The notes under the pieces were generated by a model. That model saw only the letters and a program-made list of their open reading frames with translations, made no database searches and was not told the origin of the DNA. DNA of 61,553 nt from Candidatus Parcubacteria bacterium (GTDB lineage Bacteria > Patescibacteriota > Minisyncoccia > Phycocordibacterales > Phycocordibacteraceae): contig JAKFXG010000002.1 of assembly GCA_021731495.1 (NCBI GenBank), positions 1 to 61,553 on the forward strand, in the 5' to 3' direction. Shown one piece after another: positions 1 through 61,553 of this stretch. The position numbers were made by a program, and so were the translations under genes. Positions within the stretch are counted from its first letter, which is position 1. Every line of letters starts with the position of its first letter.

Positions 1-501
1 AACCAACATTCTAAGAGGTATTTTTCGCTTAACTCTTTCTGGGATGTAATAATTCTGTATATATTTCTGCAACTCTGGATGTATGTTTTCAATGCCAACT
101 AATTCATTAATGGGTTGCTTTTGTAACAAATTGTCATAGTAGATCTTCTTTATACCTTCCACTCCTTCATATACCAAAATCTTTGGTTTACTTGTGGCGG
201 TTCCTAGAATACTTTGCAGTTGAGGTACTAATTTTTGAATTTCATCAAGCTCATACTTTTTTTGGTTTACGTACGCCTGCATGTCTTCTGCCACTATATA
301 TTTTCTTTTACCCTTTACTGTTTCAGTTAACAGACCTTTCTCTAAAAGCTTCGGTAAGATTCCATAGAGTGTTGGCCTTTTTATGGCGGCTTTCTCCGCA
401 AGATTTTTTGGTAAAGACTCCCCTAACTCTAAAGCAGCTACATATATTTGACTTTCAACCTTAGAAAGGCCAGCATTTTCAATAGTTTTTATAATATCCA
501 T
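1..501 (-). CDS. TrmB-like winged-helix transcriptional regulator (C-terminus runs off the window)
   Basis: ATG at 501-499. Hand translation MDIIKTIENAGLSKVESQIYVAALELGESLPKNLAEKAAIKRPTLYGILPKLLEKGLL... stays open to position 1. Missing from the ORF track because it is edge-truncated. Confidence 0.6.
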   Translation of the reverse strand, partial: MDIIKTIENAGLSKVESQIYVAALELGESLPKNLAEKAAIKRPTLYGILPKLLEKGLLTETVKGKRKYIVAEDMQAYVNQKKYELDEIQKLVPQLQSILGTATSKPKILVYEGVEGIKKIYYDNLLQKQPINELVGIENIHPELQKYIQNYYIPERVKRKIPLRMLV

Positions 502-514
502 AAAGTGTCGTTAT

Positions 515-599
515 TTCTGACACCTTACTATATATCTTTCTTGCAGTCTTTACAACATTTATTATAATACAGTAGGTAATAAGACGTATATTCTGACAC
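515..599. promoter_or_regulatory. Divergent promoter/operator region: TTGCAG-16nt-TATAAT (541-568) flanked by two TTCTGACAC direct repeats (515-523, 591-599)
   Basis: Hexamers and repeats read directly. The second repeat lies between the -10 box and the AAGGAGG RBS of the 621 gene. Confidence 0.35.
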
Positions 600-620
600 T
601 TAATAAAGGAGGTTCTTGCG

Positions 621-1211
621 ATGAGTCTCACGAAAATAGGTAAGTTGCTGGGTTTTAACAAGCCTACTGTGCAAAATCAAGAGGAAACGCCGATGGAAAA
701 GGAGACGAGTATCAAGGATCAGGCGAGAAAAATATACTGTGAGATTGAATATGGGGGTGTTGAACCGACTGAAATCAACCCCGTTTGGGTGGAGTGGCTC
801 AATAATAAGGCTACTGAGCACGACCAAGCAGCCGAAAGCATGTCGGGGACGGGAATGTATGACGCCATTCAAGGTCACCACAAAGAAGCTAAAGAGTTGC
901 GACAAGCAGCCTCTCAGGGCACTGTATCCCCTTCAGCCTATTATAAGAAGAACTGGGTGAAGGGTGTTGCGCGCAAGTTGATGGACGTTGACGAAGACAT
1001 AGCAAAGACGACTGCTTACCATCTTCTGTGCTTGAAGAAAGAAATAAAGGAGGCCGAGAGCCTGCTGATGGACAAAAAGGAAATCGACGCCCGAGGAATA
1101 GACTGGGAAGTCGAACAAATTTGTCGAGCTATCAAGTCAAAGAAGGACCTTCAGAGTAAGTTCATAAGTTATATGGAAAAAGTTATGGATCTTAAAAATC
1201 AAGGTCTGTAA
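621..1211 (+). CDS. hypothetical protein (196 aa, charged, no recognised domain)
   Basis: AAGGAGG 7 nt upstream of the ATG; followed by a hairpin plus T-run terminator; AT-richer than the neighbouring genes. Confidence 0.6.
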   Translation: MSLTKIGKLLGFNKPTVQNQEETPMEKETSIKDQARKIYCEIEYGGVEPTEINPVWVEWLNNKATEHDQAAESMSGTGMYDAIQGHHKEAKELRQAASQGTVSPSAYYKKNWVKGVARKLMDVDEDIAKTTAYHLLCLKKEIKEAESLLMDKKEIDARGIDWEVEQICRAIKSKKDLQSKFISYMEKVMDLKNQGL

Positions 1212-1218
1212 TAATTGA

Positions 1219-1259
1219 AGCGAGAGCGGTGGGAACAAACCCCGTCGCTCTCTTTTTTA
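1219..1259 (+). terminator. rho-independent terminator
   Basis: Imperfect stem GAGAGCGG.../...CGTCGCTCTC followed by TTTTTT. Confidence 0.6.
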
Positions 1260-1327
1260 TTACAACCTTTTCGATTCCGGAATCGCCCCATCTTTTCTAA
1301 TTCCAGGAATCGATTCTCACTCAAGAA

Positions 1328-1367
1328 AGAAATCAAAAACCGCCTCTAGAGGCGGTTTTTGATTTCT
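1328..1367. terminator. bidirectional hairpin terminator
   Basis: Near-perfect palindrome AGAAATCAAAAACCGCCTC-TA-GAGGCGGTTTTTGATTTCT with A/T tracts on both sides. Confidence 0.6.
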
Positions 1368-1589
1368 AGTGTTAGGGATTGTTCCGATCAGAATTCTCCC
1401 GCTTCTCTTCCGCTTCCTCAGGTCTCATAACAAGACCTGACTCCGGATCTATTACGTGATATTTTTCCGTGTCACTTAGCTCACGAGATGGATCTTCAGG
1501 ATTGTTCATAGAGTCTATGTATTAGGATAAACCCACTTAAATCATAATTCCTCACACATCCCTGTCAAGAGCAGTATCAAGAGACATAT

Positions 1590-2717
1590 TTATTTTAAAT
1601 ACTTTTTCTTTTTCAGTTTATCCGGCAAGTACGAATTCGTATCGTATGTCTCGTATTCCTTACCGTACTCCAGGTCCTTCATGAGTTTCGTGACGGGGTT
1701 GCGGATCTTTTTAGGAATGGGCAGATTGCCGAATTGCTGCACATCCGCCTGCGCAGCGCGGAGCGCATTGTAGGCGGAGCGGTCTTTCTTTGCCTGTGCC
1801 AGATACGTAACACCGTGGGCGAGGTTGATGGCGCATTCAGGGTAGCCGATAGTCTCGCAGACACGAAAGACCGCATTGGCAACGACGAGCGCCGTCGGTT
1901 GAGCGAGGCCCACGTCCTCGCTCGCAAATACCACCATTCTTCGCGCGATAAAGAGCGGATCTTCCCCCGCTTCTACCATGCGTGCGAGATAGTACAGTGC
2001 CGCATCTGGCTGCGATGCGCGCATACTTTTTATGAACGCGCTGATGGTGTCGTAATGCTCCTCACCCTTTTTGTCGTAGCGCAGGTGCGGTGATTCAAGC
2101 GCCTTGTTGAGTGTCTCCACGGTTACCTCTCCGTACAGAGTCTGTGCGCCCTCGAGCATGCCAAGCGCTTTGCGTGCATCGCCATTTGCGTAGCCAAGCA
2201 GCCAATCAAAGGCATCCTTTTTCACTTTGAGTTTTGTACTCTTAACGATGGAACGAAGCGCTTCCTCGGACAGTGGTTCAAGTACGAATACGCGGCATCG
2301 CGAAAGAAGAGGTGCAATAATTTCGAATGACGGATTTTCAGTCGTTGCGCCGATAATCGTCAGTTCCCCGCTTTCGACATACGGCAAAAGAAAATCCTGC
2401 TGGCTTTTATTAAATCGGTGGATTTCGTCCAGAAAAAGTACTTTTTCTTTCCCACCCGTGTTTGAGAGGATGATCTTCCTGATGTCATCCTTTCCTGCTG
2501 ATACTGCCGAGAGTTCGAACAATTCTGCGTCAAGCGCTCGCGCATAGATGCGCGCGATAGTCGTTTTGCCCGTTCCGGGAGGACCCCAAAGGATGAAAGA
2601 GAACTTATGTTTCTTCTCCACCGCTACCCGGAGCGGTTTCCCTTCTCCCACAAGGTGTTCCTGCCCGACAACTTTGTCGAGCGTATGGGGCCGTATGCGT
2701 GAGGCAAGGGGTTCCAT
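1590..2717 (-). CDS. rarA: replication-associated recombination protein A (AAA+ ATPase RarA/MgsA)
   Basis: Walker [24 protein letters not shown], typical N-terminus MEPLASRIRPHTLDKVVGQEHL. The ORF is open to 2771, but the Met at 2717 fits the family N-terminus. Confidence 0.9.
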   Translation of the reverse strand: MEPLASRIRPHTLDKVVGQEHLVGEGKPLRVAVEKKHKFSFILWGPPGTGKTTIARIYARALDAELFELSAVSAGKDDIRKIILSNTGGKEKVLFLDEIHRFNKSQQDFLLPYVESGELTIIGATTENPSFEIIAPLLSRCRVFVLEPLSEEALRSIVKSTKLKVKKDAFDWLLGYANGDARKALGMLEGAQTLYGEVTVETLNKALESPHLRYDKKGEEHYDTISAFIKSMRASQPDAALYYLARMVEAGEDPLFIARRMVVFASEDVGLAQPTALVVANAVFRVCETIGYPECAINLAHGVTYLAQAKKDRSAYNALRAAQADVQQFGNLPIPKKIRNPVTKLMKDLEYGKEYETYDTNSYLPDKLKKKKYLK

Positions 2718-2814
2718 GCGTCTATGGTACTCCTCCTTGAAATTTTGTGCGGGATATGGAGATACCCACATCCCGCGTCTTACTCTCTTGACGGCTAGTT
2801 TTGATTTCTAAAAC

Positions 2815-3387
2815 CTACGAGCCGCTTTGTATACGCTCCGCCGCAACAAAAGACGTGTAGTTAAACTTCAGGTCCTGGATGCTCTCCTCAAGCACTTCAA
2901 GGCCGTAGAGGTCGGCTGCGGTGCGGGAGGCTATCACCGCCGTTGTGGGCGGGAGTAGCCCGCTCGCTAAATCTCCCGCCGCCTTTGCTGTATCCGCATA
3001 CTCCTCTAGCTCCACACTCGGCCACTTTCGTTTCAGGTACATGCGGCACTGCTTCAGAGCTTGGTCATGTGAGGTAATTGTCGTTATTTGATCTGGATTG
3101 GTTCCTGGCATGACGAGCAGGTTTTGGTGCACATCAATCTCAAATATTTTCTTTATCTGGAACCGATGCTTGGCCATAGCCTGGACCGCTTCGATAACGA
3201 TACCTCCGTTTGAGTTTTCAATGGGAAAGACGCCCAGATCGATGTCCCCCGCTTCAAGAGCTGCCAGTACTGGCTCGGCCGATATCAAGTAGTTGAGTTC
3301 GAGTTTAGTAATGTTCTCTTTCATCGCATATACGCGTGCCGCCTCTTCAGAAAAGCTCCCTTTCCCACCCATAATCCCGATTTTCAT
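2815..3387 (-). CDS. pheA: prephenate dehydratase, catalytic PDT domain only (no ACT domain)
   Basis: GSFSEEAA, PIENSNGG, TSHDQALKQC and IASRTAADLYGLEVL..IQD..N.TSF motifs. Start MKIGIMGG at 3387; about 190 aa. Confidence 0.8.
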   Translation of the reverse strand: MKIGIMGGKGSFSEEAARVYAMKENITKLELNYLISAEPVLAALEAGDIDLGVFPIENSNGGIVIEAVQAMAKHRFQIKKIFEIDVHQNLLVMPGTNPDQITTITSHDQALKQCRMYLKRKWPSVELEEYADTAKAAGDLASGLLPPTTAVIASRTAADLYGLEVLEESIQDLKFNYTSFVAAERIQSGS

Positions 3388-3462
3388 AAAAATGAGTATA
3401 GGCGATAAGCAGGTAAAGTGAAACCCGCGCTTGCCGAAGCAATACGCGGGTCTTTCCACTCA

Positions 3463-3708
3463 TCACCTCTTTCCTCCTTTCTTTCCGAAGAGGGCTTTCA
3501 AAGCCCACGCGAAGAGGAGTGCGATGACCCCAATCTCGAGCAGAGGTCCGGTGAACGGTTCAATCGCCGCCATGAGGCTGGCCAGGAGAGCGTTTACCGC
3601 TCGTCCAAGCCCCTCCGGATTGATGAGTCCATAAAGGACCCCGATTGCGCAGGCGGTTCCGAGGAGTCGCGCCGGCGTGCCAACGAAAAAACGGATCCAC
3701 TGACTCAT
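3463..3708 (-). CDS. small hydrophobic membrane protein, unknown function
   Basis: GGGGAG SD 7 nt before the ATG (MSQWIRFF...); two hydrophobic segments; basic C-tail. Confidence 0.55.
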   Translation of the reverse strand: MSQWIRFFVGTPARLLGTACAIGVLYGLINPEGLGRAVNALLASLMAAIEPFTGPLLEIGVIALLFAWALKALFGKKGGKR

Positions 3709-3828
3709 GGTCTTTCTCCCCAAAAAGGTTAACTTCTAAATTTATTATACATGAACCGTTCTGCCTGTCAAGCCTGTGAGACTTTATTCTCCTATCCCAA
3801 CCATTACGCTCGCTTCGCGAGCTACGTG

Positions 3829-3899
3829 TGCGGGATAGGAGAATCGAACTCCTGCTCTCAGTTTGGAAAACTGACGTTCTACCATTAAACTAATCCCGC
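3829..3899 (-). tRNA. tRNA-Gly (anticodon UCC), no encoded CCA
   Basis: Hand-folded cloverleaf: GCGGGAT acceptor, anticodon arm TCAGT-TTTCCAA-ACTGA, T arm AGGAG-TTCGATT-CTCCT. Confidence 0.9.
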
Positions 3900-3974
3900 T
3901 TCAGGAACGAGAATAGCAGGAAATTGCGGTCCGCGCGATACGCACTGTCTTTCAAAACGATTTCGCGTTAGCGT

Positions 3975-5129
3975 ATGGGAATGAAACGCCTTGCCCCGTA
4001 TCTTGGTGTCATTGTCGCCATCGTATTTACGGTGTCTGCCGTCGCTGTTGCAAACTCGGTAACCATTCGGCTGACTCCTGTTCCAAATACGCCAGTTGCA
4101 TCCTCTACGCTTTCGGTGCGGCCCAATCTCGATGCGCCGCCCATACCGCTACCGAGTTCTGAATTGGCCGCGAACACAGAAAGCGCTTCTCCGGCGCAAG
4201 CGACATCTACCGCGAAGAAGGTGTCGCCCGCGCCCGTGTCGGCTGTTGCTCCTACCCCAGCCCCTATCCCGACCCAGCCTCAACCTTCCGCGGGGAACGC
4301 CGCTGCACTCGATGCTACTGCACTTGCACTACGCGAAGCTCTCGTAAATATCATTTGTTATGCTCCTGCAGGGGGTGTTCTGCGCTCACTTTCTGGAAGC
4401 GGCGTCATCATTGATACGAAGGGCATTATCCTCACCAACGCGCATATTGCTCAAAATTTCCTCCTGGCCGACCGCGGTGTCTCATGCTCTATTCGCGCGG
4501 GTAGTCCGGCTGTGAAAAGGTATGAGGCCGCGCTCATCTTCATTTCATCCGCATGGCTAAACGCGAACGCGAGCGTGCTCACACAATCGGCGCCGAGCGG
4601 CACGGGCGAATATGACTTTGCGCTTCTTGCTATCACAAAGAGCGCGACGGTGACACCGCTCCCTGCCCAATTCCCATTTTTGCCGCTCGCAGAGACACCC
4701 TCTCCTCCCGGCACGCCAGTTGTCATCGGTTCATACGGGGCACAATTCCTCGAGTCGAGCCAGATACAGTCTTCTCTCTTCCCCACGGTTGTTTTCGGTT
4801 CGGTGAAAAATGTATTTACATTTGGGAAGAACACTATCGACGTGCTTGCGCTTGGGGGGTCAGCGGCCGCGCAACAGGGATCTTCCGGTGGCGGCATTGC
4901 TGATGCGAGGGGCATGCTTGTGGGCACTATCACCACAAGCACAATCGAAGGCGCCACCGACACCCGCTCACTCGATGCCATTACCGCCTCCTACATTCGG
5001 GCACAATATGCGAACGAAACCGGAAGCGCTCTCGACGCGCTTCTCGCTAAACCGACGGCTGCTGCCACAGCAGACTTCGCGCCTCAAATGCCTACGCTCG
5101 AGTCGGTTATAACCGCTCATTTACCCTAA
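3975..5129 (+). CDS. membrane-anchored trypsin-like (S1/HtrA-like) serine peptidase
   Basis: N-terminal TM, Pro/Ala-rich linker, GSGVIIDTKGIILTNAHI and GSSGGGI motifs. Confidence 0.75.
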   Translation: MGMKRLAPYLGVIVAIVFTVSAVAVANSVTIRLTPVPNTPVASSTLSVRPNLDAPPIPLPSSELAANTESASPAQATSTAKKVSPAPVSAVAPTPAPIPTQPQPSAGNAAALDATALALREALVNIICYAPAGGVLRSLSGSGVIIDTKGIILTNAHIAQNFLLADRGVSCSIRAGSPAVKRYEAALIFISSAWLNANASVLTQSAPSGTGEYDFALLAITKSATVTPLPAQFPFLPLAETPSPPGTPVVIGSYGAQFLESSQIQSSLFPTVVFGSVKNVFTFGKNTIDVLALGGSAAAQQGSSGGGIADARGMLVGTITTSTIEGATDTRSLDAITASYIRAQYANETGSALDALLAKPTAAATADFAPQMPTLESVITAHLP

Positions 5130-5270
5130 TCCGCAAAGTCGGACTGGCTAGACCCATTTAGGCCGATATGGCTGGCACATTCTGTCAGAAACAAAGTCGG
5201 GGTGCGGAGAATCGGACTCCGTCATCTTAAATTTCTTATGGAAATTTCCACAGAAGTCTCCCAGACTTCT

Positions 5271-5416
5271 GGTCACAACATTTTCTAAACCAACTATTTA
5301 GTCACACTGTCGGGGTGCGGAGAATCGGACTCCGTCATCTTGCTCCCAAAGCAAGCGTACTACCGGTATACGACACCCCGACACTGCGACCAAAAATCTA
5401 AGAAAATGTTGTGACC
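5271..5416. mobile_element. 146-bp unit bounded by perfect 16-bp inverted repeats that carries the intact tRNA-Pro (MITE-like, tentative)
   Basis: GGTCACAACATTTTCT at 5271-5286 is the exact reverse complement of 5401-5416. Confidence 0.4.
5310..5380 (-). tRNA. tRNA-Pro (anticodon UGG), no encoded CCA, T-loop TCCGATT
   Basis: Acceptor CGGGGTG/CACCCCG, anticodon arm CTTGC-TTTGGGA-GCAAG, T arm CGGAG-TCCGATT-CTCCG. Confidence 0.85.
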
Positions 5417-5431
5417 CCAAAGCAAGCGTAC

Positions 5432-5499
5432 TACTGCCAAGCGAGCCGAGCAACAAGTGAATTCCAATTCATTTGTTCGAGGCGAGCGAAGGGAGAAAG
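5432..5499. repeat. about 68-nt hairpin repeat, copy A (TACTGCCAAGCGAG...GGGAGAAAG), inside the D-loop of the broken tRNA-Pro
   Basis: Its first 14 nt are identical to 28501-28514. The central hairpin differs in sequence but still pairs, and the 3' block GAGCG..GG.AGAAAG is shared. Confidence 0.5.
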
Positions 5500-5578
5500 C
5501 TCTGCTTACCGGTATACGACACCCCGACTTTACTTCTGAACCCGCGCATCCCAGCCCATCTGGTCCACCATATCATCA

Positions 5579-5998
5579 TCAGACGATTTGTGGCAGATAG
5601 GAGACACGAGCCGTACCGTCTCGACGACGCATCCACACAAGGATTCCATCCACTTGCCAATCCCCTCCCCAGTTTTTCTCAAGAACATACCACTCCCCTG
5701 TTCGGGCAACCTTTCGCACCTTCGCCTCGTGGAGATTCAATGATGGGTCATAATCGTCATTTGCACTTTTTTCATCACGAAACTCGTCCACAAGTATCGT
5801 CTTAACTTCAACAAAATGAAGGGTGTTCTCCTTCTCCACAATGAGATCGAGTTCACCCGTCTTTCGTGCGATATTGCGATCGCGAACACTGAATCCGTGT
5901 CGCTTAAGGTACTCGGCCGCAATGCTTTCCCCAAGTGCGCCAACCTCTTTTCGGCTCTTAGAAGAAATGTCCACGGCCCGGTCAGTACAAGATGGCAT
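5579..5998 (-). CDS. YraN-family (UPF0102) endonuclease-like protein
   Basis: GALGESIAAEYLKRHGF...ELDLIVEKENTLHFVEVKT is typical of YraN. The start is uncertain (5998 or 6040). Confidence 0.7.
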   Translation of the reverse strand: MPSCTDRAVDISSKSRKEVGALGESIAAEYLKRHGFSVRDRNIARKTGELDLIVEKENTLHFVEVKTILVDEFRDEKSANDDYDPSLNLHEAKVRKVARTGEWYVLEKNWGGDWQVDGILVWMRRRDGTARVSYLPQIV

Positions 5999-6235
5999 TA
6001 CTCCCCGTGTCTGCCTTGTTAGTAAGTTCCACGAACCCATTATTGTTTACGAGTGGAATGCGAGCAAGTCGTATTCTGGAGTTGAAGACACTATGCCATC
6101 TTGTCCTACCGGGCACGGCCTTTAGAAATGCGGCTCATTTGTTAAGTATTTCATAGACTTATCAAAAAGTCTGATGTCCTTTATCCCCAGTACTAACAGG
6201 TTTATCCACTTCCAACACAAAACGAAAAGACACAC

Positions 6236-6261
6236 AAAAACGGCCAAATTTAGCCGTTTTT
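6236..6261. terminator. bidirectional hairpin terminator
   Basis: AAAAACGGC-CAAATTTA-GCCGTTTTT. Confidence 0.5.
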
Positions 6262-6314
6262 GCTCAGTTTTGCATGCTATACTGCCAATCGGTGAAATTT
6301 TAAAGGAAGATCCC

Positions 6315-6500
6315 ATGCTCTGTTCGTTTGAATGTGACTGTCCTTTCGACCCGGAAACACTTGAGCGCTTGAGCGCAAAAATGAAATGCTCCAAGGACAC
6401 GACACAAGTGCTTGAGGTCATCAAAGAAGCAAATAACGCCTCTTTTGGCGGTGGCTGTTGTATACAGGTCTTGAAACTCATCCCACGAGGACTAGTCTAA
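6315..6500 (+). CDS. small Cys-rich hypothetical protein (61 aa)
   Basis: AAGGAAG SD 6 nt before the ATG; the stop codon lies in the loop of the 6486-6510 hairpin; AT-rich; no family recognised. Confidence 0.3.
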   Translation: MLCSFECDCPFDPETLERLSAKMKCSKDTTQVLEVIKEANNASFGGGCCIQVLKLIPRGLV

Positions 6501-6510
6501 CTAGTCCTCG
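6486..6510. terminator. perfect 11-bp hairpin (CGAGGACTAGT-CTA-ACTAGTCCTCG)
   Basis: Read directly; followed by TTTCGTT on the + strand; lies downstream of tRNA-Gly on the - strand. Confidence 0.45.
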
Positions 6511-6528
6511 TTTCGTTCTATAAGTCGG

Positions 6529-6599
6529 TGCGGGCAGGGATAATCGAAATCCCGTCTCATCCTTGGCAAGGACGTGTTCTACCACTGAACCATGCCCGC
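6529..6599 (-). tRNA. tRNA-Gly (anticodon GCC), no encoded CCA
   Basis: GCGGGCA acceptor, anticodon loop TTGCCAA, T arm GGGAT-TTCGATT-ATCCC. Confidence 0.9.
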
Positions 6600-6832
6600 T
6601 TCAGGCGACATGATACCATGCCACCCTTTCATTTTTCCAGTGCCCCAACCAGGATCGCGATTACGCTTATCGAAACTTACAGTTTCAGTACACTTCATTC
6701 AGCAGAATGACTCTTGGAGTACGCGGATTTTCTCTTCGCGCAAACGCTCGATAAAATGCTCGCAAAGTCTTCGATTCCTGGCCGCACGTCCCCCAGACGT
6801 GCTTCGGGGCACATCCTCGCTATGTTCGTATG

Positions 6833-6904
6833 TGCCCCGACCAGGAATCGAACCCAGAATTCGACGTCCGAAGCGTCGCGTGATATCCGTTTCACCATCG
6901 GGGC
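6833..6904 (-). tRNA. tRNA-Arg (anticodon UCG), no encoded CCA
   Basis: GCCCCGA/TCGGGGC acceptor, D arm GTGA-AACGGATA-TCAC, anticodon arm CGACG-CTTCGGA-CGTCG. Confidence 0.85.
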
Positions 6905-6961
6905 TAAAACGACACCTTGTGTCGTTCGCCCGAACATTTCACCTTGCAAAATGTTTTAGGG
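6904..6961 (+). repeat. double-hairpin palindromic element, copy e (intergenic, abuts the tRNA-Arg 5' end)
   Basis: CTAAAAC-[GACAC/GTGTC hairpin]-GTTCGCCCGA-[ACATTT/AAATGT hairpin]-TTTAGGG. Confidence 0.65.
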
Positions 6962-7021
6962 CGTACCTGCATACTACTACTAAGCGAGCCGAGACACGAG
7001 CAATTATGCTACGATTCTCAC

Positions 7022-8485
7022 ATGGAATACCGTATCCCAAGCGAAGTCTCCAAAGTCTCCGAAGGATTACGGAAGGCTGGATTCGAGGCGTACCTTGTTG
7101 GGGGGTGCGTCCGCGACCTCATAATCGGTAGAGAGCCGAAAGATTGGGATCTCACTACAAATGCAACTCCTGAGCAGATCCAAGGCGTATTCCCTGATTC
7201 TTTCTATGAAAATGACTACGGAACTGTCGGCGTAAAGACAGGTTCGGAGGACGGGCGTCTTGCCATTGTTGAAGTAACCCCCTATCGCACGGAGTCTGAG
7301 TACTCTGACAAGCGCCGACCCGACAAAGTAGAGTTCGGTGCTTCCCTTCTGGAAGATCTGGCACGTCGCGACTTCACCATCAATGCTATTGCCCTCGAAG
7401 ACTCTAAAGGACATCTGGTTGACCCGTACGACGGTCAAAAGGACATAAAGGACAAGTTGGTGCGTGCCGTCGGTAATGCCAGCCAGCGGTTCAATGAGGA
7501 CGCTCTACGCATGCTTCGTGCAGTCCGTCTCGTAGCTGAGCTTGAATTCGGTATAGACGGCGACACTGCCACTGCAATAAGCGAAAATAGCAAGCATTTA
7601 GGCCAAGTTTCACGTGAAAGAATACGAGATGAGCTCATAAGGATATTGAATTCGAGTAAGCCGATGGATGCACTCGTCCTGGCTCAGAGGCTTGGAATAC
7701 TAGAATTCATAGCGGCAGACCTTATTCGCGGTATTGGTATTGAGCAAAACCAGGCGCATAGCTTTGACGTTTTCGGACATAATCTCCGCACCATGCAGCA
7801 CGCGGCTGATAAGGAGTGGGATTTTGATATCCGTCTCGCTGGTCTTTACCACGACATTTCAAAGCCGGAGACTCGTCGCTGGTCAGAAGAAAAGAAAGAT
7901 TGGACCTTCCATGGACACGAGGTGGTTGGTTCACGTGTAACGAAAAAGGCCCTTGAGGACCTACATTTTTCACGTGAAACGATAGAAAAGGTAGTAAAAC
8001 TGGTCCGTTGGCACATGTTTTTCTCTGATCCGGAGCAGATTACTCTCTCCGCCGTACGGCGCATGATTACGAACGTCGGTGAGGAAAACATATGGGATCT
8101 ACTTAATCTCCGTATCTGCGACCGTATAGGAACTGGCAGGCCTAAGGAACAGCCCTTCCGCTTCCGCAAATACAAGGCGATGGTTGACCAGGCGCTTCGC
8201 GACCCTATCTCCGTGACCATGCTTAAAACGGATGGAAATAGGATTATGGACAAGTTCCACGTGAAACCTGGACCGAAGATAGGTTGGGCACTCAACGCTC
8301 TCCTCGAGGAAATACTTGATGATTCTGCTAAGAATACCGAGGAATATCTCGATAAAAGAACCAGTGAATTGCTCGCTCTATCAGAAAATGACCTTAAAGT
8401 GCTCGGAGAATCGGGGAAAAAGAAGAGGGAAGAGAAGGAAGATGAGGAAATAAAGCATATAATGGAGAAATATCACGTTTGTTGA
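7022..8485 (+). CDS. cca: CCA-adding tRNA nucleotidyltransferase with HD domain
   Basis: GGCVRDLIIGREPKDWDLTT head-domain motif plus a C-terminal HD region. The Met at 7022 fits the family N-terminus. Confidence 0.85.
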   Translation: MEYRIPSEVSKVSEGLRKAGFEAYLVGGCVRDLIIGREPKDWDLTTNATPEQIQGVFPDSFYENDYGTVGVKTGSEDGRLAIVEVTPYRTESEYSDKRRPDKVEFGASLLEDLARRDFTINAIALEDSKGHLVDPYDGQKDIKDKLVRAVGNASQRFNEDALRMLRAVRLVAELEFGIDGDTATAISENSKHLGQVSRERIRDELIRILNSSKPMDALVLAQRLGILEFIAADLIRGIGIEQNQAHSFDVFGHNLRTMQHAADKEWDFDIRLAGLYHDISKPETRRWSEEKKDWTFHGHEVVGSRVTKKALEDLHFSRETIEKVVKLVRWHMFFSDPEQITLSAVRRMITNVGEENIWDLLNLRICDRIGTGRPKEQPFRFRKYKAMVDQALRDPISVTMLKTDGNRIMDKFHVKPGPKIGWALNALLEEILDDSAKNTEEYLDKRTSELLALSENDLKVLGESGKKKREEKEDEEIKHIMEKYHVC

Positions 8486-8821
8486 GCCGTGTTGATGTTC
8501 CACGTGTAACATTCTGGAAGGTATAAAACAACAAAGCCACCCTAGGGTGGTCAGAGCGAATAAGGAGCAGGGGCGTAAATTGGTGCTCAAACCGGAGAAT
8601 AAGGGCAGCTTTTGTTTCGACTGATATTTTGCATACTGGCACTTCCAAAACAAAGTAATCATACCGAGTGGCTTGTGGAGCGGATACGCCGCAGCGCAGG
8701 CAGATACTCGGAAAGGAAGGCAGAACGCCGGCAGAAAGATCCAATAAAGAACATCCCGTCCTTTAGTGATACTAGTCTACTAAAGGACATTGTAAAGGAC
8801 ACCCTGTGGACAACTTGTCCT

Positions 8822-9634
8822 TTATAAGAACGTTATGGAAAGAGGGCAGTGGTCCGAGCCATAAATGTCAGGGTGGATTTCTGCCTTTTTGATCCGCTTC
8901 ATGAACTCACTTGCGACGAAGAAGTAATCGATACGCCATCCAACGTTTCTATCACGCGCGCGGATCTTCATATCCCAATACGTATATGCGTCCTTAGTCT
9001 GAGGGTGGAAGTGGCGGAATGAGTCCACGTATCCCGCCGCAACGACTTCGTCTATCCACGCCCGCTCTTTCGGCAAAAAGCCTGTATTTTCTTCGTTTTC
9101 TTTCGGTCTTGCGAGGTCGATCTCCTCATGGGCCGTGTTCACATCGCCGCAAAATATGACCGGTTTCTGCTTGCGCAGCTTCTCTGCAAAGGTGAGAAAG
9201 GCATCATAATATCGCAGTTTATAGTCGAGTCGTTCGGGACCCTGGCCACCATTGGGGAAGTAGATGTTCAAGAGCCAGAAGTCTTCAAATTCAGCCCCGA
9301 TGAGCCGACCCTCCTGGTCGAATTCCCTTATACCCAGGCCATAAATGACTTTCAAGGGTTCGACCTTGGAATAAATGGCGACGCCGCTATAACCTTTCCT
9401 TAGTTGCGAGGAAGAAAAGAATGACGAGAACCCAGCAGGGGAGCGCATGGCCTCCGGAATCTGTTCGGGACTCGCTTTAGTCTCCTGGAGGCAGAAAATA
9501 TCGGGCTTGGTGCCCTTCAAAAAAGATTCCCAATAGCCATTATTTGCAAGGGAACGCAGGCCGTTTACATTCCAGGAGACGATCTTCACTGGACTATTGT
9601 AGCGCAGGTCGGGTCTAATTCCGACTTTTCCCAT
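8822..9634 (-). CDS. xth: exodeoxyribonuclease III (AP endonuclease)
   Basis: VKIVSWNVNGLRS, QETK, GDVNTAHEEIDL, SDHCPL motifs. Start taken at the Met at 9634; overlaps the Xer gene stop. Confidence 0.9.
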   Translation of the reverse strand: MGKVGIRPDLRYNSPVKIVSWNVNGLRSLANNGYWESFLKGTKPDIFCLQETKASPEQIPEAMRSPAGFSSFFSSSQLRKGYSGVAIYSKVEPLKVIYGLGIREFDQEGRLIGAEFEDFWLLNIYFPNGGQGPERLDYKLRYYDAFLTFAEKLRKQKPVIFCGDVNTAHEEIDLARPKENEENTGFLPKERAWIDEVVAAGYVDSFRHFHPQTKDAYTYWDMKIRARDRNVGWRIDYFFVASEFMKRIKKAEIHPDIYGSDHCPLSITFL

Positions 9635-10535
9635 GGTACTTCTTATGGATTTCGCGGAGGTGCGAGTCTGTGATGTGCGTGTAAATCTGCGTTGTGTTGA
9701 TAGAGGCATGGCCGAGGAGCTGCTGGACGGAGCGAATATCGGCGCCGTTACTCAGTAAGTCAGTAGCAAACGCATGGCGAAGGGTATGGGGCGTGACCAC
9801 ATTCGTAATACCGGCCCGCGTAACATATGCCTTCAAGTGGCGTTGAACGTCGCGGGGGATGATGCGATGCAATTTATTCGGCCTACCGTCTACAAAGAGA
9901 GCTTCTTCCATATCGTTTCGTGCTTTCAAGTATTCGCGTACGGCTTCTTTGGCAGCAGGGGAGAGGAAGACGACGCGCACCTTCTCACCCTTACCGCGTA
10001 CGGATAGCTCGTCGCGTGAGAGGTCAATGTCAGAATTGAGCGCGCAGAGTTCAGACACACGCAGTCCGGTTGAAAAGAGCATCTCAAGGATAGCGCTGTC
10101 TCGCAGGTACATGCGCTCTTTGTCGGGGTCTTTTGCCTTTTTAAATGCTTCTCGCGGTGCCTGCATGAGGCGCTCAAGTTCGGTAGGGGTGATTAGGTCC
10201 AGCTGTCGCTCAGGAAGCTTCGCAAGCTCTATTTTCTCAGGAGAAATGGCGGGAATATCGCGTTTTCTGAGGAATTTGAGGAAAGCGCGCAGCGCGATCA
10301 TGTAGTAATTCTGGGTCCGGCGCTTCATGGAACCGGCAGCCGTACCCGGCTGCCGGTTGAGCCAGAGCCGGAACTCGCGGACATTCTGCTCAGTGATGTC
10401 ACTCACGTCTTTTATGCCCATCTGCGCGAAATAGCGGGTGAGATACCGGTCGTAGTTTTCAATCGTTTTCACCGCGCGGCCGCGCTCGATCTCAATATGC
10501 TCAAGGAATTGGCGTTTTGCCGTCTCGGCGTTCAT
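9615..10535 (-). CDS. tyrosine site-specific recombinase, XerC/XerD type
   Basis: C-terminal HTLRHAFATDLL...GADIRSVQQLLGHASINTTQIYTH. Start at MNAETAKRQFLEHIEIERG. Confidence 0.9.
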   Translation of the reverse strand: MNAETAKRQFLEHIEIERGRAVKTIENYDRYLTRYFAQMGIKDVSDITEQNVREFRLWLNRQPGTAAGSMKRRTQNYYMIALRAFLKFLRKRDIPAISPEKIELAKLPERQLDLITPTELERLMQAPREAFKKAKDPDKERMYLRDSAILEMLFSTGLRVSELCALNSDIDLSRDELSVRGKGEKVRVVFLSPAAKEAVREYLKARNDMEEALFVDGRPNKLHRIIPRDVQRHLKAYVTRAGITNVVTPHTLRHAFATDLLSNGADIRSVQQLLGHASINTTQIYTHITDSHLREIHKKYHGKSRN

Positions 10536-10699
10536 TAAAAGTAGTTTAACACTGTACTTCGCACAATATTCAATGTTATTGATAGGTATAGTAGTCACGT
10601 GTATGATTAATCTCAGAAGCACCCTGACTCCACTTACGGATAAAGGGTCTCGTTTGTGCCAAACTTAACCCAGTAAATCCTCATTAAGGAGGAGTCATC

Positions 10700-11275
10700 A
10701 TGGTCATCCTTGCTCCCTGGAATCGATCTTCGAGTTCTGTCGTTGCGGAAATCGAGCTCGTCGCGGTTGCAGGTAAGCCGACGAGAGAGTGTTTCATTGG
10801 CCCATTGTGGACATACCGCTCCAGTGATATCGACAGTAAACTTCCCGTTTACCAACCGGAGGCCACCGCCTGCGTCATCAAGACAATTGCTACCTCGCGG
10901 GACCGGTTCCTTAAAGATGTCCTCGCCGTCATCCTCGGTGTCGAAAAGGTGACGGACACTCGGCTCCTGGCTCCGCCCCTCATCGAGCGTGGCCACACCA
11001 TTACCTTGCCACAAGCTGAAAAGTTGGCGGACGAGACCAAGTGCTATAAGAAGGTCGTCATGCCTACCGGTAAGCTTGTTTCTAAGCACAAAACCCTCTT
11101 CTTCGTAGAAACTGGAGATCCAAGAAGCCCAATTGCGATTGGCACAATCATGCCTGGCGCCTATGGGCAGGAAGTGCCAAATTTGAGCGTATATATGGAT
11201 TGGTTCGACTTCGATTTCCCCTGGGTCGCTGGCCACCACCTCTTTGTTCGTAATCTGGACACTTCGAAACTCTGA
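10700..11275 (+). CDS. hypothetical protein (191 aa)
   Basis: AAGGAGG 7 nt upstream of the ATG; C-ending codon usage like the neighbouring genes. Preferred over the antisense 230-aa ORF. Confidence 0.55.
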   Translation: MVILAPWNRSSSSVVAEIELVAVAGKPTRECFIGPLWTYRSSDIDSKLPVYQPEATACVIKTIATSRDRFLKDVLAVILGVEKVTDTRLLAPPLIERGHTITLPQAEKLADETKCYKKVVMPTGKLVSKHKTLFFVETGDPRSPIAIGTIMPGAYGQEVPNLSVYMDWFDFDFPWVAGHHLFVRNLDTSKL

Positions 11276-11312
11276 CCTTTGGTCCCTTGCGTTCTGGCAT
11301 TTCTCACCTAAA

Positions 11313-11341
11313 CCCCTCTCATGCATCGCGCGTGGGAGGGG
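11313..11341 (+). terminator. GC-rich hairpin terminator
   Basis: CCCCTC...GAGGGG stem followed by CTTGTCTTTC. Confidence 0.4.
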
Positions 11342-11373
11342 CTTGTCTTTCGAGAGGTGGGATTACACGAGAC

Positions 11374-11402
11374 TTGCATAAATAAGCAAGACGTGGTAGT
11401 GT
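11374..11402 (+). promoter_or_regulatory. candidate promoter TTGCAT-17-TAGTGT upstream of rpsO
   Basis: Hexamers read directly. They imply a very short leader, so confidence is low. Confidence 0.3.
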
Positions 11403-11412
11403 AGTGGGACTC

Positions 11413-11679
11413 ATGCTTACCACAAAGAAAAAGGCGGCGGTTATGAAAAGTACCGCCCGACACGACATGGACACCGGATCGCCGGATGTGCAGGTCGCGC
11501 TCCTTTCGAAGCAGATCGATGATCTTGCCAAGCATCTCAAGAAAAACCCGAAGGATTTTCATTCCCGCCGCGGTCTTCTCCAGATGGTTGCCGATCGCCG
11601 CATGCATCTGCGTTATCTCGAAACGAATGATAAGCGTCGCTACAACGCGCTTATCAAGAAGCTCGGTTTGAAGAAATAA
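11413..11679 (+). CDS. rpsO: 30S ribosomal protein S15
   Basis: DTGSPDVQVALLS..I..L..HLK.N.KD.HSRRGLL.MV..RR..L.YL is characteristic of S15. Confidence 0.95.
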   Translation: MLTTKKKAAVMKSTARHDMDTGSPDVQVALLSKQIDDLAKHLKKNPKDFHSRRGLLQMVADRRMHLRYLETNDKRRYNALIKKLGLKK

Positions 11680-11799
11680 ATCTTTACACCCTCCTTTTTC
11701 TGATAGTATGAGGGAAGCGGCGGTGCCGCGGAATTTTTAATAATCTTTGGGAATTGTTTTTACTACAAACTACTCCCTATCAACTACTAACTATTTATT

Positions 11800-12312
11800 A
11801 TGGCAGTTATCAAACATCCAGCGCAGCGTGTCGGCGTATTTATCGACACACAAAATCTCTATCACAGCGCCAAGCATCTCTACAAAGCACGTGTTAACTT
11901 CGCAAAAGTTCTCGAAGAGGCCGTCGGCGGACGCATCCTCGTCCGTGCCGTCGCGTACGTCATCTCGACTGAGAGCGGGGAAGAGTCGAATTTCTTTGGA
12001 GCGCTTACCAAGATCGGTATTGAAACAAAGGTAAAAGACCTGCAGATATTCGCCGATGGCGCGAAGAAGGCTGACTGGGACGTCGGAATCGCGATTGACG
12101 CGGTCAAAATGTCGCCGAAGCTCGATACGGTCATCATCGCTTCGGGCGATGGTGACTTCATTCCGCTTATCGAATATCTCGACATGCACGGCATTCAAGT
12201 TGAGGTCATCTCCTTTGGCAAGTCCTCTTCGGCCAAGCTCAAAGAAGCCGCGCATGCCTTCACTGACATGTGTGACGACCCCCACAAGTTCACCATCACT
12301 TCAAGAATCTAA
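11800..12312 (+). CDS. NYN-domain (LabA/DUF88-like) protein
   Basis: VGVFIDTQNLYHSAK...VIIASGDGDFIPLIEYL pattern. Confidence 0.8.
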   Translation: MAVIKHPAQRVGVFIDTQNLYHSAKHLYKARVNFAKVLEEAVGGRILVRAVAYVISTESGEESNFFGALTKIGIETKVKDLQIFADGAKKADWDVGIAIDAVKMSPKLDTVIIASGDGDFIPLIEYLDMHGIQVEVISFGKSSSAKLKEAAHAFTDMCDDPHKFTITSRI

Positions 12313-12332
12313 TACATTTTGCTTTGCAGAAT

Positions 12333-12375
12333 ATGCCACCAAAACGCCCCGCTCTGCGGGGCGTTTTGGTGGCAT
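12333..12375. terminator. perfect 20-bp hairpin with an internal terminator core
   Basis: ATGCCACCAAAACGCCCCGC-TCT-GCGGGGCGTTTTGGTGGCAT. Confidence 0.6.
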
Positions 12376-12407
12376 AACTTGTGGCGCAGGGCATTCGATA
12401 CGTTACT

Positions 12408-13631
12408 ATGGTGGTAATGGATACCAACGCAACGCCAGCAAACGATACTCCGGAGAAAAAATCACCACCTACCGGCAAGCAGGAGCCGGAGAAGTATATC
12501 CGCACATTCGCGGGTGACATGGAGGTGCTGCAAAAAGGAGGTGTTCCCGATCTTGTACCGCTTCAAAAGTCGGCGCCGACAGAAGCCAAAGAACCCGCGG
12601 TTCCGTCCCCCGTAATTCCTGTGCCGCCGTCTTCGCCACCAACTCCAGTTCCGCCGCCGCCCCCTGCTGCAGGGTCACAACCAGCCCCTGTCGCGGTGAA
12701 AGAAGAACCGAAGAGTGTTCCGCTCAAGACCTACGAAGGTGATTTTTCTCAACAAGTGAAAGTAACTCAAGCATCAACTGCCACGATACTTGCGGCTGAG
12801 CAAGATTCAACTCCGCAAGCGGCCCAGGAACCCGGGAAGCCTTCACGGAGCAATCTTCTCTACGTCATTGCAGGTATCGTACTTCTTGTCGCAGGGGGAG
12901 CGGGCGCATATATCGCATACTCGCGTTATCTAGCTATACAAGCGCCGGTCGAGCCGGCCCCCGTCGTATCGGCGCCGATATTTGTCGATGAGCGTGAGCA
13001 ACTTTCAGGACAGGGGCCGGCGCTTCTTTTGGCAATTGAGCAGTCGCTCGCTCGGCCTCTTGCTCAAAATGCTGTTCGACTCCTGTACACGGCAAGCTCG
13101 ACTACCATAGGCGTGTTCTCCACTTCCACGCTTCCTGCGTCGGTGCCCAACATCCTGCTCCGCAATGTGAATGCCGCAGGCAGTATGGCGGGCATCGTGA
13201 ATCGTGACGGTTCTCAGAGTCCTTTCTTTATATTGTCTGTCTCCTCATTCGGGGACACGTTTGCGGGCATGCTTGCATGGGAGCCTTTTATTCTGCGCGA
13301 CCTTGCCAGACTTTTCCCCCCATTCCCAGAACCAGTCATCACTACATCTGTAGCCACCTCGACTATTGCGACCACAACTTCAAAAAGCAAGACAAAGGGA
13401 ACGACGACGGCCACCTCGACTACCGCAACGACGACGCCATCTATTCCTGTGGCCCCGCTCACGTTCCGTGATGAAGTCATCGCGAATCATGACGTGCGTA
13501 TCTATCGCGATGCGGCAGGCCGCAGCATTCTCGTGTACGGCTACTGGAACCAAATAACGCTCGTTATCGCACGCAGTCCGGCGGCGTTTACCGAAATACT
13601 CGAACGGCTTGCAACTTCACGGGCGCAGTGA
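12408..13631 (+). CDS. hypothetical single-pass membrane protein, Pro-rich N-terminal part and Thr/Ser-rich segment
   Basis: Long ORF with the genome's typical codon usage; TM LLYVIAGIVLLVAGGAGAYIAY. Start uncertain (12381 GTG or 12408 ATG). Confidence 0.7.
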   Translation: MVVMDTNATPANDTPEKKSPPTGKQEPEKYIRTFAGDMEVLQKGGVPDLVPLQKSAPTEAKEPAVPSPVIPVPPSSPPTPVPPPPPAAGSQPAPVAVKEEPKSVPLKTYEGDFSQQVKVTQASTATILAAEQDSTPQAAQEPGKPSRSNLLYVIAGIVLLVAGGAGAYIAYSRYLAIQAPVEPAPVVSAPIFVDEREQLSGQGPALLLAIEQSLARPLAQNAVRLLYTASSTTIGVFSTSTLPASVPNILLRNVNAAGSMAGIVNRDGSQSPFFILSVSSFGDTFAGMLAWEPFILRDLARLFPPFPEPVITTSVATSTIATTTSKSKTKGTTTATSTTATTTPSIPVAPLTFRDEVIANHDVRIYRDAAGRSILVYGYWNQITLVIARSPAAFTEILERLATSRAQ

Positions 13632-13655
13632 CCGCGGCCCTGCTATTATCCCTGC

Positions 13656-14003
13656 ATGAAAACTGAACAATTTAAGAAAAGACTCGAAGCGGAAAAGGAA
13701 AAATTGGAGATCGAGATGGGAAGTATCGGCCGCGAGAGCTCTACGGTTCCGGGCGACTGGGAACCTATTCCCTCGGAGACGGGCGTCGAGGCAGACCTCG
13801 CTGACCAAGCCGACGTGACCATGAGCCGCGAGAGTAATACCGCCATTCTTGCGGATCTTGAGGCACGGTACGACACCATCTTATCGGCGCTTTCAAGGGT
13901 AGAGAAGAAAACCTATGGAAAGTGCGAGGTGTGCGGAAAACAAATCGACGAAGCCCGTCTTGAAGCCAATCCTGCCGCGACGACCTGCGTCGAGCATTTC
14001 TAA
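13656..14003 (+). CDS. DksA/TraR-family zinc-finger protein
   Basis: C-terminal CEVCGKQIDEARLEANPAATTCVEH (CxxC...CxxH). Confidence 0.8.
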   Translation: MKTEQFKKRLEAEKEKLEIEMGSIGRESSTVPGDWEPIPSETGVEADLADQADVTMSRESNTAILADLEARYDTILSALSRVEKKTYGKCEVCGKQIDEARLEANPAATTCVEHF

Positions 14004-14079
14004 TACCACACCATGCCTGCCCCATTGGATAACTCTCACCCAGATTTTGGTAGTCGCTCTGTTTTGAGCACATGTCCGC

Positions 14080-15648
14080 ATGACTCAACGCCGAACAACT
14101 GAAGGGTATCCAACGGGGCCTGCCGCCCAGCCGAAACTTGGGTATGCGAAAACGCTCGCGGCCCAGCCAGTCGGCTCAGGTGCAGAACTGGTAAATGTCG
14201 AAGCCGATCTCACGCGCGGACTGCATAATTTTTCGGTTGTTGGTCTTGCAGATAAAGCGGTGGAGGAAGCGCGCGACCGGCTGAGCGCCGCGATACGCCA
14301 CTCCGGGTACAAGTCCCCGAAGCAGCAGAACAAACGTATTGTTCTCTCACTGTCTCCGGCGGATCTGAAAAAAGAGGGCTCGCATTACGATCTTGCACTT
14401 GCACTCGCGTATCTCATCGCCGTTGGCGACGTGCCATCTCCCGAAGAAGACGTGTTGTTCATTGGCGAGCTCTCACTCGACGGGACATTGAGAGCGGTCC
14501 GCGGCGTCCTGCCGCAAGTGCTTGCCGCTAAACGGCACGACATAAAAACAATTTTCGTACCGCCAGGGAATGCGCGTGAAGCGCTCCTCGCCGAAGGCCT
14601 TACGATCTATGCGCCGAAGTCGCTTTCAGAACTGATACTGCATTTGAAAAGAGAGAAACCGTTACCGCGCCAGGTGCGCGATCGGCGCACTCCGGTACCA
14701 CCGCCAGCGCTTGACCTCTCTGACGTGAAAGGGCAGGAGAGTGCGAAACGTGCGCTTGAGATAGCGGCCGCCGGCCGCCACAACATCGTGTTTTACGGTC
14801 CTCCGGGCACCGGCAAGACCATGCTCGCTCGCGCGCTTGCAGGCATTCTCCCGCCACTCACCGATGACGACATGCTTGAAGTAACCGCAATACATTCGAC
14901 CGCGGGGCTGCTCCAAGATGGCGAAGCGGTATATTGGCCGCCGTTTCGCGCGCCGCACCATTCGGTTTCGCATGTCGCGATTGTGGGCGGCGGCGCATTT
15001 CCAAAAGCCGGTGAAGTAACGCTTGCACACAAGGGCGTTCTTTTCCTGGACGAATTTCCGGAGTTTGAGTCGAGAGCGCTCGAAGCGCTGCGACAACCGC
15101 TTGAGGACCGTATAGTTACCGTCTCGCGCGCACGTGCGACCGTTACGTTCCCGGCGGATTGCATGATCGTTGCCGCGATGAATCCTGCGGACACTATTTC
15201 GAGTGATGCGCGCGTTGCACTGCGCGCTGCAGCGAAACAAGCGCGGCGCATCTCGCGGCCCATTGTCGATCGTCTCGATCTCTGGATCGAAGTGCCGCTT
15301 GTCCCACACGACACACTATCGAAACTTTCGAGTGGAGAGTCCTCCGATGATGTGCGCAAGCGCGTCGTTGTGGCGCGCACGCGCGCAGAAAAACGCACCG
15401 GCAAGAAGGGCGCGACGAATGCCGCGCTCACGAGCCGCGAGCTTGATGAAAAAAGCGGCTTCAACGATGTTTCAAAAGAAGCTCTTACGAGCGCCGCCGC
15501 GCGCCTGAACCTTTCCCCACGCAGCTACCATCGCACCATGCGCGTGGCACGCACTATTGCTGACCTCGCCGGTGCTGACGAGGTCACTCCCGCTTTCGTG
15601 CACGAAGCACTTCAGTATCGTCCTCGCGGACTTTTTGGGTTCGAATAG
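14080..15648 (+). CDS. YifB/ComM-family Mg-chelatase-like AAA+ ATPase
   Basis: Lon-like N-domain, then [39 protein letters not shown] and [10 protein letters not shown]. Confidence 0.9.
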
Positions 15649-15827
15649 GCAAAATTTTGCGGACTTACTGGCCTCGGCCAGAACCCCCGTCTGCTTTGCG
15701 GCGGGGATGAATGGCCGAAATTAAATATGCGCGGCAGCGGGAGCCGCATCCTTATCCAGAAAAACACCCTGGTGTCCGTCCGCCAATGCCCCGTCCGCTT
15801 GCGGCGGGGAGGGCGAGACGGATTGTT

Positions 15828-16844
15828 TTACTGCGGAGCGCAGACGGTGCCAACGGGACAATTGCGGAAAGGATTTGCCGCACCGCGAACTTCGAAGTGG
15901 AGGTGCGGGCCGGTCGAGAGGCCAGTTGCGCCGATGTATCCAATGATCTGGCCGGATGATACGGATTGTCCTGGCGAGACGATGGCATTCTTCATGTGCG
16001 AGTAGAGAGTCTGTGTGCCGTTATCGTGCGTGATGACCACATAGTTGCCATAACCACCGTTCCACGCACCGTTGTTGCGTGCAACGATGACGACGCCGTT
16101 TGCGGCAGCATGGATGGGTGTGCCGCGCGGAGCGCCGAAGTCGACACCATTCCATCCATGGATTCCCTGCGTGACCGCGATTCCCGACACAGGATGGCCG
16201 TAGTAGCCCGCTTGCAGAGCGCCGCTACCACCCAGGTACGGCTCGCGGATGGTGGACAGGGCGCGCGAACGCGGCGCGACAGGGACGGCGATTTCACCTC
16301 CCGGGATAATGACAGTTGAACCGACCTTGAGCGGCTCCGCAGGGTCGAGTCTGTTGAATTGCGCTATGTCGTCTGTGTCAGCGTTGTATTTCTTCGCAAG
16401 AGATTTGAGAGTATCACCCCTGACAATGGTGCGTTCGACACCCGAGACGGGCAGAATAACGAGTGTGTTCCCCGGGTGCACGTCGCGCGCGCTCTTGAGG
16501 TTGTTTGCCCACAGTATGGTGTTCACTGAGACATCGAACATGTCTGCGATATCCGAAAGGGTGTCGCCCGCGCGCACTACGTAGACCGAAATACGACCAG
16601 GCTGTGTCGAGCCTGCAACATCGGCGATGGTGCCGGAGGGCCCTGTACTAGCGAGGAGAGCTCTTCCTCCGCTTGTCTGGATGCTGTCGCCGAGACCCTT
16701 GTGCGGATTCGGATCGAAATTAATGGAGGCTTGAAGCACCGGAGTTGAGGAGTCTGGTACAAACGTGTCCATCGCCGCATCTGCTTGTATAGAAAACGGC
16801 CAAAACGCCTGTGCTTTGTTTGGCGTGAAAGCGGCCGCGAACAT
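15828..16844 (-). CDS. LysM-LysM-M23 peptidoglycan metalloendopeptidase
   Basis: Two LysM repeats (YVVRAGDTLSDIA..., IVRGDTLKSLAKKY) and M23 motifs HGWNGVDFGA...GATGLSTGPHLHFEV. The true start may lie upstream (see findings). Confidence 0.9.
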   Translation of the reverse strand: MFAAAFTPNKAQAFWPFSIQADAAMDTFVPDSSTPVLQASINFDPNPHKGLGDSIQTSGGRALLASTGPSGTIADVAGSTQPGRISVYVVRAGDTLSDIADMFDVSVNTILWANNLKSARDVHPGNTLVILPVSGVERTIVRGDTLKSLAKKYNADTDDIAQFNRLDPAEPLKVGSTVIIPGGEIAVPVAPRSRALSTIREPYLGGSGALQAGYYGHPVSGIAVTQGIHGWNGVDFGAPRGTPIHAAANGVVIVARNNGAWNGGYGNYVVITHDNGTQTLYSHMKNAIVSPGQSVSSGQIIGYIGATGLSTGPHLHFEVRGAANPFRNCPVGTVCAPQ

Positions 16845-17114
16845 GATGACCCCGAACCCTGCGACGAATACTATGCACTGTTCGGCGATTCGGTATGTAC
16901 CCGGTCTCGTGTCTTGCGGCAGCGAGTCGGGGGATTTCGGATTTAAATCAATAGAAAAACTAGGGGAATGTGGTGTGTCTGCGAATACAAAAATGGCCTA
17001 AATACCCTGTATATAAGCCATTTCTTGAATACTTTCTTATCAGTCGATACTTGGAGTATAGCCGAGTGGGAACGGGAGTCAATTAACCCGTCCGATAGCT
17101 GTGGAGAGCGGTTT

Positions 17115-19094
17115 GTGCGCTATATTCGAACAGTGAACTACCTCGAAGGATTAAATGATGCGCAGAAACGGGCGGTGCTCGCGGTGGATGGTCCGATATC
17201 GGTTCTTGCCGGTGCCGGAAGCGGGAAAACACGCGTGCTCACGACGCGTATCTATCATCTTGTCCGGACCGGTGTTCCCGCGAACCAAATTCTTGCCGTT
17301 ACCTTCACCAACAAGGCCGCCCGAGAAATGCGCGCCCGGGTCCGCACGATGCTCGGCGAAGATACTTCCTCGGCTGTTCCTTTCATTGCCACTTTTCATG
17401 GTCTCGGACGCGAATTACTGGAAACGTACGGGAAGGTTATGGGCATCCCCCGCTTTTTCAGCGTATACGATCGCGATGATTCGGAAAAAGCGATCAGCGC
17501 GGCGCTCAAGGCGCTTGATGTTGAAGCAAAAGAACTTTCGCCGCGTGCGGTTCTGGGGCGCATCTCGCGCGCAAAAGGGGAGGGAATGAGGGCGAATGAG
17601 TTTTACGAGAAACATACACGCTCGGGATTTGGCGCACGGATCGCCGCGGAGGCCTGGCTTCGTTACGAGAAAACACTCGCCGCAGAGAAGGCGCTCGACT
17701 TCGATGATCTCATCGCCCTTCCGACGCGGATGCTCGAGGAGCATGCTGATATTCGCGCGCTTGCGCAGGAACGCTGGAAATATATTCATATCGATGAGTA
17801 TCAGGATACAAATGAGTTACAAGAAAGACTCACCAGTCTTCTTGCAGAAAAACATAAGAATCTTTTCGTAGTGGGAGACGGCGACCAGTCGATATACGGA
17901 TGGAGAGGGGCGAAGATGGAAAACATTTTGAATTTTGAGAAAAGATACCCAGGATCTCAGACGATTATTCTCGAACGGAATTACCGTTCGACGAAAAATT
18001 TGGTTGATGCGGCAAACGCGGTTATCGAAAAGAACAAAAATCGCAAGGAGAAATACTCAACGACCGAACGCGCCGCGGGCGCGCCTATTGTGGTCCATAT
18101 GGCGCAAAGCGCCGAGGACGAAGCGCGTTGGATTGCACTAAAAATACGGGAGCTGATGAAAAGCGGGGCTACTCCCCTAAACGCGCCGCGAAGCGGCGCG
18201 TCGGGCGAACAGGTAAAACCTGTTTTAGCCGAAGAAATTGCGATATTATTTCGTACGAATTTCCAATCGCGTGCACTTGAGGAAGGATTGCTTCATGCGG
18301 GCGTGCCCTACAAGTTGCTCGGTACGCACTTCTTTGCGCGCAAGGAAGTGAAAGATGTTCTTGCATGGGTGCGACTCGCGATGGACCCTTCACGCGAGGT
18401 GGATAAGCTTCGCGCGGCGGCTTCACCATCGCGGGGTATCGGGAAAGTAACGCTCGGAAAACTTGCCGCGGGGCAGCGCTCTCTCCTGCGTGCGGGCGAG
18501 CTTGCGAAGGTTGAACAGTTTGAAAGTGTTATCGACGAACTTTCTCAGGCCGCACACTCATTAGTACCTTCTGAATTCGTGAAGCTCATCATTGAGAAGA
18601 GCGGCATGCGCCGGGCCCTCCTTGAAGAGGGGAGTGCGGATGACCGTGAGCGTTTCGAGAACGTTGAGGAAATCGCTTCAGTGGCTGCGCGACACGATGC
18701 GGTTGCTGGGCAGGAAGGTATCGCCGCCTTTCTCTCTGAAGCCGCACTGTCGAGCGATCAGGATGAGATGGATCAAGGAGAGAAAACCGGCGTCACTCTC
18801 ATGACCGTTCATGCGGCAAAGGGTCTTGAATTCGGAACGGTTTTCGTGAGCGGTATGGAGGAAGGGCTCTTCCCGCACCAGGGCATGGGTGGAGAGAAAG
18901 ACCGTGACGAAGAAGAGGAGCGTCGATTATTCTACGTGGCGATGACGCGCGCAAAAGAAAGGCTCTTCCTCACACTCGCGCGTATCCGTAAGATTTATGG
19001 CACTGATTATGCGGCAGAACCGTCGTCTTTTCTTGCCGACATCGACGGATCGCTGACGCTCTTCGATGAAACAGAGGGAGAAGAGATCTATTGA
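17115..19094 (+). CDS. UvrD/PcrA/Rep-family ATP-dependent DNA helicase
   Basis: LNDAQKRAV, AGAGSGKT, VTFTNKAAREM, DEYQDTN, VGDGDQSIYGWRGA, TVHAAKGLEF motifs. GTG at 17115 follows GGAGAG. Confidence 0.9.
   Translation: MRYIRTVNYLEGLNDAQKRAVLAVDGPISVLAGAGSGKTRVLTTRIYHLVRTGVPANQILAVTFTNKAAREMRARVRTMLGEDTSSAVPFIATFHGLGRELLETYGKVMGIPRFFSVYDRDDSEKAISAALKALDVEAKELSPRAVLGRISRAKGEGMRANEFYEKHTRSGFGARIAAEAWLRYEKTLAAEKALDFDDLIALPTRMLEEHADIRALAQERWKYIHIDEYQDTNELQERLTSLLAEKHKNLFVVGDGDQSIYGWRGAKMENILNFEKRYPGSQTIILERNYRSTKNLVDAANAVIEKNKNRKEKYSTTERAAGAPIVVHMAQSAEDEARWIALKIRELMKSGATPLNAPRSGASGEQVKPVLAEEIAILFRTNFQSRALEEGLLHAGVPYKLLGTHFFARKEVKDVLAWVRLAMDPSREVDKLRAAASPSRGIGKVTLGKLAAGQRSLLRAGELAKVEQFESVIDELSQAAHSLVPSEFVKLIIEKSGMRRALLEEGSADDRERFENVEEIASVAARHDAVAGQEGIAAFLSEAALSSDQDEMDQGEKTGVTLMTVHAAKGLEFGTVFVSGMEEGLFPHQGMGGEKDRDEEEERRLFYVAMTRAKERLFLTLARIRKIYGTDYAAEPSSFLADIDGSLTLFDETEGEEIY
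18175..18228 (-). repeat. double-hairpin palindromic element, copy c (54 nt, in frame inside the helicase gene)
   Basis: Its reverse complement reads CTAAAAC-[AGGT/ACCT]-GTTCGCCCGA-[CGCGCCGC/GCGGCGCG]-TTTAGGG. Confidence 0.7.
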
Positions 19095-19097
19095 AGA

Positions 19098-19439
19098 TTA
19101 AGCAGCTTCTTCTTCGTTGTGTGGTTTTGGCGGCGGGACATCTTTGATTTTGAGGAGGTCTTTTAACGACTCTTCGATAACCTTTCTTTCCTTTGGTTTA
19201 AGGTCATGCCGACCTTCGTAGTGGTTATCTAAAAAATCTAATGCCATGTCGACGTGCTTATCCTGCATTCCATACTGCAAATCTCGTTTTCTTTCTACAT
19301 GAGAGACAGCAGCCTTCGTCGCCTCGTTAACACGAGCGCGTCCTTGCTCGTTTAAACCGGCAAGATGTTGTAAGTGAGTAAACCTCTCGCGTGCCGGCCC
19401 ATGCTCAAGACTTACTTGTGTAAGTTTGCGGTTGTTCAT
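19098..19439 (-). CDS. hypothetical charged protein (113 aa)
   Basis: Uninterrupted ORF convergent with the helicase and divergent from rsmA. No motif recognised. Confidence 0.45.
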   Translation of the reverse strand: MNNRKLTQVSLEHGPARERFTHLQHLAGLNEQGRARVNEATKAAVSHVERKRDLQYGMQDKHVDMALDFLDNHYEGRHDLKPKERKVIEESLKDLLKIKDVPPPKPHNEEEAA

Positions 19440-19461
19440 ACAACCAGTATTGTACATCGAT

Positions 19462-20313
19462 ATGATGCGCGCCAAAAAATCGCTTGGGCTAAAACCATCA
19501 GTGCATCTGATGGTTCGCCCGACGCGTCGCCGGGCGGCGCGTTTAGGGCAAAACTTTCTCATGCACGCACGTATTGCGGAGCGCATAGCGCTCGTTGCAC
19601 AGCTTGCACCGGATGCAACGGTATTTGAAATCGGTCCGGGAACGGGCATGCTCACGCGAGAACTCCTAAAGCGTGCGGGCAAAGTAATTGCCCTTGAAGC
19701 GGATTACGAACTTTTCGAAAAGTTACGGACTGAATTTTCGTCTGAAATTGCGGACAATCGTCTCGAACTCATGCACGGCGACATACGCACGTTTGATATT
19801 TCGACGCTCCCAAAAGGGTACGTGCTCGTCGCGAACATTCCGTACTATCTCACGGGCGAAATATTCCGCATGTTCCTCGAATCAGAAAATCAGCCGAGTG
19901 CGATGACACTGCTCGTGCAAAAGGAAGTTGCCGAGCGCATCGCTCGCTCCAAAAAAGAAAGTATTCTCTCCCTTTCGGTAAAGGTGTATGGCACACCGAA
20001 GCGCGAATTTGTGGTACCTCGCGGAGCGTTCAGGCCGGCACCAAATGTGGATTCCGCGGTGCTGACCGTCCGTAATATTTCACGAAATAATTTCGCATCC
20101 CGTAGCGAAGAAGAACGATTTTTCGCGCTGATACATGCAGGATTTGCGCATAAACGGAAGTTCGTGCGCACAAACCTTATTGATGCTGGATTGATTCCGG
20201 CTAAAACCGCCGGAGGCGATTCGCCCGACGCGCCATTGAATGGCGCGTTTAGGGAGAAAGCGCGTGCCGAGGATGTCCCACTCTCCACATGGCTTATTCT
20301 TTGTCGTCTCTAA
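19462..20313 (+). CDS. rsmA: 16S rRNA (adenine1518/1519-N6)-dimethyltransferase
   Basis: LGQNFL, EIGPGTGMLT and NIPYY motifs. Carries two repeat-element insertions. Confidence 0.9.
   Translation: MMRAKKSLGLKPSVHLMVRPTRRRAARLGQNFLMHARIAERIALVAQLAPDATVFEIGPGTGMLTRELLKRAGKVIALEADYELFEKLRTEFSSEIADNRLELMHGDIRTFDISTLPKGYVLVANIPYYLTGEIFRMFLESENQPSAMTLLVQKEVAERIARSKKESILSLSVKVYGTPKREFVVPRGAFRPAPNVDSAVLTVRNISRNNFASRSEEERFFALIHAGFAHKRKFVRTNLIDAGLIPAKTAGGDSPDAPLNGAFREKARAEDVPLSTWLILCRL
19489..19548 (+). repeat. double-hairpin palindromic element, copy a (60 nt, in frame in the rsmA N-terminus)
   Basis: CTAAAAC-[CATCAG/CTGATG]-GTTCGCCCGA-[CGCGTCGC/GCGGCGCG]-TTTAGGG. Deleting it joins KSLG to QNFL. Confidence 0.75.
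20201..20254 (+). repeat. double-hairpin palindromic element, copy b (54 nt, in frame in the rsmA C-terminus)
   Basis: CTAAAAC-[CGCC/GGCG]-ATTCGCCCGA-[CGCGCCAT/ATGGCGCG]-TTTAGGG. Confidence 0.7.
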
Positions 20314-20379
20314 TGCACATGTACACGTAGATAGTCCCTATCTCCCGGCAGTGCGACTGTTATACTTGAGAGCGATACC

Positions 20380-21420
20380 ATGGGGGAAGGAATATTTAAA
20401 AATTGGCGGGTTTTAGTCTCAACACTCTTTTCGGTGGTACTTGTTGTCGGCGCATTCGTGCTTGCACGCGGTATTGAATCGCCTCCTATCGCGCAAGCGT
20501 CAGCCGAGGCCGCACTTTTGGGCGCGATTGCAGTGAAAGATTCTGACGCGGACGGCCTCCCCGACTGGGAGGAGGGACTTTATGGTACCGACCCGCGTAT
20601 TACCGACACGTCAAAACTCGGCATGACCGATGGTCAGGCAGTCGCCCGCGGCCTCATCGTGCCGAGGGCCATCGCCAATATCTCCGTCGCGACCTCATCG
20701 CCCAGTACGCCGCTTATTGTAGATAGCTCACTGCCGCCTGCGCCCGCGGAAGGTACGCTCACGGCCGCCTTTGCGAAGAATTTCTTCACCATGTACCTCT
20801 CTATGAAGGAGTTGAAAGGGGGCGCGGATCTCACTGAAGCCGACATGCAGGAGGTCGCGAGCCAGGCTCTCAGCACTCTTTCGGAAGCCATCACCATCGC
20901 GCCTGATTTCAAATCCGCAAAAGATCTCAAAATCTCTGGTTCAGGAGCGGAGGCTCTCAAAGAGTTCGCGGTGAACGCAGAAGCAATACTTCTGAAGAAT
21001 AAGAGCAGTGCTTCAAAAAGCGAACTGCTCTACTTACAAGATGCGGTTCAGAACAACGATGCTACAGGGCTTCCGCACATAGACTCGATCGCCAGGGCGT
21101 ATCGGGATTCCGCGGTCGGGCTCGCCGTACTTCCTGTGCCGCAGGAACTTGCATCAGCCAACCTTGCACTCATTAATGCGCTCATGCGTGTGAGCCAGAT
21201 CTCCGGCGACTTCGTGCAAGTGAACACTGATCCTCTCGTGACCATATTGGCTCTTCAGCAGTATTCGCCGGCGGTGCTTGCGCTCGGCACCGCGTTTAAA
21301 GACATTGGAGAAGTCTACAAAACCGCCGGCATATCGCTTGCCGCAGGAACGCCGGGCGCGTCTTTCGTGAATCTCATTACCGATGTCGCAGACAAGCAGG
21401 CAGCTGCTAAGAAACTATGA
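20380..21420 (+). CDS. hypothetical membrane-anchored extracytoplasmic protein
   Basis: N-terminal TM WRVLVSTLFSVVLVVGAFVLA; a DSDADGLPDWEEGLYGTDP (thrombospondin type 3-like) motif. Confidence 0.7.
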   Translation: MGEGIFKNWRVLVSTLFSVVLVVGAFVLARGIESPPIAQASAEAALLGAIAVKDSDADGLPDWEEGLYGTDPRITDTSKLGMTDGQAVARGLIVPRAIANISVATSSPSTPLIVDSSLPPAPAEGTLTAAFAKNFFTMYLSMKELKGGADLTEADMQEVASQALSTLSEAITIAPDFKSAKDLKISGSGAEALKEFAVNAEAILLKNKSSASKSELLYLQDAVQNNDATGLPHIDSIARAYRDSAVGLAVLPVPQELASANLALINALMRVSQISGDFVQVNTDPLVTILALQQYSPAVLALGTAFKDIGEVYKTAGISLAAGTPGASFVNLITDVADKQAAAKKL

Positions 21421-23135
21421 CCACGCGACCTTTTGCCGCGGCACTCGCAGTAGTTCTTACGATCTCCTTCGCCGTACCAGCCGCATTTTTCGTGGCGCCA
21501 CCGAAGGCGCAGGCCATATCGGTAGAAGTGGTTGGCGATATTTCCTTTCCCTCGAACATCAAGACGATGATAGAGAGCACCATCACCGCTATTAAAAGCA
21601 CTTTGTCGGCTGCGCTCGACGTCACGAACACCGCGGCAACCGTGGCGATGGAAATCAATGAATACATTCTTCAACCCCTTGCCTTCGTTCTTTCGGGAAA
21701 TCTACTGCGACTCATTACCGCTGGCGTCATAGCATTCGTCATCGGCAAGACGAACGGGACAGGTGTTCCTCAATTCGTCACTGACGTCGCATTGTCTCTC
21801 CGGACGGTCAGCGACTCGCGGGCGCTCATGTTTCTCAATCAGTACGGCCGGTATTCGAATTCTCCCTTTGCCGGGGCCATATCCTCTTCTCTGCGCAACA
21901 ATTACCTCAGTAAGACGAGTCTTGCCGGATTCTGGGCCGCCAATATGAATACGCTTGCGCGGTCGTCGCCAAATGTGAATGCGTACCTTAATGGCAATTG
22001 GTCGCAGGGTGGCGTGGCCGCATGGTTCGCACTCACAACTCAGACTCAGAATAATCCCTACTCGCTCCACCAGAATTCGCAGGAACGACTCGCTAGTCTC
22101 ATCGGCCCGGGTATCGGAGGCGCCACGGGAGCGCGCATCGCGGAACTTGGCTGGGGGAATGGTTTCACTTCGTGGTGCGGTAGTATCGGTGCCTCATATA
22201 CTCCGGGAGTAAGTGGGTCGGGTGTTAACCCTGGAGACCCTTGTATCGATAAAGATGGTAACCCGGGCATAATTAGGACGCCCGGCTCGGTCATCGTCGC
22301 GGCTCTCAATAAAGTCCTCGGGGGAGAACAGGATCAAGTGGTCCGAATGGGTAATGTAGGTCCCGAGATCACGGGAATCCTGAGGAACATCGGGACCGTT
22401 ATGCAGACGGTTAATTTTGCGTCCTCAATCCTCGGTGGCCCCGGCTCAGGCGGCCTTCTCGGTGCCGGACAGCCGTATGGATCAAACCAAAATTCACGAC
22501 TCATGCAGTATCAGGCTACACCAAGCCTTGGTGTCACCAACTCCACTGTATTTAAAAATTCGGCAACACTGCACGTGTCCGGCCCGGACATGCTACTTCG
22601 TGTGGCCGAGTACGAGGCGTCGTGGAACACGATCAGAGCCGCGGCAAACGGAGCATCTGTTTCAGTTACGAGTCTCATGAATTCGTGTACCGCCGCCGCC
22701 AATTCCGGATCAGACAATCAGGCCTTTATAGACGCGAGCGCCGCACAAGCAGCCGCTGCGCAAGTTGCGCTCTCGACGCACATCGCTCCCGTGCTCGCTC
22801 AAGCGGCAGCCGCGAGCACGACGATCGCGAATGCGCGTGCGGAGGTCCAAAGAATCCAGACCAATCTCACTTCCGGAAGTAACACGGCAAATGGCACCTA
22901 CGCGACTGATATACAAATACTTCAGACCCTGTCTCCGACCGCACTTGACGTCGCAAATATCTACCAAGAAGCACAAGCTTTCGGCACGGCCGCCGCAAGT
23001 CCCAGCGGGTCGCTCGTAGTTTCAGGAGGGTCAATCATTGACCGGATGAGTCTCCTCAGTACGAATGCAGCGGCACTGAAACCGGTCTGTCTCGAGTCTA
23101 CATATAGAAGCTCGAATCGGAGCGAGAGAGATTAA
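21417..23135 (+). CDS. hypothetical secreted protein (572 aa)
   Basis: Signal peptide ending AQA; start overlaps the upstream stop (ATGA); Ala-rich coiled C-terminal third. Confidence 0.7.
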   Translation: MTTRPFAAALAVVLTISFAVPAAFFVAPPKAQAISVEVVGDISFPSNIKTMIESTITAIKSTLSAALDVTNTAATVAMEINEYILQPLAFVLSGNLLRLITAGVIAFVIGKTNGTGVPQFVTDVALSLRTVSDSRALMFLNQYGRYSNSPFAGAISSSLRNNYLSKTSLAGFWAANMNTLARSSPNVNAYLNGNWSQGGVAAWFALTTQTQNNPYSLHQNSQERLASLIGPGIGGATGARIAELGWGNGFTSWCGSIGASYTPGVSGSGVNPGDPCIDKDGNPGIIRTPGSVIVAALNKVLGGEQDQVVRMGNVGPEITGILRNIGTVMQTVNFASSILGGPGSGGLLGAGQPYGSNQNSRLMQYQATPSLGVTNSTVFKNSATLHVSGPDMLLRVAEYEASWNTIRAAANGASVSVTSLMNSCTAAANSGSDNQAFIDASAAQAAAAQVALSTHIAPVLAQAAAASTTIANARAEVQRIQTNLTSGSNTANGTYATDIQILQTLSPTALDVANIYQEAQAFGTAAASPSGSLVVSGGSIIDRMSLLSTNAAALKPVCLESTYRSSNRSERD

Positions 23136-23140
23136 CCACT

Positions 23141-25510
23141 ATGCGCCGCTTTCTTACCGCACCACTCATCGCTCTCGCGCTTCTTATAAGTGCGACGGGC
23201 GCGTACGCGTCTGTCGCGCTTGCGCAAACTGCCGCCGATGCCGCTACTAACGCCGCTATTGATTCTGCCCAAGCCCAACAAGCCGATGCCGCCGCCCGAG
23301 CCGCCATGGAAGCAGGTGAGACCCAAGATAATGCCGAATGGGCCGCCAGGACCATCGGTCCGGAACCCAACAAGACCGTGACCGAACCGAAAGAGACCAA
23401 AGACGAGGCCTTTGGATATGTCATGACCAAGATCATGAGCCTGTTTGCGTGGCTTCTTGGCGTTGCGATAATTACGCTCGACTATGCAGTGTATTACACC
23501 GTAGTCACCATGGGTGACTTCGTGAAGGATCTTTCAGCCGTTGGTATCACCTGGCGCATATTGCGAGACATCGGGAACATTATGCTGATATTCGGCTTCC
23601 TTGCCGTCGGCATCACCACCATCCTGAACGTGGATTGGTATGGAGGGGGGAAGAAGATGCTGCCGATGCTTCTCATCTCTGCTGTCTTCCTGAATTTCTC
23701 GCTCTTCATATCCGAAGCGGTTATCGATACGGGCAATCTCTTCGCGACGCAGTTCTACACGCAGATCAAGGGGGGCAGTATTCCATCAAGCCCCTCAGTG
23801 TCTCAGGAGGCGATTGAAACCGAGGGCATCTCGAACAAGATCATGGGACAATTGGGACTTCAGACCATCTACACCGCAGGTAGGGTTAACACAGAGGTCT
23901 TCAAAGCCGGAAATACATGGCTCATCGGCTTTATGGGTATTTTGCTTTTCATGACCGCCGCATTCGTGATGTTCTCTCTCGCATTCATACTCATCGCGCG
24001 TTTCGTCATACTTATCTTCCTCATTATTCTCGCACCGATCGGTTTTGCGGGCCTCGCGGTTCCTAAACTGTCGAGCACAGCGAGTAAGTGGTGGAGCACT
24101 CTTTTTGAGCAGACCATCACCGCACCGGTCTTGTTTTTGATGCTCTATATTGCGCTTGCGATCATTACGGATGTATCGTTTCTCAGCGGAATCTGCTCCT
24201 CTTCTTCCGGAACGACCTGTTCGAAAGACTGGACAGGATTTGTGAATAACAACGACTTGTCCGGTTTCTCGAGCATGCTGCTCTCCTTCCTTGTGGCAAT
24301 GGGGCTCCTTCTTGCCGTCACCGTTTTCGCGAAAAAATTATCCGCCTTCGGTGCTGGCATGGCAACAAAAGTTGCCGGTGCACTTTCGTTTGGTGCAGTT
24401 TCGCTTGGGGGTAGAGCAACACTTGGTATGACCGGTAACTTATTGGCCAACAAGCGCATGCAAAGTTGGGCTCGGAGCAGTAGTGGTAAGTGGGGAAGTC
24501 AGTATCTGGCGAGAGCTGGAGTGTTCGCGGGTAAGGGACTCCGGAGCTCAACGTATGATGTGCGCAATATGCCGGGCGCAACTGCTGGTCTGGGGGCTCT
24601 TGGTATTGATGCTGGAAAGGGGGCAACCATTACAGCGAAACAAGCACATGACGCTCAGTACGGTGTGAAGCCGATCAAAGAATACTTCAAACATTCGGCA
24701 GAAGAACGCGAACAAGCCGGGCGCGAAATTGATTTCAAAGATGCGCAGGCAGACTTTGCGGCAGGTAGAATTACTCGAGCTGCTTACGACTCAATCGTTG
24801 CACCTGTACTTTCGAAAATGTCGACAAAGCAGCTTGAAGAACTTGGTGGCATTAAGAAGGGTGTGGATGCTCTCGTGGATAATCTTTCACCACAGCAGTT
24901 TGAATCACTTATGAAGAGCGATAAGTTGAGTGAAGCGGAAAAGGACAAGATAAAGGAAGCACGGTATAGAACTCTTTCTAACGCTGTTGCCACTGGCAAT
25001 ATTCCGGATATCAAGAAGGCAATTAACTCCTTTAGTAAGGGGGAACTTGAAGCAATGCCTGCCGACTTGCTCACTCATCAGAATCCTGCAACGGGCCAAA
25101 GACTTATTCTTGAACAACTTTCGGACAAACAAAGAGAAACCATAATTGAAAGTAAGGAGCGTACGGCTGCAGAGAAAGATTTGGTACGCAAATCCAGCCC
25201 AGGTGGAAGTGTCGAGGACATATTTAATACTGCCGGTGGCGGTGCGGCAGGCGCGGCTGCGGTGGCGTGGAGTCCGAATTTCGCGCGTCTTACTGTTCCG
25301 CAACTTGCAAAACTCCATAAAGACATTTTGCTACAACCAGCAGTCGCAGAAAAACTTACAACTGCAACTCTTATAGAGCTCCAAGAGCAAAAGAAACTCA
25401 CGCCCGCAGAGATGATTGCCATCGGCAACCATATCCGTGGGTCGGTAATAGCAAATCAAAAAACCAAAGATTATGTAACTACAGGCCCTGGGGCTGCTCT
25501 ATGGGCATAA
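23141..25510 (+). CDS. polytopic membrane protein with a large soluble C-terminal domain (tentatively TrbL/VirB6-like)
   Basis: Signal peptide, about 7-8 hydrophobic segments between residues about 95 and 440, then about 330 hydrophilic residues. The family assignment rests on architecture only. Confidence 0.7.
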   Translation: MRRFLTAPLIALALLISATGAYASVALAQTAADAATNAAIDSAQAQQADAAARAAMEAGETQDNAEWAARTIGPEPNKTVTEPKETKDEAFGYVMTKIMSLFAWLLGVAIITLDYAVYYTVVTMGDFVKDLSAVGITWRILRDIGNIMLIFGFLAVGITTILNVDWYGGGKKMLPMLLISAVFLNFSLFISEAVIDTGNLFATQFYTQIKGGSIPSSPSVSQEAIETEGISNKIMGQLGLQTIYTAGRVNTEVFKAGNTWLIGFMGILLFMTAAFVMFSLAFILIARFVILIFLIILAPIGFAGLAVPKLSSTASKWWSTLFEQTITAPVLFLMLYIALAIITDVSFLSGICSSSSGTTCSKDWTGFVNNNDLSGFSSMLLSFLVAMGLLLAVTVFAKKLSAFGAGMATKVAGALSFGAVSLGGRATLGMTGNLLANKRMQSWARSSSGKWGSQYLARAGVFAGKGLRSSTYDVRNMPGATAGLGALGIDAGKGATITAKQAHDAQYGVKPIKEYFKHSAEEREQAGREIDFKDAQADFAAGRITRAAYDSIVAPVLSKMSTKQLEELGGIKKGVDALVDNLSPQQFESLMKSDKLSEAEKDKIKEARYRTLSNAVATGNIPDIKKAINSFSKGELEAMPADLLTHQNPATGQRLILEQLSDKQRETIIESKERTAAEKDLVRKSSPGGSVEDIFNTAGGGAAGAAAVAWSPNFARLTVPQLAKLHKDILLQPAVAEKLTTATLIELQEQKKLTPAEMIAIGNHIRGSVIANQKTKDYVTTGPGAALWA

Positions 25511-25514
25511 ATAT

Positions 25515-26504
25515 ATGGACGATACTATTACAAAAGAACAGGTGTTGAATGCCTACAATAATGCGCCAGATTTCGTTCGCGCCGCATTCAACGACGAAGT
25601 AACGACCCAGGTAGTTGTGGGGTTAAAGGCGAAATTCCAACTTCACATCGATATGGCCGGCATCCTTGCTAAGGAAGTGGGATACTTGCTTCTCGGTGTT
25701 ATCGATCCAGATACGTTTGCAAAACGCCTCAAGACTAGTGGTTTTTCTGAACAGATGGTTACAGAAATTATGGCCGAGCTCAATCAAAAAGTATTTGTTC
25801 CCCTGCGAACAAAAATGAGACGTGAGGGAGTAGAGACGGGCCAGACACCCGCTCCTGTCGCAAAGGTTCCACAACAGAGACCGATGGCGCCGCCGCCAAC
25901 TCCCACGGTAGGGGGAGTCTCCTCCTATTCTCCGCCTTTGCAGTCCCCGCGATATTCATACCCAGAGAATCCAATGCCTACCCAACCCCAGTATCAATCT
26001 ATTTCTAAGATCGCACCCTTGCCGCCGAAAAATGTGCTCCCACGCCCACCTTCACTTCCAGCTGTAGGAGGGTCACGCCCGGTTTCGGGACAAGTTCCAA
26101 AGCCAATGGACGCGAGCAGAATGCTCGAAGACCATGAGGAGCCGCATATCGAATTCAATAAAACACCTCCTGCGCCTGGTGTTCCTGTACGGGAGAAAAG
26201 AGTGGAAACGCCGCTCGGACAAGCATTGCGAACGGTGATGCCCTCAGTGCCTCCCACAAATCTTCCGGGCGTCATGCCAAAAAGTATCGCTCCCGGCGCT
26301 CGATACTCCTCATATACGGTCACCCCAAAGGCCAGCCCGGTTACTCCACCCATTCCCCCGAAACCAATTCCTCCCGTTACCCCTCCTGCTCCCCTAAACG
26401 CTTCGCCACGCGAGGCACCGGGCGAACATTATGCAAAGCAGAATGTTGTAGCCGCCAAACCCTATTCGGCCGACCCCTACCGCGAACCAATTGATGAAAA
26501 ATAG
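25515..26504 (+). CDS. hypothetical protein, about 100-aa N-domain then a long Pro-rich tail
   Basis: ORF tightly linked to the upstream gene. Carries repeat copy d near its C-terminus. Confidence 0.65.
   Translation: MDDTITKEQVLNAYNNAPDFVRAAFNDEVTTQVVVGLKAKFQLHIDMAGILAKEVGYLLLGVIDPDTFAKRLKTSGFSEQMVTEIMAELNQKVFVPLRTKMRREGVETGQTPAPVAKVPQQRPMAPPPTPTVGGVSSYSPPLQSPRYSYPENPMPTQPQYQSISKIAPLPPKNVLPRPPSLPAVGGSRPVSGQVPKPMDASRMLEDHEEPHIEFNKTPPAPGVPVREKRVETPLGQALRTVMPSVPPTNLPGVMPKSIAPGARYSSYTVTPKASPVTPPIPPKPIPPVTPPAPLNASPREAPGEHYAKQNVVAAKPYSADPYREPIDEK
26392..26451 (-). repeat. double-hairpin palindromic element, copy d (60 nt, in frame, diverged)
   Basis: Its reverse complement reads CTACAAC-[ATT/AAT hairpin]-GTTCGCCCGG-[GCCTCG/CGAAGC]-GTTTAGGG. 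Confidence 0.55.
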
Positions 26505-26589
26505 CGGATACGTTGTGTTTGACATAACATGTTTATTATAATATAGTCCGATTAGGTAACCTGTTCTCGCTGCGCAGAGAGGCGCCCAA

Positions 26590-26895
26590 ATGAAAAATTC
26601 AGAGAAAATTCTAATAACACTAAAATGTTCCGTGCAGCCAGTTCTCGATAAATATTGGGGTTTTGTCATTAAACAAAACCGGATTGGTGACAGAATAGAA
26701 GCTGCGTTTAGAAAAGCAACTTCCAAAGAAGACGGATTCTATTGGGGGATGTCCGACTTAGCCGAGGAACTTAAATTCCTTTCGTCCTGTGCTGCCTCGG
26801 AGGGTAAAGAGGAAATGTCTACGGATTTTGCCAACATCGCTGAAGAATGCGACAACGAATTTCACATCATAGTCAAACACCCTGAAGACGATTAG
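26590..26895 (+). CDS. hypothetical protein (101 aa) in an AT-richer spacer
   Basis: GAGAGG SD; followed by hairpins at 26893-26912 and 26939-26980. Confidence 0.45.
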   Translation: MKNSEKILITLKCSVQPVLDKYWGFVIKQNRIGDRIEAAFRKATSKEDGFYWGMSDLAEELKFLSSCAASEGKEEMSTDFANIAEECDNEFHIIVKHPEDD

Positions 26896-26938
26896 GGCAT
26901 GATTTGCCCTATCCTTGTCTTGCGAAAATGCAAACACA

Positions 26939-26980
26939 ACCGCCCCCTTAGAGACCCTTTATTGGTTCTGAAGGGGCGGT
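26939..26980 (+). terminator. rho-independent terminator
   Basis: ACCGCCCCCTT...AAGGGGCGGT followed by TTCTGTTT. Confidence 0.55.
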
Positions 26981-27149
26981 TTCTGTTTCCCTTCAATGGT
27001 TCGAACATTCTCTGTCCAGGTGATCTCCTAAATGGCGTTATTTTAATAGTGTCAAAATGAGCACTCATAGACGGGACTCAAATTCTGTTCGTAATTTTTT
27101 AAACTCAATTGACTGGCTTCACCCCTCAGTAAGAGCACTCTACAGATAG

Positions 27150-27178
27150 TTGCATTATCTGCGTTATTCCTTTATATT
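27150..27178 (+). promoter_or_regulatory. candidate str-operon promoter TTGCAT-17-TATATT
   Basis: Hexamers read directly, 33 nt upstream of the rpsL ATG. Confidence 0.5.
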
Positions 27179-27210
27179 GTTGCTGACCCTCTCGGGTCTT
27201 CTTTTTCTAA

Positions 27211-27624
27211 ATGGCTACCATCAATCAACTCTCAAAGAGAGGACGAAAGAACAAGTCACGCAAGACGACCGTGCCTGCTTTGGCGCGTGGTTTTAATGCA
27301 CTCAAGAATCGCCCGACGTTCTACCCATCGCCCTTCAAGCGCGGTGTGTGTACCAAGGTGACCACGAAGACCCCGAGAAAGCCAAACTCCGCTATCCGTA
27401 AGATCGCCCGTGTTCGCCTCACCAATGGCATGGAAGTCACTGCCTACATTCCGGGTGAAGGACACAACCTCCAGGAACACTCAGTCGTGATGCTTCGCGG
27501 CGGTCGTGTAAAGGACATCGGCGTTCAGTACACCATCGTGCGCGGCAAGCTCGACACCGCCGGCCTCGAGAAGCGTCGCTCGTCTCGTTCCCGCTATGGC
27601 GCGAAGCGCCCTTCGGCTAAATAA
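27211..27624 (+). CDS. rpsL: 30S ribosomal protein S12
   Basis: MATINQL...[39 protein letters not shown]. Confidence 0.97.
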
Positions 27625-27626
27625 CT

Positions 27627-28091
27627 ATGCGTCGTCCCCTTAAAAAGAAGCGAACTTGGCGTCCGGACCTCAAATACGGTTCGGAGACTCTCACGCGTTT
27701 CATCAATGCAGTCATGTGGGACGGAAAGAAGGACACGGCTCGTGCAGTCGTCTACGATGCTCTCGCTATCATCAAAGAAGGTGGAGCAGACCCGCTTGAG
27801 ACATTTGAATCGGCTCTCCGTAACGTGTCTCCTTTGATGGAAGTCCGCTCCCGCCGCGTCGGTGGTGCAAACTACCAGGTTCCCCGTGAAGTTCCGCAGA
27901 CACGCCGTCTCGCACTTTCATTCCGCTGGCTCATCAATGCGGCTCGCGCAAAGAAGGGCAAGCCGATGGCGGACAAGCTCGCTGCCGAATTCCTTCTTGC
28001 CGCAAAGAACGAAGGCGACGCTATCAAAAAGAAGGACGAGATGCACCGCATGGCGGATGCTAACAAGGCTTTTGCTCACTTCGCGTGGTAG
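27627..28091 (+). CDS. rpsG: 30S ribosomal protein S7
   Basis: S7 family sequence (..VEVRSRRVGGANYQVP..); follows rpsL. Confidence 0.97.
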   Translation: MRRPLKKKRTWRPDLKYGSETLTRFINAVMWDGKKDTARAVVYDALAIIKEGGADPLETFESALRNVSPLMEVRSRRVGGANYQVPREVPQTRRLALSFRWLINAARAKKGKPMADKLAAEFLLAAKNEGDAIKKKDEMHRMADANKAFAHFAW

Positions 28092-28111
28092 TAGTTTAAA
28101 GAATATAGAAT

Positions 28112-28145
28112 AAAAACCTGCGCCCTTTTGGCGCAGGTTTTGTGT
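28112..28145 (+). terminator. rho-independent terminator after rpsG
   Basis: CCTGCGCC-CTTTT-GGCGCAGG followed by TTTTGTGTT. Confidence 0.7.
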
Positions 28146-28195
28146 TATGGTCATATGTGGTTGGTCCTTAGTTTTTCAAGGGTAAGAATGTGGGG

Positions 28196-28458
28196 CTGAG
28201 TCCTCAGAACCCAATCTTGCGAAGACAATGGACGTGCGCATGGAGTGCAGTAACGCGTGGGAACTTACTCGGTACTTTCGATGGCCCACGACGGACCAGC
28301 TAGTTGGCGAGGCAATGGCTCACCAAGGCGATGACCTGTAGGAGGTGTTCTCCGCAAAGTCTCCCTGTACATGTTTGGCTTGCAGCCGCAGTCTACTCAT
28401 GACTCTTCACCAACCGCTTTCAAAAGCCCCTCCGTTTTATGGTCGGGCTTTCTTTTTT
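28196..28458 (+). ncRNA. candidate non-coding RNA with two 16S rRNA 5'-domain-like blocks (mimic or relic)
   Basis: 28243-28264 GAGTGCAGTAACGCGTGGGAAC and 28280-28335 GATGGCCCACGACGGACCAGCTAGTTGGCGAGGCAATGGCTCACCAAGGCGATGAC. Possible TTGGTC-17-AAGAAT promoter at 28161-28189 and a terminator at 28423-28458. Confidence 0.4.
28423..28458 (+). terminator. hairpin plus T-run
   Basis: AAAGCCC...GGGCTTT followed by CTTTTTT. Confidence 0.45.
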
Positions 28459-28500
28459 CCGCAGTTTCCGCTATTCTCTACCTAACGCCACGGCGCCTTT

Positions 28501-28567
28501 TACTGCCAAGCGAGTGAGTGAAAAAGAAATTCCCATTTCGTTTTTCCGAACGAGCGCTGGTAGAAAG
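28501..28567. repeat. about 67-nt hairpin repeat, copy C (TACTGCCAAGCGAG...GGTAGAAAG), in the fusA 5' region
   Basis: Shares 14 identical 5' nt and a similar 3' block with 5432-5499. The central hairpin is of different sequence. Confidence 0.5.
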
Positions 28568-28599
28568 ATGCCGGAGGCAGCTTATTTTTTATCTAATTT

Positions 28600-30747
28600 A
28601 TGAATCGAGATTACCCTCTAGAAAAGGTTAGAAACTTTGGAATTATCGCCAACATCGACGCGGGGAAGACGACTACGTCTGAGCGCGTGCTTTTCTATAC
28701 GGGTAGCCAACACAAGATCGGCGAAGTGCACGAGGGCGAAACGACGACCGACTGGATGGAGCAGGAGCGTGAGCGCGGCATCACTATCACTGCGGCGGCA
28801 ATCACCTGTTTCTGGACGAAGACTGGAGAGCCAGATAAGAAAGACACGGCAAAGAAGTTCCGTTTCAACGTTATCGACACGCCGGGACACATCGACTTCA
28901 CTGCGGAGGTGAAGCGCTCCATGCGCGTGCTCGACGGGGCTGTTGTCGTCTTCGACGGTGTTGCAGGCGTCGAGCCGCAGTCCGAGACCAACTGGCGCTA
29001 TGCCGACGAGGCAAAGGTGCCGCGCATCTGTTTCATCAATAAGCTCGATCGTACGGGAGCATCTTTTGAACACTCCTACGCAAGCATCCTCGACCGACTC
29101 TCGCCGAAAGCTATTCGCATGCAGATTCCTATCGGCGAAGAGTCTGCTCATGAGGGATCCATCGATCTTCTCACCATGAAGGCGTACTCGTTCTCCGGGA
29201 ACATGGGTGAAGAGGTGACGACAGGCGAAATCCCGGAGGCCCTCCTTGAGGATGCAAAAAAATATCGTGCAGAACTCATCGAACGCATTGTGGAACAAGA
29301 CGATGCCGCGATGAGTGCGTATCTCGACGGTAAGGAGCCAAGCGTCGAAGAGCTAAAGGCAATTTTGCGCAAGGCGGTTATTGGGAACGAAATATTCCCA
29401 GTCTATTGCGGAAGCGCGCTCAAGAATAAAGGCGTACAGCTCGTGCTCGATGCCGTTGTTGACTACCTTCCTTCACCACTTGATCTTCCGCCTGCTACCG
29501 GAAGGAACCCGAAGACGAGTGAACCTATCGAGCGTCATGCATCGGACGATGAACCGTTCTGCGCGCTCGCTTTCAAACTCCAAACCGACCCGTTCGTCGG
29601 CGCACTGACCTTCTTCCGTGTTTATTCAGGCACACTCACTGCCGGCTCATACGTTTACAACTCAACCACCGGCACCAAGGAGCGCGTCGGCCGTATCGTG
29701 CGCCTGCAGGCTGACAAGCGCGAAGAAGTCGCGAAGGTATTTACAGGCGAAATCGCTGCTGCTGTGGGTCTCAAGGATACGAAAACGTCCCACACACTTT
29801 GTGATGAGGCGAACCCAATCACGCTAGAAGAAATTAAATTCCCTGAGCCGGTGGTATCGCTTCGCATCGAGCCGAAGACCAAGGCTGACCAAGAGAAGAT
29901 GGGTGTCGCACTCCGCAAACTTTCGGACGAGGACCCGACCTTCCGCATCAAGACCGACGAAGAGACCGGCGAGACCATCATTTCCGGCATGGGCGAACTG
30001 CATCTCGAAATCCTCGTTGACCGCATGAAGCGCGAATTCGGCGTCGTCGCAGATGTGGGCAAGCCGCAAGTGGCGTACCGCGAAACGATTCTCAGCTCCG
30101 CAGAGGCAGAAGGAAAGTACATCAAGCAGACCGGTGGTCGCGGCCAGTACGGTCATGTGAAGATCAAGATGAAGAAGATGGAACCAGTCGATCCGGAAAA
30201 GAAAGTTTCAAAAAATATTACACGCGAAGACCATTTCGAGTTCATCAACAACATCAAAGGAGGCGTCGTTCCGCAGGAATACATCCCGGCGGTGGAGAAG
30301 GGTATGCGCGAAGCTATGGGACGAGGACATCTCGCCGGGTTCCCAATGGTTGATATCTCTATCGACCTCTACGACGGCTCGTACCACGACGTGGACTCTT
30401 CGGAAATCGCCTTTAAGATCGCAGCGTCGATGGCGTTTAAGGAAGCGGCTCAAAAAGCGAAGCCGGTTATCCTTGAGCCGATCATGCGCGTCGAGGTCAT
30501 CGTGCCGGATCAGTTCATGGGCGACATCACCGGCAATCTTTCCGGCAAGCGCGCACAGATAGAAGGTATGGAGGAGCGCGGTATGAATAAAGTCGTGCAC
30601 GCCAAGGTGCCACTTTCTGAAATGTTCGGTTATACCACCACGCTCCGCTCCATGACCGAAGGCCGCGGAAGCATGACAATGGAATTCGACCACTACGATA
30701 CGGTCCCGAAGAATGTGGCAGACGATATCATCGCGAGCCGAAAGTAA
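28600..30747 (+). CDS. fusA: elongation factor G
   Basis: [28 protein letters not shown], full-length EF-G. Confidence 0.97.
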
Positions 30748-30756
30748 TAGTATTTT

Positions 30757-30794
30757 ATAAAGACGCCGCCGCATTTCTGCGGCGGCGTCTTTAT
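30757..30794 (+). terminator. perfect 17-bp hairpin terminator after fusA
   Basis: ATAAAGACGCCGCCGCA-TTTC-TGCGGCGGCGTCTTTAT. Confidence 0.75.
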
Positions 30795-30809
30795 TGTCCC
30801 CGTAGAGAG

Positions 30810-30838
30810 TTGCATTTCCCAACAGGCTTGCGTATAGT
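30810..30838 (+). promoter_or_regulatory. candidate tuf promoter TTGCAT-17-TATAGT
   Basis: Hexamers read directly. They imply a structured 5' UTR of about 150 nt. Confidence 0.5.
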
Positions 30839-30914
30839 GCTTCTAACGCATCTTGGCGTCGCTCTTTGGCTTGTCTGCTTTTGTGAGTCGGCAAGCTATT
30901 GAGTTTGTTCCGAC

Positions 30915-30954
30915 TCACCCCAGTACCACAACCTCGGTTGGCTACGGGGCAAGC
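30915..30954. repeat. left arm of the inverted repeat bracketing tuf-rpsJ (CCCCAGT...ACGGGGCAAGC hairpin family)
   Basis: Matches the reverse complement of 32614-32662 with one mismatch and a 9-nt loop indel. Confidence 0.7.
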
Positions 30955-30996
30955 GTCGGATATTCGTGATTAATTATTAACGTTATCCGATTTACT

Positions 30997-32196
30997 ATGG
31001 CAGAATTTAATCGAAGCAAGCCGCACATGAACGTGGGCACCATCGGTCACGTGGACCATGGAAAGACGACTCTCACCGCAGGTATCCTGCATGTTCTCTC
31101 GATGCTCACCGGCGAGGGCTACAGCGCCCGCGTTGAAGGCGTCGATAAGATCGACAGTGCACCTGAGGAAAAGGCGCGCGGTATTACTATTGCGCTCCAC
31201 CACTCGGAGTACGAGTCACCAAACCGTCACTACGCGCACATTGATGCGCCAGGACACGCTGACTACATCAAGAACATGATCACGGGCGCCGCCCAAATGG
31301 ACGGAGCCGTACTTGTGGTTGCCGCAACTGATGGTGTGATGCCTCAGACACGTGAGCACATCCTCCTTGCAAAGCAGGTGGGTCTCAAGAAGCTCATCGT
31401 TTTCCTTAACAAGGTAGACATGGTTGCCGAGGCTGACCTCATCGACCTCGTCGAAGAGGAAATCCGCGAGCTTCTGACCAAGCAGGGCTACGATGGTGCC
31501 GCTACGCCGATTATCCGCGGTTCGGGCCTTAAGGCTCTTGAATCAAAGGATGTCAGCGACGAGTGGGCACAGAAGGTTAAGAGCCTTGTTGACACGATGG
31601 ACACATACTTCGACCAGCCTGAGCGCGAAGTATCGAAGCCGTTCCTCATGCCTATCGAAGACATCTTCTCGATCGAAGGTCGTGGCACCGTGGTCACTGG
31701 CCGTATCGAGCGCGGTGTTGTGAAGGTAGGTGAAGAAGTTGAGATCGTCGGTATTAAGGCGACCGTCAAGACGACCGTCACCGGTATCGAAATGTTCAAC
31801 AAACAGCTCCAGGAAGGTATGGCGGGCGACAACGCCGGCATTTTGCTCCGCGGTACGAAGAAAGAAGACGTGCATCGCGGCCAGGTCCTCGCAAAGAGCG
31901 GCTCGGTCACTCCGCACACCGACTTCGAAGCCGAGGTCTACATTCTCGGCAAGGATGAAGGCGGTCGCCACACGCCATTCTTCTCGGGTTACAAGCCGCA
32001 GTTCTACATCCGCACAACGGACGTCACCGGTGAAGTAACGCTCGCAGAAGGAAAGGAAATGGTCATGCCAGGAGACACGGTCACTTTCAAGGTGAAGCTC
32101 GTTGCTCCGGTTGCGCTCGAAGCACAACAGCGCTTCGCCATTCGCGAAGGAGGTAAGACGGTCGGTGCCGGTGTCGTGACGAAGATCACTGCGTAA
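30997..32196 (+). CDS. tuf: elongation factor Tu
   Basis: [31 protein letters not shown]. Confidence 0.98.
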
Positions 32197-32221
32197 TACC
32201 GACTTCGGAATTACTACTCAT

Positions 32222-32611
32222 ATGGCTACAGCGACAACAGCAAAACCTAAAGCGAAGAGCGCCCCAAAGCGTGCCGCGAAAAAGGTCGCAGCCCCGGCTC
32301 CTGTGGAGCATAAGCTCCGCATCCGTGTCCGCGCCTATGAGCACAAGATTCTCGATCTCTCGGTGAAGCAGATCATGGATACTGCAGCCCGCTTTGATGC
32401 CGTCGTTGTCGGCCCTGTGCCGCTTCCGACTGAGATCAAGCGCTGGACCGTGAACCGTTCGACGTTCGTCCACAAAGACGCTCGCGAGCAGTTCGAGATG
32501 CGCATCCATAAGCGTCTCATCGACATCCTCAACCCCTCGCCGAAGGTCATCGAGGCCCTTACCAATCTGAACCTGCCAAGTGGTGTCACGATTGACGTGA
32601 AGATGGTATAG
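32222..32611 (+). CDS. rpsJ: 30S ribosomal protein S10 with a Lys/Ala-rich N-terminal extension
   Basis: KLRIRVRAYEHKILD...GPVPLPT... core, preceded by about 28 extra residues. Confidence 0.95.
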   Translation: MATATTAKPKAKSAPKRAAKKVAAPAPVEHKLRIRVRAYEHKILDLSVKQIMDTAARFDAVVVGPVPLPTEIKRWTVNRSTFVHKDAREQFEMRIHKRLIDILNPSPKVIEALTNLNLPSGVTIDVKMV

Positions 32612-32613
32612 AT

Positions 32614-32662
32614 GCTTGCCCCGTAGCCAACCGAGCAAAGCGAGGTTGTGGTACCGGGGTGA
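32614..32662. repeat. right arm of the inverted repeat bracketing tuf-rpsJ (GCTTGCCCCGT...CCGGGG)
   Basis: Begins 3 nt after the rpsJ stop; reverse complement of 30915-30954. Confidence 0.7.
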
Positions 32663-32687
32663 AAATGGTTTAAAAAAGACAGCCAAG

Positions 32688-32723
32688 AAACACAAAACCG
32701 CCCTGAAGGGCGGTTTTGTGTTT
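32688..32723 (+). terminator. rho-independent terminator
   Basis: AAACACAAAACCGCCC-TGAA-GGGCGGTTTTGTGTTT. Confidence 0.75.
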
Positions 32724-32769
32724 CCCATTAAATTTTGGTAGTGTCCACCGCAGGAAGGGAAGGTGTTCC

Positions 32770-32994
32770 ATGCAATGGTCTAGAAAAAATCTCAACAATT
32801 ATCTACATGCACGACTGAGGCGGACCAACTCCCGCCTCAGAGAGCTTGAAGAGCAAAGAAAAGCCTGGAGTGCGATGGAGTTTGCAGAAAATGCCTTCGC
32901 AGATTTCTATAAACACAATTTCGATTTTCTCTCTGGAGAACGGGAAAGGCTTGTGAACAGACTCAATCTTTCTAAGGAGCAAGCAGAATCCTAA
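32770..32994 (+). CDS. small hypothetical coiled-coil protein (74 aa)
   Basis: GGAAGGGAAGG purine tract before the ATG; AT-richer island. Confidence 0.4.
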   Translation: MQWSRKNLNNYLHARLRRTNSRLRELEEQRKAWSAMEFAENAFADFYKHNFDFLSGERERLVNRLNLSKEQAES

Positions 32995-33016
32995 ACAAAA
33001 TTGAGTGCTATCGAAT

Positions 33017-33045
33017 AGGCCCCGGACGGAAACGTCTCGGGGCCT
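33017..33045. terminator. bidirectional terminator between convergent genes
   Basis: AGGCCCCGGACG-GAAA-CGTCTCGGGGCCT followed by TGTTGCGTTTTT. Confidence 0.65.
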
Positions 33046-33065
33046 TGTTGCGTTTTTAGAGTGGG

Positions 33066-33845
33066 TCACTCTGTTTTAAACAGTTTTGTGGGGATGTCCA
33101 TTCTTCTACCCGAATCGTGCATAAACTTGAACAGTGAGTTTAAAAGAGCCACAACGTCTTTATTTCCAATAACGACACCAATTTCATCCTGCCAATTCGC
33201 AAGCATTGCGTGATTGCCAATGATATATAGGTCGCTCAAATACCGTAGATATTCCTCCGGTACTACCGACGTATGTGCCAATCGCCCAGCAAAGCTCTTG
33301 AACCACTCGCGTCCGTAGACACCACTCAACCGTCCTACGAAATTCTCCTCCAGAACTCCTTGGACGATAATGCCACGCTGCTTGATGAGTTCGTTTATTT
33401 TAATTGTTTCCTGTAGACCCATTTTCTCCATTGCCGCCAGAGCCGAGATTGTCGGTTGCACGCCGGTAAATCGTCCGTTACGTGGCAGAGATTCCAGTAG
33501 TGCCCGAAGTGTTCGTGTAAGATCGTCCGCACCACGAATGAGTGTGAAGCCGGGAACTGACATATCAGCTACAGATACACCAAGAGATTTTGTACTCGCA
33601 AGAATACTACGTTCGATGCTACCTTGTGGAGCCCGTCTCCATACTAAACGTTTGCCTTGTGTATGCGACTCAGCAAGGCCACGCCTGGCTAGAGCATCAA
33701 GAGTACGCAATAAAGTCGTTCTTGGTAAGCGTGTTTTGCGTACAAGCTGGGCGGGAAGGTTTGCCTGATCAACAGAGAGGGAAGAAAAAGCCTTTTTCTC
33801 AGCCTGTGTCAGACTAAAGATATTGGGCTTATCTTTCGTGTTCAT
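33066..33845 (-). CDS. TrmB/MarR-like winged-helix regulator with a C-terminal domain
   Basis: N-terminal wHTH pattern LPAQLVRKTRLPRTTLLRTLDALARRGL. Same architecture as the gene at 1-501. Confidence 0.6.
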   Translation of the reverse strand: MNTKDKPNIFSLTQAEKKAFSSLSVDQANLPAQLVRKTRLPRTTLLRTLDALARRGLAESHTQGKRLVWRRAPQGSIERSILASTKSLGVSVADMSVPGFTLIRGADDLTRTLRALLESLPRNGRFTGVQPTISALAAMEKMGLQETIKINELIKQRGIIVQGVLEENFVGRLSGVYGREWFKSFAGRLAHTSVVPEEYLRYLSDLYIIGNHAMLANWQDEIGVVIGNKDVVALLNSLFKFMHDSGRRMDIPTKLFKTE

Positions 33846-34024
33846 GTTCTGGCACTCTAACAAATAACCGGATTTCGGTCAAATATTACCACTTATACAT
33901 CCTTTACTTTAAAGATATTTTGTTGTTCCCACATAATGTCGTGATATTTTTTGAAAACGCAAAGTAGAGCGAGTAGAGTTATTCGCGGAGTTCCCCCTAA
34001 CCCGTTAATTAGGAGAGTTGAGAT

Positions 34025-34690
34025 ATGGACAACCCTAAAAAATCAGAGAAAGAGCTTCAGCTTGAGCAGATACTCCGGGCACTTGAGAAAAAGCCGGAAT
34101 TGCCTGAGCAGTTCCAACCCGAACCCGGTGCATTTCTGCACCTCGTAAAGGAGGCGTGGGGTGGCGAGATCGGGCGTGACGGCCGTAGAGGATTCCTGAG
34201 CGAAGAGAAACTTGCTGGGAAAATTCAGGAACGAGTCAACCATCCGTATACACGGAACCAATGGCAGACTATGTTCGGAGGAGGGAGGAGAGCATATCGG
34301 ACTATCTGGAAACAGGCTATACCGCGTGACGTTGCGAAGGGGTTTCTCGAAATTGCGTTCGCTTACTGGTCGGTGGGGCCCAACGGCTCATCTAGGCCAT
34401 TCGTCACTTCACCATCAATAAACATCGCGCAGGCCATTGAAAATGCCTGTGAAGCGATGTTTGGAAGCGGTCCGGCAGTAGTTTGCCGAAGCGTTTTAGA
34501 GCCCGGCGGGATTGATAAAAATGAGAACCTGTGTCCTCTTCTTAAAAAGTTGGTTGAGGACAATAACCAGCCGATATCTCTTCAGGATATCGAGTTTTCG
34601 ATGGAGATGCGTTTTCATCGGATGAAAAATATATCAGCCCCGATGCTACAGCAAATGCTTATGCACCGCAGGATAACGAGTGCTAAATAA
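34025..34690 (+). CDS. hypothetical protein (221 aa)
   Basis: AGGAGAG SD; divergent from the regulator; terminator follows. Confidence 0.55.
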   Translation: MDNPKKSEKELQLEQILRALEKKPELPEQFQPEPGAFLHLVKEAWGGEIGRDGRRGFLSEEKLAGKIQERVNHPYTRNQWQTMFGGGRRAYRTIWKQAIPRDVAKGFLEIAFAYWSVGPNGSSRPFVTSPSINIAQAIENACEAMFGSGPAVVCRSVLEPGGIDKNENLCPLLKKLVEDNNQPISLQDIEFSMEMRFHRMKNISAPMLQQMLMHRRITSAK

Positions 34691-34704
34691 AAATTGCGAT
34701 GATT

Positions 34705-34732
34705 AAAAGCCCGACCAAAGTCGGGCTTTTTC
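34705..34732 (+). terminator. rho-independent terminator
   Basis: AAAAGCCCGA-CCAAAG-TCGGGCTTTTT. Confidence 0.75.
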
Positions 34733-34874
34733 TTGCATCTTTTAGATGGGTCGTGTAGAGTGCTCGTAAAGCTAAGAACGGTGCCTAGCACTGGTCCAAT
34801 GGCAACTCGCGCAACGCGATTTGCTGTTGCGCGATTTGCTTTTGAAAATCTTTGATTTTCACCCAACAAAAGAC

Positions 34875-35495
34875 ATGAAATTCATCCTCGCCACAAAAAT
34901 AGGAATGACCCGTATCTTCGGGGAAGATGGCCGCGCTCGTGCGGGGACTATTCTCTCTGCCGACCCGGTGACGGTGACGCAGGTGAAGACGAAGGAAGGC
35001 AAGGACGCCTACTCTGCCGTGCAGGTTGGCCAGGGCGTTCGTAAGACGAAGAACATTTCCAAGCCGGTGTTGGGGCACACAAAAGGGAAGGGTTATGAGG
35101 CTGTTCGTGAGTTTCGTACTGATGAGGCCGCAGAAGTAGGTAGCACGATCGACGCGTCGACATTTGCCGTCGGTGACACCGTGCGCGTCTCCGGCCTTAC
35201 CAAGGGTAAGGGCTTTGCCGGCGTCGTGAAGCGCCATGGTTTCCACGGAGGTCCACGCAGTCACGGTCAGAAGCACACCGAGCGCTCTCCGGGTTCTATC
35301 GGTGGATCCGGCGGTCGTGCCGGCGGTCGTGTTGCAAAGGGTATGCGCATGGCAGGTCGTATGGGCACCGATCGTGTGACCGTGATGAATCTTAAGGTTC
35401 TTGCCGTTGATGTTGCCGCAGGCGAGATCATTGTCTCTGGCGCAGTACCCGGCCGCCGCGGAACCCTGCTCGAGGTTGTGTCTTCACCCCGTTAG
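34875..35495 (+). CDS. rplC: 50S ribosomal protein L3
   Basis: MKFILATKIGMTRIF...; GKGFAGVVKRHGF motif. Confidence 0.96.
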   Translation: MKFILATKIGMTRIFGEDGRARAGTILSADPVTVTQVKTKEGKDAYSAVQVGQGVRKTKNISKPVLGHTKGKGYEAVREFRTDEAAEVGSTIDASTFAVGDTVRVSGLTKGKGFAGVVKRHGFHGGPRSHGQKHTERSPGSIGGSGGRAGGRVAKGMRMAGRMGTDRVTVMNLKVLAVDVAAGEIIVSGAVPGRRGTLLEVVSSPR

Positions 35496-35502
35496 ATAAC
35501 TT

Positions 35503-36339
35503 ATGACAAACAACCGAAAAACAGAAAATAACGCTAGTGATATCCGCAAAAGCAAAGCGGGTGTCGCTACAGTATCTAATGGGGCAAGTAATTTGAATAC
35601 TATGGCTACTGCAAAGAAAACAGCAAAGACAAAGAAAGAATACGTCCCGATCGAAGCGGATATCTTTTCTATGGAAGGGAAGAAGGTTGGTGCCATTACA
35701 CTCCCGGAGAGCATTTTCGGTGCACCGTGGCGTACTGATCTCGTGCACCAGGTGACCACGGCTATGCAGGCGAACCTTCGCCAGAATCGCGCCCACACCA
35801 AGGACCGGGCTGAAGTTTCTGGCGGCGGCAAGAAGCCGTGGAAGCAGAAGGGCACCGGTCAGGCGCGTCACGGCTCAAGCCGCTCACCGATCTGGCGCCA
35901 CGGCGGTATCACATTTGGTCCTCGCAACGAACGCGACTATAGCGAGAAGATCAACCGCAAGATGCGTGTCGGCGCTCTTCTTTCGGTACTCTCTCGAAAG
36001 GCGAAAGACGGTGAGATTATCCTTGTGGATTCATTTACCTTTGCCACACCAAAGACAGCGACCGCGAAGGCTGCGATTACGGCACTCGCCAAGGGTGCAG
36101 GCGCAGAGCGGCTCACGACCAAAAAGAAGAATGCCGCGCTCATTGCACTCTCTGCATACGATGCGAATGCGATAAAGAGCTTCAAAAATTTTGGAAATGT
36201 CACGACAGAGGAGTTGCGCAACCTCAATCCAGTCGATGTGATGGCGCACAAGTACCTCATCATTGAGAAGCCCGAGGCATCGTTTGCCGCGCTCGTGGCC
36301 CGCGCCGTGCCTACCGGCAGGCAGGCAAAGTCTAAATAA
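35503..36339 (+). CDS. rplD: 50S ribosomal protein L4 (long N-terminal extension or later start at 35602)
   Basis: GGGKKPWKQKGTGQARHGS motif; position after rplC. Confidence 0.93.
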   Translation: MTNNRKTENNASDIRKSKAGVATVSNGASNLNTMATAKKTAKTKKEYVPIEADIFSMEGKKVGAITLPESIFGAPWRTDLVHQVTTAMQANLRQNRAHTKDRAEVSGGGKKPWKQKGTGQARHGSSRSPIWRHGGITFGPRNERDYSEKINRKMRVGALLSVLSRKAKDGEIILVDSFTFATPKTATAKAAITALAKGAGAERLTTKKKNAALIALSAYDANAIKSFKNFGNVTTEELRNLNPVDVMAHKYLIIEKPEASFAALVARAVPTGRQAKSK

Positions 36340-36345
36340 ATCATT

Positions 36346-36720
36346 ATGGCTATTTTCGGCAAGTCTCAGAAGACAAAGAAAGAAAAGAAGGACAAGGTCG
36401 TCCTGAAGCATCGCGCCCGTACTGCGGCGACGGTAAATGGTACTGCACATGAGATCATTCGCGCACCATGGTTTTCTGAAAAGGCACTCATCATGACCGA
36501 GAAGGGGGTCTATACGTTCGATGTTTCTACGCGTGCAACGAAGGCTGCGGTCGCGGGTGCCATCAAAGAGATCTACAATGTCGAACCTCGCAAGATCCGT
36601 ATTGTGAACCTCCCTGCGAAGCGCAAGATGATGCGCACGAAACGCGGAATCGGTACCCGCGCTGCTCGCCGCAAGGCCTACGTATACCTGAACGCCGGAG
36701 ATACGATCCAGTTTGCGTAA
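36346..36720 (+). CDS. rplW: 50S ribosomal protein L23 (basic N-terminal extension)
   Basis: IIRAPWFSEKA...YTFDV...ATK..V..A....Y.V. Confidence 0.95.
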   Translation: MAIFGKSQKTKKEKKDKVVLKHRARTAATVNGTAHEIIRAPWFSEKALIMTEKGVYTFDVSTRATKAAVAGAIKEIYNVEPRKIRIVNLPAKRKMMRTKRGIGTRAARRKAYVYLNAGDTIQFA

Positions 36721-36729
36721 TATTTTCGT

Positions 36730-37578
36730 ATGAAAACATATAAACCAACATCAAAAAGCCGCCGCCACATGACTACGCTCCCATTCAAGGAGCTCCTTTC
36801 GGGCGACGCGCCGCACAAGCCTTTGATGAAGAAAAAGAAGCGCCAGGGCGGTCGAAATGCCTTTGGCCGCATCACGACGCGCCACCAGGGCGGCGGGCAT
36901 AAGCGCCGTCTGCGCGATGTAGACTTCTCCTACGATAAGAAGGATATTCCGGCCAGGATCGAGACCGTCGAGTATGATCCTTTCCGCTCTGCCTTCATCG
37001 GACTTGCGCTGTATCGCGATGGCGCACGTCGCTACGTCATTCTGCCGAAAGAAGTGAAAGTTGGAACCACATTCATCGTCTCTGCAGATGCACCTCTTAC
37101 GGCAGGGAACCGTCTTCCGCTTGGAAAGATTCCTGTCGGTACCTTTATCTACAATATTGAGATCTCTCCCGGCTCAGGTGCCAGTCTTGTCCGCTCAGCA
37201 GGCAACTTTGCAGAAGTAGTCGCGCATGACGCAGGGTATGCGCAGATAAAGCTTCCTTCGACTGAAATACGCAAGATTTCCGACCTTTCATGGGCTTCTA
37301 TCGGAGCTGTCGGCAATGAAGAATATAATCTCGTCGTCATCGGCAAAGCCGGCCGCAGTCGTTGGATGGGTATCCGACCGACCGTTCGTGGTACGGCAAT
37401 GAACCCTGTCGACCATCCACACGGTGGCGGTGAGGGCAAGCAGGGTCGCGGCCTGCGTCGTGCGAAGACAAAATGGGGCAAACCGTCCGGCAAAGGTCAG
37501 AAGACGAGGACTCCAAAAAAATACTCAAACGTATTTATTGTTAGCCGTCGGAAAGTAGGGAAAAAGAGAAAGGGTTAG
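36730..37578 (+). CDS. rplB: 50S ribosomal protein L2
   Basis: GRNAFGRITTRHQGGGHKRRLR...MNPVDHPHGGGEG. Confidence 0.97.
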   Translation: MKTYKPTSKSRRHMTTLPFKELLSGDAPHKPLMKKKKRQGGRNAFGRITTRHQGGGHKRRLRDVDFSYDKKDIPARIETVEYDPFRSAFIGLALYRDGARRYVILPKEVKVGTTFIVSADAPLTAGNRLPLGKIPVGTFIYNIEISPGSGASLVRSAGNFAEVVAHDAGYAQIKLPSTEIRKISDLSWASIGAVGNEEYNLVVIGKAGRSRWMGIRPTVRGTAMNPVDHPHGGGEGKQGRGLRRAKTKWGKPSGKGQKTRTPKKYSNVFIVSRRKVGKKRKG

Positions 37579-37616
37579 GCAAGCATGCCCCGTCACTCGT
37601 CCGCGAGTGTCTGGGG
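37579..37616. repeat. GCATGCCCCGT...CTGGGG hairpin immediately after rplB (same family as 32614 and 50443)
   Basis: GGCAAGCATGCCCCGTCACTCG-TCCG-CGAGTGTCTGGGG. Confidence 0.5.
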
Positions 37617-37638
37617 AAGAGAAAGGGCTAATTCAAGG

Positions 37639-37680
37639 AAAACAGAAAACCCGCCGGCTAGCCGGCGGGTTTTCTGTTTT
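37639..37680 (+). terminator. strong terminator inside the S10 operon (rplB|rpsS)
   Basis: Perfect AAAACAGAAAACCCGCCGGC/GCCGGCGGGTTTTCTGTTTT. Confidence 0.75.
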
Positions 37681-37791
37681 GGGCCTGAAAATGCCATATG
37701 GCACCTAGGTATATTACATTGTAATCAATACCGTATTTGTCAAGGTTCTGAAACGGCCTAGGATTTATGAGGGTGTTTCGGAACGGTACAT

Positions 37792-37820
37792 TTGACTCCG
37801 CAGAGCCGTTCCTGTATCTT
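37792..37820 (+). promoter_or_regulatory. candidate promoter TTGACT-17-TATCTT upstream of rpsS
   Basis: Hexamers read directly, 38 nt before the rpsS ATG. Confidence 0.45.
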
Positions 37821-37857
37821 TCCTATATCCCGCTGCGCGGGCTTTTCATTACTTTAC

Positions 37858-38208
37858 ATGCCACGCTCACTTAAGAAAGGACCCTTCGTGGACGCTAAAC
37901 TCCTGAAGAAGGTTATCGACAAGAAACCGGCCTCAACCGGGGTGATAAACACGTGGGCGCGCCGCAGCCAAATAAGTCCGGAAATGATCGGTTTTACCTT
38001 TGGCGTACATAATGGCAAGCAGCATCTCGAAGTGCTTGTTTCCGAAGAGATGGTGGGGCATCGCCTTGGCGAATTCTCGCCCACTAAGAAGTTCCTGCGT
38101 CACGGCGGCAAAATGCAGAAGGAAATGGAGCAGAAGAAACAGGAGGCTGAGATCGCTTCCGCAAAAGCTGCTAAAGCGCCTGCCGTCGCCGCTCCCGCTA
38201 AGAAATAA
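37858..38208 (+). CDS. rpsS: 30S ribosomal protein S19 with a Lys/Ala-rich C-terminal extension
   Basis: [12 protein letters not shown]...GHRLGEF.PT core plus about 25 extra residues. Confidence 0.95.
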
Positions 38209-38211
38209 TAT

Positions 38212-38532
38212 ATGGCATACGCAACTCTCGAGAGTCATAATCAGACGCCGCGCAAAATGCGCCTCGTTGCTAATCTTGTCAAAGGCAAGAAGGTGTCAGC
38301 GGCACTCGAGTCGCTCCAGTTCCTTCCTCTCCGTGCAGCAGAACCGATTGCAAAGCTCATCAAGAGCGCCGCTGCCAATGCGAAAGAGAAGGGTGAAGAC
38401 GTGGACGCTTTGAAAGTGCGGTCGATCGTCGTCGAGAGCGCCGGAGTGCTGAAGCGCTACATGCCGCGCGCATTCGGTCGTGCCTCAGCTATTCGTCGTC
38501 GCAAGAGCCGGGTAAAAGTAACGCTCGCATAA
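38212..38532 (+). CDS. rplV: 50S ribosomal protein L22
   Basis: Family sequence and operon position. Confidence 0.95.
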   Translation: MAYATLESHNQTPRKMRLVANLVKGKKVSAALESLQFLPLRAAEPIAKLIKSAAANAKEKGEDVDALKVRSIVVESAGVLKRYMPRAFGRASAIRRRKSRVKVTLA

Positions 38533-38538
38533 ATTTAC

Positions 38539-39249
38539 ATGACACACACCGTACATCCTTATGCACATCGTCTCGGCATCATCCGGGATTGGAAGAGCCG
38601 TTGGTTCTCCGCCGATAAGAACGTCTACCGCGAGAACATCAAAGTGGATGAGACTATTCGTCGTTTCCTAAAAAAGCGTCTGCGCGGCACCTACACGAGC
38701 GGTATTGAGATCGAACGTTCAGCAAGCGAGCTGCGTATCATCCTCTCGACCGCCCGCCCGGGCCTCGTCATTGGTCGTTCCGGTGAGAATGCGGTAAAGC
38801 TGCGCAAAGAGCTCACTGACGTTGTGCAGAAGGCTACCGGGCACGCGCTCCCGGCCGGCAAGCAGGTGAAGTTCGACATCGTCGAGGTACGCCAGCCGGA
38901 AACGGATGCAGCAGTCGTCGCCTACATGATTGCTGAAGGACTCGAGAAACGCACGCCATTCCGCCGCGTATTGAAGTCGACGGTCGAGAAAGTCATCGCC
39001 GTACGCGAAGTCGAAGGCGTACGTATCGCACTTTCAGGAAGGCTTGGAGGTGCGGAAATGAGCCGTAAGGAAGAGGTTAAGAAGGGTCGTATTCCTCTCC
39101 AGACATTCCGTGCGGATATCGATTTTGCACACGAGCAGGCATACTTGCCCTACGGTGTCCTTGGAATCAAGGTGTGGATCTATCGCGGCAATGTGTACCA
39201 AGACAAAAAGACACCGGTGCGCATGCCAGAGAGCGCTCCTCGTGGCTAA
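38539..39249 (+). CDS. rpsC: 30S ribosomal protein S3
   Basis: HPYAHRLGIIRDWKSRWF...; KH and C-terminal domains. Confidence 0.97.
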   Translation: MTHTVHPYAHRLGIIRDWKSRWFSADKNVYRENIKVDETIRRFLKKRLRGTYTSGIEIERSASELRIILSTARPGLVIGRSGENAVKLRKELTDVVQKATGHALPAGKQVKFDIVEVRQPETDAAVVAYMIAEGLEKRTPFRRVLKSTVEKVIAVREVEGVRIALSGRLGGAEMSRKEEVKKGRIPLQTFRADIDFAHEQAYLPYGVLGIKVWIYRGNVYQDKKTPVRMPESAPRG

Positions 39250-39258
39250 TATTTCTGT

Positions 39259-39681
39259 ATGTTGTTTCCTAAAAAAGTAAAACATCGCAAGTGGCAGACG
39301 CAGCGTCTCTCCGAAAAGCGTCTTACACGTCCTGACACGCGCGGTATCACCGTAGCGTTCGGCTCCTTCGCGCTTAAGGCGCTCACCCCGGCGCGCGTGA
39401 CGAGCAATCAGATCGAAGCGGCGCGTAAAGTGCTCACCCGCGCAACAGCCAAGACGGGTAAGCTCTGGATCCGCATCTTTCCTGATCGTCCGGTGACTAT
39501 GAAGCCTGCGGAAGTGGGCATGGGTAGCGGTAAGGGCGATCCGAAGCATTATGTTTTCCAGGTTCGTCCGGGGCGCATACTTTTCGAGATGGATGGTGTC
39601 CCTGAGGCTATCGCCCGGGCGCATTTGCGCCAGGCAGGTATGAAATTGCCGGTCAAGACAACGATCGTCACGCGCGGCTAA
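39259..39681 (+). CDS. rplP: 50S ribosomal protein L16
   Basis: [11 protein letters not shown]...GSGKG.P..YV..V.PG. Confidence 0.97.
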
Positions 39682-39703
39682 TCATTGCTTTTTTCTAATT
39701 TGT

Positions 39704-39913
39704 ATGGCAAAAAAAGATATCATGACGACCAAAACTGACCAGGAGCTTTCGAAGCTCCTCGCTGAAACGCGCGCCGAGCTCCGTACTGAGCGTTTTTCGG
39801 CTGCCGGCGCGCGCGCTAAAGACTCGAATGCCCCCCGGAAGCATCGCGCGCAGATCGCCCGCGTGCTTACCGAGCAGCACGCCCGTTCACTCCGTGCACA
39901 GCCGACCGCTTAA
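39704..39913 (+). CDS. rpmC: 50S ribosomal protein L29
   Basis: Short helical protein in the canonical position. Confidence 0.9.
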   Translation: MAKKDIMTTKTDQELSKLLAETRAELRTERFSAAGARAKDSNAPRKHRAQIARVLTEQHARSLRAQPTA

Positions 39914-39919
39914 TATCAT

Positions 39920-40195
39920 ATGGAACAGAAAACTATTCGTCCCCAATCATTCGTCGGCGTCGTCATAAAGACGGCAATGAAAGACACGGCAACGGTCAAA
40001 GTTGATCGGTACGTGAAGAATGCGAAGTACAAGAAGTACTTCGTGCGTTCAAAGAAGTATCTTGCGCATGATCCGGGCAATACGGCTCAGGTGGGTGACA
40101 AGGTGACTATCGTCGCGACCCGACCGATCTCGAAATTGAAGCATTTCGCGATAGATCCTACGAAGACGGTTTCGGCAGAGAGCGAGAAAAACTAA
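39920..40195 (+). CDS. rpsQ: 30S ribosomal protein S17
   Basis: GVVIKTAMKDTATVKVDRYVKNAKYKKY...HD. Confidence 0.95.
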   Translation: MEQKTIRPQSFVGVVIKTAMKDTATVKVDRYVKNAKYKKYFVRSKKYLAHDPGNTAQVGDKVTIVATRPISKLKHFAIDPTKTVSAESEKN

Positions 40196-40196
40196 T

Positions 40197-40574
40197 ATGT
40201 TGCAACCTCAATCCATCGTTTCGGTAGCAGACAATTCCGGCGGACAAATCGCCCGGATTTTCAAAGTGCTTGGAGGCTCTAAGCGCCGCTATGCGGAGAT
40301 TGGGGACGTGGTTGTGGTGTCCATTCAGACTGCTGCGCCGCGCAAGGCCGTAAAGAAAAAGGATATCTTTCGCGCCGTTGTCGTGCGACAGGTGAAGCCG
40401 TTCGGCCGCAAAGACGGCTCGTACATTCGCTTTGATGAGAATGCGGTCGTGCTCATCGAGAAACAGGGTAAGGAAATGGCTCCGAAAGGAAACCGCATTT
40501 TCGGTCCGGTACCACGCGAACTTTCCGAACTCGGGTGGCATTCTATCGTTTCGCTCGCTCCAGAAGTCGTTTAA
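40197..40574 (+). CDS. rplN: 50S ribosomal protein L14
   Basis: MLQPQSIVSVADNSGG.... Confidence 0.97.
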   Translation: MLQPQSIVSVADNSGGQIARIFKVLGGSKRRYAEIGDVVVVSIQTAAPRKAVKKKDIFRAVVVRQVKPFGRKDGSYIRFDENAVVLIEKQGKEMAPKGNRIFGPVPRELSELGWHSIVSLAPEVV

Positions 40575-40584
40575 TTATTTTTAT

Positions 40585-40821
40585 ATGCACGTAAAAAAAG
40601 GAGACAAGGTACAAATCATCGCAGGAAAGGACAAAGGAAAGTCCGGCGTGATTGTTCGCGCATTGCCGAAAGAAAATGCAGTAGTTATTGACGGTATCGC
40701 GCTCTACAAGCGTCACCTGAAAGGAGGACAGGGGAAGGTGGGGCAGATTGTTGAACGTCCACGACCAATTGATGCGTCAAACGTTAAGCGTCTAGAATCA
40801 GCTAAGGGCGTAAAGAAATAA
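40585..40821 (+). CDS. rplX: 50S ribosomal protein L24
   Basis: MHVKKGDKVQIIAGKDKGKSG. Confidence 0.93.
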   Translation: MHVKKGDKVQIIAGKDKGKSGVIVRALPKENAVVIDGIALYKRHLKGGQGKVGQIVERPRPIDASNVKRLESAKGVKK

Positions 40822-40828
40822 TTGCAAT

Positions 40829-41380
40829 ATGTCTATCACCAAACAACTCCAGCAATCTGCCTATCTCGCGCTCGCGGAAATGTTCGGCTACACGAGTTCC
40901 ATGCAGGGCCCACGCATTCAGAAAGTCATCGTCTCTTCCGGTGTGGGTAAGAAGCGTGACAAAAAGCAGCTTGAGATCATTCAGGACCGTCTTGCGAAGA
41001 TCACGGGACAGAAGTCGGCTCCGCGTCCTGCTCGTCTCTCCATCGCGTCTTTCAAAGTACGCGAGGGGGATACGGTCGGTCTCCAGGTGACGCTCCGCGG
41101 TGCTCGGATGTATGACTTCCTCGATAAGCTCGTGCATATTGCACTCCCTCGTACACGCGACTTCCGCGGCCTCAAAGCTTCGGCAATCGACGACATGGGG
41201 AACCTCACTATCGGTATCAAGGAAAACACTATCTTCCCGGAGACCTCGGATGAGGATCTCAAGGACGTTTTTGGCTTTGCTGTTACCATCGTGACGACCG
41301 CAAAAGGGAAGGCCGAGGCCGAGGCTTTCTTCCGTCACCTCGGGTTCCCGCTTATCGTTGACGCGAGCGTAAAACGCTGA
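40829..41380 (+). CDS. rplE: 50S ribosomal protein L5
   Basis: Family sequence and operon position. Confidence 0.96.
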   Translation: MSITKQLQQSAYLALAEMFGYTSSMQGPRIQKVIVSSGVGKKRDKKQLEIIQDRLAKITGQKSAPRPARLSIASFKVREGDTVGLQVTLRGARMYDFLDKLVHIALPRTRDFRGLKASAIDDMGNLTIGIKENTIFPETSDEDLKDVFGFAVTIVTTAKGKAEAEAFFRHLGFPLIVDASVKR

Positions 41381-41420
41381 TATTCTCTGACTACGCTCTT
41401 CGAGGCTTTATTTTTTTCTC

Positions 41421-41690
41421 ATGGCAAAGAAATCCCAGCTGGCGCGATACGCCAAAAAGCTCAAACTTGTTAAGAAGTACGCAGTAAAGCGTGCGGCTTT
41501 GAAGTTGGCTGGTGATTCCGAAGGCCTCCAAGCGCTCCCGAGAAACTCTTCGCCGGTGCGCCTTAAGAACCGTTGTGCGATCACTGGTCGCTCACGCGGG
41601 TATATGCGCACCTTCGGCCTCTCGCGCATTCAGTTTCGTGAACTCGCCCTCGAGGGAAAGATCCCTGGAGTAAAGAAAGCATCATGGTAA
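41421..41690 (+). CDS. rpsN: 30S ribosomal protein S14 (89 aa, no Cys zinc motif)
   Basis: ...[35 protein letters not shown]. Confidence 0.95.
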
Positions 41691-42088
41691 GCGACCGCGT
41701 CGGCGATTTTATCATTCGTCTTCAGAACGCCGCTCGTATCGGCAAGGCTGAAGTGTTGGTGCCGTACTCAGTACATATCACTGCCATTGCGAAAAAATTG
41801 AAGGAACTTGGTTTTGTATCTGCTGTTGAGGTCAAGGCGAAAGGGGAGAGCGAGGTGAAAAAGGATGTCGCCGTGACGCTTGCCTATGATGAACATGGTC
41901 AGCCGAAGTTGCGCGGAGTGAAGCGCATCAGCAAACCAGGCCGTCGGCTCTATCTTCCATACACCGAGGCTCACCGCGTGAAGGGCGGCACGGGCGCGCG
42001 TCTTATTTCGTCTTCGACGGGTATCATTTCCGATAGAGAGGCCCGCAAGAATCACACGGGCGGTGAGAATCTTTTTGAGATTTGGTAA
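41684..42088 (+). CDS. rpsH: 30S ribosomal protein S8
   Basis: [13 protein letters not shown]...; overlaps the rpsN stop. Confidence 0.96.
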
Positions 42089-42098
42089 ATACATAGTT

Positions 42099-42629
42099 AT
42101 GAGTCGTCTTGCAAAGAAACCAATAGCCGTAGGAAAGACCGATGTCTCGGTGGCTGGCGGTGTGCTCACGGTGAAAGGTCCGAAGGGGACACTTACGAAG
42201 CGTGTGCATCCACTGGTAGATATCGCCGTCGATGCAACAGGCGTCATGATCACTCCGAAAGATCGCTCACGTCTTGCGAAGGCGCTCACCGGAACTTTTG
42301 CATCACACGTGAAGAATATGGTCCAGGGTGTTGAGACTCCGTACATGAAAAAACTTATCCTTGAAGGCGTCGGCTACAAGATGGAAGTCAAAGGGAAGGA
42401 CGTCGTTCTTACAGTTGGTTTCTCTCACACTGTGCCGCTTGCGATACCGGAAGACGTTACCGCAACTGCCGAGAAAAACGTCATGAAACTTGAGAGTGTA
42501 AACAAGGAGTCAGTCGGACAGTTCGCCGCGAACGTTCGTCGTGTGAAGCCGCCAGAGCCCTACCTTGGAAAGGGTATTCACTACGAGGGAGAAGTTGTCC
42601 GTCGCAAGCAGGGTAAGAAGGCCGTCTAA
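42099..42629 (+). CDS. rplF: 50S ribosomal protein L6
   Basis: MSRLAKKPIAV...; start at the internal Met of the track ORF. Confidence 0.95.
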   Translation: MSRLAKKPIAVGKTDVSVAGGVLTVKGPKGTLTKRVHPLVDIAVDATGVMITPKDRSRLAKALTGTFASHVKNMVQGVETPYMKKLILEGVGYKMEVKGKDVVLTVGFSHTVPLAIPEDVTATAEKNVMKLESVNKESVGQFAANVRRVKPPEPYLGKGIHYEGEVVRRKQGKKAV

Positions 42630-42632
42630 TAT

Positions 42633-42983
42633 ATGAATCACAAACCTACATCAACCAGCGAACTCCGTAAGCGCCGCCATGCGCGCGTTCGTGCGCTCGT
42701 GAAAGGCACTCCGGAGCGTCCACGCCTTGCGGTCTTTCGAAGTAATCGATTTGTATCGGCACAGCTTATTGACGACGTAGCAGGGAAGACGGTGGCTGCG
42801 TCGCACGGTCGTGAGTTCAAAGGCTCACAATCAGTGCAGGCCACGTCGGTGGGTACTGCAATTGCAGAAAAAGCAAAGACGGCTGGCATCACCACAATCG
42901 TTTTTGACCGTGGCGGCTACCGCTACATCGGACAGGTCAAAGCACTTGCGGACGCTGCGCGTGCGGGGGGTCTCACTTTTTAA
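42633..42983 (+). CDS. rplR: 50S ribosomal protein L18
   Basis: [18 protein letters not shown]....FDRGGY.Y.G.V.A.A.AAR..GL.F. Confidence 0.96.
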
Positions 42984-42989
42984 TACTTT

Positions 42990-43616
42990 ATGGATACATC
43001 GATGGAACAGGAGACGACACAAGAAATAGAAGGAGCACCGGCACTTGAGGTCGCTGAAACGACGCCGGTTGAGGCTGCACCCGCCGCAGCGGTAGCTCCA
43101 TCTGCAACTCGTACCGGCGGCCGTGGAGCACTTCGCGGTCGCGCCCCACGGGCAGGTGGCCGCGCTCGTCCGCCGCGCGAGCGTGGAGAGTTTGAGCAAG
43201 TGACCATCGACGCGCGCCGCGTGGCCCGTGTTATGGCAGGCGGTCGCCGCTTTAACTTCAGTCTTGTTGTGGTCATTGGCGATCGAAAAGGTCGTGTGGG
43301 AGTTGGTCTTGGGAAGGGTCTCGACACTGCGCTTGCGATAGACAAAGCGACACGAGATGCAAAGAAACATTTGTTTATCGTCCCGCGCACCGCTTCAGGT
43401 TCCATCCCACACCAGGTTTCTATGAAATATTCCTCGTCCACGGTCGAGATAATCCCCTCAAAGGGCCGCGGTCTTGTCGCCGGCTCAGCGATGCGCACGG
43501 TGCTCGACCTCGCGGGCGTCACCGATGTTGTGACGAAGATACATTCTCGTTCCAAGAACAAGCTCACCATCGCGCGCGCAACAGTCGCCGCTTTAAGGAA
43601 ACTCCGCGCGAAATAA
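42990..43616 (+). CDS. rpsE: 30S ribosomal protein S5 with an acidic/Ala-Arg-rich N-terminal extension
   Basis: RRFNFSLVVVIGDRKGRVGVGLGKG core. Confidence 0.96.
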   Translation: MDTSMEQETTQEIEGAPALEVAETTPVEAAPAAAVAPSATRTGGRGALRGRAPRAGGRARPPRERGEFEQVTIDARRVARVMAGGRRFNFSLVVVIGDRKGRVGVGLGKGLDTALAIDKATRDAKKHLFIVPRTASGSIPHQVSMKYSSSTVEIIPSKGRGLVAGSAMRTVLDLAGVTDVVTKIHSRSKNKLTIARATVAALRKLRAK

Positions 43617-43627
43617 TCATACTGGGT

Positions 43628-44080
43628 ATGCAACTCCACTCATTTTCACCTCGCACCAAGAATAGGAAAAATCCGCCCGTGGGGCGGGGCGGAAAGCGCG
43701 GCAAGACTTCCGGTCGCGGCGGTAAAGGGCAGACGGCGCGCGCCGGACACAAGATACGCCCGGAGGTTCGCGACCTCATTAAGAAACTCCCGAAGCTTCG
43801 CGGTCACGGAAAGAATCGCGCACGGAGCGTTCGAACCAACCGCATTGCCGTGTCCGCGGTGAACCTCTCTGCGCTCGAAGCGGCCTACAAGGCGGGCGAG
43901 ACCGTCTCGCCCGCAACGCTGCTTGCGAAGGGTCTTGTGCGCCGCGCGAAAGGGCGCGCGCCGGCTGTGAAGATTCTCGGTGCGGGATCGCTCACGAAGG
44001 CACTCGTCGTCGAAGGGTGTACACTTTCTGCATCTGCTCTCGCGGCACTCACCGCGGCTGGAGGTACAAACCATGCTTAA
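43628..44080 (+). CDS. rplO: 50S ribosomal protein L15 (directly follows rpsE; no L30 gene)
   Basis: GRGGKRGKTSGRGGKGQTARAG. Confidence 0.96.
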   Translation: MQLHSFSPRTKNRKNPPVGRGGKRGKTSGRGGKGQTARAGHKIRPEVRDLIKKLPKLRGHGKNRARSVRTNRIAVSAVNLSALEAAYKAGETVSPATLLAKGLVRRAKGRAPAVKILGAGSLTKALVVEGCTLSASALAALTAAGGTNHA

Positions 44081-45347
44081 TTCTCTCATTCGCAAACTCA
44101 AACTTGCTTTCGGCGATCCTGAAATCCGTTTTCGTATTTTCTTTGTCATCGCGGCGCTCGTGCTTTTCCGTTTTCTCGCGGCAATTCCGATTCCGGGCGT
44201 CGATAAGAATGCGCTTGCCGCCTTCTTTTCAGACAACCAATTCTTCGGTCTCCTGAATATCTTCTCGGGCGGCGGCCTTTCACAGCTTTCGATCGTGATG
44301 CTCGGCGTAGGTCCCTACATCACTGCCTCGATCATCATGCAGCTCGGCACCATTATTTTCCCGCAGGTGAAGCAGGCGTACTTTGAGGAGGGAGAAGCCG
44401 GCCGCGCGAAGTTCATCGAGTGGAGCCGTCTGCTCACCATTCCGATGGCCGTTCTGCAAGCCGTCGCCTTTCTATTCTTGCTTGAGGGCCAAGGCGTCAT
44501 TTCGCATCTTGGCACCATGGCGCTTATTGCGAACATCGCACTCGTCACGGCCGGCTCTCTGCTCCTCATGTGGCTTGGCGAGCTGGTGACCGAATTTGGC
44601 ATCGGCAACGGGGTGTCGCTCATTATTCTCGCGGGAATCCTCGCAACCGTGCCTGGAAGTATCTCGCAAGCCATCTTTGCCGCTACTGCCGCAAATATTC
44701 CTGCGTACCTTGCATTTACCGTTCTCGGACTTGCGATGATTTACGCGGTGGTAGTCGTCTCCGATGCCGAGCGCTCGATACCGATTGCCTATGCGCGCGC
44801 CGTGCGCGGAGCGGCGCTTTCCAAAGGCGCAGCGACCTATCTTCCAATCCGGCTTCTCCAGGCAGGCGTGATACCGATTATTTTCGCGCTCTCGCTCCTG
44901 CTTCTGCCGCAAATGGCGCTTTCAGCGCTCGCGGCGCTGGAATTGTCATTCGCATCAAGCGCGGCGCTCTGGTACACCGCATTCCTCTCCAATCCATGGA
45001 ACTACGGCGCAGTGTATTTCTTACTTGTCGTGCTTTTCACATACTTCTACACCGCAGTTACTTTCGAGCCGCATCGTGTCGCGGAGAATCTCCAAAAGTC
45101 GGGAGCCTTCGTTCCTGGAGTACGTCCCGGTCGTGAGACGGAAGAGTACATCGGCAAGGTCGTGAATCGCGTTACGCTTCCCGGGGCTGCCTTCCTTGGT
45201 CTTATCGCCGTTTCGCCGTCGATCATTCAAGGACTCACCGGCGTTACGACGCTCGTACTCGGCGGTACCGCGCTCCTCATCGCCGTCCAGGTTGCACTCG
45301 ACCTCGCTCGTAAGATCGACGCGCAAGTTTCTCTTCGCGAATACTAA
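44073..45347 (+). CDS. secY: preprotein translocase subunit SecY
   Basis: 10-TM SecY sequence; start MLNSLIRKLK overlaps the rplO stop. Confidence 0.96.
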   Translation: MLNSLIRKLKLAFGDPEIRFRIFFVIAALVLFRFLAAIPIPGVDKNALAAFFSDNQFFGLLNIFSGGGLSQLSIVMLGVGPYITASIIMQLGTIIFPQVKQAYFEEGEAGRAKFIEWSRLLTIPMAVLQAVAFLFLLEGQGVISHLGTMALIANIALVTAGSLLLMWLGELVTEFGIGNGVSLIILAGILATVPGSISQAIFAATAANIPAYLAFTVLGLAMIYAVVVVSDAERSIPIAYARAVRGAALSKGAATYLPIRLLQAGVIPIIFALSLLLLPQMALSALAALELSFASSAALWYTAFLSNPWNYGAVYFLLVVLFTYFYTAVTFEPHRVAENLQKSGAFVPGVRPGRETEEYIGKVVNRVTLPGAAFLGLIAVSPSIIQGLTGVTTLVLGGTALLIAVQVALDLARKIDAQVSLREY

Positions 45348-45366
45348 AAGGTGGTAGAGTAATTGG

Positions 45367-45933
45367 ATGGAAACACGGACTATTTTCTTCGTCGGGAAGC
45401 CGGGGTGCGGAAAGGGAACACAAGCGAAATTGCTTTCAGAGAAAACTGGTTGGGCGGTCATATCGGCGGGCAAGCAGTTCCGGGCAATAGCCGCCGAAGA
45501 CACTCCCGTCGGGCGGAAAGTAAAGTCTGAAATGGACGCCGGACTTTTGGCACCGCACTGGTTCGCGATGTACCTCTACCAAAAAGCTCTCTTCTCACTC
45601 CCCGATGACACGAGCGTTATCTTCGACGGATTTAATCGCAAGGTGCCCGAGGCGGAACTTATCATCGAATCCCTCTCATGGCTTACGCGGCCGTTTTCTG
45701 TTTTGTATTTGCACGTATCCGACGATGAGGTTCGCCGTCGTCTTGCCGGCCGTAAAGAGACCGATGGTCGCGCCGATGATGCCGTTGTCGACGAACGCTT
45801 ACATGAGTACTACGAGCATACGGCCCCCGCAATCGAGCTGTTTCGGAATGCCGGCGCGCTCACCGAGATACACGGCGAACAGCCACCTGAGAAAATCGCT
45901 GCCGACATCCGCACAGCGCTCAATGTACAATGA
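45367..45933 (+). CDS. adk: adenylate kinase
   Basis: GKPGCGKGTQA P-loop; position after secY. Confidence 0.93.
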   Translation: METRTIFFVGKPGCGKGTQAKLLSEKTGWAVISAGKQFRAIAAEDTPVGRKVKSEMDAGLLAPHWFAMYLYQKALFSLPDDTSVIFDGFNRKVPEAELIIESLSWLTRPFSVLYLHVSDDEVRRRLAGRKETDGRADDAVVDERLHEYYEHTAPAIELFRNAGALTEIHGEQPPEKIAADIRTALNVQ

Positions 45934-46694
45934 CGATACAGAACGATACTGAGCGGGCGAACCTCATCGAAGCGGGGAGGCGTCTTGCGGCCGTGCTTGA
46001 AGCGCTTCGCATGAAAGTAGCTCCCGGCGTGACTTCCGAAGAACTTGATGATTTGGCGGAACAGCTCATACGCGGCGGAGGCGACGAACCATCGTTCCTC
46101 GGCTACACACCCGAGGGCGCGCATCGGGCATATCCGGCAGCGCTTTGCGTCTCGATAAACGACGAAGTGGTCCATGGCATTCCGAACGAATCGGTAAAGA
46201 CCTTGAAAGAGGGCGATATCGTCGGCCTCGATCTCGGACTTACCCACAAGGGCATCGTGGTTGATGCGGCTATCACGGTACCGGTTGGCCAAGTGGACGA
46301 GGAATCAAAGAGACTCCTTGCCGCGACCGAGCAATCACTCATGGCGGGAGTCAGGGCCGCCGTGCCGGGGAAACACATCGGGGACATCTCGCACGCTATT
46401 CAGGAGGAAATTGAGCATGCGGGCTTTAAGGTGGTGAAAGAACTTGGCGGGCATGGTGTGGGCGATGTTGTCCACGAGGAGCCGTTCATTCCCAATTACG
46501 GGCGCGTGGGTGAAGGGGCAATACTTTCCGAAGGGATGGTGCTGGCGCTTGAACCCATTTCCTCGGCCGGTAAGGCGGCGGTCACCCTCGCACCCGACGG
46601 CTACACGTATCGGACCAAGGACGGCTCCAGGAGCGCCCACTTTGAGCACACCATCTTGATAGAAAAGGATGGAGCGCGTATCATAACCGGATAA
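45930..46694 (+). CDS. map: type I methionine aminopeptidase
   Basis: ..VVHGIP......GDIV.LD......G...D...T..VG and GHG.G...HE.P motifs. Confidence 0.95.
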   Translation: MTIQNDTERANLIEAGRRLAAVLEALRMKVAPGVTSEELDDLAEQLIRGGGDEPSFLGYTPEGAHRAYPAALCVSINDEVVHGIPNESVKTLKEGDIVGLDLGLTHKGIVVDAAITVPVGQVDEESKRLLAATEQSLMAGVRAAVPGKHIGDISHAIQEEIEHAGFKVVKELGGHGVGDVVHEEPFIPNYGRVGEGAILSEGMVLALEPISSAGKAAVTLAPDGYTYRTKDGSRSAHFEHTILIEKDGARIITG

Positions 46695-46739
46695 CCGCAA
46701 CCCAGGCGTCCGCCATCTGGCGGATTAATTTTTAAAACT

Positions 46740-47345
46740 ATGGCCCATCCAAAAACTGAACGAACACTCGTCATCGTAAAGCCCGACGGCATCCAGCGCG
46801 CCCTTATCGGCGAGATCATGAAGCGATATGAACGAACCGGCCTCAAGCTTGTCGCACTCAAAATGCTCGTCCCGACCGAAGAGATGATTGAAGAGCACTA
46901 CCTACTCGATCCGAACTGGAAGAAGAATGTCGGCGAGAAAGCAATCGCGAGCTATGTGAAAAAAGGGGAGACGCCTCCTTCAAATGATCCTATTGAACTT
47001 GCCGATCTGATTGTTGCACGCCTAAAGAAATACATGACCAGCGGGCCGGTCATCGCGATGGTATGGGAAGGCGCCCACTCGGTTGAATTAGTGCGCAAAG
47101 TCACGGGCGGTACCGAGCCGAGAAGCGCCGGCGTCGGTACTATTCGCGGCGATTTCGTTCTTGATTCCTACCAGATGGCGGACTCTGCCGACCGTGCGAT
47201 TCGCAATCTCATCCATGCGTCGGGTACCGTTCCAGAGGCAGAGATGGAGATTCCGCACTGGTTTGCGAAAGAAGAGATCATCAGTTATCGCGTGCCGCAC
47301 GAAGCGACGCTCTACGACGTTGATTTGAATAATATCCTCGGATAA
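46740..47345 (+). CDS. ndk: nucleoside-diphosphate kinase (long form with an internal insertion)
   Basis: ERTLVIVKPDGIQRALIGEIMKRYE..GLKLVALKM, TIRGDF, NLIHAS. Confidence 0.85.
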   Translation: MAHPKTERTLVIVKPDGIQRALIGEIMKRYERTGLKLVALKMLVPTEEMIEEHYLLDPNWKKNVGEKAIASYVKKGETPPSNDPIELADLIVARLKKYMTSGPVIAMVWEGAHSVELVRKVTGGTEPRSAGVGTIRGDFVLDSYQMADSADRAIRNLIHASGTVPEAEMEIPHWFAKEEIISYRVPHEATLYDVDLNNILG

Positions 47346-47382
47346 AACCAAAAGCCCCGCTAGAAGCGGGGCTTTTGGTTTT
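47344..47382 (+). terminator. rho-independent terminator after ndk
   Basis: AAAACCAAAAGCCCCGC-TAGAA-GCGGGGCTTTTGGTTTT. Confidence 0.8.
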
Positions 47383-47420
47383 CCACATGCATTTATCAAA
47401 AATCGGGTATACTTTCACAT

Positions 47421-47597
47421 GGAGCTGTTCCTAAAAACGCAACTTGCCTAATGCAAGGGGTTTCGGAGTCGTCAGTGGCAATGTGAGCGATATTCGTTCC
47501 TACGCTACTGCGCAGGAACCCCACCTGGAAAATAAAGTTGCATTAGGGAATGGCTCCACGAAAAAACCGCTCTGTAGAGAGCGGTTTTTTCGTGGAG
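47421..47597 (+). promoter_or_regulatory. structured leader (multi-stem) ending in a 20-bp terminator hairpin (47554-47597); candidate riboswitch or attenuator
   Basis: P1 47421-47431/47547-47557 (11 bp), 47439-47445/47535-47541, hairpin 47496-47519. The terminator CTCCACGAAAAAACCGCTCT-GTAG-AGAGCGGTTTTTTCGTGGAG ends 20 nt before the ATG. Confidence 0.45.
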
Positions 47598-47617
47598 TGC
47601 CGTGGTACATTTTATGC

Positions 47618-49030
47618 ATGTCATTGCGATTAAGTTTTTATGGCGGAGCAGGGAAGGTGACCGGATCAAATTTTCTTATTGAAGGGGCAAATGGAAAAGT
47701 CCTTGTCGACTGCGGCATCGAACAAGGCGCTGACTTTTGTGAAGAATGCGTGTATGGGCCGTTCCCGTACGACGTGAAGGCGATCGACGCGCTTGTCGTC
47801 ACGCATGCGCATCTCGATCACGTCGGCCGTATTCCAAAGCTCGTGCGGGACGGTTTTCGCGGAAAGATTTACATGACACCGGCGACGCGCGACCTCGCCG
47901 AACTCATCATGCGCGACTCGGTCGGCATCCTGAGCGAAGAGGCCTCTCGTCGAGATATTGCGCCACTCTACGGGGAGAAAGATGTTGATGCAACTTCCTC
48001 ACTCATCGAAACGCTTGAGTATCATACCGAAAAAGAAATTCCTGCCTGCCGGCAGGCAGGGCCCACGGGACTCTCAGTGTATCTCCGCAACACCGGCCAC
48101 ATCCTCGGCTCGGCGAGTGTGCGCATCAAGGATGAGGAGGGCGTTGCCGTTGCGCTCACGGGCGACATCGGCAACTCTCCTTCGCCACTACTGCCTGACT
48201 GGGAACCAGTGACCGACGCGGATGCACTTGTTATGGAGAGCGTGTATGGCGACCGAAATCACCCGAGCCAGCAGGCTCGCACCGAGATCTTGGCCGAGGT
48301 ATTGAAGCGCGCAATAGCAAAAGGCGGCGCTATTCTCATTCCCGCCTTCTCGCTTGAGCGCACACAACTGATGCTCTATGAACTCTCAAACTTTTTTTCC
48401 GCAGGGACGCTCCCAAAGATCCCCGTGTTTCTGGACTCGCCGCTTGCCATCAAGGTGACCACCGTCTACGAGAAGTGGGGTCCAACGTACTTTAAGCCCG
48501 AAACCGAGGATGAGATGAAGCGAGAGGAAAGTATTTTTGAATTTCCGTTTTTGAAACAGACCCCTTCGCGCGAGGAGTCGATGTCGATAGAGAAGGTGCC
48601 GGGCCCGAAGATCATCATCGCCGGTGCAGGCATGAGTCACGGCGGCCGTATCGGTCACTGGGAGACGCGCCACCTGCCCGATCCCTCATCCACGCTCATT
48701 ATCGTCGGGTACCAGGCTCCCGGGACGCCCGGGCGGCGTATGATGGAGGGAGCATCGAGCGTGCGGCTCGGCGGCAATGAGATAAAAATTAAGGCCAAGG
48801 TCGAGAATCTCACGGGATGGTCCGCACATGCCGACCGCGATGAATTGCTCAAATTTGCGCACGCATCACTGCCGCGCCCAAAAGCCATTTTCACTGCCAT
48901 CGGTGAGCCTTCAGCTGAACGTTTCCTTGCTCAGCGCATCCACGACTACCTCGGCGCGCGCGCCATCGTTCCCGAGTCAGGGCAGACCTGGGAGATTACC
49001 AAGGATTCAGTCAAACAAGTTCCGGTTTAG
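47618..49030 (+). CDS. MBL-fold beta-CASP ribonuclease (CPSF/RNase J-related)
   Basis: MSLRLSFYGGAGKVTGSNFLIE, HAHLDHVGRIP, beta-CASP region, C-terminal SAHAD. Confidence 0.85.
   Translation: MSLRLSFYGGAGKVTGSNFLIEGANGKVLVDCGIEQGADFCEECVYGPFPYDVKAIDALVVTHAHLDHVGRIPKLVRDGFRGKIYMTPATRDLAELIMRDSVGILSEEASRRDIAPLYGEKDVDATSSLIETLEYHTEKEIPACRQAGPTGLSVYLRNTGHILGSASVRIKDEEGVAVALTGDIGNSPSPLLPDWEPVTDADALVMESVYGDRNHPSQQARTEILAEVLKRAIAKGGAILIPAFSLERTQLMLYELSNFFSAGTLPKIPVFLDSPLAIKVTTVYEKWGPTYFKPETEDEMKREESIFEFPFLKQTPSREESMSIEKVPGPKIIIAGAGMSHGGRIGHWETRHLPDPSSTLIIVGYQAPGTPGRRMMEGASSVRLGGNEIKIKAKVENLTGWSAHADRDELLKFAHASLPRPKAIFTAIGEPSAERFLAQRIHDYLGARAIVPESGQTWEITKDSVKQVPV
48961..49011 (+). repeat. 51-bp direct repeat, copy 1 (3' end of the beta-CASP gene)
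   Basis: Identical to 49770-49820. Confidence 0.9.
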
Positions 49031-49091
49031 CTAGCGGTAGTGTACCGCCGCTCCTATCAAATGTTGACTACGACCGTGGTACACTTTTGAT

Positions 49092-49673
49092 ATGGGAATC
49101 GTAGAGTCGGAAGCGAGGAAGAAGCGTGTGTATACCAACGTGCAACAAGCATTGCTTGTTACGGTCGCACTCACTGGTGTGGCTCTTGTTGCAGCCATAG
49201 CGCCGAATACGCCCGCGGCGTTGGCTAAATTACCGAGTGTAAAAAGAGCACAACTGCGATATCAATACAGAACGGCACTTGGAAGGCTCGCCGCAAAAGG
49301 ACACATCGTCTTTGAAAAACGCGACGGGAAACAGTATGCCAGGATTACCGAGTCGGGTCGCAAGGTTCTCGTGTTCGAGCAAGAGAAAGTGAAGTTCAGC
49401 GTCACTAGAAAAAGACGATGGAACGGGAGATGGCGAGTGGTCATTTTCGACATACCTGAACGCCGTCGCCGGACACGAGATCGACTCAGGAATCTGATGC
49501 TAGAGACAGGTTTTGTGCGGCTCCAGGATAGCGTCTGGGTCTTCCCTTACGACTGCGAGGATTTCATTTCTTTAGTAAAAGCGGAGTTAAAAATCGGTTC
49601 GGCCATCTTGTACATGGTTGTTGAACACATAGAAAATGATACGCATCTGCGTGCCCACTTCGGTCTGAAATAA
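49092..49673 (+). CDS. PaaX-like protein (hydrophobic N-segment, winged helix, Cas2-fold-like WRVVIFDIPE...LQDSVWVFP domain)
   Basis: The W.GRWRVVIFDIPERRRRTRDRLRNLMLETGFVRLQDSVWVFP pattern is typical of the PaaX central domain. Confidence 0.65.
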   Translation: MGIVESEARKKRVYTNVQQALLVTVALTGVALVAAIAPNTPAALAKLPSVKRAQLRYQYRTALGRLAAKGHIVFEKRDGKQYARITESGRKVLVFEQEKVKFSVTRKRRWNGRWRVVIFDIPERRRRTRDRLRNLMLETGFVRLQDSVWVFPYDCEDFISLVKAELKIGSAILYMVVEHIENDTHLRAHFGLK

Positions 49674-49769
49674 GTCTCGGATACCAGCGCGAGCATATCA
49701 AAAGTTATATACGACCGTTGTATTAATTTGATATCTTCCATTATCTTGTGGTACACAGATGAAAGCCAA

Positions 49770-49833
49770 CGCCATCGTTCCCGAGTCAGGGCAGACCTGG
49801 GAGATTACCAAGGATTCAGTGAAAAAGATTTAA
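49770..49833 (+). pseudogene. 51-bp direct repeat, copy 2, forming an orphan 3' fragment of the beta-CASP gene (AIVPESGQTWEITKDSVKKI*)
   Basis: Identical 51 nt, then a diverged tail with its own stop and terminator. Confidence 0.7.
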
Positions 49834-49867
49834 AACAAAAACCACTCCTTTCGGAGCGGTTTTTGTT
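49832..49867. terminator. bidirectional terminator (beta-CASP fragment / rplT)
   Basis: AAAACAAAAACCACTCC-TTTC-GGAGCGGTTTTTGTT. Confidence 0.7.
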
Positions 49868-50213
49868 AGACGACTTGCTTAGCGATGCGGGCGAAAACTT
49901 CAGGATGTTCGGAAGCAAACTCTGCGAGGACTTTACGGTCGAGCGCAAAACCGGTCTTCTTCAGCTTTGCGATGAACGTACTGTAGGACTTGTGACCATT
50001 GTCGCGGACAGCGGCGTTGAGGCGCACGATCCAAAGCTGACGGAAATCGGTCTTCTTGTCACGACGGTGGGCGAAGGCGTAGCGGCCTGCGCGCATGAGC
50101 GCCTCGTGTGCGTAACGCTCCTTCTTAGAGCGGATGCCTCGGTAGCCCTTGGCCCTCTCGAGGACATTCTTGCGGCGTTTCTGCGCCATAACTCCACCTT
50201 TGATTCGTGTCAT
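49866..50213 (-). CDS. rplT: 50S ribosomal protein L20
   Basis: MTRIKGGVMAQKRRKNVLERAKGYRG.... Confidence 0.96.
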   Translation of the reverse strand: MTRIKGGVMAQKRRKNVLERAKGYRGIRSKKERYAHEALMRAGRYAFAHRRDKKTDFRQLWIVRLNAAVRDNGHKSYSTFIAKLKKTGFALDRKVLAEFASEHPEVFARIAKQVV

Positions 50214-50241
50214 ACAGAAATAATTAAAAACATTAATTAAA

Positions 50242-50433
50242 TTATGCGCCTGTGCCGGGAAGGAAACGGCGGCGAACCTTTATGGTCAGGTTGAGTGCAA
50301 CGGGGCGGCGCTTGCCGCTTCTCTCGGAACCGCTCTGCTTTGCGTTGAAATGGTTTTGACCCTTCGCACGCGCCATGAGCTTCCCGTTGCGGGTAACTCG
50401 TATTCGTTTTGAGTAAGATTTGTTTGTTTTCAT
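50242..50433 (-). CDS. rpmI: 50S ribosomal protein L35
   Basis: MKTNKSYSKRIRVTRNGKLMARAKGQNHF. Confidence 0.93.
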   Translation of the reverse strand: MKTNKSYSKRIRVTRNGKLMARAKGQNHFNAKQSGSERSGKRRPVALNLTIKVRRRFLPGTGA

Positions 50434-50442
50434 GGTTTGTTT

Positions 50443-50486
50443 GCTTGCCCCGTTAGAAGTTGAGTCTGCGAGACTTTCTAACTGGG
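50443..50486. repeat. GCTTGCCCCGT...CTGGGG hairpin filling the infC-rpmI spacer
   Basis: In mRNA sense: CCCCAGUUAGAAAGUCUCGCAGACUCAACUUCUAACGGGGCAAGC, ending 9 nt before the rpmI AUG. Confidence 0.55.
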
Positions 50487-50490
50487 GTTT

Positions 50491-51048
50491 TCATGTGGTT
50501 GGTTTCTGTTCTTTCTCGCGTTTCGCCTGGGCGATGAGATCACGCTCAATGACGCCTGCAAAGCCCTTCGGGCTTCTCGTAACCGGCTCAGCGACCTTGT
50601 AGGCATAAGGAATGAGCTTGAGGAACCTCTCGAGGCGTTCCTTGAGGAATTTCTCCTCCATGCTCTTATAGCGGCCTTTTAGGAAGAGCTCAGCGCGTAC
50701 CCGGTGGCCCTCCGCGAGCCATTCAGCGGCCTTTTTAGCCTTCAATTCCATATCATGGTCGCCGGTGCCTACCTTGATCTGGACCTCCTTGGTCTCGGAT
50801 ACCTTGACCTTAGCCTTTGCTACCTTTTCCTTCTTGCTACGCTCGTATTCGAATTTACCATAATCCATGATCTTCGCAATGGGAGGGACGGCCGAGGGCG
50901 AGATCTCGATCAAATCGAGCCCGGCGGCTTTCGCTGCCGCAAGAGCGTCGGCAAGAGAGAGGACTCCGAGGTTGCTTCCATCCGCACTAATAACGCGCAA
51001 TTCTTGCGCGCGGATCTCGTTATTTAAGCGGAGTCGGTCGGTAGCCAC
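50491..51048 (-). CDS. infC: translation initiation factor IF-3 (GTG start)
   Basis: LNNEIRAQELRVISADGSNLGV....AL..A...GLDL.E. Confidence 0.95.
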   Translation of the reverse strand: MATDRLRLNNEIRAQELRVISADGSNLGVLSLADALAAAKAAGLDLIEISPSAVPPIAKIMDYGKFEYERSKKEKVAKAKVKVSETKEVQIKVGTGDHDMELKAKKAAEWLAEGHRVRAELFLKGRYKSMEEKFLKERLERFLKLIPYAYKVAEPVTRSPKGFAGVIERDLIAQAKREKEQKPTT

Positions 51049-51099
51049 TGGAAGTGCCGTAAGTGTAGCATAAAAATCACGAAGTACGCAATGCAGTGT

Positions 51100-52014
51100 T
51101 CATTTAGAGATCTGACTTGGGGTTGAGAGAATGATTTCTGCCTTATTCTTATATAAAGAAATTTCCCCCGAGAGAGTGATAACCGTTCCTTCGTAATGGG
51201 AGGGGTCGCCGAATCTCTTCACATCGTCGGCGAAGATGACGCCGGCAAACGGACAGGTCTTATAGTCCTTGCAAAAGTCGAGAAAGACAGTCCCGCTCTT
51301 AGACGTATAGGCGTCGATGAGCATGCCGCGCACGGAGGCCACTTGTCCTATGTGCCGAGGAGCTTCCGTGTAGTCTATTGTCCCAACTGAAACGGGCGCG
51401 GCCGCTCCTGCGGCCGCGCTGTTGCCTCGGTAGGCGTCAAAAAGTTTCTTCAAAATGTCCTCATACGTTCGGCGGAGCGTTTCGTCGGTGCCTATTTCGA
51501 GGATTTCGTCATTTATGGTTGTCGCTGAATTAGTCCAGTTGTAACTGCCATGCGCATATGCTGAATCGGTGACGATCGCTTTGATGTGCATGATGCCGTT
51601 GCCGCTCGCATGCTTCTCAGTTACCATGGGGATGCCGGCTCCGATAAGCTTCGCGATGATGGGGGCGCTGTAACTGCCCGCGGCCTGGCCGGAATCCACT
51701 ATGCCGCGCACATCCACTCCGCGTTTCTTCGCCGCAACGAGCGCATCGGCAATGCTGTGAATCGTAAATGTATACATCGCGAAGTAAATATGACTCCGCG
51801 CCGCTTCGATGAGCGCGATGACTTCTTTATCGGTCTGTTTCTGGTCGAGACTGTATACCACGCGTATCGAGTCGGTCGGCGGCGCCGAGACGGTCTGCGC
51901 GGGGATGTCTATGCTCGTGCCCGCCGCTTCGCTGTCGCCCGCCGCATATCCCACGCCGCCCGCCGCGAGCGCGAGTACCGCTGCGACTAATGCACGGATC
52001 ATTTTCTGGCTCAT
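51100..52014 (-). CDS. membrane-anchored or secreted PLD-family (HKD, Nuc-like) nuclease with a C-terminal OB-fold-like domain
   Basis: The MHIKAIVTD....GSYNWTNSA HKD motif, an N-terminal TM, and a C-terminal beta-rich about 90 aa. Start uncertain (52014, 52050 or 52089). Confidence 0.75.
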   Translation of the reverse strand: MSQKMIRALVAAVLALAAGGVGYAAGDSEAAGTSIDIPAQTVSAPPTDSIRVVYSLDQKQTDKEVIALIEAARSHIYFAMYTFTIHSIADALVAAKKRGVDVRGIVDSGQAAGSYSAPIIAKLIGAGIPMVTEKHASGNGIMHIKAIVTDSAYAHGSYNWTNSATTINDEILEIGTDETLRRTYEDILKKLFDAYRGNSAAAGAAAPVSVGTIDYTEAPRHIGQVASVRGMLIDAYTSKSGTVFLDFCKDYKTCPFAGVIFADDVKRFGDPSHYEGTVITLSGEISLYKNKAEIILSTPSQISK

Positions 52015-52134
52015 TGGTTTAGTATACCCCTTACCACGTTTTTCCATCATCGTAAAAATACTGCGAGCTAAAGATACAAGGTGCATCAATAAATTCGAAA
52101 GTGGTAAGGGGTATACTGCACCGGCGACGCTTGG

Positions 52135-52743
52135 CTAATCCGATTTCGAGGCGGGCTCACGTAGCCCGTTCTTTTGCGCTCGGTACGCGAGGAGGTTGTA
52201 CCGACCGATAAAGAAAAGCACGAGAAGGAAGAGTGCGACCATACCCCAACGTGCGGGGCCAATCCAATCAGAGGTGACGTCGCCAAACCAGTACGAGAGG
52301 GAAAAAAGAATAGTTCCCAGGAGCAGACCTCCGGCAATCGCTTTAGGCACGAACGCAGAGAGAGGAAAACGGAAAAAACCGCTCGCTATATACGTAGTGA
52401 ATCGCAATCCGGGTACAAAGTGACCCGAAAAAATTATCACCGCATAGCGATCCTGAAGCCACGAACGGAAGGACGCAGTGAAGTCGTGATCGATATAATG
52501 CGCAAGTCGCTTATGAGTACGGGCGAGAAAGCCGATGGAGTAAAGTGTGGAGTCTCCGAGCATGATGCCGACATACAGAGAGAGAAGTGCGAGCGGAATG
52601 GAAATAAAACCATCTGCCGCGAGTACCCCGACGATGATTGTGGTCAGGTCCTCAAAAACAAAGGCACAAAGAATAATCGCGAGCGATAAAAGCATCACGT
52701 TATTCACAGAACCGTCGATGAGCTGAGAAAGGAAAGGGAGCAT
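52135..52743 (-). CDS. DedA/VTT-family membrane protein
   Basis: ..LGDSTLYSIGFLAR....IIFSGHFVPGLRFTTYIASG pattern. The track ORF's extra 137 codons overlap the VKOR gene on the other strand. Confidence 0.75.
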   Translation of the reverse strand: MLPFLSQLIDGSVNNVMLLSLAIILCAFVFEDLTTIIVGVLAADGFISIPLALLSLYVGIMLGDSTLYSIGFLARTHKRLAHYIDHDFTASFRSWLQDRYAVIIFSGHFVPGLRFTTYIASGFFRFPLSAFVPKAIAGGLLLGTILFSLSYWFGDVTSDWIGPARWGMVALFLLVLFFIGRYNLLAYRAQKNGLREPASKSD

Positions 52744-52833
52744 ACAATGAGCTCTTTCAGAGTAACAGATTTTCTTGGGGAGGGCTTGCTGCTCCATTTG
52801 CACTGAGGCGGCACAGCGCGTATCCTGAACGGT

Positions 52834-53370
52834 ATGAAACGAGTGGGTGTCGTACTCATCCTCGTGCTTGCCTTTTTCGGGCTGGCAGACTCCATATACC
52901 TCACCCAACATGCCGTAAACGGTACTCCGCTTCTCTGCGATATCCAAAATCTGTCGGGGTGCAATGTCGTCGCGCTGAGTCAATATTCGTATGTCTTTGG
53001 CATACCACTTGCCGAATTCGGGGTCCTGTTCTACGGCATCGTATTTGTCCTTGCCGCTCTTGAAATCGTCATTTTCGATCAGCTCTTGCGCCGCGTACTG
53101 CAGGCCGTCTCGTTTGCCGGCGTCATCTTTTCGCTCTACTTTATGTCGGTTCAACTGTTCGTAATACAGGCATTCTGTATCTATTGTTTGATATCGACAC
53201 TCATTGCGTTTCTTATTTTCATTCTCGCGAGTTTTATTGAACCTATACGCAGAGGCAGAGATACTAATCCGCAGCTGTCAGCCAGCGTCGCTCCTCGGCA
53301 ACCTGATGCAGGGTCTACGTCAGGATTTCCAAACGGAAGCGGAAGTCTCCCTATGCCACCCACACCCTAG
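52834..53370 (+). CDS. vitamin K epoxide reductase (VKOR) family protein
   Basis: ADSIYLTQH...LLCD...LSGCNVV..S.Y...FGIPLA loop cysteines and the CIYC active-site motif. Confidence 0.75.
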   Translation: MKRVGVVLILVLAFFGLADSIYLTQHAVNGTPLLCDIQNLSGCNVVALSQYSYVFGIPLAEFGVLFYGIVFVLAALEIVIFDQLLRRVLQAVSFAGVIFSLYFMSVQLFVIQAFCIYCLISTLIAFLIFILASFIEPIRRGRDTNPQLSASVAPRQPDAGSTSGFPNGSGSLPMPPTP

Positions 53371-53372
53371 CT

Positions 53373-54542
53373 ATGCAACGCACAATCCTCGCTGTGTTCA
53401 CCTTCTTTTTTCTTCTGCCGACGAGTGTTCTTGCCGCACAAGGCCCGGCATCTTTTTCAGCAGCGCGCTCGCTTCTTGTTGCGAGTTCTTCACCTGGGAA
53501 CGCGTATGCGGCGGGCGTTTCGGTCGTCGTTACCGCTCCGGTAGCAGGGGACCTCTCAATAGTGGGAGGTTCGGTTATCGCTGCCGCACCGGTACGTGGC
53601 GACACGCTTCTTCTTGCAGGCTCAATAAGCTCGCGCGCCCGTATGACGGGCGATCTCCGGGCGCTCGGCGGGCGTATACACATTGAAGAGCCGGTGCTGG
53701 GTGACTTGGTCGCTCTTGGCATCTCAGTGCATGATTCCGGCCGTGTTGCAGGAAGCGTCTTTATTGCCGCAGCGGACGTTACGTTGACAGATGGCGCCTC
53801 GGGCCCGGTTACCATTTATGGGAACAATGTCTCGCTCGCAGGGGATTTCGCGGGTGACATCAAAGTCACCGCAAGCGGTCACCTGACGCTTGCGGCGAGC
53901 ACCACGATACGCGGGAAACTTATCTATGAAGCGCCCGAAGCTGCTGCAATACCTGCGTCTGCGACGATAGTCGGCGGCGTCGAGTACACGAGCGCCTCCT
54001 ATCTGCCGGATGCCGGTACGTCGCGCATTCTCGCGCTCGTGAGCATCGGGTTCTTCCTCTTCGCGCGCATTCTCGGGGCTCTCATCCTTGCCGGCCTTCT
54101 GGCCGGCCTCTTCCCGAGGCTTGCGGAATCAATCGCCGAGCGTGCACATACGAAACGTCCTCGTAGTATTTTGCTTTCCATGCTGCTCGGCTTTGCCATA
54201 CTCGTCGCCACGCCAGTTTTGCTCATTCTCCTCTCGCTTACGTTTGTCGGCATCGGTCTCGCGCTTCTGCTTTTCATTGCCTATATCCTCCTGGTGCTTC
54301 TCGCTGGTGTCTATGCCGGCATCCTTCTCGGGAGTATTTTTGCGCGCCGTTTTTTCGGTCGCGAGACGGTACTCTGGCACGACGGCGTACTTGGCATGCT
54401 TGCGCTCTCGCTCGTCACTCTCGTTCCGGTGATTGGTCTTTTCGTGGCCTTTCTTCTCACCGCCTTTTCGGCGGGCGTGCTCCTGCAACTCTTTTTTCAA
54501 TTCGCTTTCCCTCACGACGACCACACGCCTGAAATGCTATAA
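53373..54542 (+). CDS. hypothetical protein: signal peptide, repetitive beta-helix-like (bactofilin-like) region, four C-terminal TM segments
   Basis: Repeats of the ..GD..V.G.SV.. type followed by hydrophobic segments. Confidence 0.65.
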   Translation: MQRTILAVFTFFFLLPTSVLAAQGPASFSAARSLLVASSSPGNAYAAGVSVVVTAPVAGDLSIVGGSVIAAAPVRGDTLLLAGSISSRARMTGDLRALGGRIHIEEPVLGDLVALGISVHDSGRVAGSVFIAAADVTLTDGASGPVTIYGNNVSLAGDFAGDIKVTASGHLTLAASTTIRGKLIYEAPEAAAIPASATIVGGVEYTSASYLPDAGTSRILALVSIGFFLFARILGALILAGLLAGLFPRLAESIAERAHTKRPRSILLSMLLGFAILVATPVLLILLSLTFVGIGLALLLFIAYILLVLLAGVYAGILLGSIFARRFFGRETVLWHDGVLGMLALSLVTLVPVIGLFVAFLLTAFSAGVLLQLFFQFAFPHDDHTPEML

Positions 54543-54550
54543 TTGCACGA

Positions 54551-55024
54551 ATGGAAGTACCCAAGATTCATTCACCAGCACCCGATTTCACGCTCCCTGA
54601 TCAAGACGGGGAAAATCACGCACTCTCCGACTACAAGGGGAAGTGGGTGCTGCTTTATTTCTACCCAAAGGACGACACCCCAGGGTGCACCATCGAAGCC
54701 TGCGCCATCCGCGACCAGTTCAAGGATTTTAAGAGTATCGGTGCGGTCGTGCTCGGGGTCTCAACCGACAGCGTTGCGAGTCACAAGAAATTCGCGACTG
54801 CCTACGAGCTGCCGTTTACGCTGCTTGCCGACGTGAACAAAGAAGTTGTGGGAATGTATGGCGTTTTCGGCGAGAAAAAGTTCATGGGGAAAACCTACAT
54901 GGGTACAAGCCGTACCTCGTTCCTCATCAATCCTGCGGGGAACATCGCCAAAGTGTACGAAAAAGTGAAGCCGGAGAAGCACGCCGCTGAAGTCATTGCG
55001 GATTTGCGAGCGTTTGCTCAATGA
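54551..55024 (+). CDS. bcp: thiol peroxidase / peroxiredoxin Bcp
   Basis: FTLPDQDGENHALSDYKGKWVLLYFYPKDDTPGCT. Confidence 0.93.
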   Translation: MEVPKIHSPAPDFTLPDQDGENHALSDYKGKWVLLYFYPKDDTPGCTIEACAIRDQFKDFKSIGAVVLGVSTDSVASHKKFATAYELPFTLLADVNKEVVGMYGVFGEKKFMGKTYMGTSRTSFLINPAGNIAKVYEKVKPEKHAAEVIADLRAFAQ

Positions 55025-55689
55025 TTTCTACAAAACAGAAAGAGCGTGTATTGCGCGCGCGGAAGATACTTTCGTATCTGAAGAAAACATATCCGGCGCC
55101 AAAGAGCGAACTGATACACGAAACGCCGATGCAGTTTCTTGCTTCGGTAATCCTTTCGGCGCAGTGCACGGACAAGACCGTAAACCGGGTAACAGAGAAG
55201 TTGTGGAAGAAATACAAAACCGCAGAGGATTTTGCGAAAGCGAATCCGGCAACGTTCACAAAAGAGATCTCATCGGTTACCTTTTTCCGTAATAAAGCGA
55301 AAGCGATTATCGGCGCGGCAAAGATCATTCAAACGCGGCACAAGGGAACCGTGCCGCGCACCGAAAAAGAGCTTGTCGCCCTGCCCGGTATCGGTTATAA
55401 GACGGCGCACGTTATTCTCGGCGAACTCTACGGCGTATGGGAGGGTATCGCGACCGATACGCACGTGAAGCGTTTCGCAAAGCGTTTCGACCTGACTGAC
55501 CAGAACGACCTCACGAAAATATCAAAAGACTTGGAGGCACTCATTCCAAAAAAAGACTGGAAATACATAAACAATGGCCTGGTGCTCTACGGCCGGTACG
55601 CGTGTCCTGCACGCCCGCATGATTGTGCCACACACCCGCTCACAAAACTCTGGCCGCCTGCCGCGCTGCGCTGGCCGAAAGCGAAATAA
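55021..55689 (+). CDS. nth: endonuclease III-like HhH-GPD glycosylase (only 2 of the 4 Fe-S cysteines)
   Basis: SAQCTD..VN, LPGIGYKTAHVILGE, D.HV.R. The C-terminus is CPARPHDC, with no further Cys. Confidence 0.85.
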   Translation: MISTKQKERVLRARKILSYLKKTYPAPKSELIHETPMQFLASVILSAQCTDKTVNRVTEKLWKKYKTAEDFAKANPATFTKEISSVTFFRNKAKAIIGAAKIIQTRHKGTVPRTEKELVALPGIGYKTAHVILGELYGVWEGIATDTHVKRFAKRFDLTDQNDLTKISKDLEALIPKKDWKYINNGLVLYGRYACPARPHDCATHPLTKLWPPAALRWPKAK

Positions 55690-55696
55690 AAGCATT

Positions 55697-55720
55697 GGGT
55701 CCCGCACGTTTGCGGGACCC
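55697..55720. terminator. bidirectional hairpin
   Basis: GGGTCCCGCA-CGTT-TGCGGGACCC. Confidence 0.6.
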
Positions 55721-55727
55721 GGGTATA

Positions 55728-56000
55728 TCAAGGCCGATTGTGATCCTTGAGTTCATTGATCGTGTAAAGGCGCGCCGCCCAGAGACATCCTTGGATAAAT
55801 CCGAGCCAGCGAAAGACCTTATCCATTCTCCCTTCATGGATAAAAGTAGTCATTTGGTCAAGCATCCCATGACAGTGGGGAAGTGCTTGCTCCCCCGAAC
55901 AGAGATATTCCTCATGAGGAAAGTCGATCTTGCCGATTTTTTGCTCCTCAAACCTTTTTCGATAGAGGTCGATAACGCCCAGCATCTTCTCCGGAGTCAT
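55728..56000 (-). CDS. hypothetical protein (90 aa)
   Basis: Clean ORF convergent with nth. No motif recognised. Confidence 0.45.
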   Translation of the reverse strand: MTPEKMLGVIDLYRKRFEEQKIGKIDFPHEEYLCSGEQALPHCHGMLDQMTTFIHEGRMDKVFRWLGFIQGCLWAARLYTINELKDHNRP

Positions 56001-56129
56001 GGTGACATCCTTCTGTGGTTCTAGTTCCCAGTCACAACCCTATTCAAAAGAGGTTGAGAAGTCAACTTCGTTTTTACAATGTTAATGACTTTTGTACCTT
56101 AATCTCTTTCCATCGAATATTGGGGTAGG

Positions 56130-56939
56130 ATGGCAAGAATGATGACCCCCGCAGAATTTAGGGTACTCGTGTGGCGCTACTACCGAACACACGGGCGGCA
56201 TGACTTGCCTTGGCGGCAAACGCATAACCCATACTGCGTACTTGTCTCAGAAATAATGCTCCAGCAAACGCAAGTGGATCGGGTGATACCGTTTTATAAA
56301 AAGTTCACACGGAAATTTCCAACAGCCAGAAAGCTTGCGCAAGCCCCATTGTCTGAAGTCCTGAAAAGCTGGCAGGGCCTCGGCTACAATCGACGGGCTA
56401 AGCAGCTCAGGGCTGCCGCCCAAGCGCTCACTGAAAGAAAATATCGAACAGTCACCGAACTTGAGGAGTTACCGGGTGTCGGACCATACACGGCGCGCGC
56501 GGTCGCCGCATTTGCAGACAACCAAGATGTGATTTTTATTGAGACAAATATCCGCACGGCGATTATTCACCATTTCCTTCCGAAGAAGAAGAAAGTCTCG
56601 GACAAGGACATTGAGAATGTACTTCTACGGGTCCTCCCGAAGGGGAAGTCGAGAGATTGGTACAGCGCGCTTATGGACTACGGTGCGTATTTGAAACGTT
56701 CGGGTATTTCACACAATGCAAGGAGTAAGGGGTACGTGAAGCAGTCGAAATTCTCTGGGTCTCTACGAGAAGCGCGTGGCGCTCTTCTGCGCGAACTCAC
56801 CCAGGGAACCGTGCCGCGGGCACTCCTCTTGAACCTTCTTGGTGCCTCGCGGCGCGCACAAGTTCTCACGGCGCTTGATGCTCTCCTCGCTGAGGGATTG
56901 GTATGTGTGAAAAAGGGTCATGTCGCACTCGCCAACTAA
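56130..56939 (+). CDS. MutY-like HhH-GPD adenine glycosylase, short form without an Fe-S cysteine cluster
   Basis: DLPWRQTHNPYCVLVSEIMLQQTQV.RV...Y..F and LPGVGPYTARAVAAFA. Confidence 0.75.
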   Translation: MARMMTPAEFRVLVWRYYRTHGRHDLPWRQTHNPYCVLVSEIMLQQTQVDRVIPFYKKFTRKFPTARKLAQAPLSEVLKSWQGLGYNRRAKQLRAAAQALTERKYRTVTELEELPGVGPYTARAVAAFADNQDVIFIETNIRTAIIHHFLPKKKKVSDKDIENVLLRVLPKGKSRDWYSALMDYGAYLKRSGISHNARSKGYVKQSKFSGSLREARGALLRELTQGTVPRALLLNLLGASRRAQVLTALDALLAEGLVCVKKGHVALAN

Positions 56940-58105
56940 CGAAAATCTCTTATGCGCAAGGTTGTCGCGACGCCAGCGATAGCGATGAATCCGCCGGTGA
57001 GCAGGAAAAATAGCTGATAGGTGCCGAAATACAGAATGAGGCTGCCGACTACCGGCGCGATCAAGTTTGCAACCGGCCAGACGCCTCGGAAAAAGCTTAT
57101 TGACGTGATGTCTTGTTCGGATACTCGACGGAAAAAGTGGGCTGTGGTCATGCTCTCAATGAGAGCCGTGCCTACGCGAGAGCCGATAAGTATGAGAAGA
57201 ATGAGGACAAGCGGGGAAGACGGCGAAAGAAAGCTGAGAGAAACAACCGCCCCGCCTGCAATAAGAAATCCTGCGAGCATCAGTTCTTTGTCGCCGAGGA
57301 ATCGGTCTGCGATCCATCCGGCAGGATATTCGACAAGCACGTAGGGTATGAGCATGATCGAGAACATCCATCCGAGGGTCGCCCATGGTATGTCGAGCAT
57401 GGTGTGGAGGTAGAAGGGAACGTATAGCGGCGCCCAGATGTAAAAGAGGTAGAGGATAAGATGTCCGAACGTGACCGCTGCGAAATCGCGGTCCTGCAGG
57501 ATACAGGCCATTGTGTCCCGGATGTGGGAGACTTTCGGTGCCGCTCCCTTTGGGAGATTTTGCGAAGTGAGAAGGATAATAAGCGGTATCGTCGCCGCGG
57601 CGGCGGCGAGGAAGACGCGGCCAAAGGCGTCTGAATGTGCCAAGAGCGCACCCATGAGGAGCGGTGCGGCGAGGGTGGCAATATTCCATCCCGTGAGAAA
57701 AGTTGTGCGCACGCGGCCCGCTCCGTCTTCAGTCCCAGTCGCTTCGAGAAGTATATCGAGCCCGTAGGAAAGAAACGACTGGAGCGAAATGGTGACAGCG
57801 ATAAGGAGTATGCTCGCTAGAGCGCCTGGAGCCGCCGCGAGCGCGAGCAGGGCGAGCATTTCTGCGATGGCAAATCCAAGCGCGAGTCGTTGTGCGCCGT
57901 ATCGTGCGACGATCCGTGGGAGGTAGGGGAAAAGAATGACGCCGACAGCTGCTCCTCCTGCAATAACGAGACCGGTGTACGCCACCGGCATGAAGGATGA
58001 GAGGTAGGGAAGTAGGATGTAAGCGACCAGGGCGGCGAACATCGAGAAAAAGAAATTCCCGAAAAAAAGGATAACGCGCGGAGACATTGTCTTCGAGCAT
58101 AGCAT
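56936..58105 (-). CDS. MFS transporter
   Basis: About 12 hydrophobic segments. Start uncertain (58087, 58105 or 58126). Confidence 0.8.
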   Translation of the reverse strand: MLCSKTMSPRVILFFGNFFFSMFAALVAYILLPYLSSFMPVAYTGLVIAGGAAVGVILFPYLPRIVARYGAQRLALGFAIAEMLALLALAAAPGALASILLIAVTISLQSFLSYGLDILLEATGTEDGAGRVRTTFLTGWNIATLAAPLLMGALLAHSDAFGRVFLAAAAATIPLIILLTSQNLPKGAAPKVSHIRDTMACILQDRDFAAVTFGHLILYLFYIWAPLYVPFYLHTMLDIPWATLGWMFSIMLIPYVLVEYPAGWIADRFLGDKELMLAGFLIAGGAVVSLSFLSPSSPLVLILLILIGSRVGTALIESMTTAHFFRRVSEQDITSISFFRGVWPVANLIAPVVGSLILYFGTYQLFFLLTGGFIAIAGVATTLRIRDFR

Positions 58106-58111
58106 ACGAAA

Positions 58112-58140
58112 AACGCGGTCCGTCAAAGACGAACCGCGTT
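58112..58140 (-). terminator. hairpin plus U-run downstream of the phosphatase gene
   Basis: - strand AACGCGGT...ACCGCGTT followed by TTTTCG. It abuts the MFS start, so it may act as an attenuator. Confidence 0.4.
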
Positions 58141-58143
58141 GAA

Positions 58144-58761
58144 CTAATGGTTGTGCTGTTCGATGCGAATCATATGCGCTTCTGAGGCAGGCGAGTCAGG
58201 TGCGAGTAGCAGAAGTTCAGAATTGCCAAAGTGGAATTGTGTGAGAAGGTCTATCCATGGGAGATCGTAATACGCAGCATAGAGCATTTTGCCGAAATCG
58301 CCGTGGGTCACAAGGAGCACCGACCCATCAAGGTGCCATTTCTGAACCTCATCCAGAACTTGTTTTGCGCGCTTGATGAGTTGCGGGAACGTTTCGGCAC
58401 CTTCCGGCGATAGGAAGTACGTGATGGTATCTGTTTTTATGATGGCGGGGGCACAGAGCTTCTCAATGTCATCTACCGGCTTGCCAGTCATCGTTCCGAA
58501 ATCGCGTTCGATTAGGCCCTCGATGACTCGCGGTGCCGGAAGACTGAGAGTCTTTGTGATCGCACAAGCGGTATCGTACGCGCGCATGAGCGGCGACGAA
58601 TACACTGCATCAAACGTGAGGCCATGGTCCCTGATCCCCTCGGCGAGCTCAAGAGCTTGGCGCATACCGAGTTCGGTCAATGGTAAATCCCGATGGCCGT
58701 TGAGGATGCCAGCAGTATTGTCCGCATTTTGCCCATGTCGGGCCACATAGATTTTCGTCAT
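58144..58761 (-). CDS. histidine phosphatase family protein (GpmB/cofactor-dependent PGM-like)
   Basis: IYVARHGQNADN..G...G..D.PLTELG..QA. Confidence 0.85.
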   Translation of the reverse strand: MTKIYVARHGQNADNTAGILNGHRDLPLTELGMRQALELAEGIRDHGLTFDAVYSSPLMRAYDTACAITKTLSLPAPRVIEGLIERDFGTMTGKPVDDIEKLCAPAIIKTDTITYFLSPEGAETFPQLIKRAKQVLDEVQKWHLDGSVLLVTHGDFGKMLYAAYYDLPWIDLLTQFHFGNSELLLLAPDSPASEAHMIRIEQHNH

Positions 58762-58813
58762 AGATGTCTTCCCATCGAAATAGTTTCGTTCTGACCCGAG
58801 ACTACCATAAAAC

Positions 58814-58845
58814 GATCACGGCGGCACTCTCGTGCCGCCGTGATC
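58814..58845 (-). terminator. terminator after rnj
   Basis: GATCACGGCGGCAC-TCTC-GTGCCGCCGTGATC followed by GTTTTA on the - strand. Confidence 0.65.
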
Positions 58846-58859
58846 TCGCCCATTTCAAT

Positions 58860-60785
58860 TTACATTCCAATCAAGACCGGAATGACCATCGGAGCTTTGT
58901 TGGTGTGAGCGAAGAGGAATCCGGCCATCACGTCGGTCAGATTGTTCTTCACATAGTCGAGATCGATCGGGTTCATATTGCGCGTCGAGTCCTCAACGGT
59001 CTTTTTGATGAGGACTCGTGCCTCATTGAGTAGATTCTGCGACTCGCGCAGGTAGATGAAACCGCGGCTGATGATATCAGGAGACTTACGCAGTTTTCCG
59101 GTCTTCAAGTTCACGCTCGCGATAATGACGAACATGCCGTCTTTCGCAAGTGACTGGCGATCGCGGATGACCACCTCCTGAATGTCGCCGATCATAAATC
59201 CGTCGACGATCATTGGCGAGGACGGAACCTTTTGTTTGTGCACGTTCATCCGCTCGCCGTCTTCGATATCGATAACAGTACCGTTGTCCGGGATGATGAT
59301 ATTTTCGCGAAGGAAGCCGGATTGTTCAACGGCTTTTGCGTGGCATGCAGTCATTGAGCGATACCCGTACGCCGGCATGAAGAATTTTGCGTTCACTTGC
59401 TTGTTGATCCAGACGAGCTCGCCGGTATTGCCGTGGCCGGTCGAGTGGACGTCAGAGGAGCGGTAGTGAATGAGCGAGACGTTGTGGCGATACAAATTGT
59501 CCTTCAATTTCTGTACGGCGATCTCGTTGCCGGGAATGACCGATGACGAGAGCACGATGGTATCGCGCTCGGTAAGGGTAATGTACTTGTGCTGCCTCGT
59601 TGCGATGCGCATGAGCGCGGCGAACTCTTCTCCCTGTGCACCAGTCGAAAGGATGACGATTTTGTCCGGCGGATAGTTGCCGATGTCTTGTGCGGGGATG
59701 AGCGTGTTTTTATCGATCGTGATAAGGCCGGCTTTTTCCGCTATCTCGAGGTTGTTCTTGATGGAACGTCCTTCCGTTACGATTTTCTTTCCGAGCTTCT
59801 CCGCGGTCTCAATGATGTGGATCATGCGCTCGAACTGGGAAGCGAACGTGCCGATGATGAGCCGCCCGGGCACTGTCTTAATGATGTCTTCCAGGGTTTG
59901 AATGACACGCTTTTCGGGGATGGAGAAGCCGTCCTTCTCGGCGTTTGTTGAGTCGGCGATGAAAAAGATGTTCTTATCTTTGGCAAGTGCTCCCCAGGTT
60001 TTCTGCTCGCGCTCGCTTGGGATACCGTCGTCATGGTCGAGCTTCAAGTCGCCGGTGATGACGACGTTGCCTTGCGGGGTCTCTATCGAGACACCCATCG
60101 AGTCGGGAATCGAGTGCGTGACGGGGAAAAATTTCACCCGTGTCGAACCGATGACCACGGACTGCCCAACTTCAACCGTAATCATTTCCGATTTCGGAAC
60201 ATCCGGATACTCCTCCTGGCGGCGCTGGATCATAACGGACGTTAGATTTTGCGTGTAGATAGGCGGCGTGCCGAAGCGCGGCATCACAAAAGGGATGCCG
60301 CCGATGTGATCGAGGTGTCCGTGCGTGATGATGACGCCCTTCACGCGAGCCGCGTTCTTCTCAAGGTATCGGGTATTGGGGAGGATGTAGTCGACTCCCG
60401 GAGACGAAGCTTCGGAGACGAATTGGAATCCCGCGTCAAAAACGAGAATGTCGCCAGTCGCGCCTATTTCAACGGCGGTCATGTTGCGGCCCACTTCCTC
60501 GACACCGCCAAGCGGAATAATGCGGACCGAAGTCGGTCCGACCGGTTCAGGGAAGTAGTCGACGGCACGGTTTACGCGTGTTGGCTGAGCCGTCGGGCGG
60601 CGCAGTATCCGCTGAATGCGGCGTGAGGCCCCTCCGGGACGCGGACCTCCGCGGTCGCTTGATCGATTCCCGCGGTTGAAACGTCTCCCCGGGCGGTCGG
60701 AGCGTGGTCGTGCTTCATGTGCAGGACTTGGTTGTGTCTCGGGTGCACGTCCCGGAGCTGGCGCAGGCGCTGGAGCTGGATTCAT
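58860..60785 (-). CDS. rnj: ribonuclease J with an Arg/Pro-rich N-terminal extension
   Basis: IIPLGGVEEVGRNMTAVE, ITHGHLDHIGGIPF, beta-CASP and C-terminal domain. Confidence 0.92.
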   Translation of the reverse strand: MNPAPAPAPAPGRAPETQPSPAHEARPRSDRPGRRFNRGNRSSDRGGPRPGGASRRIQRILRRPTAQPTRVNRAVDYFPEPVGPTSVRIIPLGGVEEVGRNMTAVEIGATGDILVFDAGFQFVSEASSPGVDYILPNTRYLEKNAARVKGVIITHGHLDHIGGIPFVMPRFGTPPIYTQNLTSVMIQRRQEEYPDVPKSEMITVEVGQSVVIGSTRVKFFPVTHSIPDSMGVSIETPQGNVVITGDLKLDHDDGIPSEREQKTWGALAKDKNIFFIADSTNAEKDGFSIPEKRVIQTLEDIIKTVPGRLIIGTFASQFERMIHIIETAEKLGKKIVTEGRSIKNNLEIAEKAGLITIDKNTLIPAQDIGNYPPDKIVILSTGAQGEEFAALMRIATRQHKYITLTERDTIVLSSSVIPGNEIAVQKLKDNLYRHNVSLIHYRSSDVHSTGHGNTGELVWINKQVNAKFFMPAYGYRSMTACHAKAVEQSGFLRENIIIPDNGTVIDIEDGERMNVHKQKVPSSPMIVDGFMIGDIQEVVIRDRQSLAKDGMFVIIASVNLKTGKLRKSPDIISRGFIYLRESQNLLNEARVLIKKTVEDSTRNMNPIDLDYVKNNLTDVMAGFLFAHTNKAPMVIPVLIGM

Positions 60786-60857
60786 AATTGATTGATTAGG
60801 TAGTCGGGTAAGATTGTTAAATTGAAACTGAAACCCGTACGAAAATAATGAGCAATG

Positions 60858-61553
60858 TTAGCGGGCGAAGAACGGCCAGACCGCGTCGGTCTTTCGATAC
60901 CACGATGCGACTGTCGCGAAGCGATCTGCGGGGGTAATGATCTGCGGAAGAACGATGCCGCGGAGATCATGGGGTACGGCGTAAGTGAAACTTGGCGCAT
61001 AAATGAATGCGGCCGGGTAGTCTGCGGCTATGAGGTTCTCGATCTTCTGGAGATCCGCGGCACGGGTCCCTTTGTCGGCGGAACTACGTGCGTTCTCAAG
61101 AAGCGCGTCAACGGTCTTATTTGCGTACATCGCGATATTGAGACCCGGATCGTTCCGCTCCTGCGAATCCCAGAATGCATAGAGATCCTGGTCTCGGCCT
61201 ATCACCATGCCGTAGAGGAGCGCTTCGTACTTGCGCGGGCGGATGACGTTTTGCGAAAGGTCGCCCGGCTCGTAGAGTTCGACGTCAACCGGGATGCCGA
61301 GTCGCTCCCAATTCGTCTTAACCGCACTCGCGACGTTTTTCAACTCAGGCACATTCGAGGTGCGTATGGTGATGCGGTCGAGTGTTTGCTTTGCGGAGGC
61401 GTTCTTCCATGCGCGGAGAGCTCCATCATAGGTCCATCCGGATGCCTTGAGCACTTCTGCCGCCGCCGCTATCGAGTTTTCCGATTGGGGGACTGCGACT
61501 GCTGAATACCTTTCCCCGGCGGCACAGGACCCATAATCGGGGTCGCGTAACCG
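60858..61553 (-). CDS. ABC transporter substrate-binding protein, family 5 (peptide/nickel type), C-terminal part only
   Basis: The frame stays open to the window edge (no stop between 61454 and 61553). The pattern fits the family (..AEVLKASGW...). Confidence 0.7.
   Translation of the reverse strand, partial: RLRDPDYGSCAAGERYSAVAVPQSENSIAAAAEVLKASGWTYDGALRAWKNASAKQTLDRITIRTSNVPELKNVASAVKTNWERLGIPVDVELYEPGDLSQNVIRPRKYEALLYGMVIGRDQDLYAFWDSQERNDPGLNIAMYANKTVDALLENARSSADKGTRAADLQKIENLIAADYPAAFIYAPSFTYAVPHDLRGIVLPQIITPADRFATVASWYRKTDAVWPFFAR

Follow-up and report, generated by a model that had tools for sequence, protein, structure and literature searches.

The window analysed here is a stretch of 61,553 nucleotides from a Candidatus Parcubacteria bacterium, a member of the tiny-celled Patescibacteria (assembly GCA_021731495.1, contig JAKFXG010000002.1, positions 1 to 61,553). 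In it, an intact tRNA-Pro gene lies nested inside the ordered remains of a second tRNA-Pro gene, between the YraN stop codon (5579-5581) and a convergent protease gene. Coordinates are those of the plus strand, and the tRNA sense is the minus strand (Table 1).

Table 1. Features of the nested tRNA-Pro locus
Feature	Position	Strand	Basis or description
Layer 1: intact tRNA-Pro(UGG)	5310..5380	-	ARAGORN; Rfam tRNA model, 52.8 bits
Inner-cassette leader (d)	5381..5415	-	Outer inverted-repeat arm (5401-5416) plus inner arm prolonging the acceptor stem
Inner-cassette trailer (f)	5271..5309	-	Complementary to leader d
Segment g	5229..5270	-	8-bp hairpin (5251-5271), then 29 nt of filler
Layer 2, piece a	5507..5526	-	First 20 nt (nt 1-20) of a second tRNA-Pro, now dead; same sequence as layer 1
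Layer 2, piece c	5416..5434	-	From the 3' strand of the D stem to G37; same sequence as layer 1
Layer 2, piece h	5197..5228	-	Positions 41-73 (anticodon-stem end, variable loop, T arm and 3' strand of the acceptor stem); same sequence as layer 1
Element b, 72 nt, in the D loop of layer 2	5435..5506	-	Flanks TA...(G)TA
Layer-2 cassette leader L, TCAGAAGTAAAGT	5527..5539	-	Homologous to the inner-cassette leader of L010/L084 and of L039
Layer-2 cassette trailer R, CTTTGTTTCTGAC	5184..5196	-	Pairs with L; same sequence as the trailer of L010/L039
Tentative layer 3, 5' remains: TGGGCTGG then GATGCGCGGGT	5540..5558	-	By-eye comparison with L084, L010 and L039; weak
Tentative layer 3, 3' remains: T-arm-like CCAGTCCGACTTTGCGG	5131..5147	-	By-eye comparison with the L010 outer 3' piece; weak
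Extended -10-like motif TGATATGGT (TGnTAnnnT)	5567..5575	-	Directly after the YraN stop codon

A complete tRNA-Pro gene within a broken one

The inner gene, called as tRNA-Pro(tgg) by ARAGORN at 5309-5380, comprises 71 nt up to discriminator A73, carries no encoded CCA, has the T loop UCCGAUU (with C55) and is presumably the only working copy. It is identical at 71/71 nt to the sole tRNA-Pro of two related loci, L013 and L079 (loci in other genomes are designated by L numbers). Its leader d starts with GTCACAA immediately 3' of G37 of the outer gene, and its trailer f, which ends in ...GTGAC(C), pairs with the leader at 13 of 14 positions (two of them G.U) and then through a perfect 16-bp arm. 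The inverted repeat GGTCACAACATTTTCT formed by these arms (5271-5286 and 5401-5416; 16/16 bp) encloses the tRNA in a 146-bp unit, just as an earlier note on this DNA had described. Leader and trailer complementarity extends the acceptor stem in both the inner gene and the outer copy (repeats of 21 nt and 20 nt, respectively). In segment g, the loop and 3' side of the hairpin read TGGGAG (5258-5263), which may represent positions 34-39 of the outer gene. In L010 the right arm is likewise followed by a hairpin and (G)TGG. No homologs of d, f or g were found elsewhere among the related loci.

The outer gene survives as exact copies of 20, 19 and 33 nt (5', middle and 3'), which are collinear, lie on the same strand and flank the intact gene. 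By repeat search and k-mer scan, 5507-5528 corresponds to tRNA nt 1-20 plus 2 leader nt, 5416-5434 to nt 18-36 of the gene string, with standard position G37 as its last nucleotide, and 5196-5228 to nt 40-72 (standard positions 41-73 plus one trailer nt), the last reaching 38 nt at 95% identity. The 3' copy is a direct repeat of 5309-5341 and lies downstream of the intact gene, with its breakpoint in the anticodon loop; only 80 nt without an ORF separate the two repeats. Pieces a and c share GTA at the D-loop break. The anticodon-loop break falls after G37, and the sole missing nucleotides are A38-G39-C40. ARAGORN, Rfam, the repeat search and the k-mer scan thus bear out what the earlier note had read from the letters, namely an intact gene with three ordered, same-strand fragments that tile all of it except three nucleotides of the anticodon stem; the 72-nt hairpin element in the D loop and the hairpin with a GGG loop are present as well. 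Exact repeats of 19-33 nt within 800 nt are not expected by chance, and the minus strand of 5180-5545 folds at -156 kcal/mol (z = -9.6).

The D-loop element belongs to a dispersed, structured repeat family with about 20 copies detected by nhmmer, which forms a long, covarying hairpin and has some copies outside tRNA contexts. In L010 and L084 the D loop holds a homologous copy at the same site, and in L083 one lies next to the middle piece, where the contig ends. Every nest whose D-loop region can be read has the element in the D loop of its older copy. This association may reflect co-conversion, site-specific insertion at TA or common descent. Rfam assigned no known RNA family to the 72-nt element, to the 187-nt insert in the anticodon loop or to the inserts designated E in relatives.

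The outer copy has cassette flanks of its own. Trailer R pairs with leader L through 11 Watson-Crick and two G.U pairs and is followed by GAATGTGC, as in L010/L039, and the outer flanks of the window equal the inner-cassette flanks of L010, L084 and L039. Beyond them, comparison of the letters by eye suggests a faint and tentative third, outermost layer. Its 5' remains would begin 8 nt past the -10-like motif, the same spacing as that of the outer tRNA 5' end in L084, and its T-arm-like 3' remains, for which nhmmer gave no match, immediately precede the protease stop codon; this outermost layer lacks a 72-nt element. The same class of -10-like motif occurs 7-8 nt upstream of the tRNA-Pro, or of the oldest remnant, in most loci, and TGATATGGT is the candidate promoter of the whole nest. 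A simple scan of the locus for sigma-70 promoters and terminators found none.

The window derives from a metagenome-assembled genome (MAG) and contains repeats, and a collapsed or chimeric assembly of tandem tRNA-Pro copies could in principle mimic a nest. The repeats, however, are at most 33 nt long, under usual assembly k-mer sizes, the near-identical MAG GCA_021733385.1 has the identical arrangement (99.978% over 9129 nt with no gaps, 2/9129 nt differing), and three further assemblies, obtained from different samples, contain homologous nests. In addition, a Logan contig of the same strain ends within the 33-nt repeat, which is what a genuine repeat would bring about. The mis-assembly contemplated in the earlier note is therefore hardly credible. 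An exact look-up of the protease encoded in the window gave no match, its sequence being one residue away from the database-indexed one. A phage origin of the window was considered and rejected: blastn matches were only tRNA-sized or short and unannotated, and the genes are chromosomal Patescibacteria genes.

Nests, stubs and incongruent alleles at the locus in relatives

The tRNA-Pro locus is syntenic in about 80 Patescibacteria genomes, most of which have one simple tRNA-Pro. Comparison across these relatives revealed similar nests and relics. The nests in L010, L084 and L083 share the order a-b-c-cassette, that is, an old 5' piece, the 72-nt D-loop element, a middle piece and a hairpin-flanked tRNA-Pro (in L083 only the middle piece of the outer gene is on the contig). 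In all three the intact tRNA-Pro is placed after outer nt 36/37: the junction TTTGGG|GTCA is identical in the window, L010 and L084, and the break in L083 lies one base earlier than in the window (TTTGG|TGATCA). The outer gene of L010 and L084 is an allele different from the inner one, or decayed. In L010 the outer acceptor stem (CGGGGCG/CGCCCCG) and T stem are self-complementary, the anticodon arm is broken and the 3' anticodon strand is absent; with stems that still match each other in a different allele, this outer copy was once a separate functional gene.

In six further genomes only a stub of the old gene is left behind its promoter; native-allele 5' stubs lie between the promoter and a gene of the CGGGGTG type in L013, L015/L016, L002, L039 and L061. 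Because the junctions of the stub-only loci vary, from about nt 31 to nt 37, a strictly site-specific mechanism is not shown. L008, a close sister of L013, has kept the native allele, which differs from that of L013 at 15/71 nt. In L009 and L029, repeats span the stretch between T loop and 3' end and reach 9-13 nt into the trailer. Of four metagenome matches, L081 and L082 proved to be unrelated coding sequence and were set aside.

Allele and orientation of tRNA-Pro disagree with the host tree, here a single-gene neighbour-joining tree of the protease. The tRNA of the window matches those of L013 and L079 at every position, yet it differs at 15-18 nt from those of its neighbours in the protease tree, and the proteases of the hosts with the identical tRNA are only 48-61% identical to that of the window. 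Orientation is flipped in 15 of 78 loci, sister pairs included.

Six loci (L079 and L106-L110) contain an HNH ORF that lies 0-5 nt upstream of tRNA-Pro. YraN precedes this ORF in four of the six contigs, those of L079 and L107 being too short to show which gene lies upstream of HNH, and in L079 the adjoining tRNA-Pro is the allele identical to that of the window. The ORF matches PHROG HNH families with E = 5e-30 and Pfam HNH with 19.5 bits, below the cut-off of 21.4; a PDB sequence search with it returned spurious zinc-finger matches only. No HNH gene was found in the window or in any nested locus, and no nesting in the HNH-bearing loci. A free-standing, phage-type (homing-like) HNH endonuclease as the driver of allele replacement is only a lead, though the best one.

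A probable RNA stem and competing explanations of the nest

The inner gene of the window belongs to a family of self-contained tRNA-Pro cassettes in which the acceptor stem is prolonged by a covarying duplex of 13-30 bp with the base G[GA]TC[AG]. In six cassettes the leader/trailer duplex extends 13-14 bp past the 7-bp acceptor stem. When these were aligned, 88.9% of the cells were paired and both sides had changed in 9 of 15 pairs; none of 500 shuffles scored as high, and sliding the partner left only 30-46% paired. Since the non-Watson-Crick positions are G.U (nine) but never A.C, a sense RNA is indicated. Such stems occur at 4/78 tRNA-Pro loci versus 0/206 other tRNAs, and a small hairpin lies 3' of the right arm in three of the four sequenced right flanks. 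Judged by its pairing, the long duplex is a putative processing stalk for an RNase III-type cut.

The same arms can be read as transposon ends. The 146-bp unit (or a 100-nt L-tRNA-R unit) would then be a true MITE, a non-autonomous transposon that carries tRNA-Pro, is moved by a transposase in trans and prefers the tRNA-Pro anticodon loop. It is small and without an ORF, its terminal inverted repeat is perfect over 16 bp, its flanks are unrelated to local sequence, and the window, L010 and L084 share related termini (GTCA[G/C]AA...TT[C/G]TGAC) besides the identical junction. Bacterial MITEs such as Correia/NEMIS, RPE and Nezha are likewise shorter than 200 bp, with terminal inverted repeats and no ORF, but the unit described here is single copy within the searched sequence, has a presumed functional gene inside and has repeats that behave as an RNA stem. 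A search for the 16-bp ends matched the window at the two arms only, and it gave no further copies beyond chance among 84 related loci or in IMG/VR, whose matches are unpaired. Nor did further copies of the L flank appear in the window or loci, and the 25-mer at the tRNA 5' end is absent from IMG/VR. No target-site duplication directly flanks the arms; TGGG recurs in TGGGAG (5258-5263), 8 nt from the arm. No transposase was seen nearby. As the repeats are continuous with the acceptor stem, covary and allow G.U but not A.C, an RNA stem fits better than a transposase binding site, and we regard a MITE as unlikely. From the earlier suggestion of a tRNA-carrying MITE that replaced its own target, self-insertion and replacement hold in substance, given the homologous nests in L010, L084 and L083 and the L010/L084 inner-cassette flanks of the outer copy; the MITE itself is not shown, with no second copy of its ends in the sequences searched and no clear target-site duplication.

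The nest could also have arisen without a second import, if one ancestral nest of the L010 type had been doubled by unequal recombination or template switching of the inner gene with outer pieces homologous to it. The order L a b c [stem tRNA stem] g h R g' is exactly what would follow from crossovers of a' with tRNA nt 1-20 and of tRNA nt 41-72 with h', and the repeated 72-nt element would be accounted for; moreover, there are resemblances of d to L (GTCA.AA), of f to R (TGAC) and of g to g' (AGAA.GT and a hairpin). However, the tRNA-like pieces are 100% identical, whereas the d/L, f/R and g/g' resemblances are almost unrecognisable, and strong flank divergence together with gene conversion of 20-33-nt pieces would be needed. 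The perfect 16-bp arm suggests youth and the outermost layer is without a 72-nt element, which leaves such a local rearrangement quite improbable.

Integration by tyrosine recombinases is another source of tRNA fragments. Williams reportedly distinguished, in 2002, anticodon-loop and T-loop sublocations of integration in tRNA genes. Integrating elements leave tRNA gene fragments as att duplications (PMC9897764), and an archaeal tRNA-Thr is disrupted by a recombinase-bearing element (PMC3293823). On this model, elements would have entered the anticodon loop (the T loop in relatives) with replacement tRNA segments and later have been deleted almost entirely, leaving att-like partial duplications. 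The 33-nt 3' fragment downstream of the intact gene and the anticodon-loop breakpoint follow the classical pattern (PMC9897764, PMC3293823), the T-loop repeats of L009 and L029 are of the kind expected, and a XerC/D-like recombinase gene lies at 9615-10622. Like att duplications, the locus has partial tRNA copies beside an intact gene, with anticodon-loop (window) and T-loop (relatives) breakpoints, and the incoming DNA restores function. Unlike them, the insert is 187 nt without an integrase and supplies a whole tRNA where a 3' segment would be usual, and the window keeps 5' and middle fragments and is nested at least twice. Integration of the 3' type does not yield 5' and middle fragments upstream of the intact gene, at least two different elements would be needed, each deleted to less than 100 nt, and a 187-bp circle is implausible as an integration substrate. 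Neither the interval between the repeats nor the variable gaps (0.5-3 kb) between protease and tRNA-Pro of 19 related loci contain a gene for an integrase or another element protein; the genes in these gaps are ordinary ones, for TrmB, MscS, pirin, HD and radical-SAM proteins. Repeated integration scars, also raised in the earlier note, therefore account for the 3' fragment and the anticodon-loop breakpoint but fail for the 5' fragments, and we consider them very doubtful as the origin of the nest.

Finally, the outer pieces could be exons of a functional gene from which two intervening sequences are removed, one of them hosting a second tRNA, or, in a weaker form, the outer shell could be a processing scaffold. 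Group I introns occur in bacterial tRNA anticodon loops; they resemble the present insertion in their site in a bacterial tRNA gene and in horizontal spread, but here there is no ribozyme core, the insert is only 187 nt and a tRNA lies inside it. Archaeal and algal tRNA genes can be disrupted by multiple introns, split or permuted (PMC3218864, PMC4090602, PMC3728597). As in those genes, for which an origin from mobile DNA has been proposed, the interruptions lie at 37/38 and in the D loop at about 20/21 (and, in relatives, in the T loop at 56/57), which are archaeal intron positions; in addition, the outer copy retains an intact acceptor stem and T arm both in the window and in L010, and the region folds very stably, as described above. 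By contrast, the host is a bacterium, the outer "exons" lack part of the gene and have decayed in relatives, and rescue comes from a spare copy inside the insert instead of splicing. The absence of A38-C40 would leave a mismatch in the spliced anticodon stem, L010 lacks the outer 3' anticodon stem, six other loci have stubs only, and the 72-nt element also occurs outside tRNA contexts. A bulge-helix-bulge (BHB) intron was tried and rejected, its motif not being above chance: BHB-like pairing was 7/8 for both insertions, a value reached or exceeded by 69% of random junction pairs in this sequence. An Rfam scan of 5130-5580 gave the tRNA and two sub-threshold microRNA-precursor hairpins (E 0.41 and 1.8) and neither a group I core nor another intron family, and no EndA-like protein was present among ten ORFs near the locus scanned against Pfam. 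A precursor with multiple intervening sequences, the third reading of the earlier note, is thus highly improbable.

Probable serial replacement of tRNA-Pro and its implications

We conclude that the nest probably arose through serial replacement by insertion, with the inner gene alone functional and the rest relics of that replacement. With the function of the inner copy, the promoter, the RNase III-type processing and the driver inferred, events would have run as follows. A self-contained cassette would enter the anticodon loop of an older tRNA-Pro, after nt 36/37, and thereby kill the older copy; at the DNA level, overwriting would amount to import of a tRNA-Pro cassette or allele with incomplete removal of the resident copy. 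The first step in the window would have been replacement of a still older gene by a cassette like those of L010/L084, with the flanks TCAGAAGTAAAGT / ACTTTGTTTCTGAC; this cassette would later have been overwritten by a second event of the same kind. That the outer copy carries the inner-cassette flanks of L010/L084 identifies it as such a cassette overwritten again, and this second overwriting explains why its pieces are still 100% identical to the inner gene. Transcription would start from the promoter kept upstream of the oldest remnant and run through the debris, and an RNase III-type cut followed by RNase P, 3' trimming and CCA addition would release the inner tRNA. Stalks in rRNA operons and intervening sequences are cut by RNase III, and rRNA insertions are typical of CPR bacteria; the cassettes resemble the stalks in having a long leader/trailer duplex around a stable RNA within a longer transcript, but enclose a tRNA, and their cleavage is putative.

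A bolder version, which we consider possible though not likely, makes the cassette a novel sort of selfish DNA, a tRNA cassette that homes into the anticodon loop of its own gene family. Introns and inteins splice themselves out, whereas this element would neutralise the harm by bringing a spare copy, ready for processing, in a hairpin stalk. If this were true, the spare copy would itself again be a target, and repeated homing would build nested Russian dolls and spread one tRNA-Pro allele across divergent Patescibacteria, maybe driven by HNH. Free-standing homing endonucleases drive the inheritance of neighbouring tRNA genes, as with SegB in the tRNA cluster of phage T4, and blastn matches showed HNH genes beside tRNA genes in Streptomyces phages. 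The phage-type HNH ORF directly upstream of tRNA-Pro in six loci and the distribution of alleles against the host tree are alike; on the other hand, the window and the nested loci are without an endonuclease gene, and homing normally leaves no nested debris. A literature search for nested tRNA genes and CPR tRNA introns found no description of such an arrangement.

For the annotation of MAGs the locus is a warning, as fragments, nested copies and 3' repeats are prone to miscalling. It also shows clearly, in a bacterium, a tRNA gene broken at the canonical position 37/38 and in the D loop, to which relatives add the T loop, and these are the sites of archaeal tRNA introns. Layers of different age at one locus, with intermediate states in relatives, keep the history readable and provide a concrete system for the origin of disrupted tRNA genes from mobile DNA inserted into loops, together with an alternative to splicing in which a spare copy is brought along. 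For CPR bacteria, it means that a core translation gene is replaced horizontally.

Anatomy of the nested tRNA-Pro genes

On the minus strand, the sense strand of the locus, an intact tRNA-Pro (layer 1) lies inside a second, fragmented copy (layer 2). As the earlier note had claimed, the three pieces of layer 2 are collinear with the inner gene, 100% identical to it and tile all of it except 3 nt, which are A38-G39-C40. The first two pieces share GTA at their D-loop ends. ARAGORN, which that note had proposed to run, called the inner gene. The inverted repeat around the latter is indeed perfect over 16 bp (5271-5286 / 5401-5416), and a second 13/14-bp repeat, internal to it, runs on into the acceptor stem of the inner tRNA-Pro. 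We refer to a tRNA-Pro with such complementary leader and trailer flanks as a cassette, and to a cassette inside an older tRNA-Pro as a nest. Layer 2 likewise has complementary flanks (TCAGAAGTAAAGT and ACTTTGTTTCTGA), and the 366-nt RNA of the nest folds at -156 kcal/mol (z = -9.6). Mis-assembly, the objection that the earlier note had foreseen, is very unlikely, as a second MAG (GCA_021733385.1) carries the same nest sequence with 2 mismatches and 0 gaps across 9129 nt. A Logan contig of the window strain stops within the 33-nt repeat (5196-5228). Faint remains at 5558-5540, 8 nt past a -10-like motif, and at 5147-5131, ahead of the protease stop codon, are tentatively assigned to a third layer.

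Features of the window's nest and of related tRNA-Pro loci and contigs (L handles) from Patescibacteria genomes or metagenomes
Feature	Location	Strand	Detail
Layer 2, nt 1-20	window 5526-5507	minus	GT then CGGGGTGTCGTATACCGGTA
72-nt insert in layer 2	window 5506-5435	minus	
Layer 2 middle piece, through G37	window 5434-5416	minus	GTAGTACGCTTGCTTTGGG
187-nt insert in layer 2	window 5415-5229	minus	
Complete tRNA-Pro(UGG), within 187-nt insert	window 5380-5310	minus	ARAGORN; Rfam 52.8 bits
Layer 2 positions 41-73	window 5228-5197	minus	AAGATGACGGAGTCCGATTCTCCGCACCCCGA
72-nt element homolog	window 28504-28568	minus	
72-nt element	L003, L004, L005, L008, L013, L018, L021, L022, L026, L027, L049, L054, L055, L059, L060		
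Nest, 5' end	L010		putative promoter, then CGGGGCGTAGTATACCG
Insert	L010		74-nt element, ~80% identical to window 5435-5506
Next	L010		GTAGTACGCCTGCGTGGG, then GTCAGAAACAAAGT
Inner gene	L010		intact tRNA-Pro, differs from window's by 1 nt
3' of inner gene	L010		ACTTTGTTTCTGAC, hairpin, then GGGGAG-ATAGACCGGGTCCGATTCCCGGCGCCCCGA
Stub	L013		CGGGCCG-AAGTACGCCTG
Stub	L015/L016, L002		CGGGCCG..CCTGC
Middle-piece remains	L039, L061		
'E' inserts	L009 6065-6235; L020 7289-7391; L021 7140-7316; L026 7154-7338; L028 1046-1207; L029 7475-7638; L034 5658-5829		
HNH ORF	L079 3119-3293	minus	
HNH ORF	L106 3779-4177		L108, L109, L110 alike

The reading of the nest as a precursor with multiple intervening sequences, offered in the earlier note, was not supported: a BHB-type tRNA intron was rejected because the BHB motif is not above chance in the nest, and a group I intron or other Rfam intron family because none matched there. 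A MITE is unlikely on copy number, the suggested search for other copies of the 16-bp ends having returned none in the 61-kb window or 84 related loci; viral contigs (IMG/VR) gave nothing beyond unpaired chance matches. No integrase or element genes lie between the window's repeats or in the variable gaps of 19 related loci. We found no bacterial description of such a nested tRNA in the literature, the nearest descriptions being those of tRNA pieces that integrating elements leave behind (PMC9897764, PMC3293823) and of disrupted tRNAs in archaea (PMC3218864, PMC4090602).

Nests recur, outer copies decay and tRNA-Pro alleles are incongruent with their hosts

The window's nest is surrounded by genes for RarA, prephenate dehydratase, S1 protease (+), YraN/UPF0102 (-), CCA-adding enzyme, ExoIII and XerC/D. 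Protease homologs come exclusively from Patescibacteria/Paceibacterota/Kaiserbacteria MAGs, the top one outside the window strain's own 99-100% cluster being 65% identical over its full length. The order tRNA-Gly(tcc) (-), protease (+), tRNA-Pro, YraN (-), tRNA-Gly(gcc), tRNA-Arg is kept in most of 80 GTDB genomes, with tRNA-Gly(gcc) and tRNA-Arg differing in strand or order in some, and most of the 80 loci hold one plain tRNA-Pro, 7-8 nt 3' of a TGnTAnnAT-type motif. In the T loop, where U55 is to our knowledge almost universal, 16/79 tRNA-Pro genes, including that of the window (5310-5380), have C55 (UCCGAUU and similar), and in many of these 16 cases the gene is the sole copy at the locus. 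Elsewhere in the window, a 40-nt perfect palindrome (1328-1367), noticed because it matched its own reverse when the window was compared with L104, lies between an ORF (621-1211) and the RarA gene and may be a bidirectional terminator.

Comparison of the tRNA-Pro locus across relatives, as the earlier note had advised, revealed that nests recur. The outer gene of L010 is a different allele with self-complementary acceptor and T stems and a broken anticodon arm, and was therefore once functional and is now dead. A metagenome scan with the element/middle-piece junction yielded two further nests, L084, in which another outer allele surrounds the same inner cassette, and L083, with a diverged cassette; the junction TTTGGG/GTCA is common to the window, L010 and L084. 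The layer 2 flanks of the window are those of the inner cassettes of L010, L084 and L039, including the next GAATGTGC, so what looks like an outer tRNA in the window is itself a cassette that has undergone a further invasion.

In several loci a CGGGGTG-type tRNA-Pro is separated from the putative promoter by a stub that remains of the native allele, and L008, a close sister of L013, keeps the native gene at the same site and with the same flanks, with 15/71 nt different. L013 and L079 have the very same tRNA-Pro as the window, and those of L002 and L010 differ from it by 1 nt, compared with 15-18 nt for its protease-tree neighbours. While the convergent neighbours stay fixed, the promoter-tRNA-Pro module between them is turned round in 15/78 loci (among L001-L080), and orientation differs even within sister pairs (e.g. 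L003/L037, L020/L045, L049/L055); the inversion takes nearly the entire intergenic spacer (e.g. L003 vs L037). Displaced tRNA-Pro 3' halves that begin in the anticodon loop occur in L017 and L026. Stubs, allele swaps, inversions and partial copies thus mark the tRNA-Pro of this clade as a replacement hot spot with incomplete erasure.

A covarying stalk, the 72-nt element and the 'E' inserts

When the stems of six cassettes (L010, L039, L061, L083, the window's inner cassette and its layer 2) were aligned, 88.9% of leader/trailer cells were paired and both-sided changes were present in 9/15 pairs; the covariation score was matched by 0/500 shuffles, and slid partners pair at 30-46% only. Non-Watson-Crick positions within the stems are G.U in 9 cells and never A.C, as predicted by constraint on the sense RNA and not by a DNA hairpin. 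The stem base G[GA]TC[AG] is conserved, so the cassettes are diverged homologs, and their hairpin flanks are a selected structure. No leader/trailer pairing was found at the window's three other tRNAs. The inner tRNA-Pro is probably the working gene, expressed by read-through, with the stem as a processing stalk at which the tRNA would be cut from the transcript by enzymes that we infer.

The 72-nt element has ~20 homologs (nhmmer), which make up a structured repeat family dispersed in these Patescibacteria, with no Rfam match. Its consensus, TAAGC-loop-GCTT-CTCCC, a covarying hairpin with loop GAAGA, then CTCGGCTCGCTTGGYAGTA, comprises a conserved lower stem and a covarying upper hairpin with a GAAGA-type loop; in RNAalifold the conserved flanks pair to form one long irregular hairpin. 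In tRNA-Pro it occupies a D-loop site between TA and (G)TA, and copies elsewhere frequently have D-arm-like flanks (..TACCG / ... / GTAGTAC), other contexts, at conserved positions, being 5' of tRNA-Arg, 5' of the protease, and after another gene's stop codon, before a terminator. It is present in all nests with a surviving outer D-loop region, an association that could mean that the two were co-converted, that the element inserts into dead copies alone, or that the nests share a common ancestor.

Seven loci carry an 'E' insert of 100-190 nt directly 3' of tRNA-Pro, again with no Rfam match. Each contains the T loop and stem of its own locus in inverted form, covarying with that genome's tRNA, and each terminates in ..GTGACC, pairing with GGGGTCGCG. 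A T-loop-to-3'-end tRNA repeat follows GTGACC directly in 6/7 loci and after ~20 nt in L034; in L009 and L029 it extends 9-13 nt into the trailer, and L029 has an upstream extra of CGGGCCGGAG plus ~165 nt. Similar debris, in the same layout, surrounds the window's tRNA-Arg(tcg) (6832-6904, minus) across 6641-7000: its first 4 nt, GCCC, are duplicated upstream (6959-6962), followed by a 54-nt insert (6905-6958); at ~6970-7000 the 72-nt element is represented by its 3' end, truncated, which precedes GTAGTATGCAGGTAC, which looks like a tRNA-Pro relic; and on the 3' side lie an inverted T-arm copy (6770-6781) and a degenerate repeat of the tRNA-Arg 3' end (GATCCTGGTTGGGGCA, 6641-6656).

Candidate routes of replacement

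In L079, whose tRNA-Pro is identical to the window's, a zinc-finger HNH gene ends 5 nt 5' of tRNA-Pro, and its homologs in L106-L110 (P0123-P0127) are in all cases immediately 5' of tRNA-Pro, preceded by YraN in L106, L108, L109 and L110. In L079, L106, L108, L109 and L110 the ORF, of 132-145 aa, ends 0-5 nt 5' of tRNA-Pro or, in L106, overlaps its start. The HNH proteins match phage HNH endonuclease PHROGs (E = 5e-30 and 2e-24), with a Pfam HNH score slightly under the cut-off. Free-standing homing endonucleases beside tRNA genes are known from phages, as with T4 SegB, and in phage matches to the window (blastn) HNH genes adjoin tRNA-Gly. We hypothesize that the HNH enzyme drives tRNA-Pro replacement: it could cleave alleles of the gene, so that the break has to be repaired with imported DNA as template. 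Two results speak against it, in that the nested loci hold no HNH gene and the HNH loci show no nesting. YraN/UPF0102 (5579-6040, minus, in the window), a putative PD-(D/E)xK nuclease present in all loci, has a conserved C-terminal extension (..GEWYVLEK.WEGEWQVDG..VWLRR.DG...V.YLPQIV) and a stop codon adjoining the putative tRNA-Pro promoter; that it always neighbours so unstable a tRNA-Pro site may be due to chance.

Import could have taken place by cassette homing, by homology-facilitated illegitimate recombination once DNA had been taken up, or by unequal recombination within the locus. The nest is real and uncommon; we class it as a variant form of tRNA-gene disruption by insertion, and there is a modest chance that it represents a new type of selfish cassette.

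Follow-up and report, generated by a model that had tools for sequence, protein, structure and literature searches.

The gene of tRNA-Arg with the anticodon UCG starts at position 6904 on the minus strand, and the same base pair forms the end of a two-hairpin repeated element. This raises the question of how a repeat of this kind came to stand exactly at the start of a tRNA gene and what its presence means for the expression of that gene. The DNA analysed here, referred to as the window, is a stretch of 61,553 nucleotides from a Candidatus Parcubacteria bacterium (GenBank assembly GCA_021731495.1, contig JAKFXG010000002.1). The features of the locus are as follows.

6832-6904, minus strand: gene of tRNA-Arg, anticodon UCG (ARAGORN; Rfam RF00005, 56 bits, 6833-6904).
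6904-6959, minus strand: core of the element, 56 nt (covariance model R1, 55.9 bits, E = 1e-12; direct reading of the sequence).
6934-6952, minus strand: hairpin 1, ACAUUUUGC AAG GUGAAAUGU with a closing C-G pair (predicted folds).
6928-6931, minus strand: central GGGC, the middle GG being the proposed 'guide', complementary to the flanking CC (covariation with both flanks).
6911-6923, minus strand: hairpin 2, GACAC AAG GUGUC (predicted folds).
6960-6961, minus strand: target dinucleotide CC, upstream copy, read as GG on the plus strand (filled versus empty sites).
6902-6903, minus strand: downstream copy of the target dinucleotide CC, corresponding to tRNA positions 2-3 (filled versus empty sites).
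6962, minus strand: ancestral G1 of the tRNA, displaced (comparison with relatives); predicted to be, likely, base 1 or 2 of the primary transcript.
6971-6976, minus strand: -10-like hexamer TAGTAT, putative promoter of tRNA-Arg, 8 nt upstream of the ancestral G1.

On the plus strand, GGGG (6900-6903) is followed by CTAAAAC (6904-6910), and at the opposite end GTTTTAG (6953-6959) is followed by GG (6960-6961). The CTAAAAC end begins with C6904, which is also complementary to G1 of the tRNA; this coincidence, pointed out in the initial annotation, was confirmed by ARAGORN, Rfam and the sequence, which all agree. On the tRNA strand the element reads CTAAAAC, hairpin 1, TCGGGCGAAC, hairpin 2 and GTTTTAG, with CC flanking both ends and with the final G of GTTTTAG serving as tRNA G1. 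Written in full, with the hairpins in brackets, this strand is GCC-CTAAAAC-(ACAUUUUGCAAGGUGAAAUGU)-UCGGGCGAAC-(GACACAAGGUGUC)-GUUUUAG-CCCCGAUGG. The ends of the element constitute a perfect 7-bp inverted repeat, CTAAAAC/GTTTTAG, accompanied by a 2-bp repeat on each side. The element proper occupies 6904-6959 and does not extend to 6961, as had been proposed, the bases 6960-6961 being the second copy of the target dinucleotide.

The predicted folds match the two-hairpin structure described earlier. In these folds, CCC/GGG pairing extends the stem of hairpin 1 across a UAA internal loop, and AAC/GUU pairing extends the stem of hairpin 2, which is followed by UUA and then by tRNA G1. The element alone folds with an energy of -26.6 kcal/mol (z = -2.9). 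For the element together with the tRNA z reaches -5.5, and the hairpins of the leader and the acceptor stem are predicted to form independently, with UUA between them. An Rfam search with positions 6880-7010 revealed no family matching the element, even at E <= 10; at the gathering threshold, Rfam gave only tRNAs.

The origin of the segment was clarified by the comparison with related genomes. The tRNA-cca region was searched in 60 genomes of the same genus, and the 110 nt upstream of each tRNA-Arg were read. The tRNA-Arg gene was present in 20 related genomes, and in none of them (0/20) was the element found at the site; the tRNA-Arg of genome G064 is 100% identical in sequence and lacks the element. 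Three relatives (G031, G029 and G023) have kept the upstream block ctcgtgtctcggctcgcttggtagTACTATgcaggtac, which directly abuts GCCCCGATGG. The junction reads ...gcaggtac|GCCCCGATGG in the relatives and ...gcaggtacGCC[element]CCCCGATGG here, where the whole site has the form ...gcaggtac-G-CC-[56 nt]-CC-CCGATGG and is longer than that of the relatives by 58 bp. Since the upstream block abuts G1 in these three element-free relatives, the segment is a 58-bp insertion, composed of the 56-bp element and a repeated CC, into positions 2-3 of the tRNA, and its boundaries are exact. With the terminal G of the element and CC on both of its sides, the 5' end GCC of the tRNA is rebuilt, and the gene is therefore intact.

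The initial annotation had reasoned that the segment would be an ordinary conserved tRNA leader if relatives showed it too and no other family members existed; instead, the site is empty in 20 genomes, and copies of the element are many. It is true that the segment is structured and placed exactly where a leader belongs. Nevertheless, a vertically inherited leader of tRNA-Arg, or a cis-regulatory RNA that had never been inserted, is scarcely credible, considering that the segment is missing in relatives of which three retain the same promoter block, that the same element is also found inside protein-coding genes and at other RNA genes, and that it matches no Rfam family.

Five copies in the window share a common layout, CCCTAAA(A)C, a variable hairpin, (G)TCGGGCGAAC, a second variable hairpin and GTTTTAGCC, and the window contains five matches to the family pattern CCCTAAA..CGGGCGAA, compared with none in 100 shuffles. 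Thirteen copies served to build a covariance model, which found 14 copies in the genome of 666 kb. The distribution among relatives is patchy: the element is present in nine of 36 genomes of the genus, with one to eight copies in each; of 150 others in the order, 33 carry it. When species-representative genomes were scanned with a strict pattern, at least 119 loci were obtained. Among the matches listed, nearly all are labelled as lineages of Patescibacteria (CPR), and they include Saccharibacteria, Paceibacterota, Nomura-, Kaiser-, Vogel- and Zambryskibacteria, Gracilibacteria and others. Viral contigs, scanned with a looser pattern, contained 60 matches, none of which possesses hairpins; these are chance matches and double as a negative control.

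The structure of the element is supported by covariation. In 47 aligned copies, 97% of the cells are paired, and 15 of the 18 pairs show changes on both sides; the covariation score of these copies is 0.71, compared to 0.19 for shuffled and about 0.1 for slid alignments, a large margin, with the alignment fitted to the model in a way that favours structure. Helices 1 and 2 are 96-98% paired in the family. All nine pairs of helix 2 change on both sides, and the AAC/GUU pairing of hairpin 2 is replaced by ACC/GGU and AGC/GCU in other copies. The size of the element varies from 45 to 70 bp across the family. It consists of two inverted modules, the right half, when read on the other strand, being the same C-TAAA(A)C-stem-G(T)TC-G module, and the covariance model also matches the opposite strand of some copies.

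A scan of the collected loci for single modules on either side of a gene, the layout expected of an autonomous copy, gave mostly halves of doublets, and neither these loci nor the viral contigs revealed an autonomous partner sharing the terminal inverted repeats. The segment in front of tRNA-Arg is a solo, non-autonomous copy of a double-hairpin mobile DNA element widespread in CPR/Patescibacteria. The literature search found no paper linking CPR/Patescibacteria with repeats of the REP, RPE or MITE type. Other known classes of small structured sequences were considered as well. An integron attC site was rejected, as the RYYYAAC/GTTRRRY cores do not fit and copies occur inside genes, and a hammerhead or another small ribozyme was rejected by the absence of the core motifs.

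Twelve of the 14 copies of this genome lie inside long ORFs, including those of UvrD/PcrA (in the sense orientation), RsmA (twice, antisense) and a LeuRS-like ORF. The length of the insert, counted as the element plus 2, is a multiple of three in 114 of 121 copies spanned by ORFs (236 copies in all), and the copies outside long ORFs are distributed among the three length classes as 38:37:40. In this genome, the frame rule is broken only by the copies at tRNA-Arg (58 nt) and at tmRNA (64 nt), as expected of non-coding sites. The copies inside genes keep the reading frame and, as this rule shows, are translated; an RNA-level intervening sequence was rejected on this ground. Gene callers and protein alignments for CPR genomes will misread such inserts of 15-20 residues, as well as the leaders, unless the family is recognised.

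The choice of the target can be traced in filled and empty sites. At other loci, an empty site X-CC-Y corresponds to a filled site X-CC-[CTAAA(A)C...GTTTTAG]-CC-Y, and the tRNA-Glu copy in G029, whose empty counterpart in this genome is AGGGCCGTA, fits the same scheme. The tRNA-Glu case with its empty site also rules out a 4-nt duplication GCCC, which had been considered for tRNA-Arg. The pairs agree both with a 2-bp target duplication and with an element that has a CC of its own at the end and inserts 3' of CC. It had been suggested that GG or GGG stands outside the CTAAAAC end and AGGG at the other end of every copy, through either a target-site duplication or an insertion preference. The proposed duplication or preference has gained support from the filled and empty pairs and from the variant flanks, while the pattern itself holds on both sides for 13 of 14 copies and fails for one (C7), where CT stands on one side. 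The pattern consists of the dinucleotide CC/GG plus the element's own terminal C or G.

Three copies with the central GGA in relatives have the flanks TC..TC. From these three copies, the rule that the flanks follow the centre was predicted before metagenome contigs were scanned with the pattern CTAAAC..TCGG[not G]CGAAC..GTTTTAG, with the flanks left free. The scan returned the following combinations.

Central GGC, flanks GC..GC: 50 copies (metagenome scan).
Central GGC, flanks GC..GT: 7 copies (metagenome scan).
Central GGA, flanks TC..TC: 18 copies (metagenome scan).
Central GGT, flanks AC..AC: 2 copies (metagenome scan).

The hairpin filter was passed by 68 metagenome copies, and the complementary dinucleotide was found in the left flank of 60, in the right flank of 64 and in both flanks of 59. 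The combinations of centre and flank are GGG/CC, GGC/GC, GGA/TC and GGT/AC, so that the flank is the Watson-Crick complement of the two central bases, which makes the outer junction G-NC-C and the centre G-GN'-C reverse complements of each other. The pattern is nearly categorical; the copies are partly related by descent, and p-values and chi-square values of the covariation and flank statistics are overstated for this reason. One copy of the dinucleotide is native DNA, represented here by positions 2-3 of the tRNA, and therefore the complementarity reflects the choice of the target and not just the sequence of the element. With a flank that complements the centre, changing one base should retarget the element, and this would be a very small DNA insertion system guided by base pairing, if the enzyme is found.

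The position at the start of a stable-RNA gene is not confined to tRNA-Arg. The loci collected comprise approximately 270 copies, of which 19 lie directly at the start of a tRNA or tmRNA gene (distance 0 or -1 from its 5' end). The genes are those of tmRNA (nine, or 15 after manual checks), tRNA-Glu (three), tRNA-Thr (two) and the tRNAs for Ile, Ala, Ser, Phe, Lys and Arg (one each). Three further copies are situated in the CC of the encoded CCA at a tRNA 3' end. The copies abutting 5' ends make up about one-sixth of the non-coding copies, which is far above the expectation for random CC sites. In every such case the target dinucleotide is found at +1/+2 or +2/+3 of the RNA, and several of these copies have a -10-like hexamer 5-12 nt outside the element. 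The element has a preference for the 5' ends of tRNA and tmRNA genes, the cause of which may be targeting or mere tolerance. If targeting is involved, it may proceed through the DNA that becomes single-stranded in the open promoter complex.

At least 12 of the 20 relatives have a -10-like motif of the (C)GTACTAT type 8-12 nt before G1 of tRNA-Arg; in the relatives with the shared block, TACTAT is followed by 8 nt and then by tRNA G1. The other tRNA genes of this genome have the motif TGnTAnnnT, which ends 9-15 nt before +1. As these -10-like motifs are so close to +1, the precursors of stable RNAs in this genome should have leaders of only a few bases. A generic sigma-70 scan did not call the TAGTAT site, because no recognisable -35 element is present. 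TAGTAT, located upstream of the element, is the sole promoter-like sequence conserved with the relatives. With the conserved promoter in this position, the whole element should be transcribed as a two-hairpin 5' leader of tRNA-Arg of about 58 nt. The genome encodes both the RNase P RNA (132 bits) and the RNase P protein, and these genes, together with the position of the promoter, are consistent with the earlier proposal that the element is a 5' leader which RNase P would cut off. We infer both the transcription start and the processing by RNase P from sequence.

The tRNA-Arg(UCG) gene is one among 44 tRNA genes and the sole one in the genome whose product is able to read CGA, and CGA accounts for 11.5% of Arg codons in 154 long ORFs; for these reasons, the gene must presumably work. 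A leader of 58 structured nucleotides is unusual in a genome where the other tRNAs have a -10-like motif 9-15 nt before +1, and one could suppose that the insertion has silenced or crippled the gene, or that a new start has arisen inside the element, in which case the full element would not be the leader. It seems unlikely: besides the need for a CGA reader, the sequence of the mature tRNA is unchanged with respect to that of G064, the half of the element proximal to the tRNA contains no -10-like hexamer, and 18 other copies are placed likewise in front of tRNA and tmRNA genes, which shows that such an arrangement is tolerated.

Taken together, it is quite probable that a CPR mobile element has inserted into the tRNA-Arg gene, with a site chosen by base pairing and the start of the tRNA rebuilt, and that it now provides a leader for RNase P. 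The two central bases, G-G in GGGC, would pair with the target CC and in this way determine the site of insertion. The 58 bp entered positions 2-3 of the tRNA-Arg(UCG) gene, leaving the original G1 58 nt upstream, beside the old promoter, from which transcription presumably used to start at the mature 5' end or a few bases away from it. The same promoter would now give rise to a precursor whose first 58 or so nucleotides are the element, folded as two hairpins with a UUA linker before G1, and RNase P would have to remove this leader. An almost leaderless tRNA gene would thereby have been converted into an RNase P-dependent one. As CPR promoters sit almost on the stable-RNA genes, insertions of this kind may alter the workload of RNase P. 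The locus is a clean natural case of a mobile element inside a tRNA gene that is present only once and reads a regularly used codon. The insertion into the gene needed for CGA is base-exact and G1 is restored by the element itself; the cell would owe its survival solely to the way in which the element's final base, together with the repeated target, rebuilds the start of the tRNA.

The candidates for the enzyme moving the element are led by two, an HUH transposase and a small GIY-YIG nuclease, which are about equally likely, and each is a tentative proposal. According to the former, a tyrosine transposase of the Y1 class would recognise the hairpins and act by the single-strand mechanism of the IS200/IS605 or REP/RAYT type, cutting where the flank pairs with the central guide, so that the left CC would be the target and the right CC the 3' end of the element. 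The two hairpins with conserved feet agree with this, the rule relating centre and flank follows the same principle as the pairing of guide and cleavage site in IS608 (PMC3201880, PMC5934647), and the doublet of inverted modules resembles BIMEs and REPINs (PMC3333891, PMC3337134). The genes of two RAYT-like Y1 proteins that have the HUH and Tyr motifs lie on contigs C19 and C2 of this genome, and Y1 matches were found in all nine element-bearing genomes and in 16 of 27 genomes without the element (G001-G036). However, another hairpin repeat, TACAAGGTnnnACCTTGTA, with 16 copies in this genome, borders both RAYT-like genes, and no Y1 gene bracketed by the ends of the element was found. The hairpin sequences vary freely from copy to copy, in contrast to the specific hairpins that TnpA and RAYT recognise, and the GTAG/CGTC tag of REPs is absent (PMC3733652). 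The lists of ORFs at eight classical IS200-type TnpA loci in relatives displayed no link to the element.

The GIY-YIG proposal assigns the mobilisation to a small stand-alone nuclease, the master unit being a GIY-YIG gene plus a double hairpin at the 5' end of tmRNA. A staggered cut with 2-nt overhangs would produce the 2-bp repeat, and the solo copies would be miniature versions mobilised in trans. The cuts made by GIY-YIG homing endonucleases, such as I-TevI, have 3' overhangs of 2 nt. In this genome, an intact ORF of 88 aa (contig C3:23759-24022) is located between smpB and the pair of element and tmRNA, and the same trio was found in at least 15 loci from distant CPR lineages. Most tmRNA loci of the genus (26 of 29 scorable) consist of smpB, TGGTATCAT, about 10 nt and tmRNA, and have neither the gene nor the element; the gene is present at all three tmRNA loci with the element (G000, G017 and G030) and at none of the 26 scorable loci without it. 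Two genomes that are closer relatives by tmRNA identity, G031 and G014, lack both. At the level of the order, orthologues occur in five of 150 genomes, and all five are among the 33 carriers of the element. The genomes with the gene have 14, 18 (G093), 8, 7, 5, 3, 2 and 1 copies of the element, compared to a mean of about 2.3 in those without it. Against this stands the fact that 28 of the 33 element-bearing genomes of the order have no close orthologue, and neither do G024, G029 and G034, with six to eight copies each. Moreover, the protein is a bare catalytic domain of the UPF0213/YhbQ type with no DNA-binding part, and homing endonucleases depend for their spread on repair at homologous sites and do not transpose to new ones. 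The gene is linked to every tmRNA copy examined but not to the tRNA-Arg copy or to ten other tRNA-abutting copies, and the adjacency at tmRNA could simply mean that both target the same tmRNA start. The same dinucleotide on both sides of every copy, changing with the subfamily, and the perfect 7-bp inverted repeat around it would also suit a serine recombinase of the IS607 type, which would use the palindromic junction GTTTTAG-NC-CTAAAAC for the crossover and require a target with an identical central dinucleotide. The involvement of such an enzyme is improbable, since only large recombinases (450-600 aa) were found, which do not track the element and are missing from three of the nine element-bearing genomes, no small serine transposase was seen next to any copy, and the covariation of the internal centre with the flanks would be left unexplained. 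The most far-reaching reading, of an undescribed miniature mobile DNA that selects a 2-bp target by its own central bases, is driven by the bare 88-residue GIY-YIG nuclease at the tmRNA gene and lands preferentially in the melted start sites of nearly leaderless tRNA and tmRNA genes, turning them into sources of RNase P-dependent precursors, is speculative and, as a whole, doubtful.

Among the known systems, the Rickettsia palindromic elements (RPEs) are similar in being small palindromic mobile repeats of a reduced genome that survive in frame in essential genes as a short peptide loop and occur next to RNA genes too. The in-frame position characteristic of RPEs is also seen in the present element, in 114 of 121 ORF-spanned copies. 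RPEs are approximately 100-150 bp long and known from Rickettsia only. The element differs from them in its size of 45-70 bp, its two short hairpins with freely varying stems, its CPR-wide occurrence and its consensus, as well as in the complementarity of centre and flanks and in the frequent location exactly at +1 of tRNA or tmRNA. We know of no rule linking an internal base of RPEs to their flanks.

With REPs, BIMEs and REPINs, the element shares a hairpin with a conserved foot, an inverted doublet, a patchy copy number and the presence of RAYT-like genes (PMC3333891, PMC3337134, PMC3733652, PMC8266576). REPs have a GTAG or CGTC tag at the foot of a palindrome of 20-40 nt (PMC3733652), whereas the feet of the element are CTAAA(A)C and G(T)TCG, with GTAG only in a few variant copies. 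In addition, about half of the copies of the element are intragenic, the stems are not conserved within the genome, and the RAYT-like genes have TACAAGGTnnnACCTTGTA and not the element at their sides. In IS200/IS605 transposons, exemplified by IS608, hairpins are likewise found near each end, and the target is read by pairing with a short internal guide beside the foot of the hairpin (PMC3201880, PMC3597680, PMC5934647). IS608 uses two tetranucleotide guides and makes no duplication, and changing the guide changes the target (PMC3201880, PMC3597680, PMC5934647). In contrast, the single central GG-N-C of the element can pair with both junctions and specifies two target bases, and no TnpA gene with the ends of the element was found, the classical TnpA genes being present in some relatives. 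A classical MITE derived from a DDE transposon resembles the element in having terminal inverted repeats and a target-site repeat of fixed length, which is 2 bp in the element.

The features that define each group separate the element from RPEs (size and host), from REPINs and BIMEs (the GTAG tag and RAYT flanks) and from IS608 (a parent tnpA), and it is best described as a new variant among small palindromic mobile elements. It also has a point in common with the integrative elements of tRNA and tmRNA genes and with homing-type mobile ORFs, namely the insertion inside an RNA gene with regeneration of the displaced end. The known islands in tRNA and tmRNA genes employ tyrosine or serine integrases, target the 3' half of the gene and carry tens of bases of the tRNA, whereas the present element, 56 bp long and without a gene, rebuilds three bases at the 5' end.

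At the site in the C-terminal part of RsmA, the copy of the double-hairpin element in the window (20196-20254) was compared with the corresponding loci of two related genomes, G014 (locus L034) and G034 (L035). The orientation of the element is opposite between species, and the positions of insertion lie 1-2 nt apart (CCGGAG versus CCCGAA), which suggests independent insertions of the element at one permissive spot.

Upstream of tRNA-Arg in the related genome G005 (L022), the same promoter block is followed by a displaced 5' fragment of tRNA-Arg, GCCCCGAT, then by some 85 nt of unrelated sequence and then by the intact tRNA-Arg, and it seems that the gene start was used there by a different element. 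At three further loci (L095, L108 and L109), the element copies lie at the 3' end of a tRNA-Thr or tRNA-Cys gene that encodes its own CCA; they are inserted within the CC, with the rest of the CCA left downstream of the inserted element. Two element-bearing contigs, those of L085 and L086, are labelled Micrarchaeota and Elusimicrobia; these labels may be binning errors, since a bacterial-type tRNA-Thr adjoins the element on the short L085 contig.

The surroundings of another tRNA gene of the window contain duplications.

Window 5309-5380, intact tRNA-Pro(TGG)

Partial duplicates of this gene flank it at 5191-5228 and 5415-5437. A 32-nt repeat (GCNTACTACTNNNAAGCGAGCCGAG...) occurs upstream of tRNA-Pro (5426-5457), upstream of tRNA-Arg (6969-7000) and at a third site (28495-28526), and on the minus strand it includes the -10-like motif taken as the putative tRNA promoter.

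Outside the window, the element of the source genome (G000) also adjoins tmRNA, on contig C3.

C3:23274-24022, smpB, an 88-aa GIY-YIG ORF, the double-hairpin element and tmRNA, in that order
C3:23680-23741, double-hairpin element at tmRNA
C3:23274-23679, tmRNA
C3:21795-22244, large serine recombinase gene just past tmRNA

In most genomes of the genus, the tmRNA promoter directly follows smpB. A second small GIY-YIG ORF of G000 (contig C18:1825-2079) reaches as far as tRNA-Gly(CCC) and terminates within the 5' end (2080) of that gene, and no double-hairpin element is present between the two at this locus.

Two transposase-like genes were also located in G000.

C2:39044-39950, RAYT-like (Y1 HUH) gene
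C19:1028-1747, RAYT-like (Y1 HUH) gene

Each is bracketed by the hairpin TACAAGGTnnnACCTTGTA, of which the genome carries 16 copies, and together they look like a separate REP/RAYT system.

The arginine tRNAs of G000, as predicted by ARAGORN, number five (TCT, CCT, TCG, CCG and GCG), the tRNA-Arg(GCG) at C28:700-772 standing in place of the usual bacterial ACG (inosine) species.

Follow-up and report, generated by a model that had tools for sequence, protein, structure and literature searches.

A palindromic insertion in a Parcubacteria helicase gene and the probable mobile DNA family behind it

The helicase gene and its insertion

The stretch of DNA analyzed here (the window) comprises 61,553 nt of a contig from a Candidatus Parcubacteria bacterium. 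It carries a gene for a UvrD/PcrA-type helicase that is matched by PcrA (1pjr) with an E-value of 3.5e-136, and Pfam domains PF00580, PF13361, PF13245, and PF13538 are found on the identical database protein P0001. An earlier note on this DNA had proposed that 54 nt within the gene are an in-frame, reverse-orientation copy of a dispersed element. The host gene and the parts of this copy are as follows.

17115-19094, + strand: host gene, UvrD/PcrA-type helicase, 659 aa as deposited
18175-18230, - strand: complete element copy including both junction GG dinucleotides; covariance-model match over model positions 1-62, 62.6 bits, E 2.2e-12
18229-18230, - strand: 5' junction dinucleotide GG; CC on the coding strand, within the Ala codon GCC
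18222-18228, - strand: conserved left arm CTAAAAC, which pairs with the right arm TTTAG (stem P1); invariant columns in alignment A2
18211-18221, - strand: hairpin 1, AGGT-TTT-ACCT; sequence differs among copies, with 7 of 8 pairs changed on both sides among 23 copies
18201-18210, - strand: conserved core GTTCGCCCGA, invariant in alignment A2
18205 and 18204, - strand: proposed guide, the two central C residues of the core, complementary to both junction GG dinucleotides
18182-18200, - strand: hairpin 2, CGCGCCGC-TTC-GCGGCGCG; 8 of 8 pairs changed on both sides
18175-18181, - strand: right arm TTTAG plus 3' junction GG; CCCTAAA on the coding strand

Read directly, the reverse complement of 18175-18228 (CTAAAAC AGGTTTTACCT GTTCGCCCG ACGCGCCGCTTCGCGGCGCG TTTAGGG) fits the family consensus that had been assigned to it, and the covariance model matches over its full length. 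The net insertion of 54 nt likewise stands, whether counted as 18175-18228 or, equivalently, as 18177-18230, although the unit itself is better bounded at 18175-18230, with GG at each junction. Its architecture is GG-CTAAAAC-hairpin-GTTCGCCCGA-hairpin-TTTAG-GG. In the minimum-energy fold, the CCC of the core is paired with the 3' GGG, and the DNA-fold z-scores, one per strand and given as evidence for hairpin 2, are -4.65 and -5.31.

Insertion into the helicase gene took place at a GG (CC on the coding strand), between the codons for the Pro and Glu that stand ahead of motif IV, and it adds exactly 18 codons. These correspond to residues 349-366 of the 653-aa translation used here and read PLNAPRSGASGEQVKPVLA(E) in the + frame of the helicase open reading frame (ORF); an example of a peptide that crosses the insert is SGASGEQVKPVLAEEIAILFR. 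Removal of the insert restores the usual P|EEIAILFRTN spacing ahead of motif IV, as had been claimed. The corresponding insert-less reading, G(T/x)xP|E(E/D)IAILFRTN, is found in 110 of the 120 closest homologs (78-88% identity), and the other 10, including the protein of the window itself, have an insert at exactly the same point. Helicases of unrelated phyla do not share the insertion, nor do most Kaiserbacteria orthologs.

Alignment with UvrD/PcrA homologs and structures places the insert in the loop before motif IV. No insert is present in the solved structures of PcrA, Deinococcus UvrD, E. coli UvrD, and mycobacterial UvrD1, and HMMER opens a gap of 17-18 residues at PcrA 349/350, immediately ahead of RYRDFAVLYRTNAQSR. 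AlphaFold2 models residues 347-363 as coil with pLDDT below 50, between a helix (327-343) and a strand (369-373). By this modeling, the product of the insert is predicted to be a disordered surface loop in domain 2A. Identical residues are encoded by identical codons at a frequency of 0.80 within the insert versus 0.50 in its flanks; the peptide (LNA..SGEQ.KPVLA) is conserved as a side effect of DNA-level conservation.

Insert-bearing helicases occupy six separate places in the tree, each beside an insert-less neighbor. Only one other contig has an identical EF-Tu; it agrees with the window at 99.99% identity over 21.2 kb and has this copy too, so it reveals no strain polymorphism.

A family of short palindromes across Parcubacteria

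The insertion is one of five related copies in the window. The pattern TTCGCCCG-N(10-35)-TTTAGGG occurs five times, against 0.03 expected, and a covariance model built with copies from other genomes finds exactly five matches (E 4e-14 to 3.5e-10), the next match having an E-value of 0.037. The four sister copies are as follows.

19487-19548, + strand, sense, 60 nt net: splits the KKSLG|QNFL N-terminal motif of an RsmA/KsgA methyltransferase
20199-20254, + strand, sense, 54 nt net: read in a second frame (AKTAGGDSPDAPLNGAFR) near the C-terminus of RsmA/KsgA
26392-26453, - strand, antisense, 60 nt net: in frame near the C-terminus of a Pro-rich protein (ORF 25515-26504)
6902-6961, + strand, 58 nt net and not a multiple of three: intergenic

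The copy at 26392 lies in the same antisense frame as the helicase copy and gives the similar peptide that had been noted earlier, PLNASPREAPGEHYAKQNVVAA. Its stems have partly decayed (fold z-score only -0.46), and its Pro-rich host protein yields no Pfam match. The 5' GGC of the intergenic copy overlaps the 5' end of a tRNA-Arg gene (6832-6904, - strand).

Members of the family are about 43-78 nt long. Without its hairpins, the backbone reads CTAAAAC|GTTC-GCCC-GAAC|GTTTTAG. This is a perfect palindrome in AT-rich copies, while GC-rich copies such as that in the helicase gene are short of one A-T pair. A hairpin of variable sequence sits in the middle of each AAC^GTT, and a single strand can fold as a four-way junction with GG on each outer side. 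In the family alignment, stem P1 is paired at 99%. Alignment A2 (23 copies) has 95% of its cells paired and shows changes on both sides at 15 of 16 hairpin pairs, for a hairpin covariation score of 0.79 versus 0.17 for shuffles and 0.09-0.18 for slid controls. The invariance of the core is overstated, because most loci were fetched with a pattern that contains the exact core.

Several features indicate that this covariation acts at the level of DNA and not of a strand-specific RNA. G-T wobbles are not in excess (32, against 30 A/C mismatches, among about 1500 Watson-Crick pairs), both strands of the element fold equally well, and sense and antisense copies are both common. The reverse complement of the element has the same architecture.

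The junctions are equally regular. GG occupies positions -2 and -1 in 126 of 131 family copies, even though the search pattern did not demand it. A metagenome scan for copies with a base other than G at -2 yielded 12 real examples with AG, TG, or CG as the 5' flank, all 12 of which have GG as the 3' flank. The flanks are therefore not a duplicated variable target, and these 12 copies exclude both the variable 2-bp target-site duplication suggested by the CG...CG flanks of loci L121 and L122 and a classical miniature element (MITE) of the terminal-inverted-repeat type, which would have a target duplication. The flanks at L121 and L122 are better explained by a matching change in the core. Across the family, the junction and the two central bases of the core are reverse complements of each other, with GG/CC in 135 copies, CG/CG in two, GC/GC in two, and GA/TC in one.

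None of 500 shuffles reaches the observed value of this core/junction covariation, and no double changes occur in slid controls; the evidence for a guide comes from five variant copies, which represent about three or four independent events. One copy, L118:5655, is an exception, with an ACC core accompanied by GG junctions. Moreover, the flanks of the CG and GC types are mutually complementary and could simply lengthen stem P1. A search for further core variants in viral contigs returned 58 loci, all of them chance matches that lack the hairpins. The covariation suggests nucleic-acid-guided choice of site, as in the IS200/IS605 and REP-RAYT systems.

Copies have been found at more than 119 loci, nearly all in metagenome-assembled genomes (MAGs) of Patescibacteria/Parcubacteria, and their internal G+C content lies between about 27% and 72%. 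In one MAG, more than 10 copies are near-identical, a sign of recent bursts. Long ORFs contain 36 of 149 surveyed copies and four of the five in the window. Among the 36 copies that lie within an ORF of 600 nt or more, 32 have lengths that are multiples of three, compared with 23 of 92 copies outside ORFs. The genic copies (20 sense, 16 antisense) occupy only stop-free frames and are present, in either orientation, in more than 20 different essential genes; hosts include TypA, FtsK, PheS, NusA, ArgS, DnaG, RF2, Def, Fmt, TsaD, KsgA, and UvrD. Because genic copies almost always are multiples of three, they must be translated: selection holds them to such lengths in stop-free frames, and they are not removed.

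Insertion at one and the same site has recurred in separate lineages, as seen for the helicase, KsgA, and PheS. In PheS, the same region is occupied in three genes, in sense orientation in two and antisense in one. The N-terminal KsgA site is also filled in L121 and is empty in five other orthologs, while the C-terminal site holds antisense copies in L120, L124, and L116, so that both orientations occur there across lineages.

How the element may move

We propose that the 54 nt represent one copy of a tiny nonautonomous mobile DNA palindrome whose family is spread through the Parcubacteria (CPR/Patescibacteria). It is very probable that 18175-18228 belongs to a mobile palindromic family and is a copy translated in frame. 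In the mechanism we have in mind, the element would move by way of folded single-stranded or cruciform DNA. The hairpins would serve as shape only, and the central CC of the core would pair with the junction GG at both ends and so fix the points of excision and insertion. The logic would be that of IS200/IS605 and REP-RAYT, with a guide by the foot of a hairpin, cleavage 3' of the paired site, no target duplication, and seamless excision. This guided single-strand route is offered only tentatively, and the whole explanation, in which it is combined with a translated copy of a mobile palindrome, is the one we favor and consider reasonably likely.

Two copies of opposite orientation lie within 2 kb of each other, at 18175 (- strand) and 19487 (+ strand). 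This arrangement is a poor fit to a strict lagging-strand bias, although the near-symmetry of the element could explain it.

Searches for a moving enzyme covered the neighborhood of the copies. When the ORFs of the 119 loci were clustered, no enrichment of Y1/HUH, serine, or other recombinases was seen next to copies; the neighbors are housekeeping genes only, including SmpB, FtsH, TypA, tRNA synthetases, and GyrB. Approximate IS200, IS608, and RAYT queries found nothing by phmmer among the ORFs of these 1.1 Mb of loci, which are small parts of their genomes. Among 20 ORFs of the window, Pfam identified no HUH or serine recombinase, the one recombinase there being of the Xer-like tyrosine type (9615-10622). 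All loci were also searched for left-only and right-only halves and for stray occurrences of GGCTAAAAC, GTTCGCCCG, and GTTTTAGGG; only degenerate full copies are present, and an autonomous parent or half-elements were accordingly rejected as candidates. Searches of the literature on palindromic or miniature mobile elements and REPIN/RAYT systems of CPR/Patescibacteria, and for the core string, found no description of the element.

A bolder extension of our proposal, which we regard as rather unlikely, is that the family constitutes an undescribed class of self-guided mini-transposon specific to Parcubacteria/CPR. Here a four-way junction of about 55 nt would program both excision and insertion through base pairing by its two central loop bases, and a CPR enzyme, the candidate being a widely conserved one, would move it. 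Changes of the core CC to CG, GC, or TC would then amount to retargeting to CG, GC, or GA. Such an activity would have repeatedly written loops of 15-25 residues into the helicase, KsgA, PheS, NusA, DnaG, RF2, and other proteins, and also placed copies at the 5' ends of tmRNA and tRNA genes.

The strongest of the competing explanations accepts the same type of element and changes the route, and we consider it improbable. An IS607-type serine transposase would move double-stranded DNA, and GTTCG-CC-CGAAC would be a further recombinase site in inverted orientation instead of a pairing guide. Insertion of IS607 is confined to GG, with a preference for (G)GG; its termini are GG, no target duplication is made, and excision can leave no scar (PMC6188088), habits that the GG...GG junctions and GGG empty site of the element fit. 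The ends as they would be joined in a circle (GTTTTAG-GG-CTAAAAC) and the center (GTTCG-CC-CGAAC) both resemble inverted half-sites around a 2-bp crossover, and the covariation equally fits a rule of same dinucleotide in opposite orientation. Yet a double-strand route gives no reason for hairpins of free sequence to be kept 95% paired by compensatory change. IS607 ends also are direct subterminal repeats that lack inverted repeats (PMC6188088), whereas our element is a near-perfect palindrome. Members of the IS607 group are 1.7-2.5 kb long, encode tnpA and in some cases tnpB, and do not require hairpins, and a miniature palindromic derivative is not mentioned in PMC6188088. No recombinase is encoded within the 54-60 nt of the copies, and no serine recombinase was seen near them at the 119 loci or among the 20 window ORFs.

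Slightly less probable still is the idea that the copies are old and immobile, retained by their hosts for a useful folded DNA or RNA, with their patchiness due to repeated precise loss between GG repeats. Candidate roles include a bidirectional terminator or attenuator, processing or stability of tmRNA and tRNA leaders, and binding of a conserved CPR protein. This view draws on copies whose position coincides exactly with the mature 5' end of tmRNA in 10 or more unrelated genomes and of several tRNAs, on a core kept across the whole superphylum, on the better conservation of synonymous sites within the insert than in its flanks, and on the fact that both strands end in a hairpin followed by GTTTTAG. 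It is difficult to reconcile with the MAG that has more than 10 near-identical copies, with the filling of the same protein sites in opposite orientations in different lineages, and with the absence of all three UvrD/KsgA copies from the closest sister lineages. Immobile, useful copies also would have no obvious reason to lie in frame in so many essential genes in either orientation, or to decay as visibly as some do (26392).

Very improbable is removal of the element from RNA or during translation, as a mini-intron, a ribozyme-like RNA, or a bypass of the gene 60 type, such that the finished helicase would lack the 18 residues. The combination of a conserved junction and free, covarying helices does resemble a small ribozyme, the internal sequence is complementary to both boundaries, the same architecture in the reverse complement would permit mRNA folding in either orientation, and the N-terminal KsgA copy is flanked on both sides by identical GGG codons. 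However, length and frame would be irrelevant to a removed segment, and the prevalence of multiples of three in stop-free frames (32 of 36) led us to reject both ribosomal bypass and intron readings. In addition, G-U is not in excess over A-C, the codons that flank the helicase copy are unlike (CCC and GCC), and neither the intergenic copies nor those that overlap opposite-strand tRNA genes have a message to be spliced from. A known RNA family was rejected as well: Rfam 15 finds only four tRNAs in the whole window at gathering thresholds, and no match at E-values up to 10 in the region of three copies (18100-20400).

Relation to known elements and consequences

By analogy of behavior, the closest counterparts of the proposed mobile palindrome appear to be the Rickettsia palindromic elements (RPEs). 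These are palindromic repeats located in frame in many unrelated housekeeping genes and also in intergenic regions and RNA genes, and the enzyme that mobilizes them is not known (PMC10969869). The Parcubacteria repeat is similarly found in frame in coding genes and compatible with translation, as judged from the 32 of 36 genic copies and their essential hosts, and both types of element add a peptide segment that the protein fold tolerates. RPEs are set apart by description, being about 100-150 bp long and comprising about ten sequence families restricted to Rickettsia. In contrast, the present element is 43-78 nt long and forms one family across Parcubacteria, in which a core of about 23 nt is constant, the hairpins are free in sequence but covary, the junctions are fixed as GG, and core and junction covary.

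REP/BIME/REPIN-RAYT systems share doublets of short inverted hairpin units, many dispersed copies, and long persistence. Recognition by TnpA_REP relies on shape plus a short guide by the foot of the hairpin (PMC6006769), a scheme that our element resembles. REPs bear a 5' GT[AG]G (or CGTC) tag, lie outside genes, and have species-specific sequences, whereas AAAC and CCGA stand 5' of the two hairpin feet in all copies of the element, which is often genic and translated (four of five copies in the window and 36 of 149 surveyed are in long ORFs) and whose core is conserved across a superphylum.

In IS200/IS605 elements, the final bases of the right end, like the target flank, are recognized through pairing with a guide located 5' of the foot of a hairpin (PMC6006769). 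Like these elements and their nonautonomous derivatives (PATEs), the Parcubacteria palindrome has a subterminal hairpin near each end, supported by compensatory changes, and lies 3' of a short fixed target without target duplication. Immediately 5' of hairpin 2 is CC(C)GA, which pairs with the terminal GG(G) as an IS200/IS605 guide would, and the junctions covary with the core in three variant types, with one exception, in a small sample (five copies). The differences are considerable, however. IS200/IS605 elements use two separate tetranucleotide guides and have termini that are not complementary, whereas this element has one shared central guide of 2-3 nt and complementary termini (stem P1). 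At the surveyed loci, which are 8-20 kb long, it shows no obvious strand bias and a tnpA/tnpB partner was not seen, and the whole element is smaller than one IS608 end pair plus linker.

Integron attC sites (RYYYAAC...GTTRRRY) were rejected by inspection. CTAAAAC/GTTTTAG share only AAC/GTT with the attC boxes, and an attC site is a single bulged hairpin with its boundary inside GTT, whereas the element has two hairpins and boundaries at GG, 7 nt outside AAC/GTT.

If our explanation is correct, tightly packed and tiny CPR genomes harbor a mobile element of very small size, one that persists because four of its six frames can be translated and that keeps supplying essential proteins with new surface loops. 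The parallel with the "protein-coding palindromes" of Rickettsia would then mean that the same solution arose in an unrelated lineage of reduced genomes. A minimal DNA element that sets its own insertion site by its own nucleotides would also be testable with oligonucleotides and relevant to programmable insertion.

For annotation, such inserts would likewise explain odd insertions of 18-20 residues and apparent splits of motifs in Parcubacteria proteins, of which KKSLG|QNFL in KsgA is an example, and copies would mark the exact 5' ends of tmRNA and tRNA genes. Peptide signatures that could then be used to flag the inserts are (P)LNA..SGE[QH]..VLA, AKT..GSPD..FR[EG], and LK..RP..LG.

Element copies in the window and the helicase insertion

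The window contains five matches to the pattern TTCGCCCG-N(10-35)-TTTAGGG, versus 0.03 expected. A covariance model of the element (R1), trained on copies from other genomes only, recovers exactly five copies with E values of 4e-14 to 3.5e-10, and the next best match has an E value of 0.037. Because the pattern count and the model both exceed chance, the element copy at the helicase site is real, and the earlier note's assignment of 18175-18228 to a dispersed element is borne out.

Element copies matched by R1 in the window
6902-6961, + strand: intergenic copy, 58 nt
18175-18230, - strand: genic copy in the UvrD/PcrA gene, 54 nt
19487-19548, + strand: copy at the KsgA N-terminus
20199-20254, + strand: copy at the KsgA C-terminus
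26392-26453, - strand: genic copy

The four genic copies measure 54, 60, 54 and 60 nt, and the intergenic copy 58 nt. Three copies cluster within 2.1 kb (18175-20254; UvrD, KsgA N-terminus and KsgA C-terminus), and the same gene pair carries two or three copies in three other Kaiserbacteria (L120, L121 and L124). The KsgA N-terminal copy (19487-19548) has identical GGG codons on both sides. Because it contains an in-frame ATG (ATG GTT CGC CCG ...), which would give MVRPTRRRAARLGQNFL, the element could provide the LG in LGQNFL as well as an alternative start. A perfect GC-rich hairpin at 12337-12371, set between CCAAAAC and GTTTTGG, scores weakly with R1 on both strands (E 0.04-0.1) and looks like a one-hairpin relative of the element or an ordinary terminator.

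On the minus strand (18230-18175), the helicase copy reads GG CTAAAAC AGGTTTTACCT GTTCGCCCGA CGCGCCGCTTCGCGGCGCG TTTAG GG. Its host is a 708-codon ORF (16968-19094; the deposited protein starts at 17115) of an organism named in its sources as Candidatus Kaiserbacteria (Parcubacteria, Patescibacteria). The ORF encodes a UvrD/PcrA helicase, as indicated by PF00580, PF13245, PF13361 and PF13538 on the identical protein P0001 and by its match to PcrA 1pjr (E 3.5e-136). In the helicase frame the element is translated as P-LNAPRSGASGEQVKPVLA-E.

Among the 120 closest homologs (78-88% identity), 110 lack the insert and read ...GxxP|E(E/D)IAILFRTN, and 10, including the window's protein, carry it at exactly the same point, in a longer version in P0024. 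Empty sites read AAA CCT|GAA GAG (L123) and CTT CCC|GAG GAA (L126); the filled site, ACT CCC [CTA AAC ... GTT TTA GCC] GAA GAA, is 54 nt longer. The earlier note had held that removing this segment restores the usual spacing before the helicase motif, and the alignment agrees: a gap of 17-18 residues lies opposite the insert in PcrA, Deinococcus and E. coli UvrD, and mycobacterial UvrD1, so that none of these helicases from unrelated phyla shares it. The insertion point maps to PcrA 349/350 in domain 2A, immediately upstream of RYRDFAVLYRTNAQSR (motif IV), where the note had placed it. In an AlphaFold2 model (mean pLDDT 76.9), residues 347-363 are coil with pLDDT <50, between helix 327-343 and the motif-IV strand 369-373, and for these reasons the insert is predicted to be a disordered loop outside the fold. 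Thus the note was right in both observation and interpretation. The one copy in the helicase is ordinary for this family; the interesting object is the family itself.

Several Parcubacteria UvrD/PcrA orthologs of about 1010-1048 aa (P0024, P0032, P0035, P0046 and P0058) carry an intein (PF14890), and an ORF of locus L035 (4975-7995, - strand) is listed with them. P0024 combines the intein with the lengthened palindromic insert.

Architecture and junctions of the element

An alignment of 23 sequences shows each variable segment to be a hairpin, with 95% of cells paired and changes on both sides in 15 of the 16 hairpin pairs. The covariation score is 0.79, compared with 0.17 for shuffles and 0.09-0.18 when the partner is shifted by 1-3 columns. 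Without the hairpins, the backbone is CTAAAAC|GTTC-GCCC-GAAC|GTTTTAG, a perfect palindrome in AT-rich copies and one A-T pair short in GC-rich ones, the helicase copy among them. The backbone is palindromic and each hairpin interrupts an AAC^GTT at its midpoint, so that one strand on its own can form a four-way junction with a GG at each outer side.

Three observations favour a structure at the DNA level, or one open to both strands, over an RNA specific to one strand. Among approximately 1500 Watson-Crick pairs, G-T wobbles (32) are not commoner than A/C mismatches (30). The helicase copy folds equally well on both strands (DNA z-scores of -4.65 and -5.31), and it also folds as RNA on both. 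Genic copies lie in both orientations, 20 sense and 16 antisense. The reverse complement has almost identical architecture and also scores with R1. Nothing in Rfam 15 resembles the element.

Without being demanded by the search pattern, a GG precedes CTAAAAC in 126 of 131 copies, with only mild T-richness farther upstream, and a GG also follows TTTAG. Because the helicase copies of L121 and L122 have CG on both sides, a variable 2-bp target duplication was considered. When metagenomes were scanned for copies whose base at -2 is not G, only 20 matches came back, of which 12 were real, and all 12 paired an AG, TG or CG on the 5' side with GG on the 3' side; the duplication was rejected. GG is fixed at both junctions, the net element length including one GG. 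All R1 matches were then tabulated by flanks and by the core triplet in GTTCG-NNN-G.

Junction and core combinations among R1 matches
5' GG, core CCC, 3' GG: 135 copies
5' CG, core CGC, 3' CG: 2 copies (L121:5037 and L122:5037; probably one event)
5' GC, core GCC, 3' GC: 2 copies (L080:3889 and L121:5965)
5' GA, core TCC, 3' GA: 1 copy (L061:1986)
5' GG, core ACC, 3' GG: 1 copy (L118:5655)

In the CG, GC and GA variants one central base is altered and both junctions are altered to its complement; L118:5655 is the exception. Counting two tertiary pairs per flank in alignment A6, which includes one locus on both strands, double-sided changes occur only in register, with none in slid controls, and 0 of 500 shuffles attain either the double-change count or the covariation score of the real data in this small sample. 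In the minimum-energy fold of the helicase copy, the core CCC pairs with the 3' GGG. Because the junction dinucleotides covary with the central core bases, this is evidence that the central dinucleotide may act as a guide for the junction dinucleotide. The flanks of the CG and GC variants are also complementary to each other and could merely lengthen P1, the stem between the two arms, an explanation that does not extend to the GA/TC variant. A double-strand model, which treats the centre as a second crossover site in inverted orientation, predicts the same relationship between core and junction, yet it leaves the hairpins unexplained.

Distribution and genomic settings

An exact-pattern scan of one genome per species found at least 119 loci, nearly all in Patescibacteria MAGs (Nomura-, Kaiser-, Vogel- and Zambryskiibacteria, Paceibacterota, bins with the generic label 'Saccharibacteria', and one Gracilibacteria). 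A single Acidobacteriota match lacks the hairpins and is due to chance. R1 found further copies in the same loci, and G+C within copies ranges from 0.27 to 0.72, the stems following host-genome composition while the unpaired parts stay constant. This constancy is partly built in, because the loci were fetched by exact core, but the core is also kept in the extra copies that R1 alone found and that the pattern had not selected. Among the matches listed, the MAG CAYZZT01 accounts for over 10 loci whose stems are near-identical, a sign of recent multiplication. Between near-identical copies of this MAG (L023, L035, L040, L041, L065, L069 and L074), hairpin loops are flipped, TTGTACTCAA versus TTGAGTACAA, independently for hairpins 1 and 2, which suggests that single hairpins are often inverted.

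Where an ORF of 600 nt or more spans the copy, its length is a multiple of three in 32 of 36 cases, and the four that deviate include at least one chance match and one parsing error; outside ORFs, the figure is 23 of 92. The hosts are mostly essential genes: TypA, FtsK, PheS (three loci), NusA (two), ArgS, DnaG and RF2, joined by Def, Fmt, TsaD, TatD, L4, RuvA, KsgA and a second site in UvrD. Genic copies are read only in stop-free frames, which yield three recurrent peptides.

Peptides encoded by genic copies
Antisense copies: (P)LNA..SGE[QH]..VLA
Sense copies, first frame: LK..RP..LG
Sense copies, second frame: AKT..GSPD..FR[EG]

Judging by length and frame, genic copies are probably translated. 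Splicing or bypass at the RNA level would free both length and frame, and the main argument against such removal is that genic copies are nearly always multiples of three in stop-free frames. Across five insert-bearing helicases, proteins that share a residue also share its codon in 80% of comparisons inside the insert versus 50% in flanking helicase codons, and the insert codons include CTA and TTA for leucine. Conservation of the peptide is a by-product of DNA conservation.

The same sites have been filled repeatedly. In a neighbour-joining tree of 120 helicases built with the insert columns taken out, the ten insert-bearing proteins fall at six separate places, and the nearest neighbour of each is insert-less. 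The nearest relatives of the window helicase (P0006 and P0002-4) lack the insert, and the UvrD-KsgA neighbourhoods of the close-relative contigs L126 (P0006) and L123 (P0003) hold no copies. In RsmA/KsgA, both the window and L121 have a copy at the N-terminal site (KKS|LGQNFL); at the C-terminal site the window's copy is sense, and those of L120, L124 and L116 are antisense. One region of PheS is filled in three genomes, two sense and one antisense. To produce this scatter, the element must have inserted independently several times at a small number of GG positions that tolerate it, been lost precisely from many lineages, or done both. Where one site holds copies in opposite orientations, a single inherited insertion could account for them only if the element had inverted in place.

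Outside protein genes, at least 10 unrelated CPR genomes (L001, L003, L005, L007, L021, L039, L065, L080, L103 and L106) have a copy, oriented like the tmRNA gene, whose end coincides exactly with the mature tmRNA 5' end, TTTAG being followed by the GG that begins the RNA; in L080, the copy at 5098-5163 adjoins tmRNA at 5162-5549. SmpB is the commonest neighbour protein. Several tRNA genes (Glu, Ser, Ile and Thr) likewise have a copy directly at their 5' end, and the intergenic copy in the window overlaps the 5' end of a tRNA-Arg encoded on the other strand. A GG-targeting element would be expected to accumulate at RNA-gene starts, because the first GG in an AT-rich spacer is often the RNA start and because insertion there leaves the gene intact. 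A rival account of these positions is that the copies play a part in tmRNA expression. In two further loci (L136, 4825-4888; L142, 6476-6537), copies are directly followed by GGAGGAAAGTCC and GGGGAAAGTCGG. Because these bases look like the CR-I region conserved in RNase P RNA, the element may lie inside or at the start of rnpB there.

Relation to known mobile elements

Searches for half-elements, or for larger elements sharing these ends, found none, and no recombinase is enriched near copies. Among 20 window ORFs scanned, there was no HUH or serine recombinase, the sole recombinase recognised being a Xer-like tyrosine recombinase (9615-10622, - strand; PF00589 and PF02899). A phmmer search with IS200, IS608 and RAYT query sequences, a weak test, gave no match in 1.1 Mb of loci, and two scans of viral contigs for core variants gave chance matches only.

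IS607 has a GG target and GG termini and makes no duplication (PMC6188088), the pattern seen at the element's junctions. These junctions also fit the IS200/IS605 mode, in which the cut falls 3' of a short fixed sequence both at the left flank and at the right end (PMC6006769). In behaviour, the element comes closest to the Rickettsia palindromic elements, with their in-frame insertions in many housekeeping genes (PMC10969869); in architecture and inferred logic, it comes closest to REP/BIME/REPIN elements and IS200/IS605 ends, with their hairpins and guide. The element fails defining features of each of these groups. No description of it was found in Rfam 15 or the openly accessible literature, and a 2024 review of prokaryotic MITEs does not mention Patescibacteria. 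We would file it as a small palindromic non-autonomous mobile DNA, unusual in its size, breadth of conservation and apparently self-encoded insertion site.

Contig JAKFYZ010000003.1 (assembly GCA_021733385.1) matches the window at 99.99% identity over 21.2 kb, and therefore more of the same genome is available. Elsewhere in the window, an inverted repeat of about 45 nt (30915-30957 and 32611-32662; 90-96% complementary) brackets tuf (30997-32196) and rpsJ (32222-32611) and could form a long-range stem linking the 5' and 3' untranslated regions of their transcript. A 55-nt direct repeat (48961-49015 and 49770-49824) is 98% identical at a spacing of 809 nt, and an inverted pair lies close to it (49055-49094 and 49694-49733).
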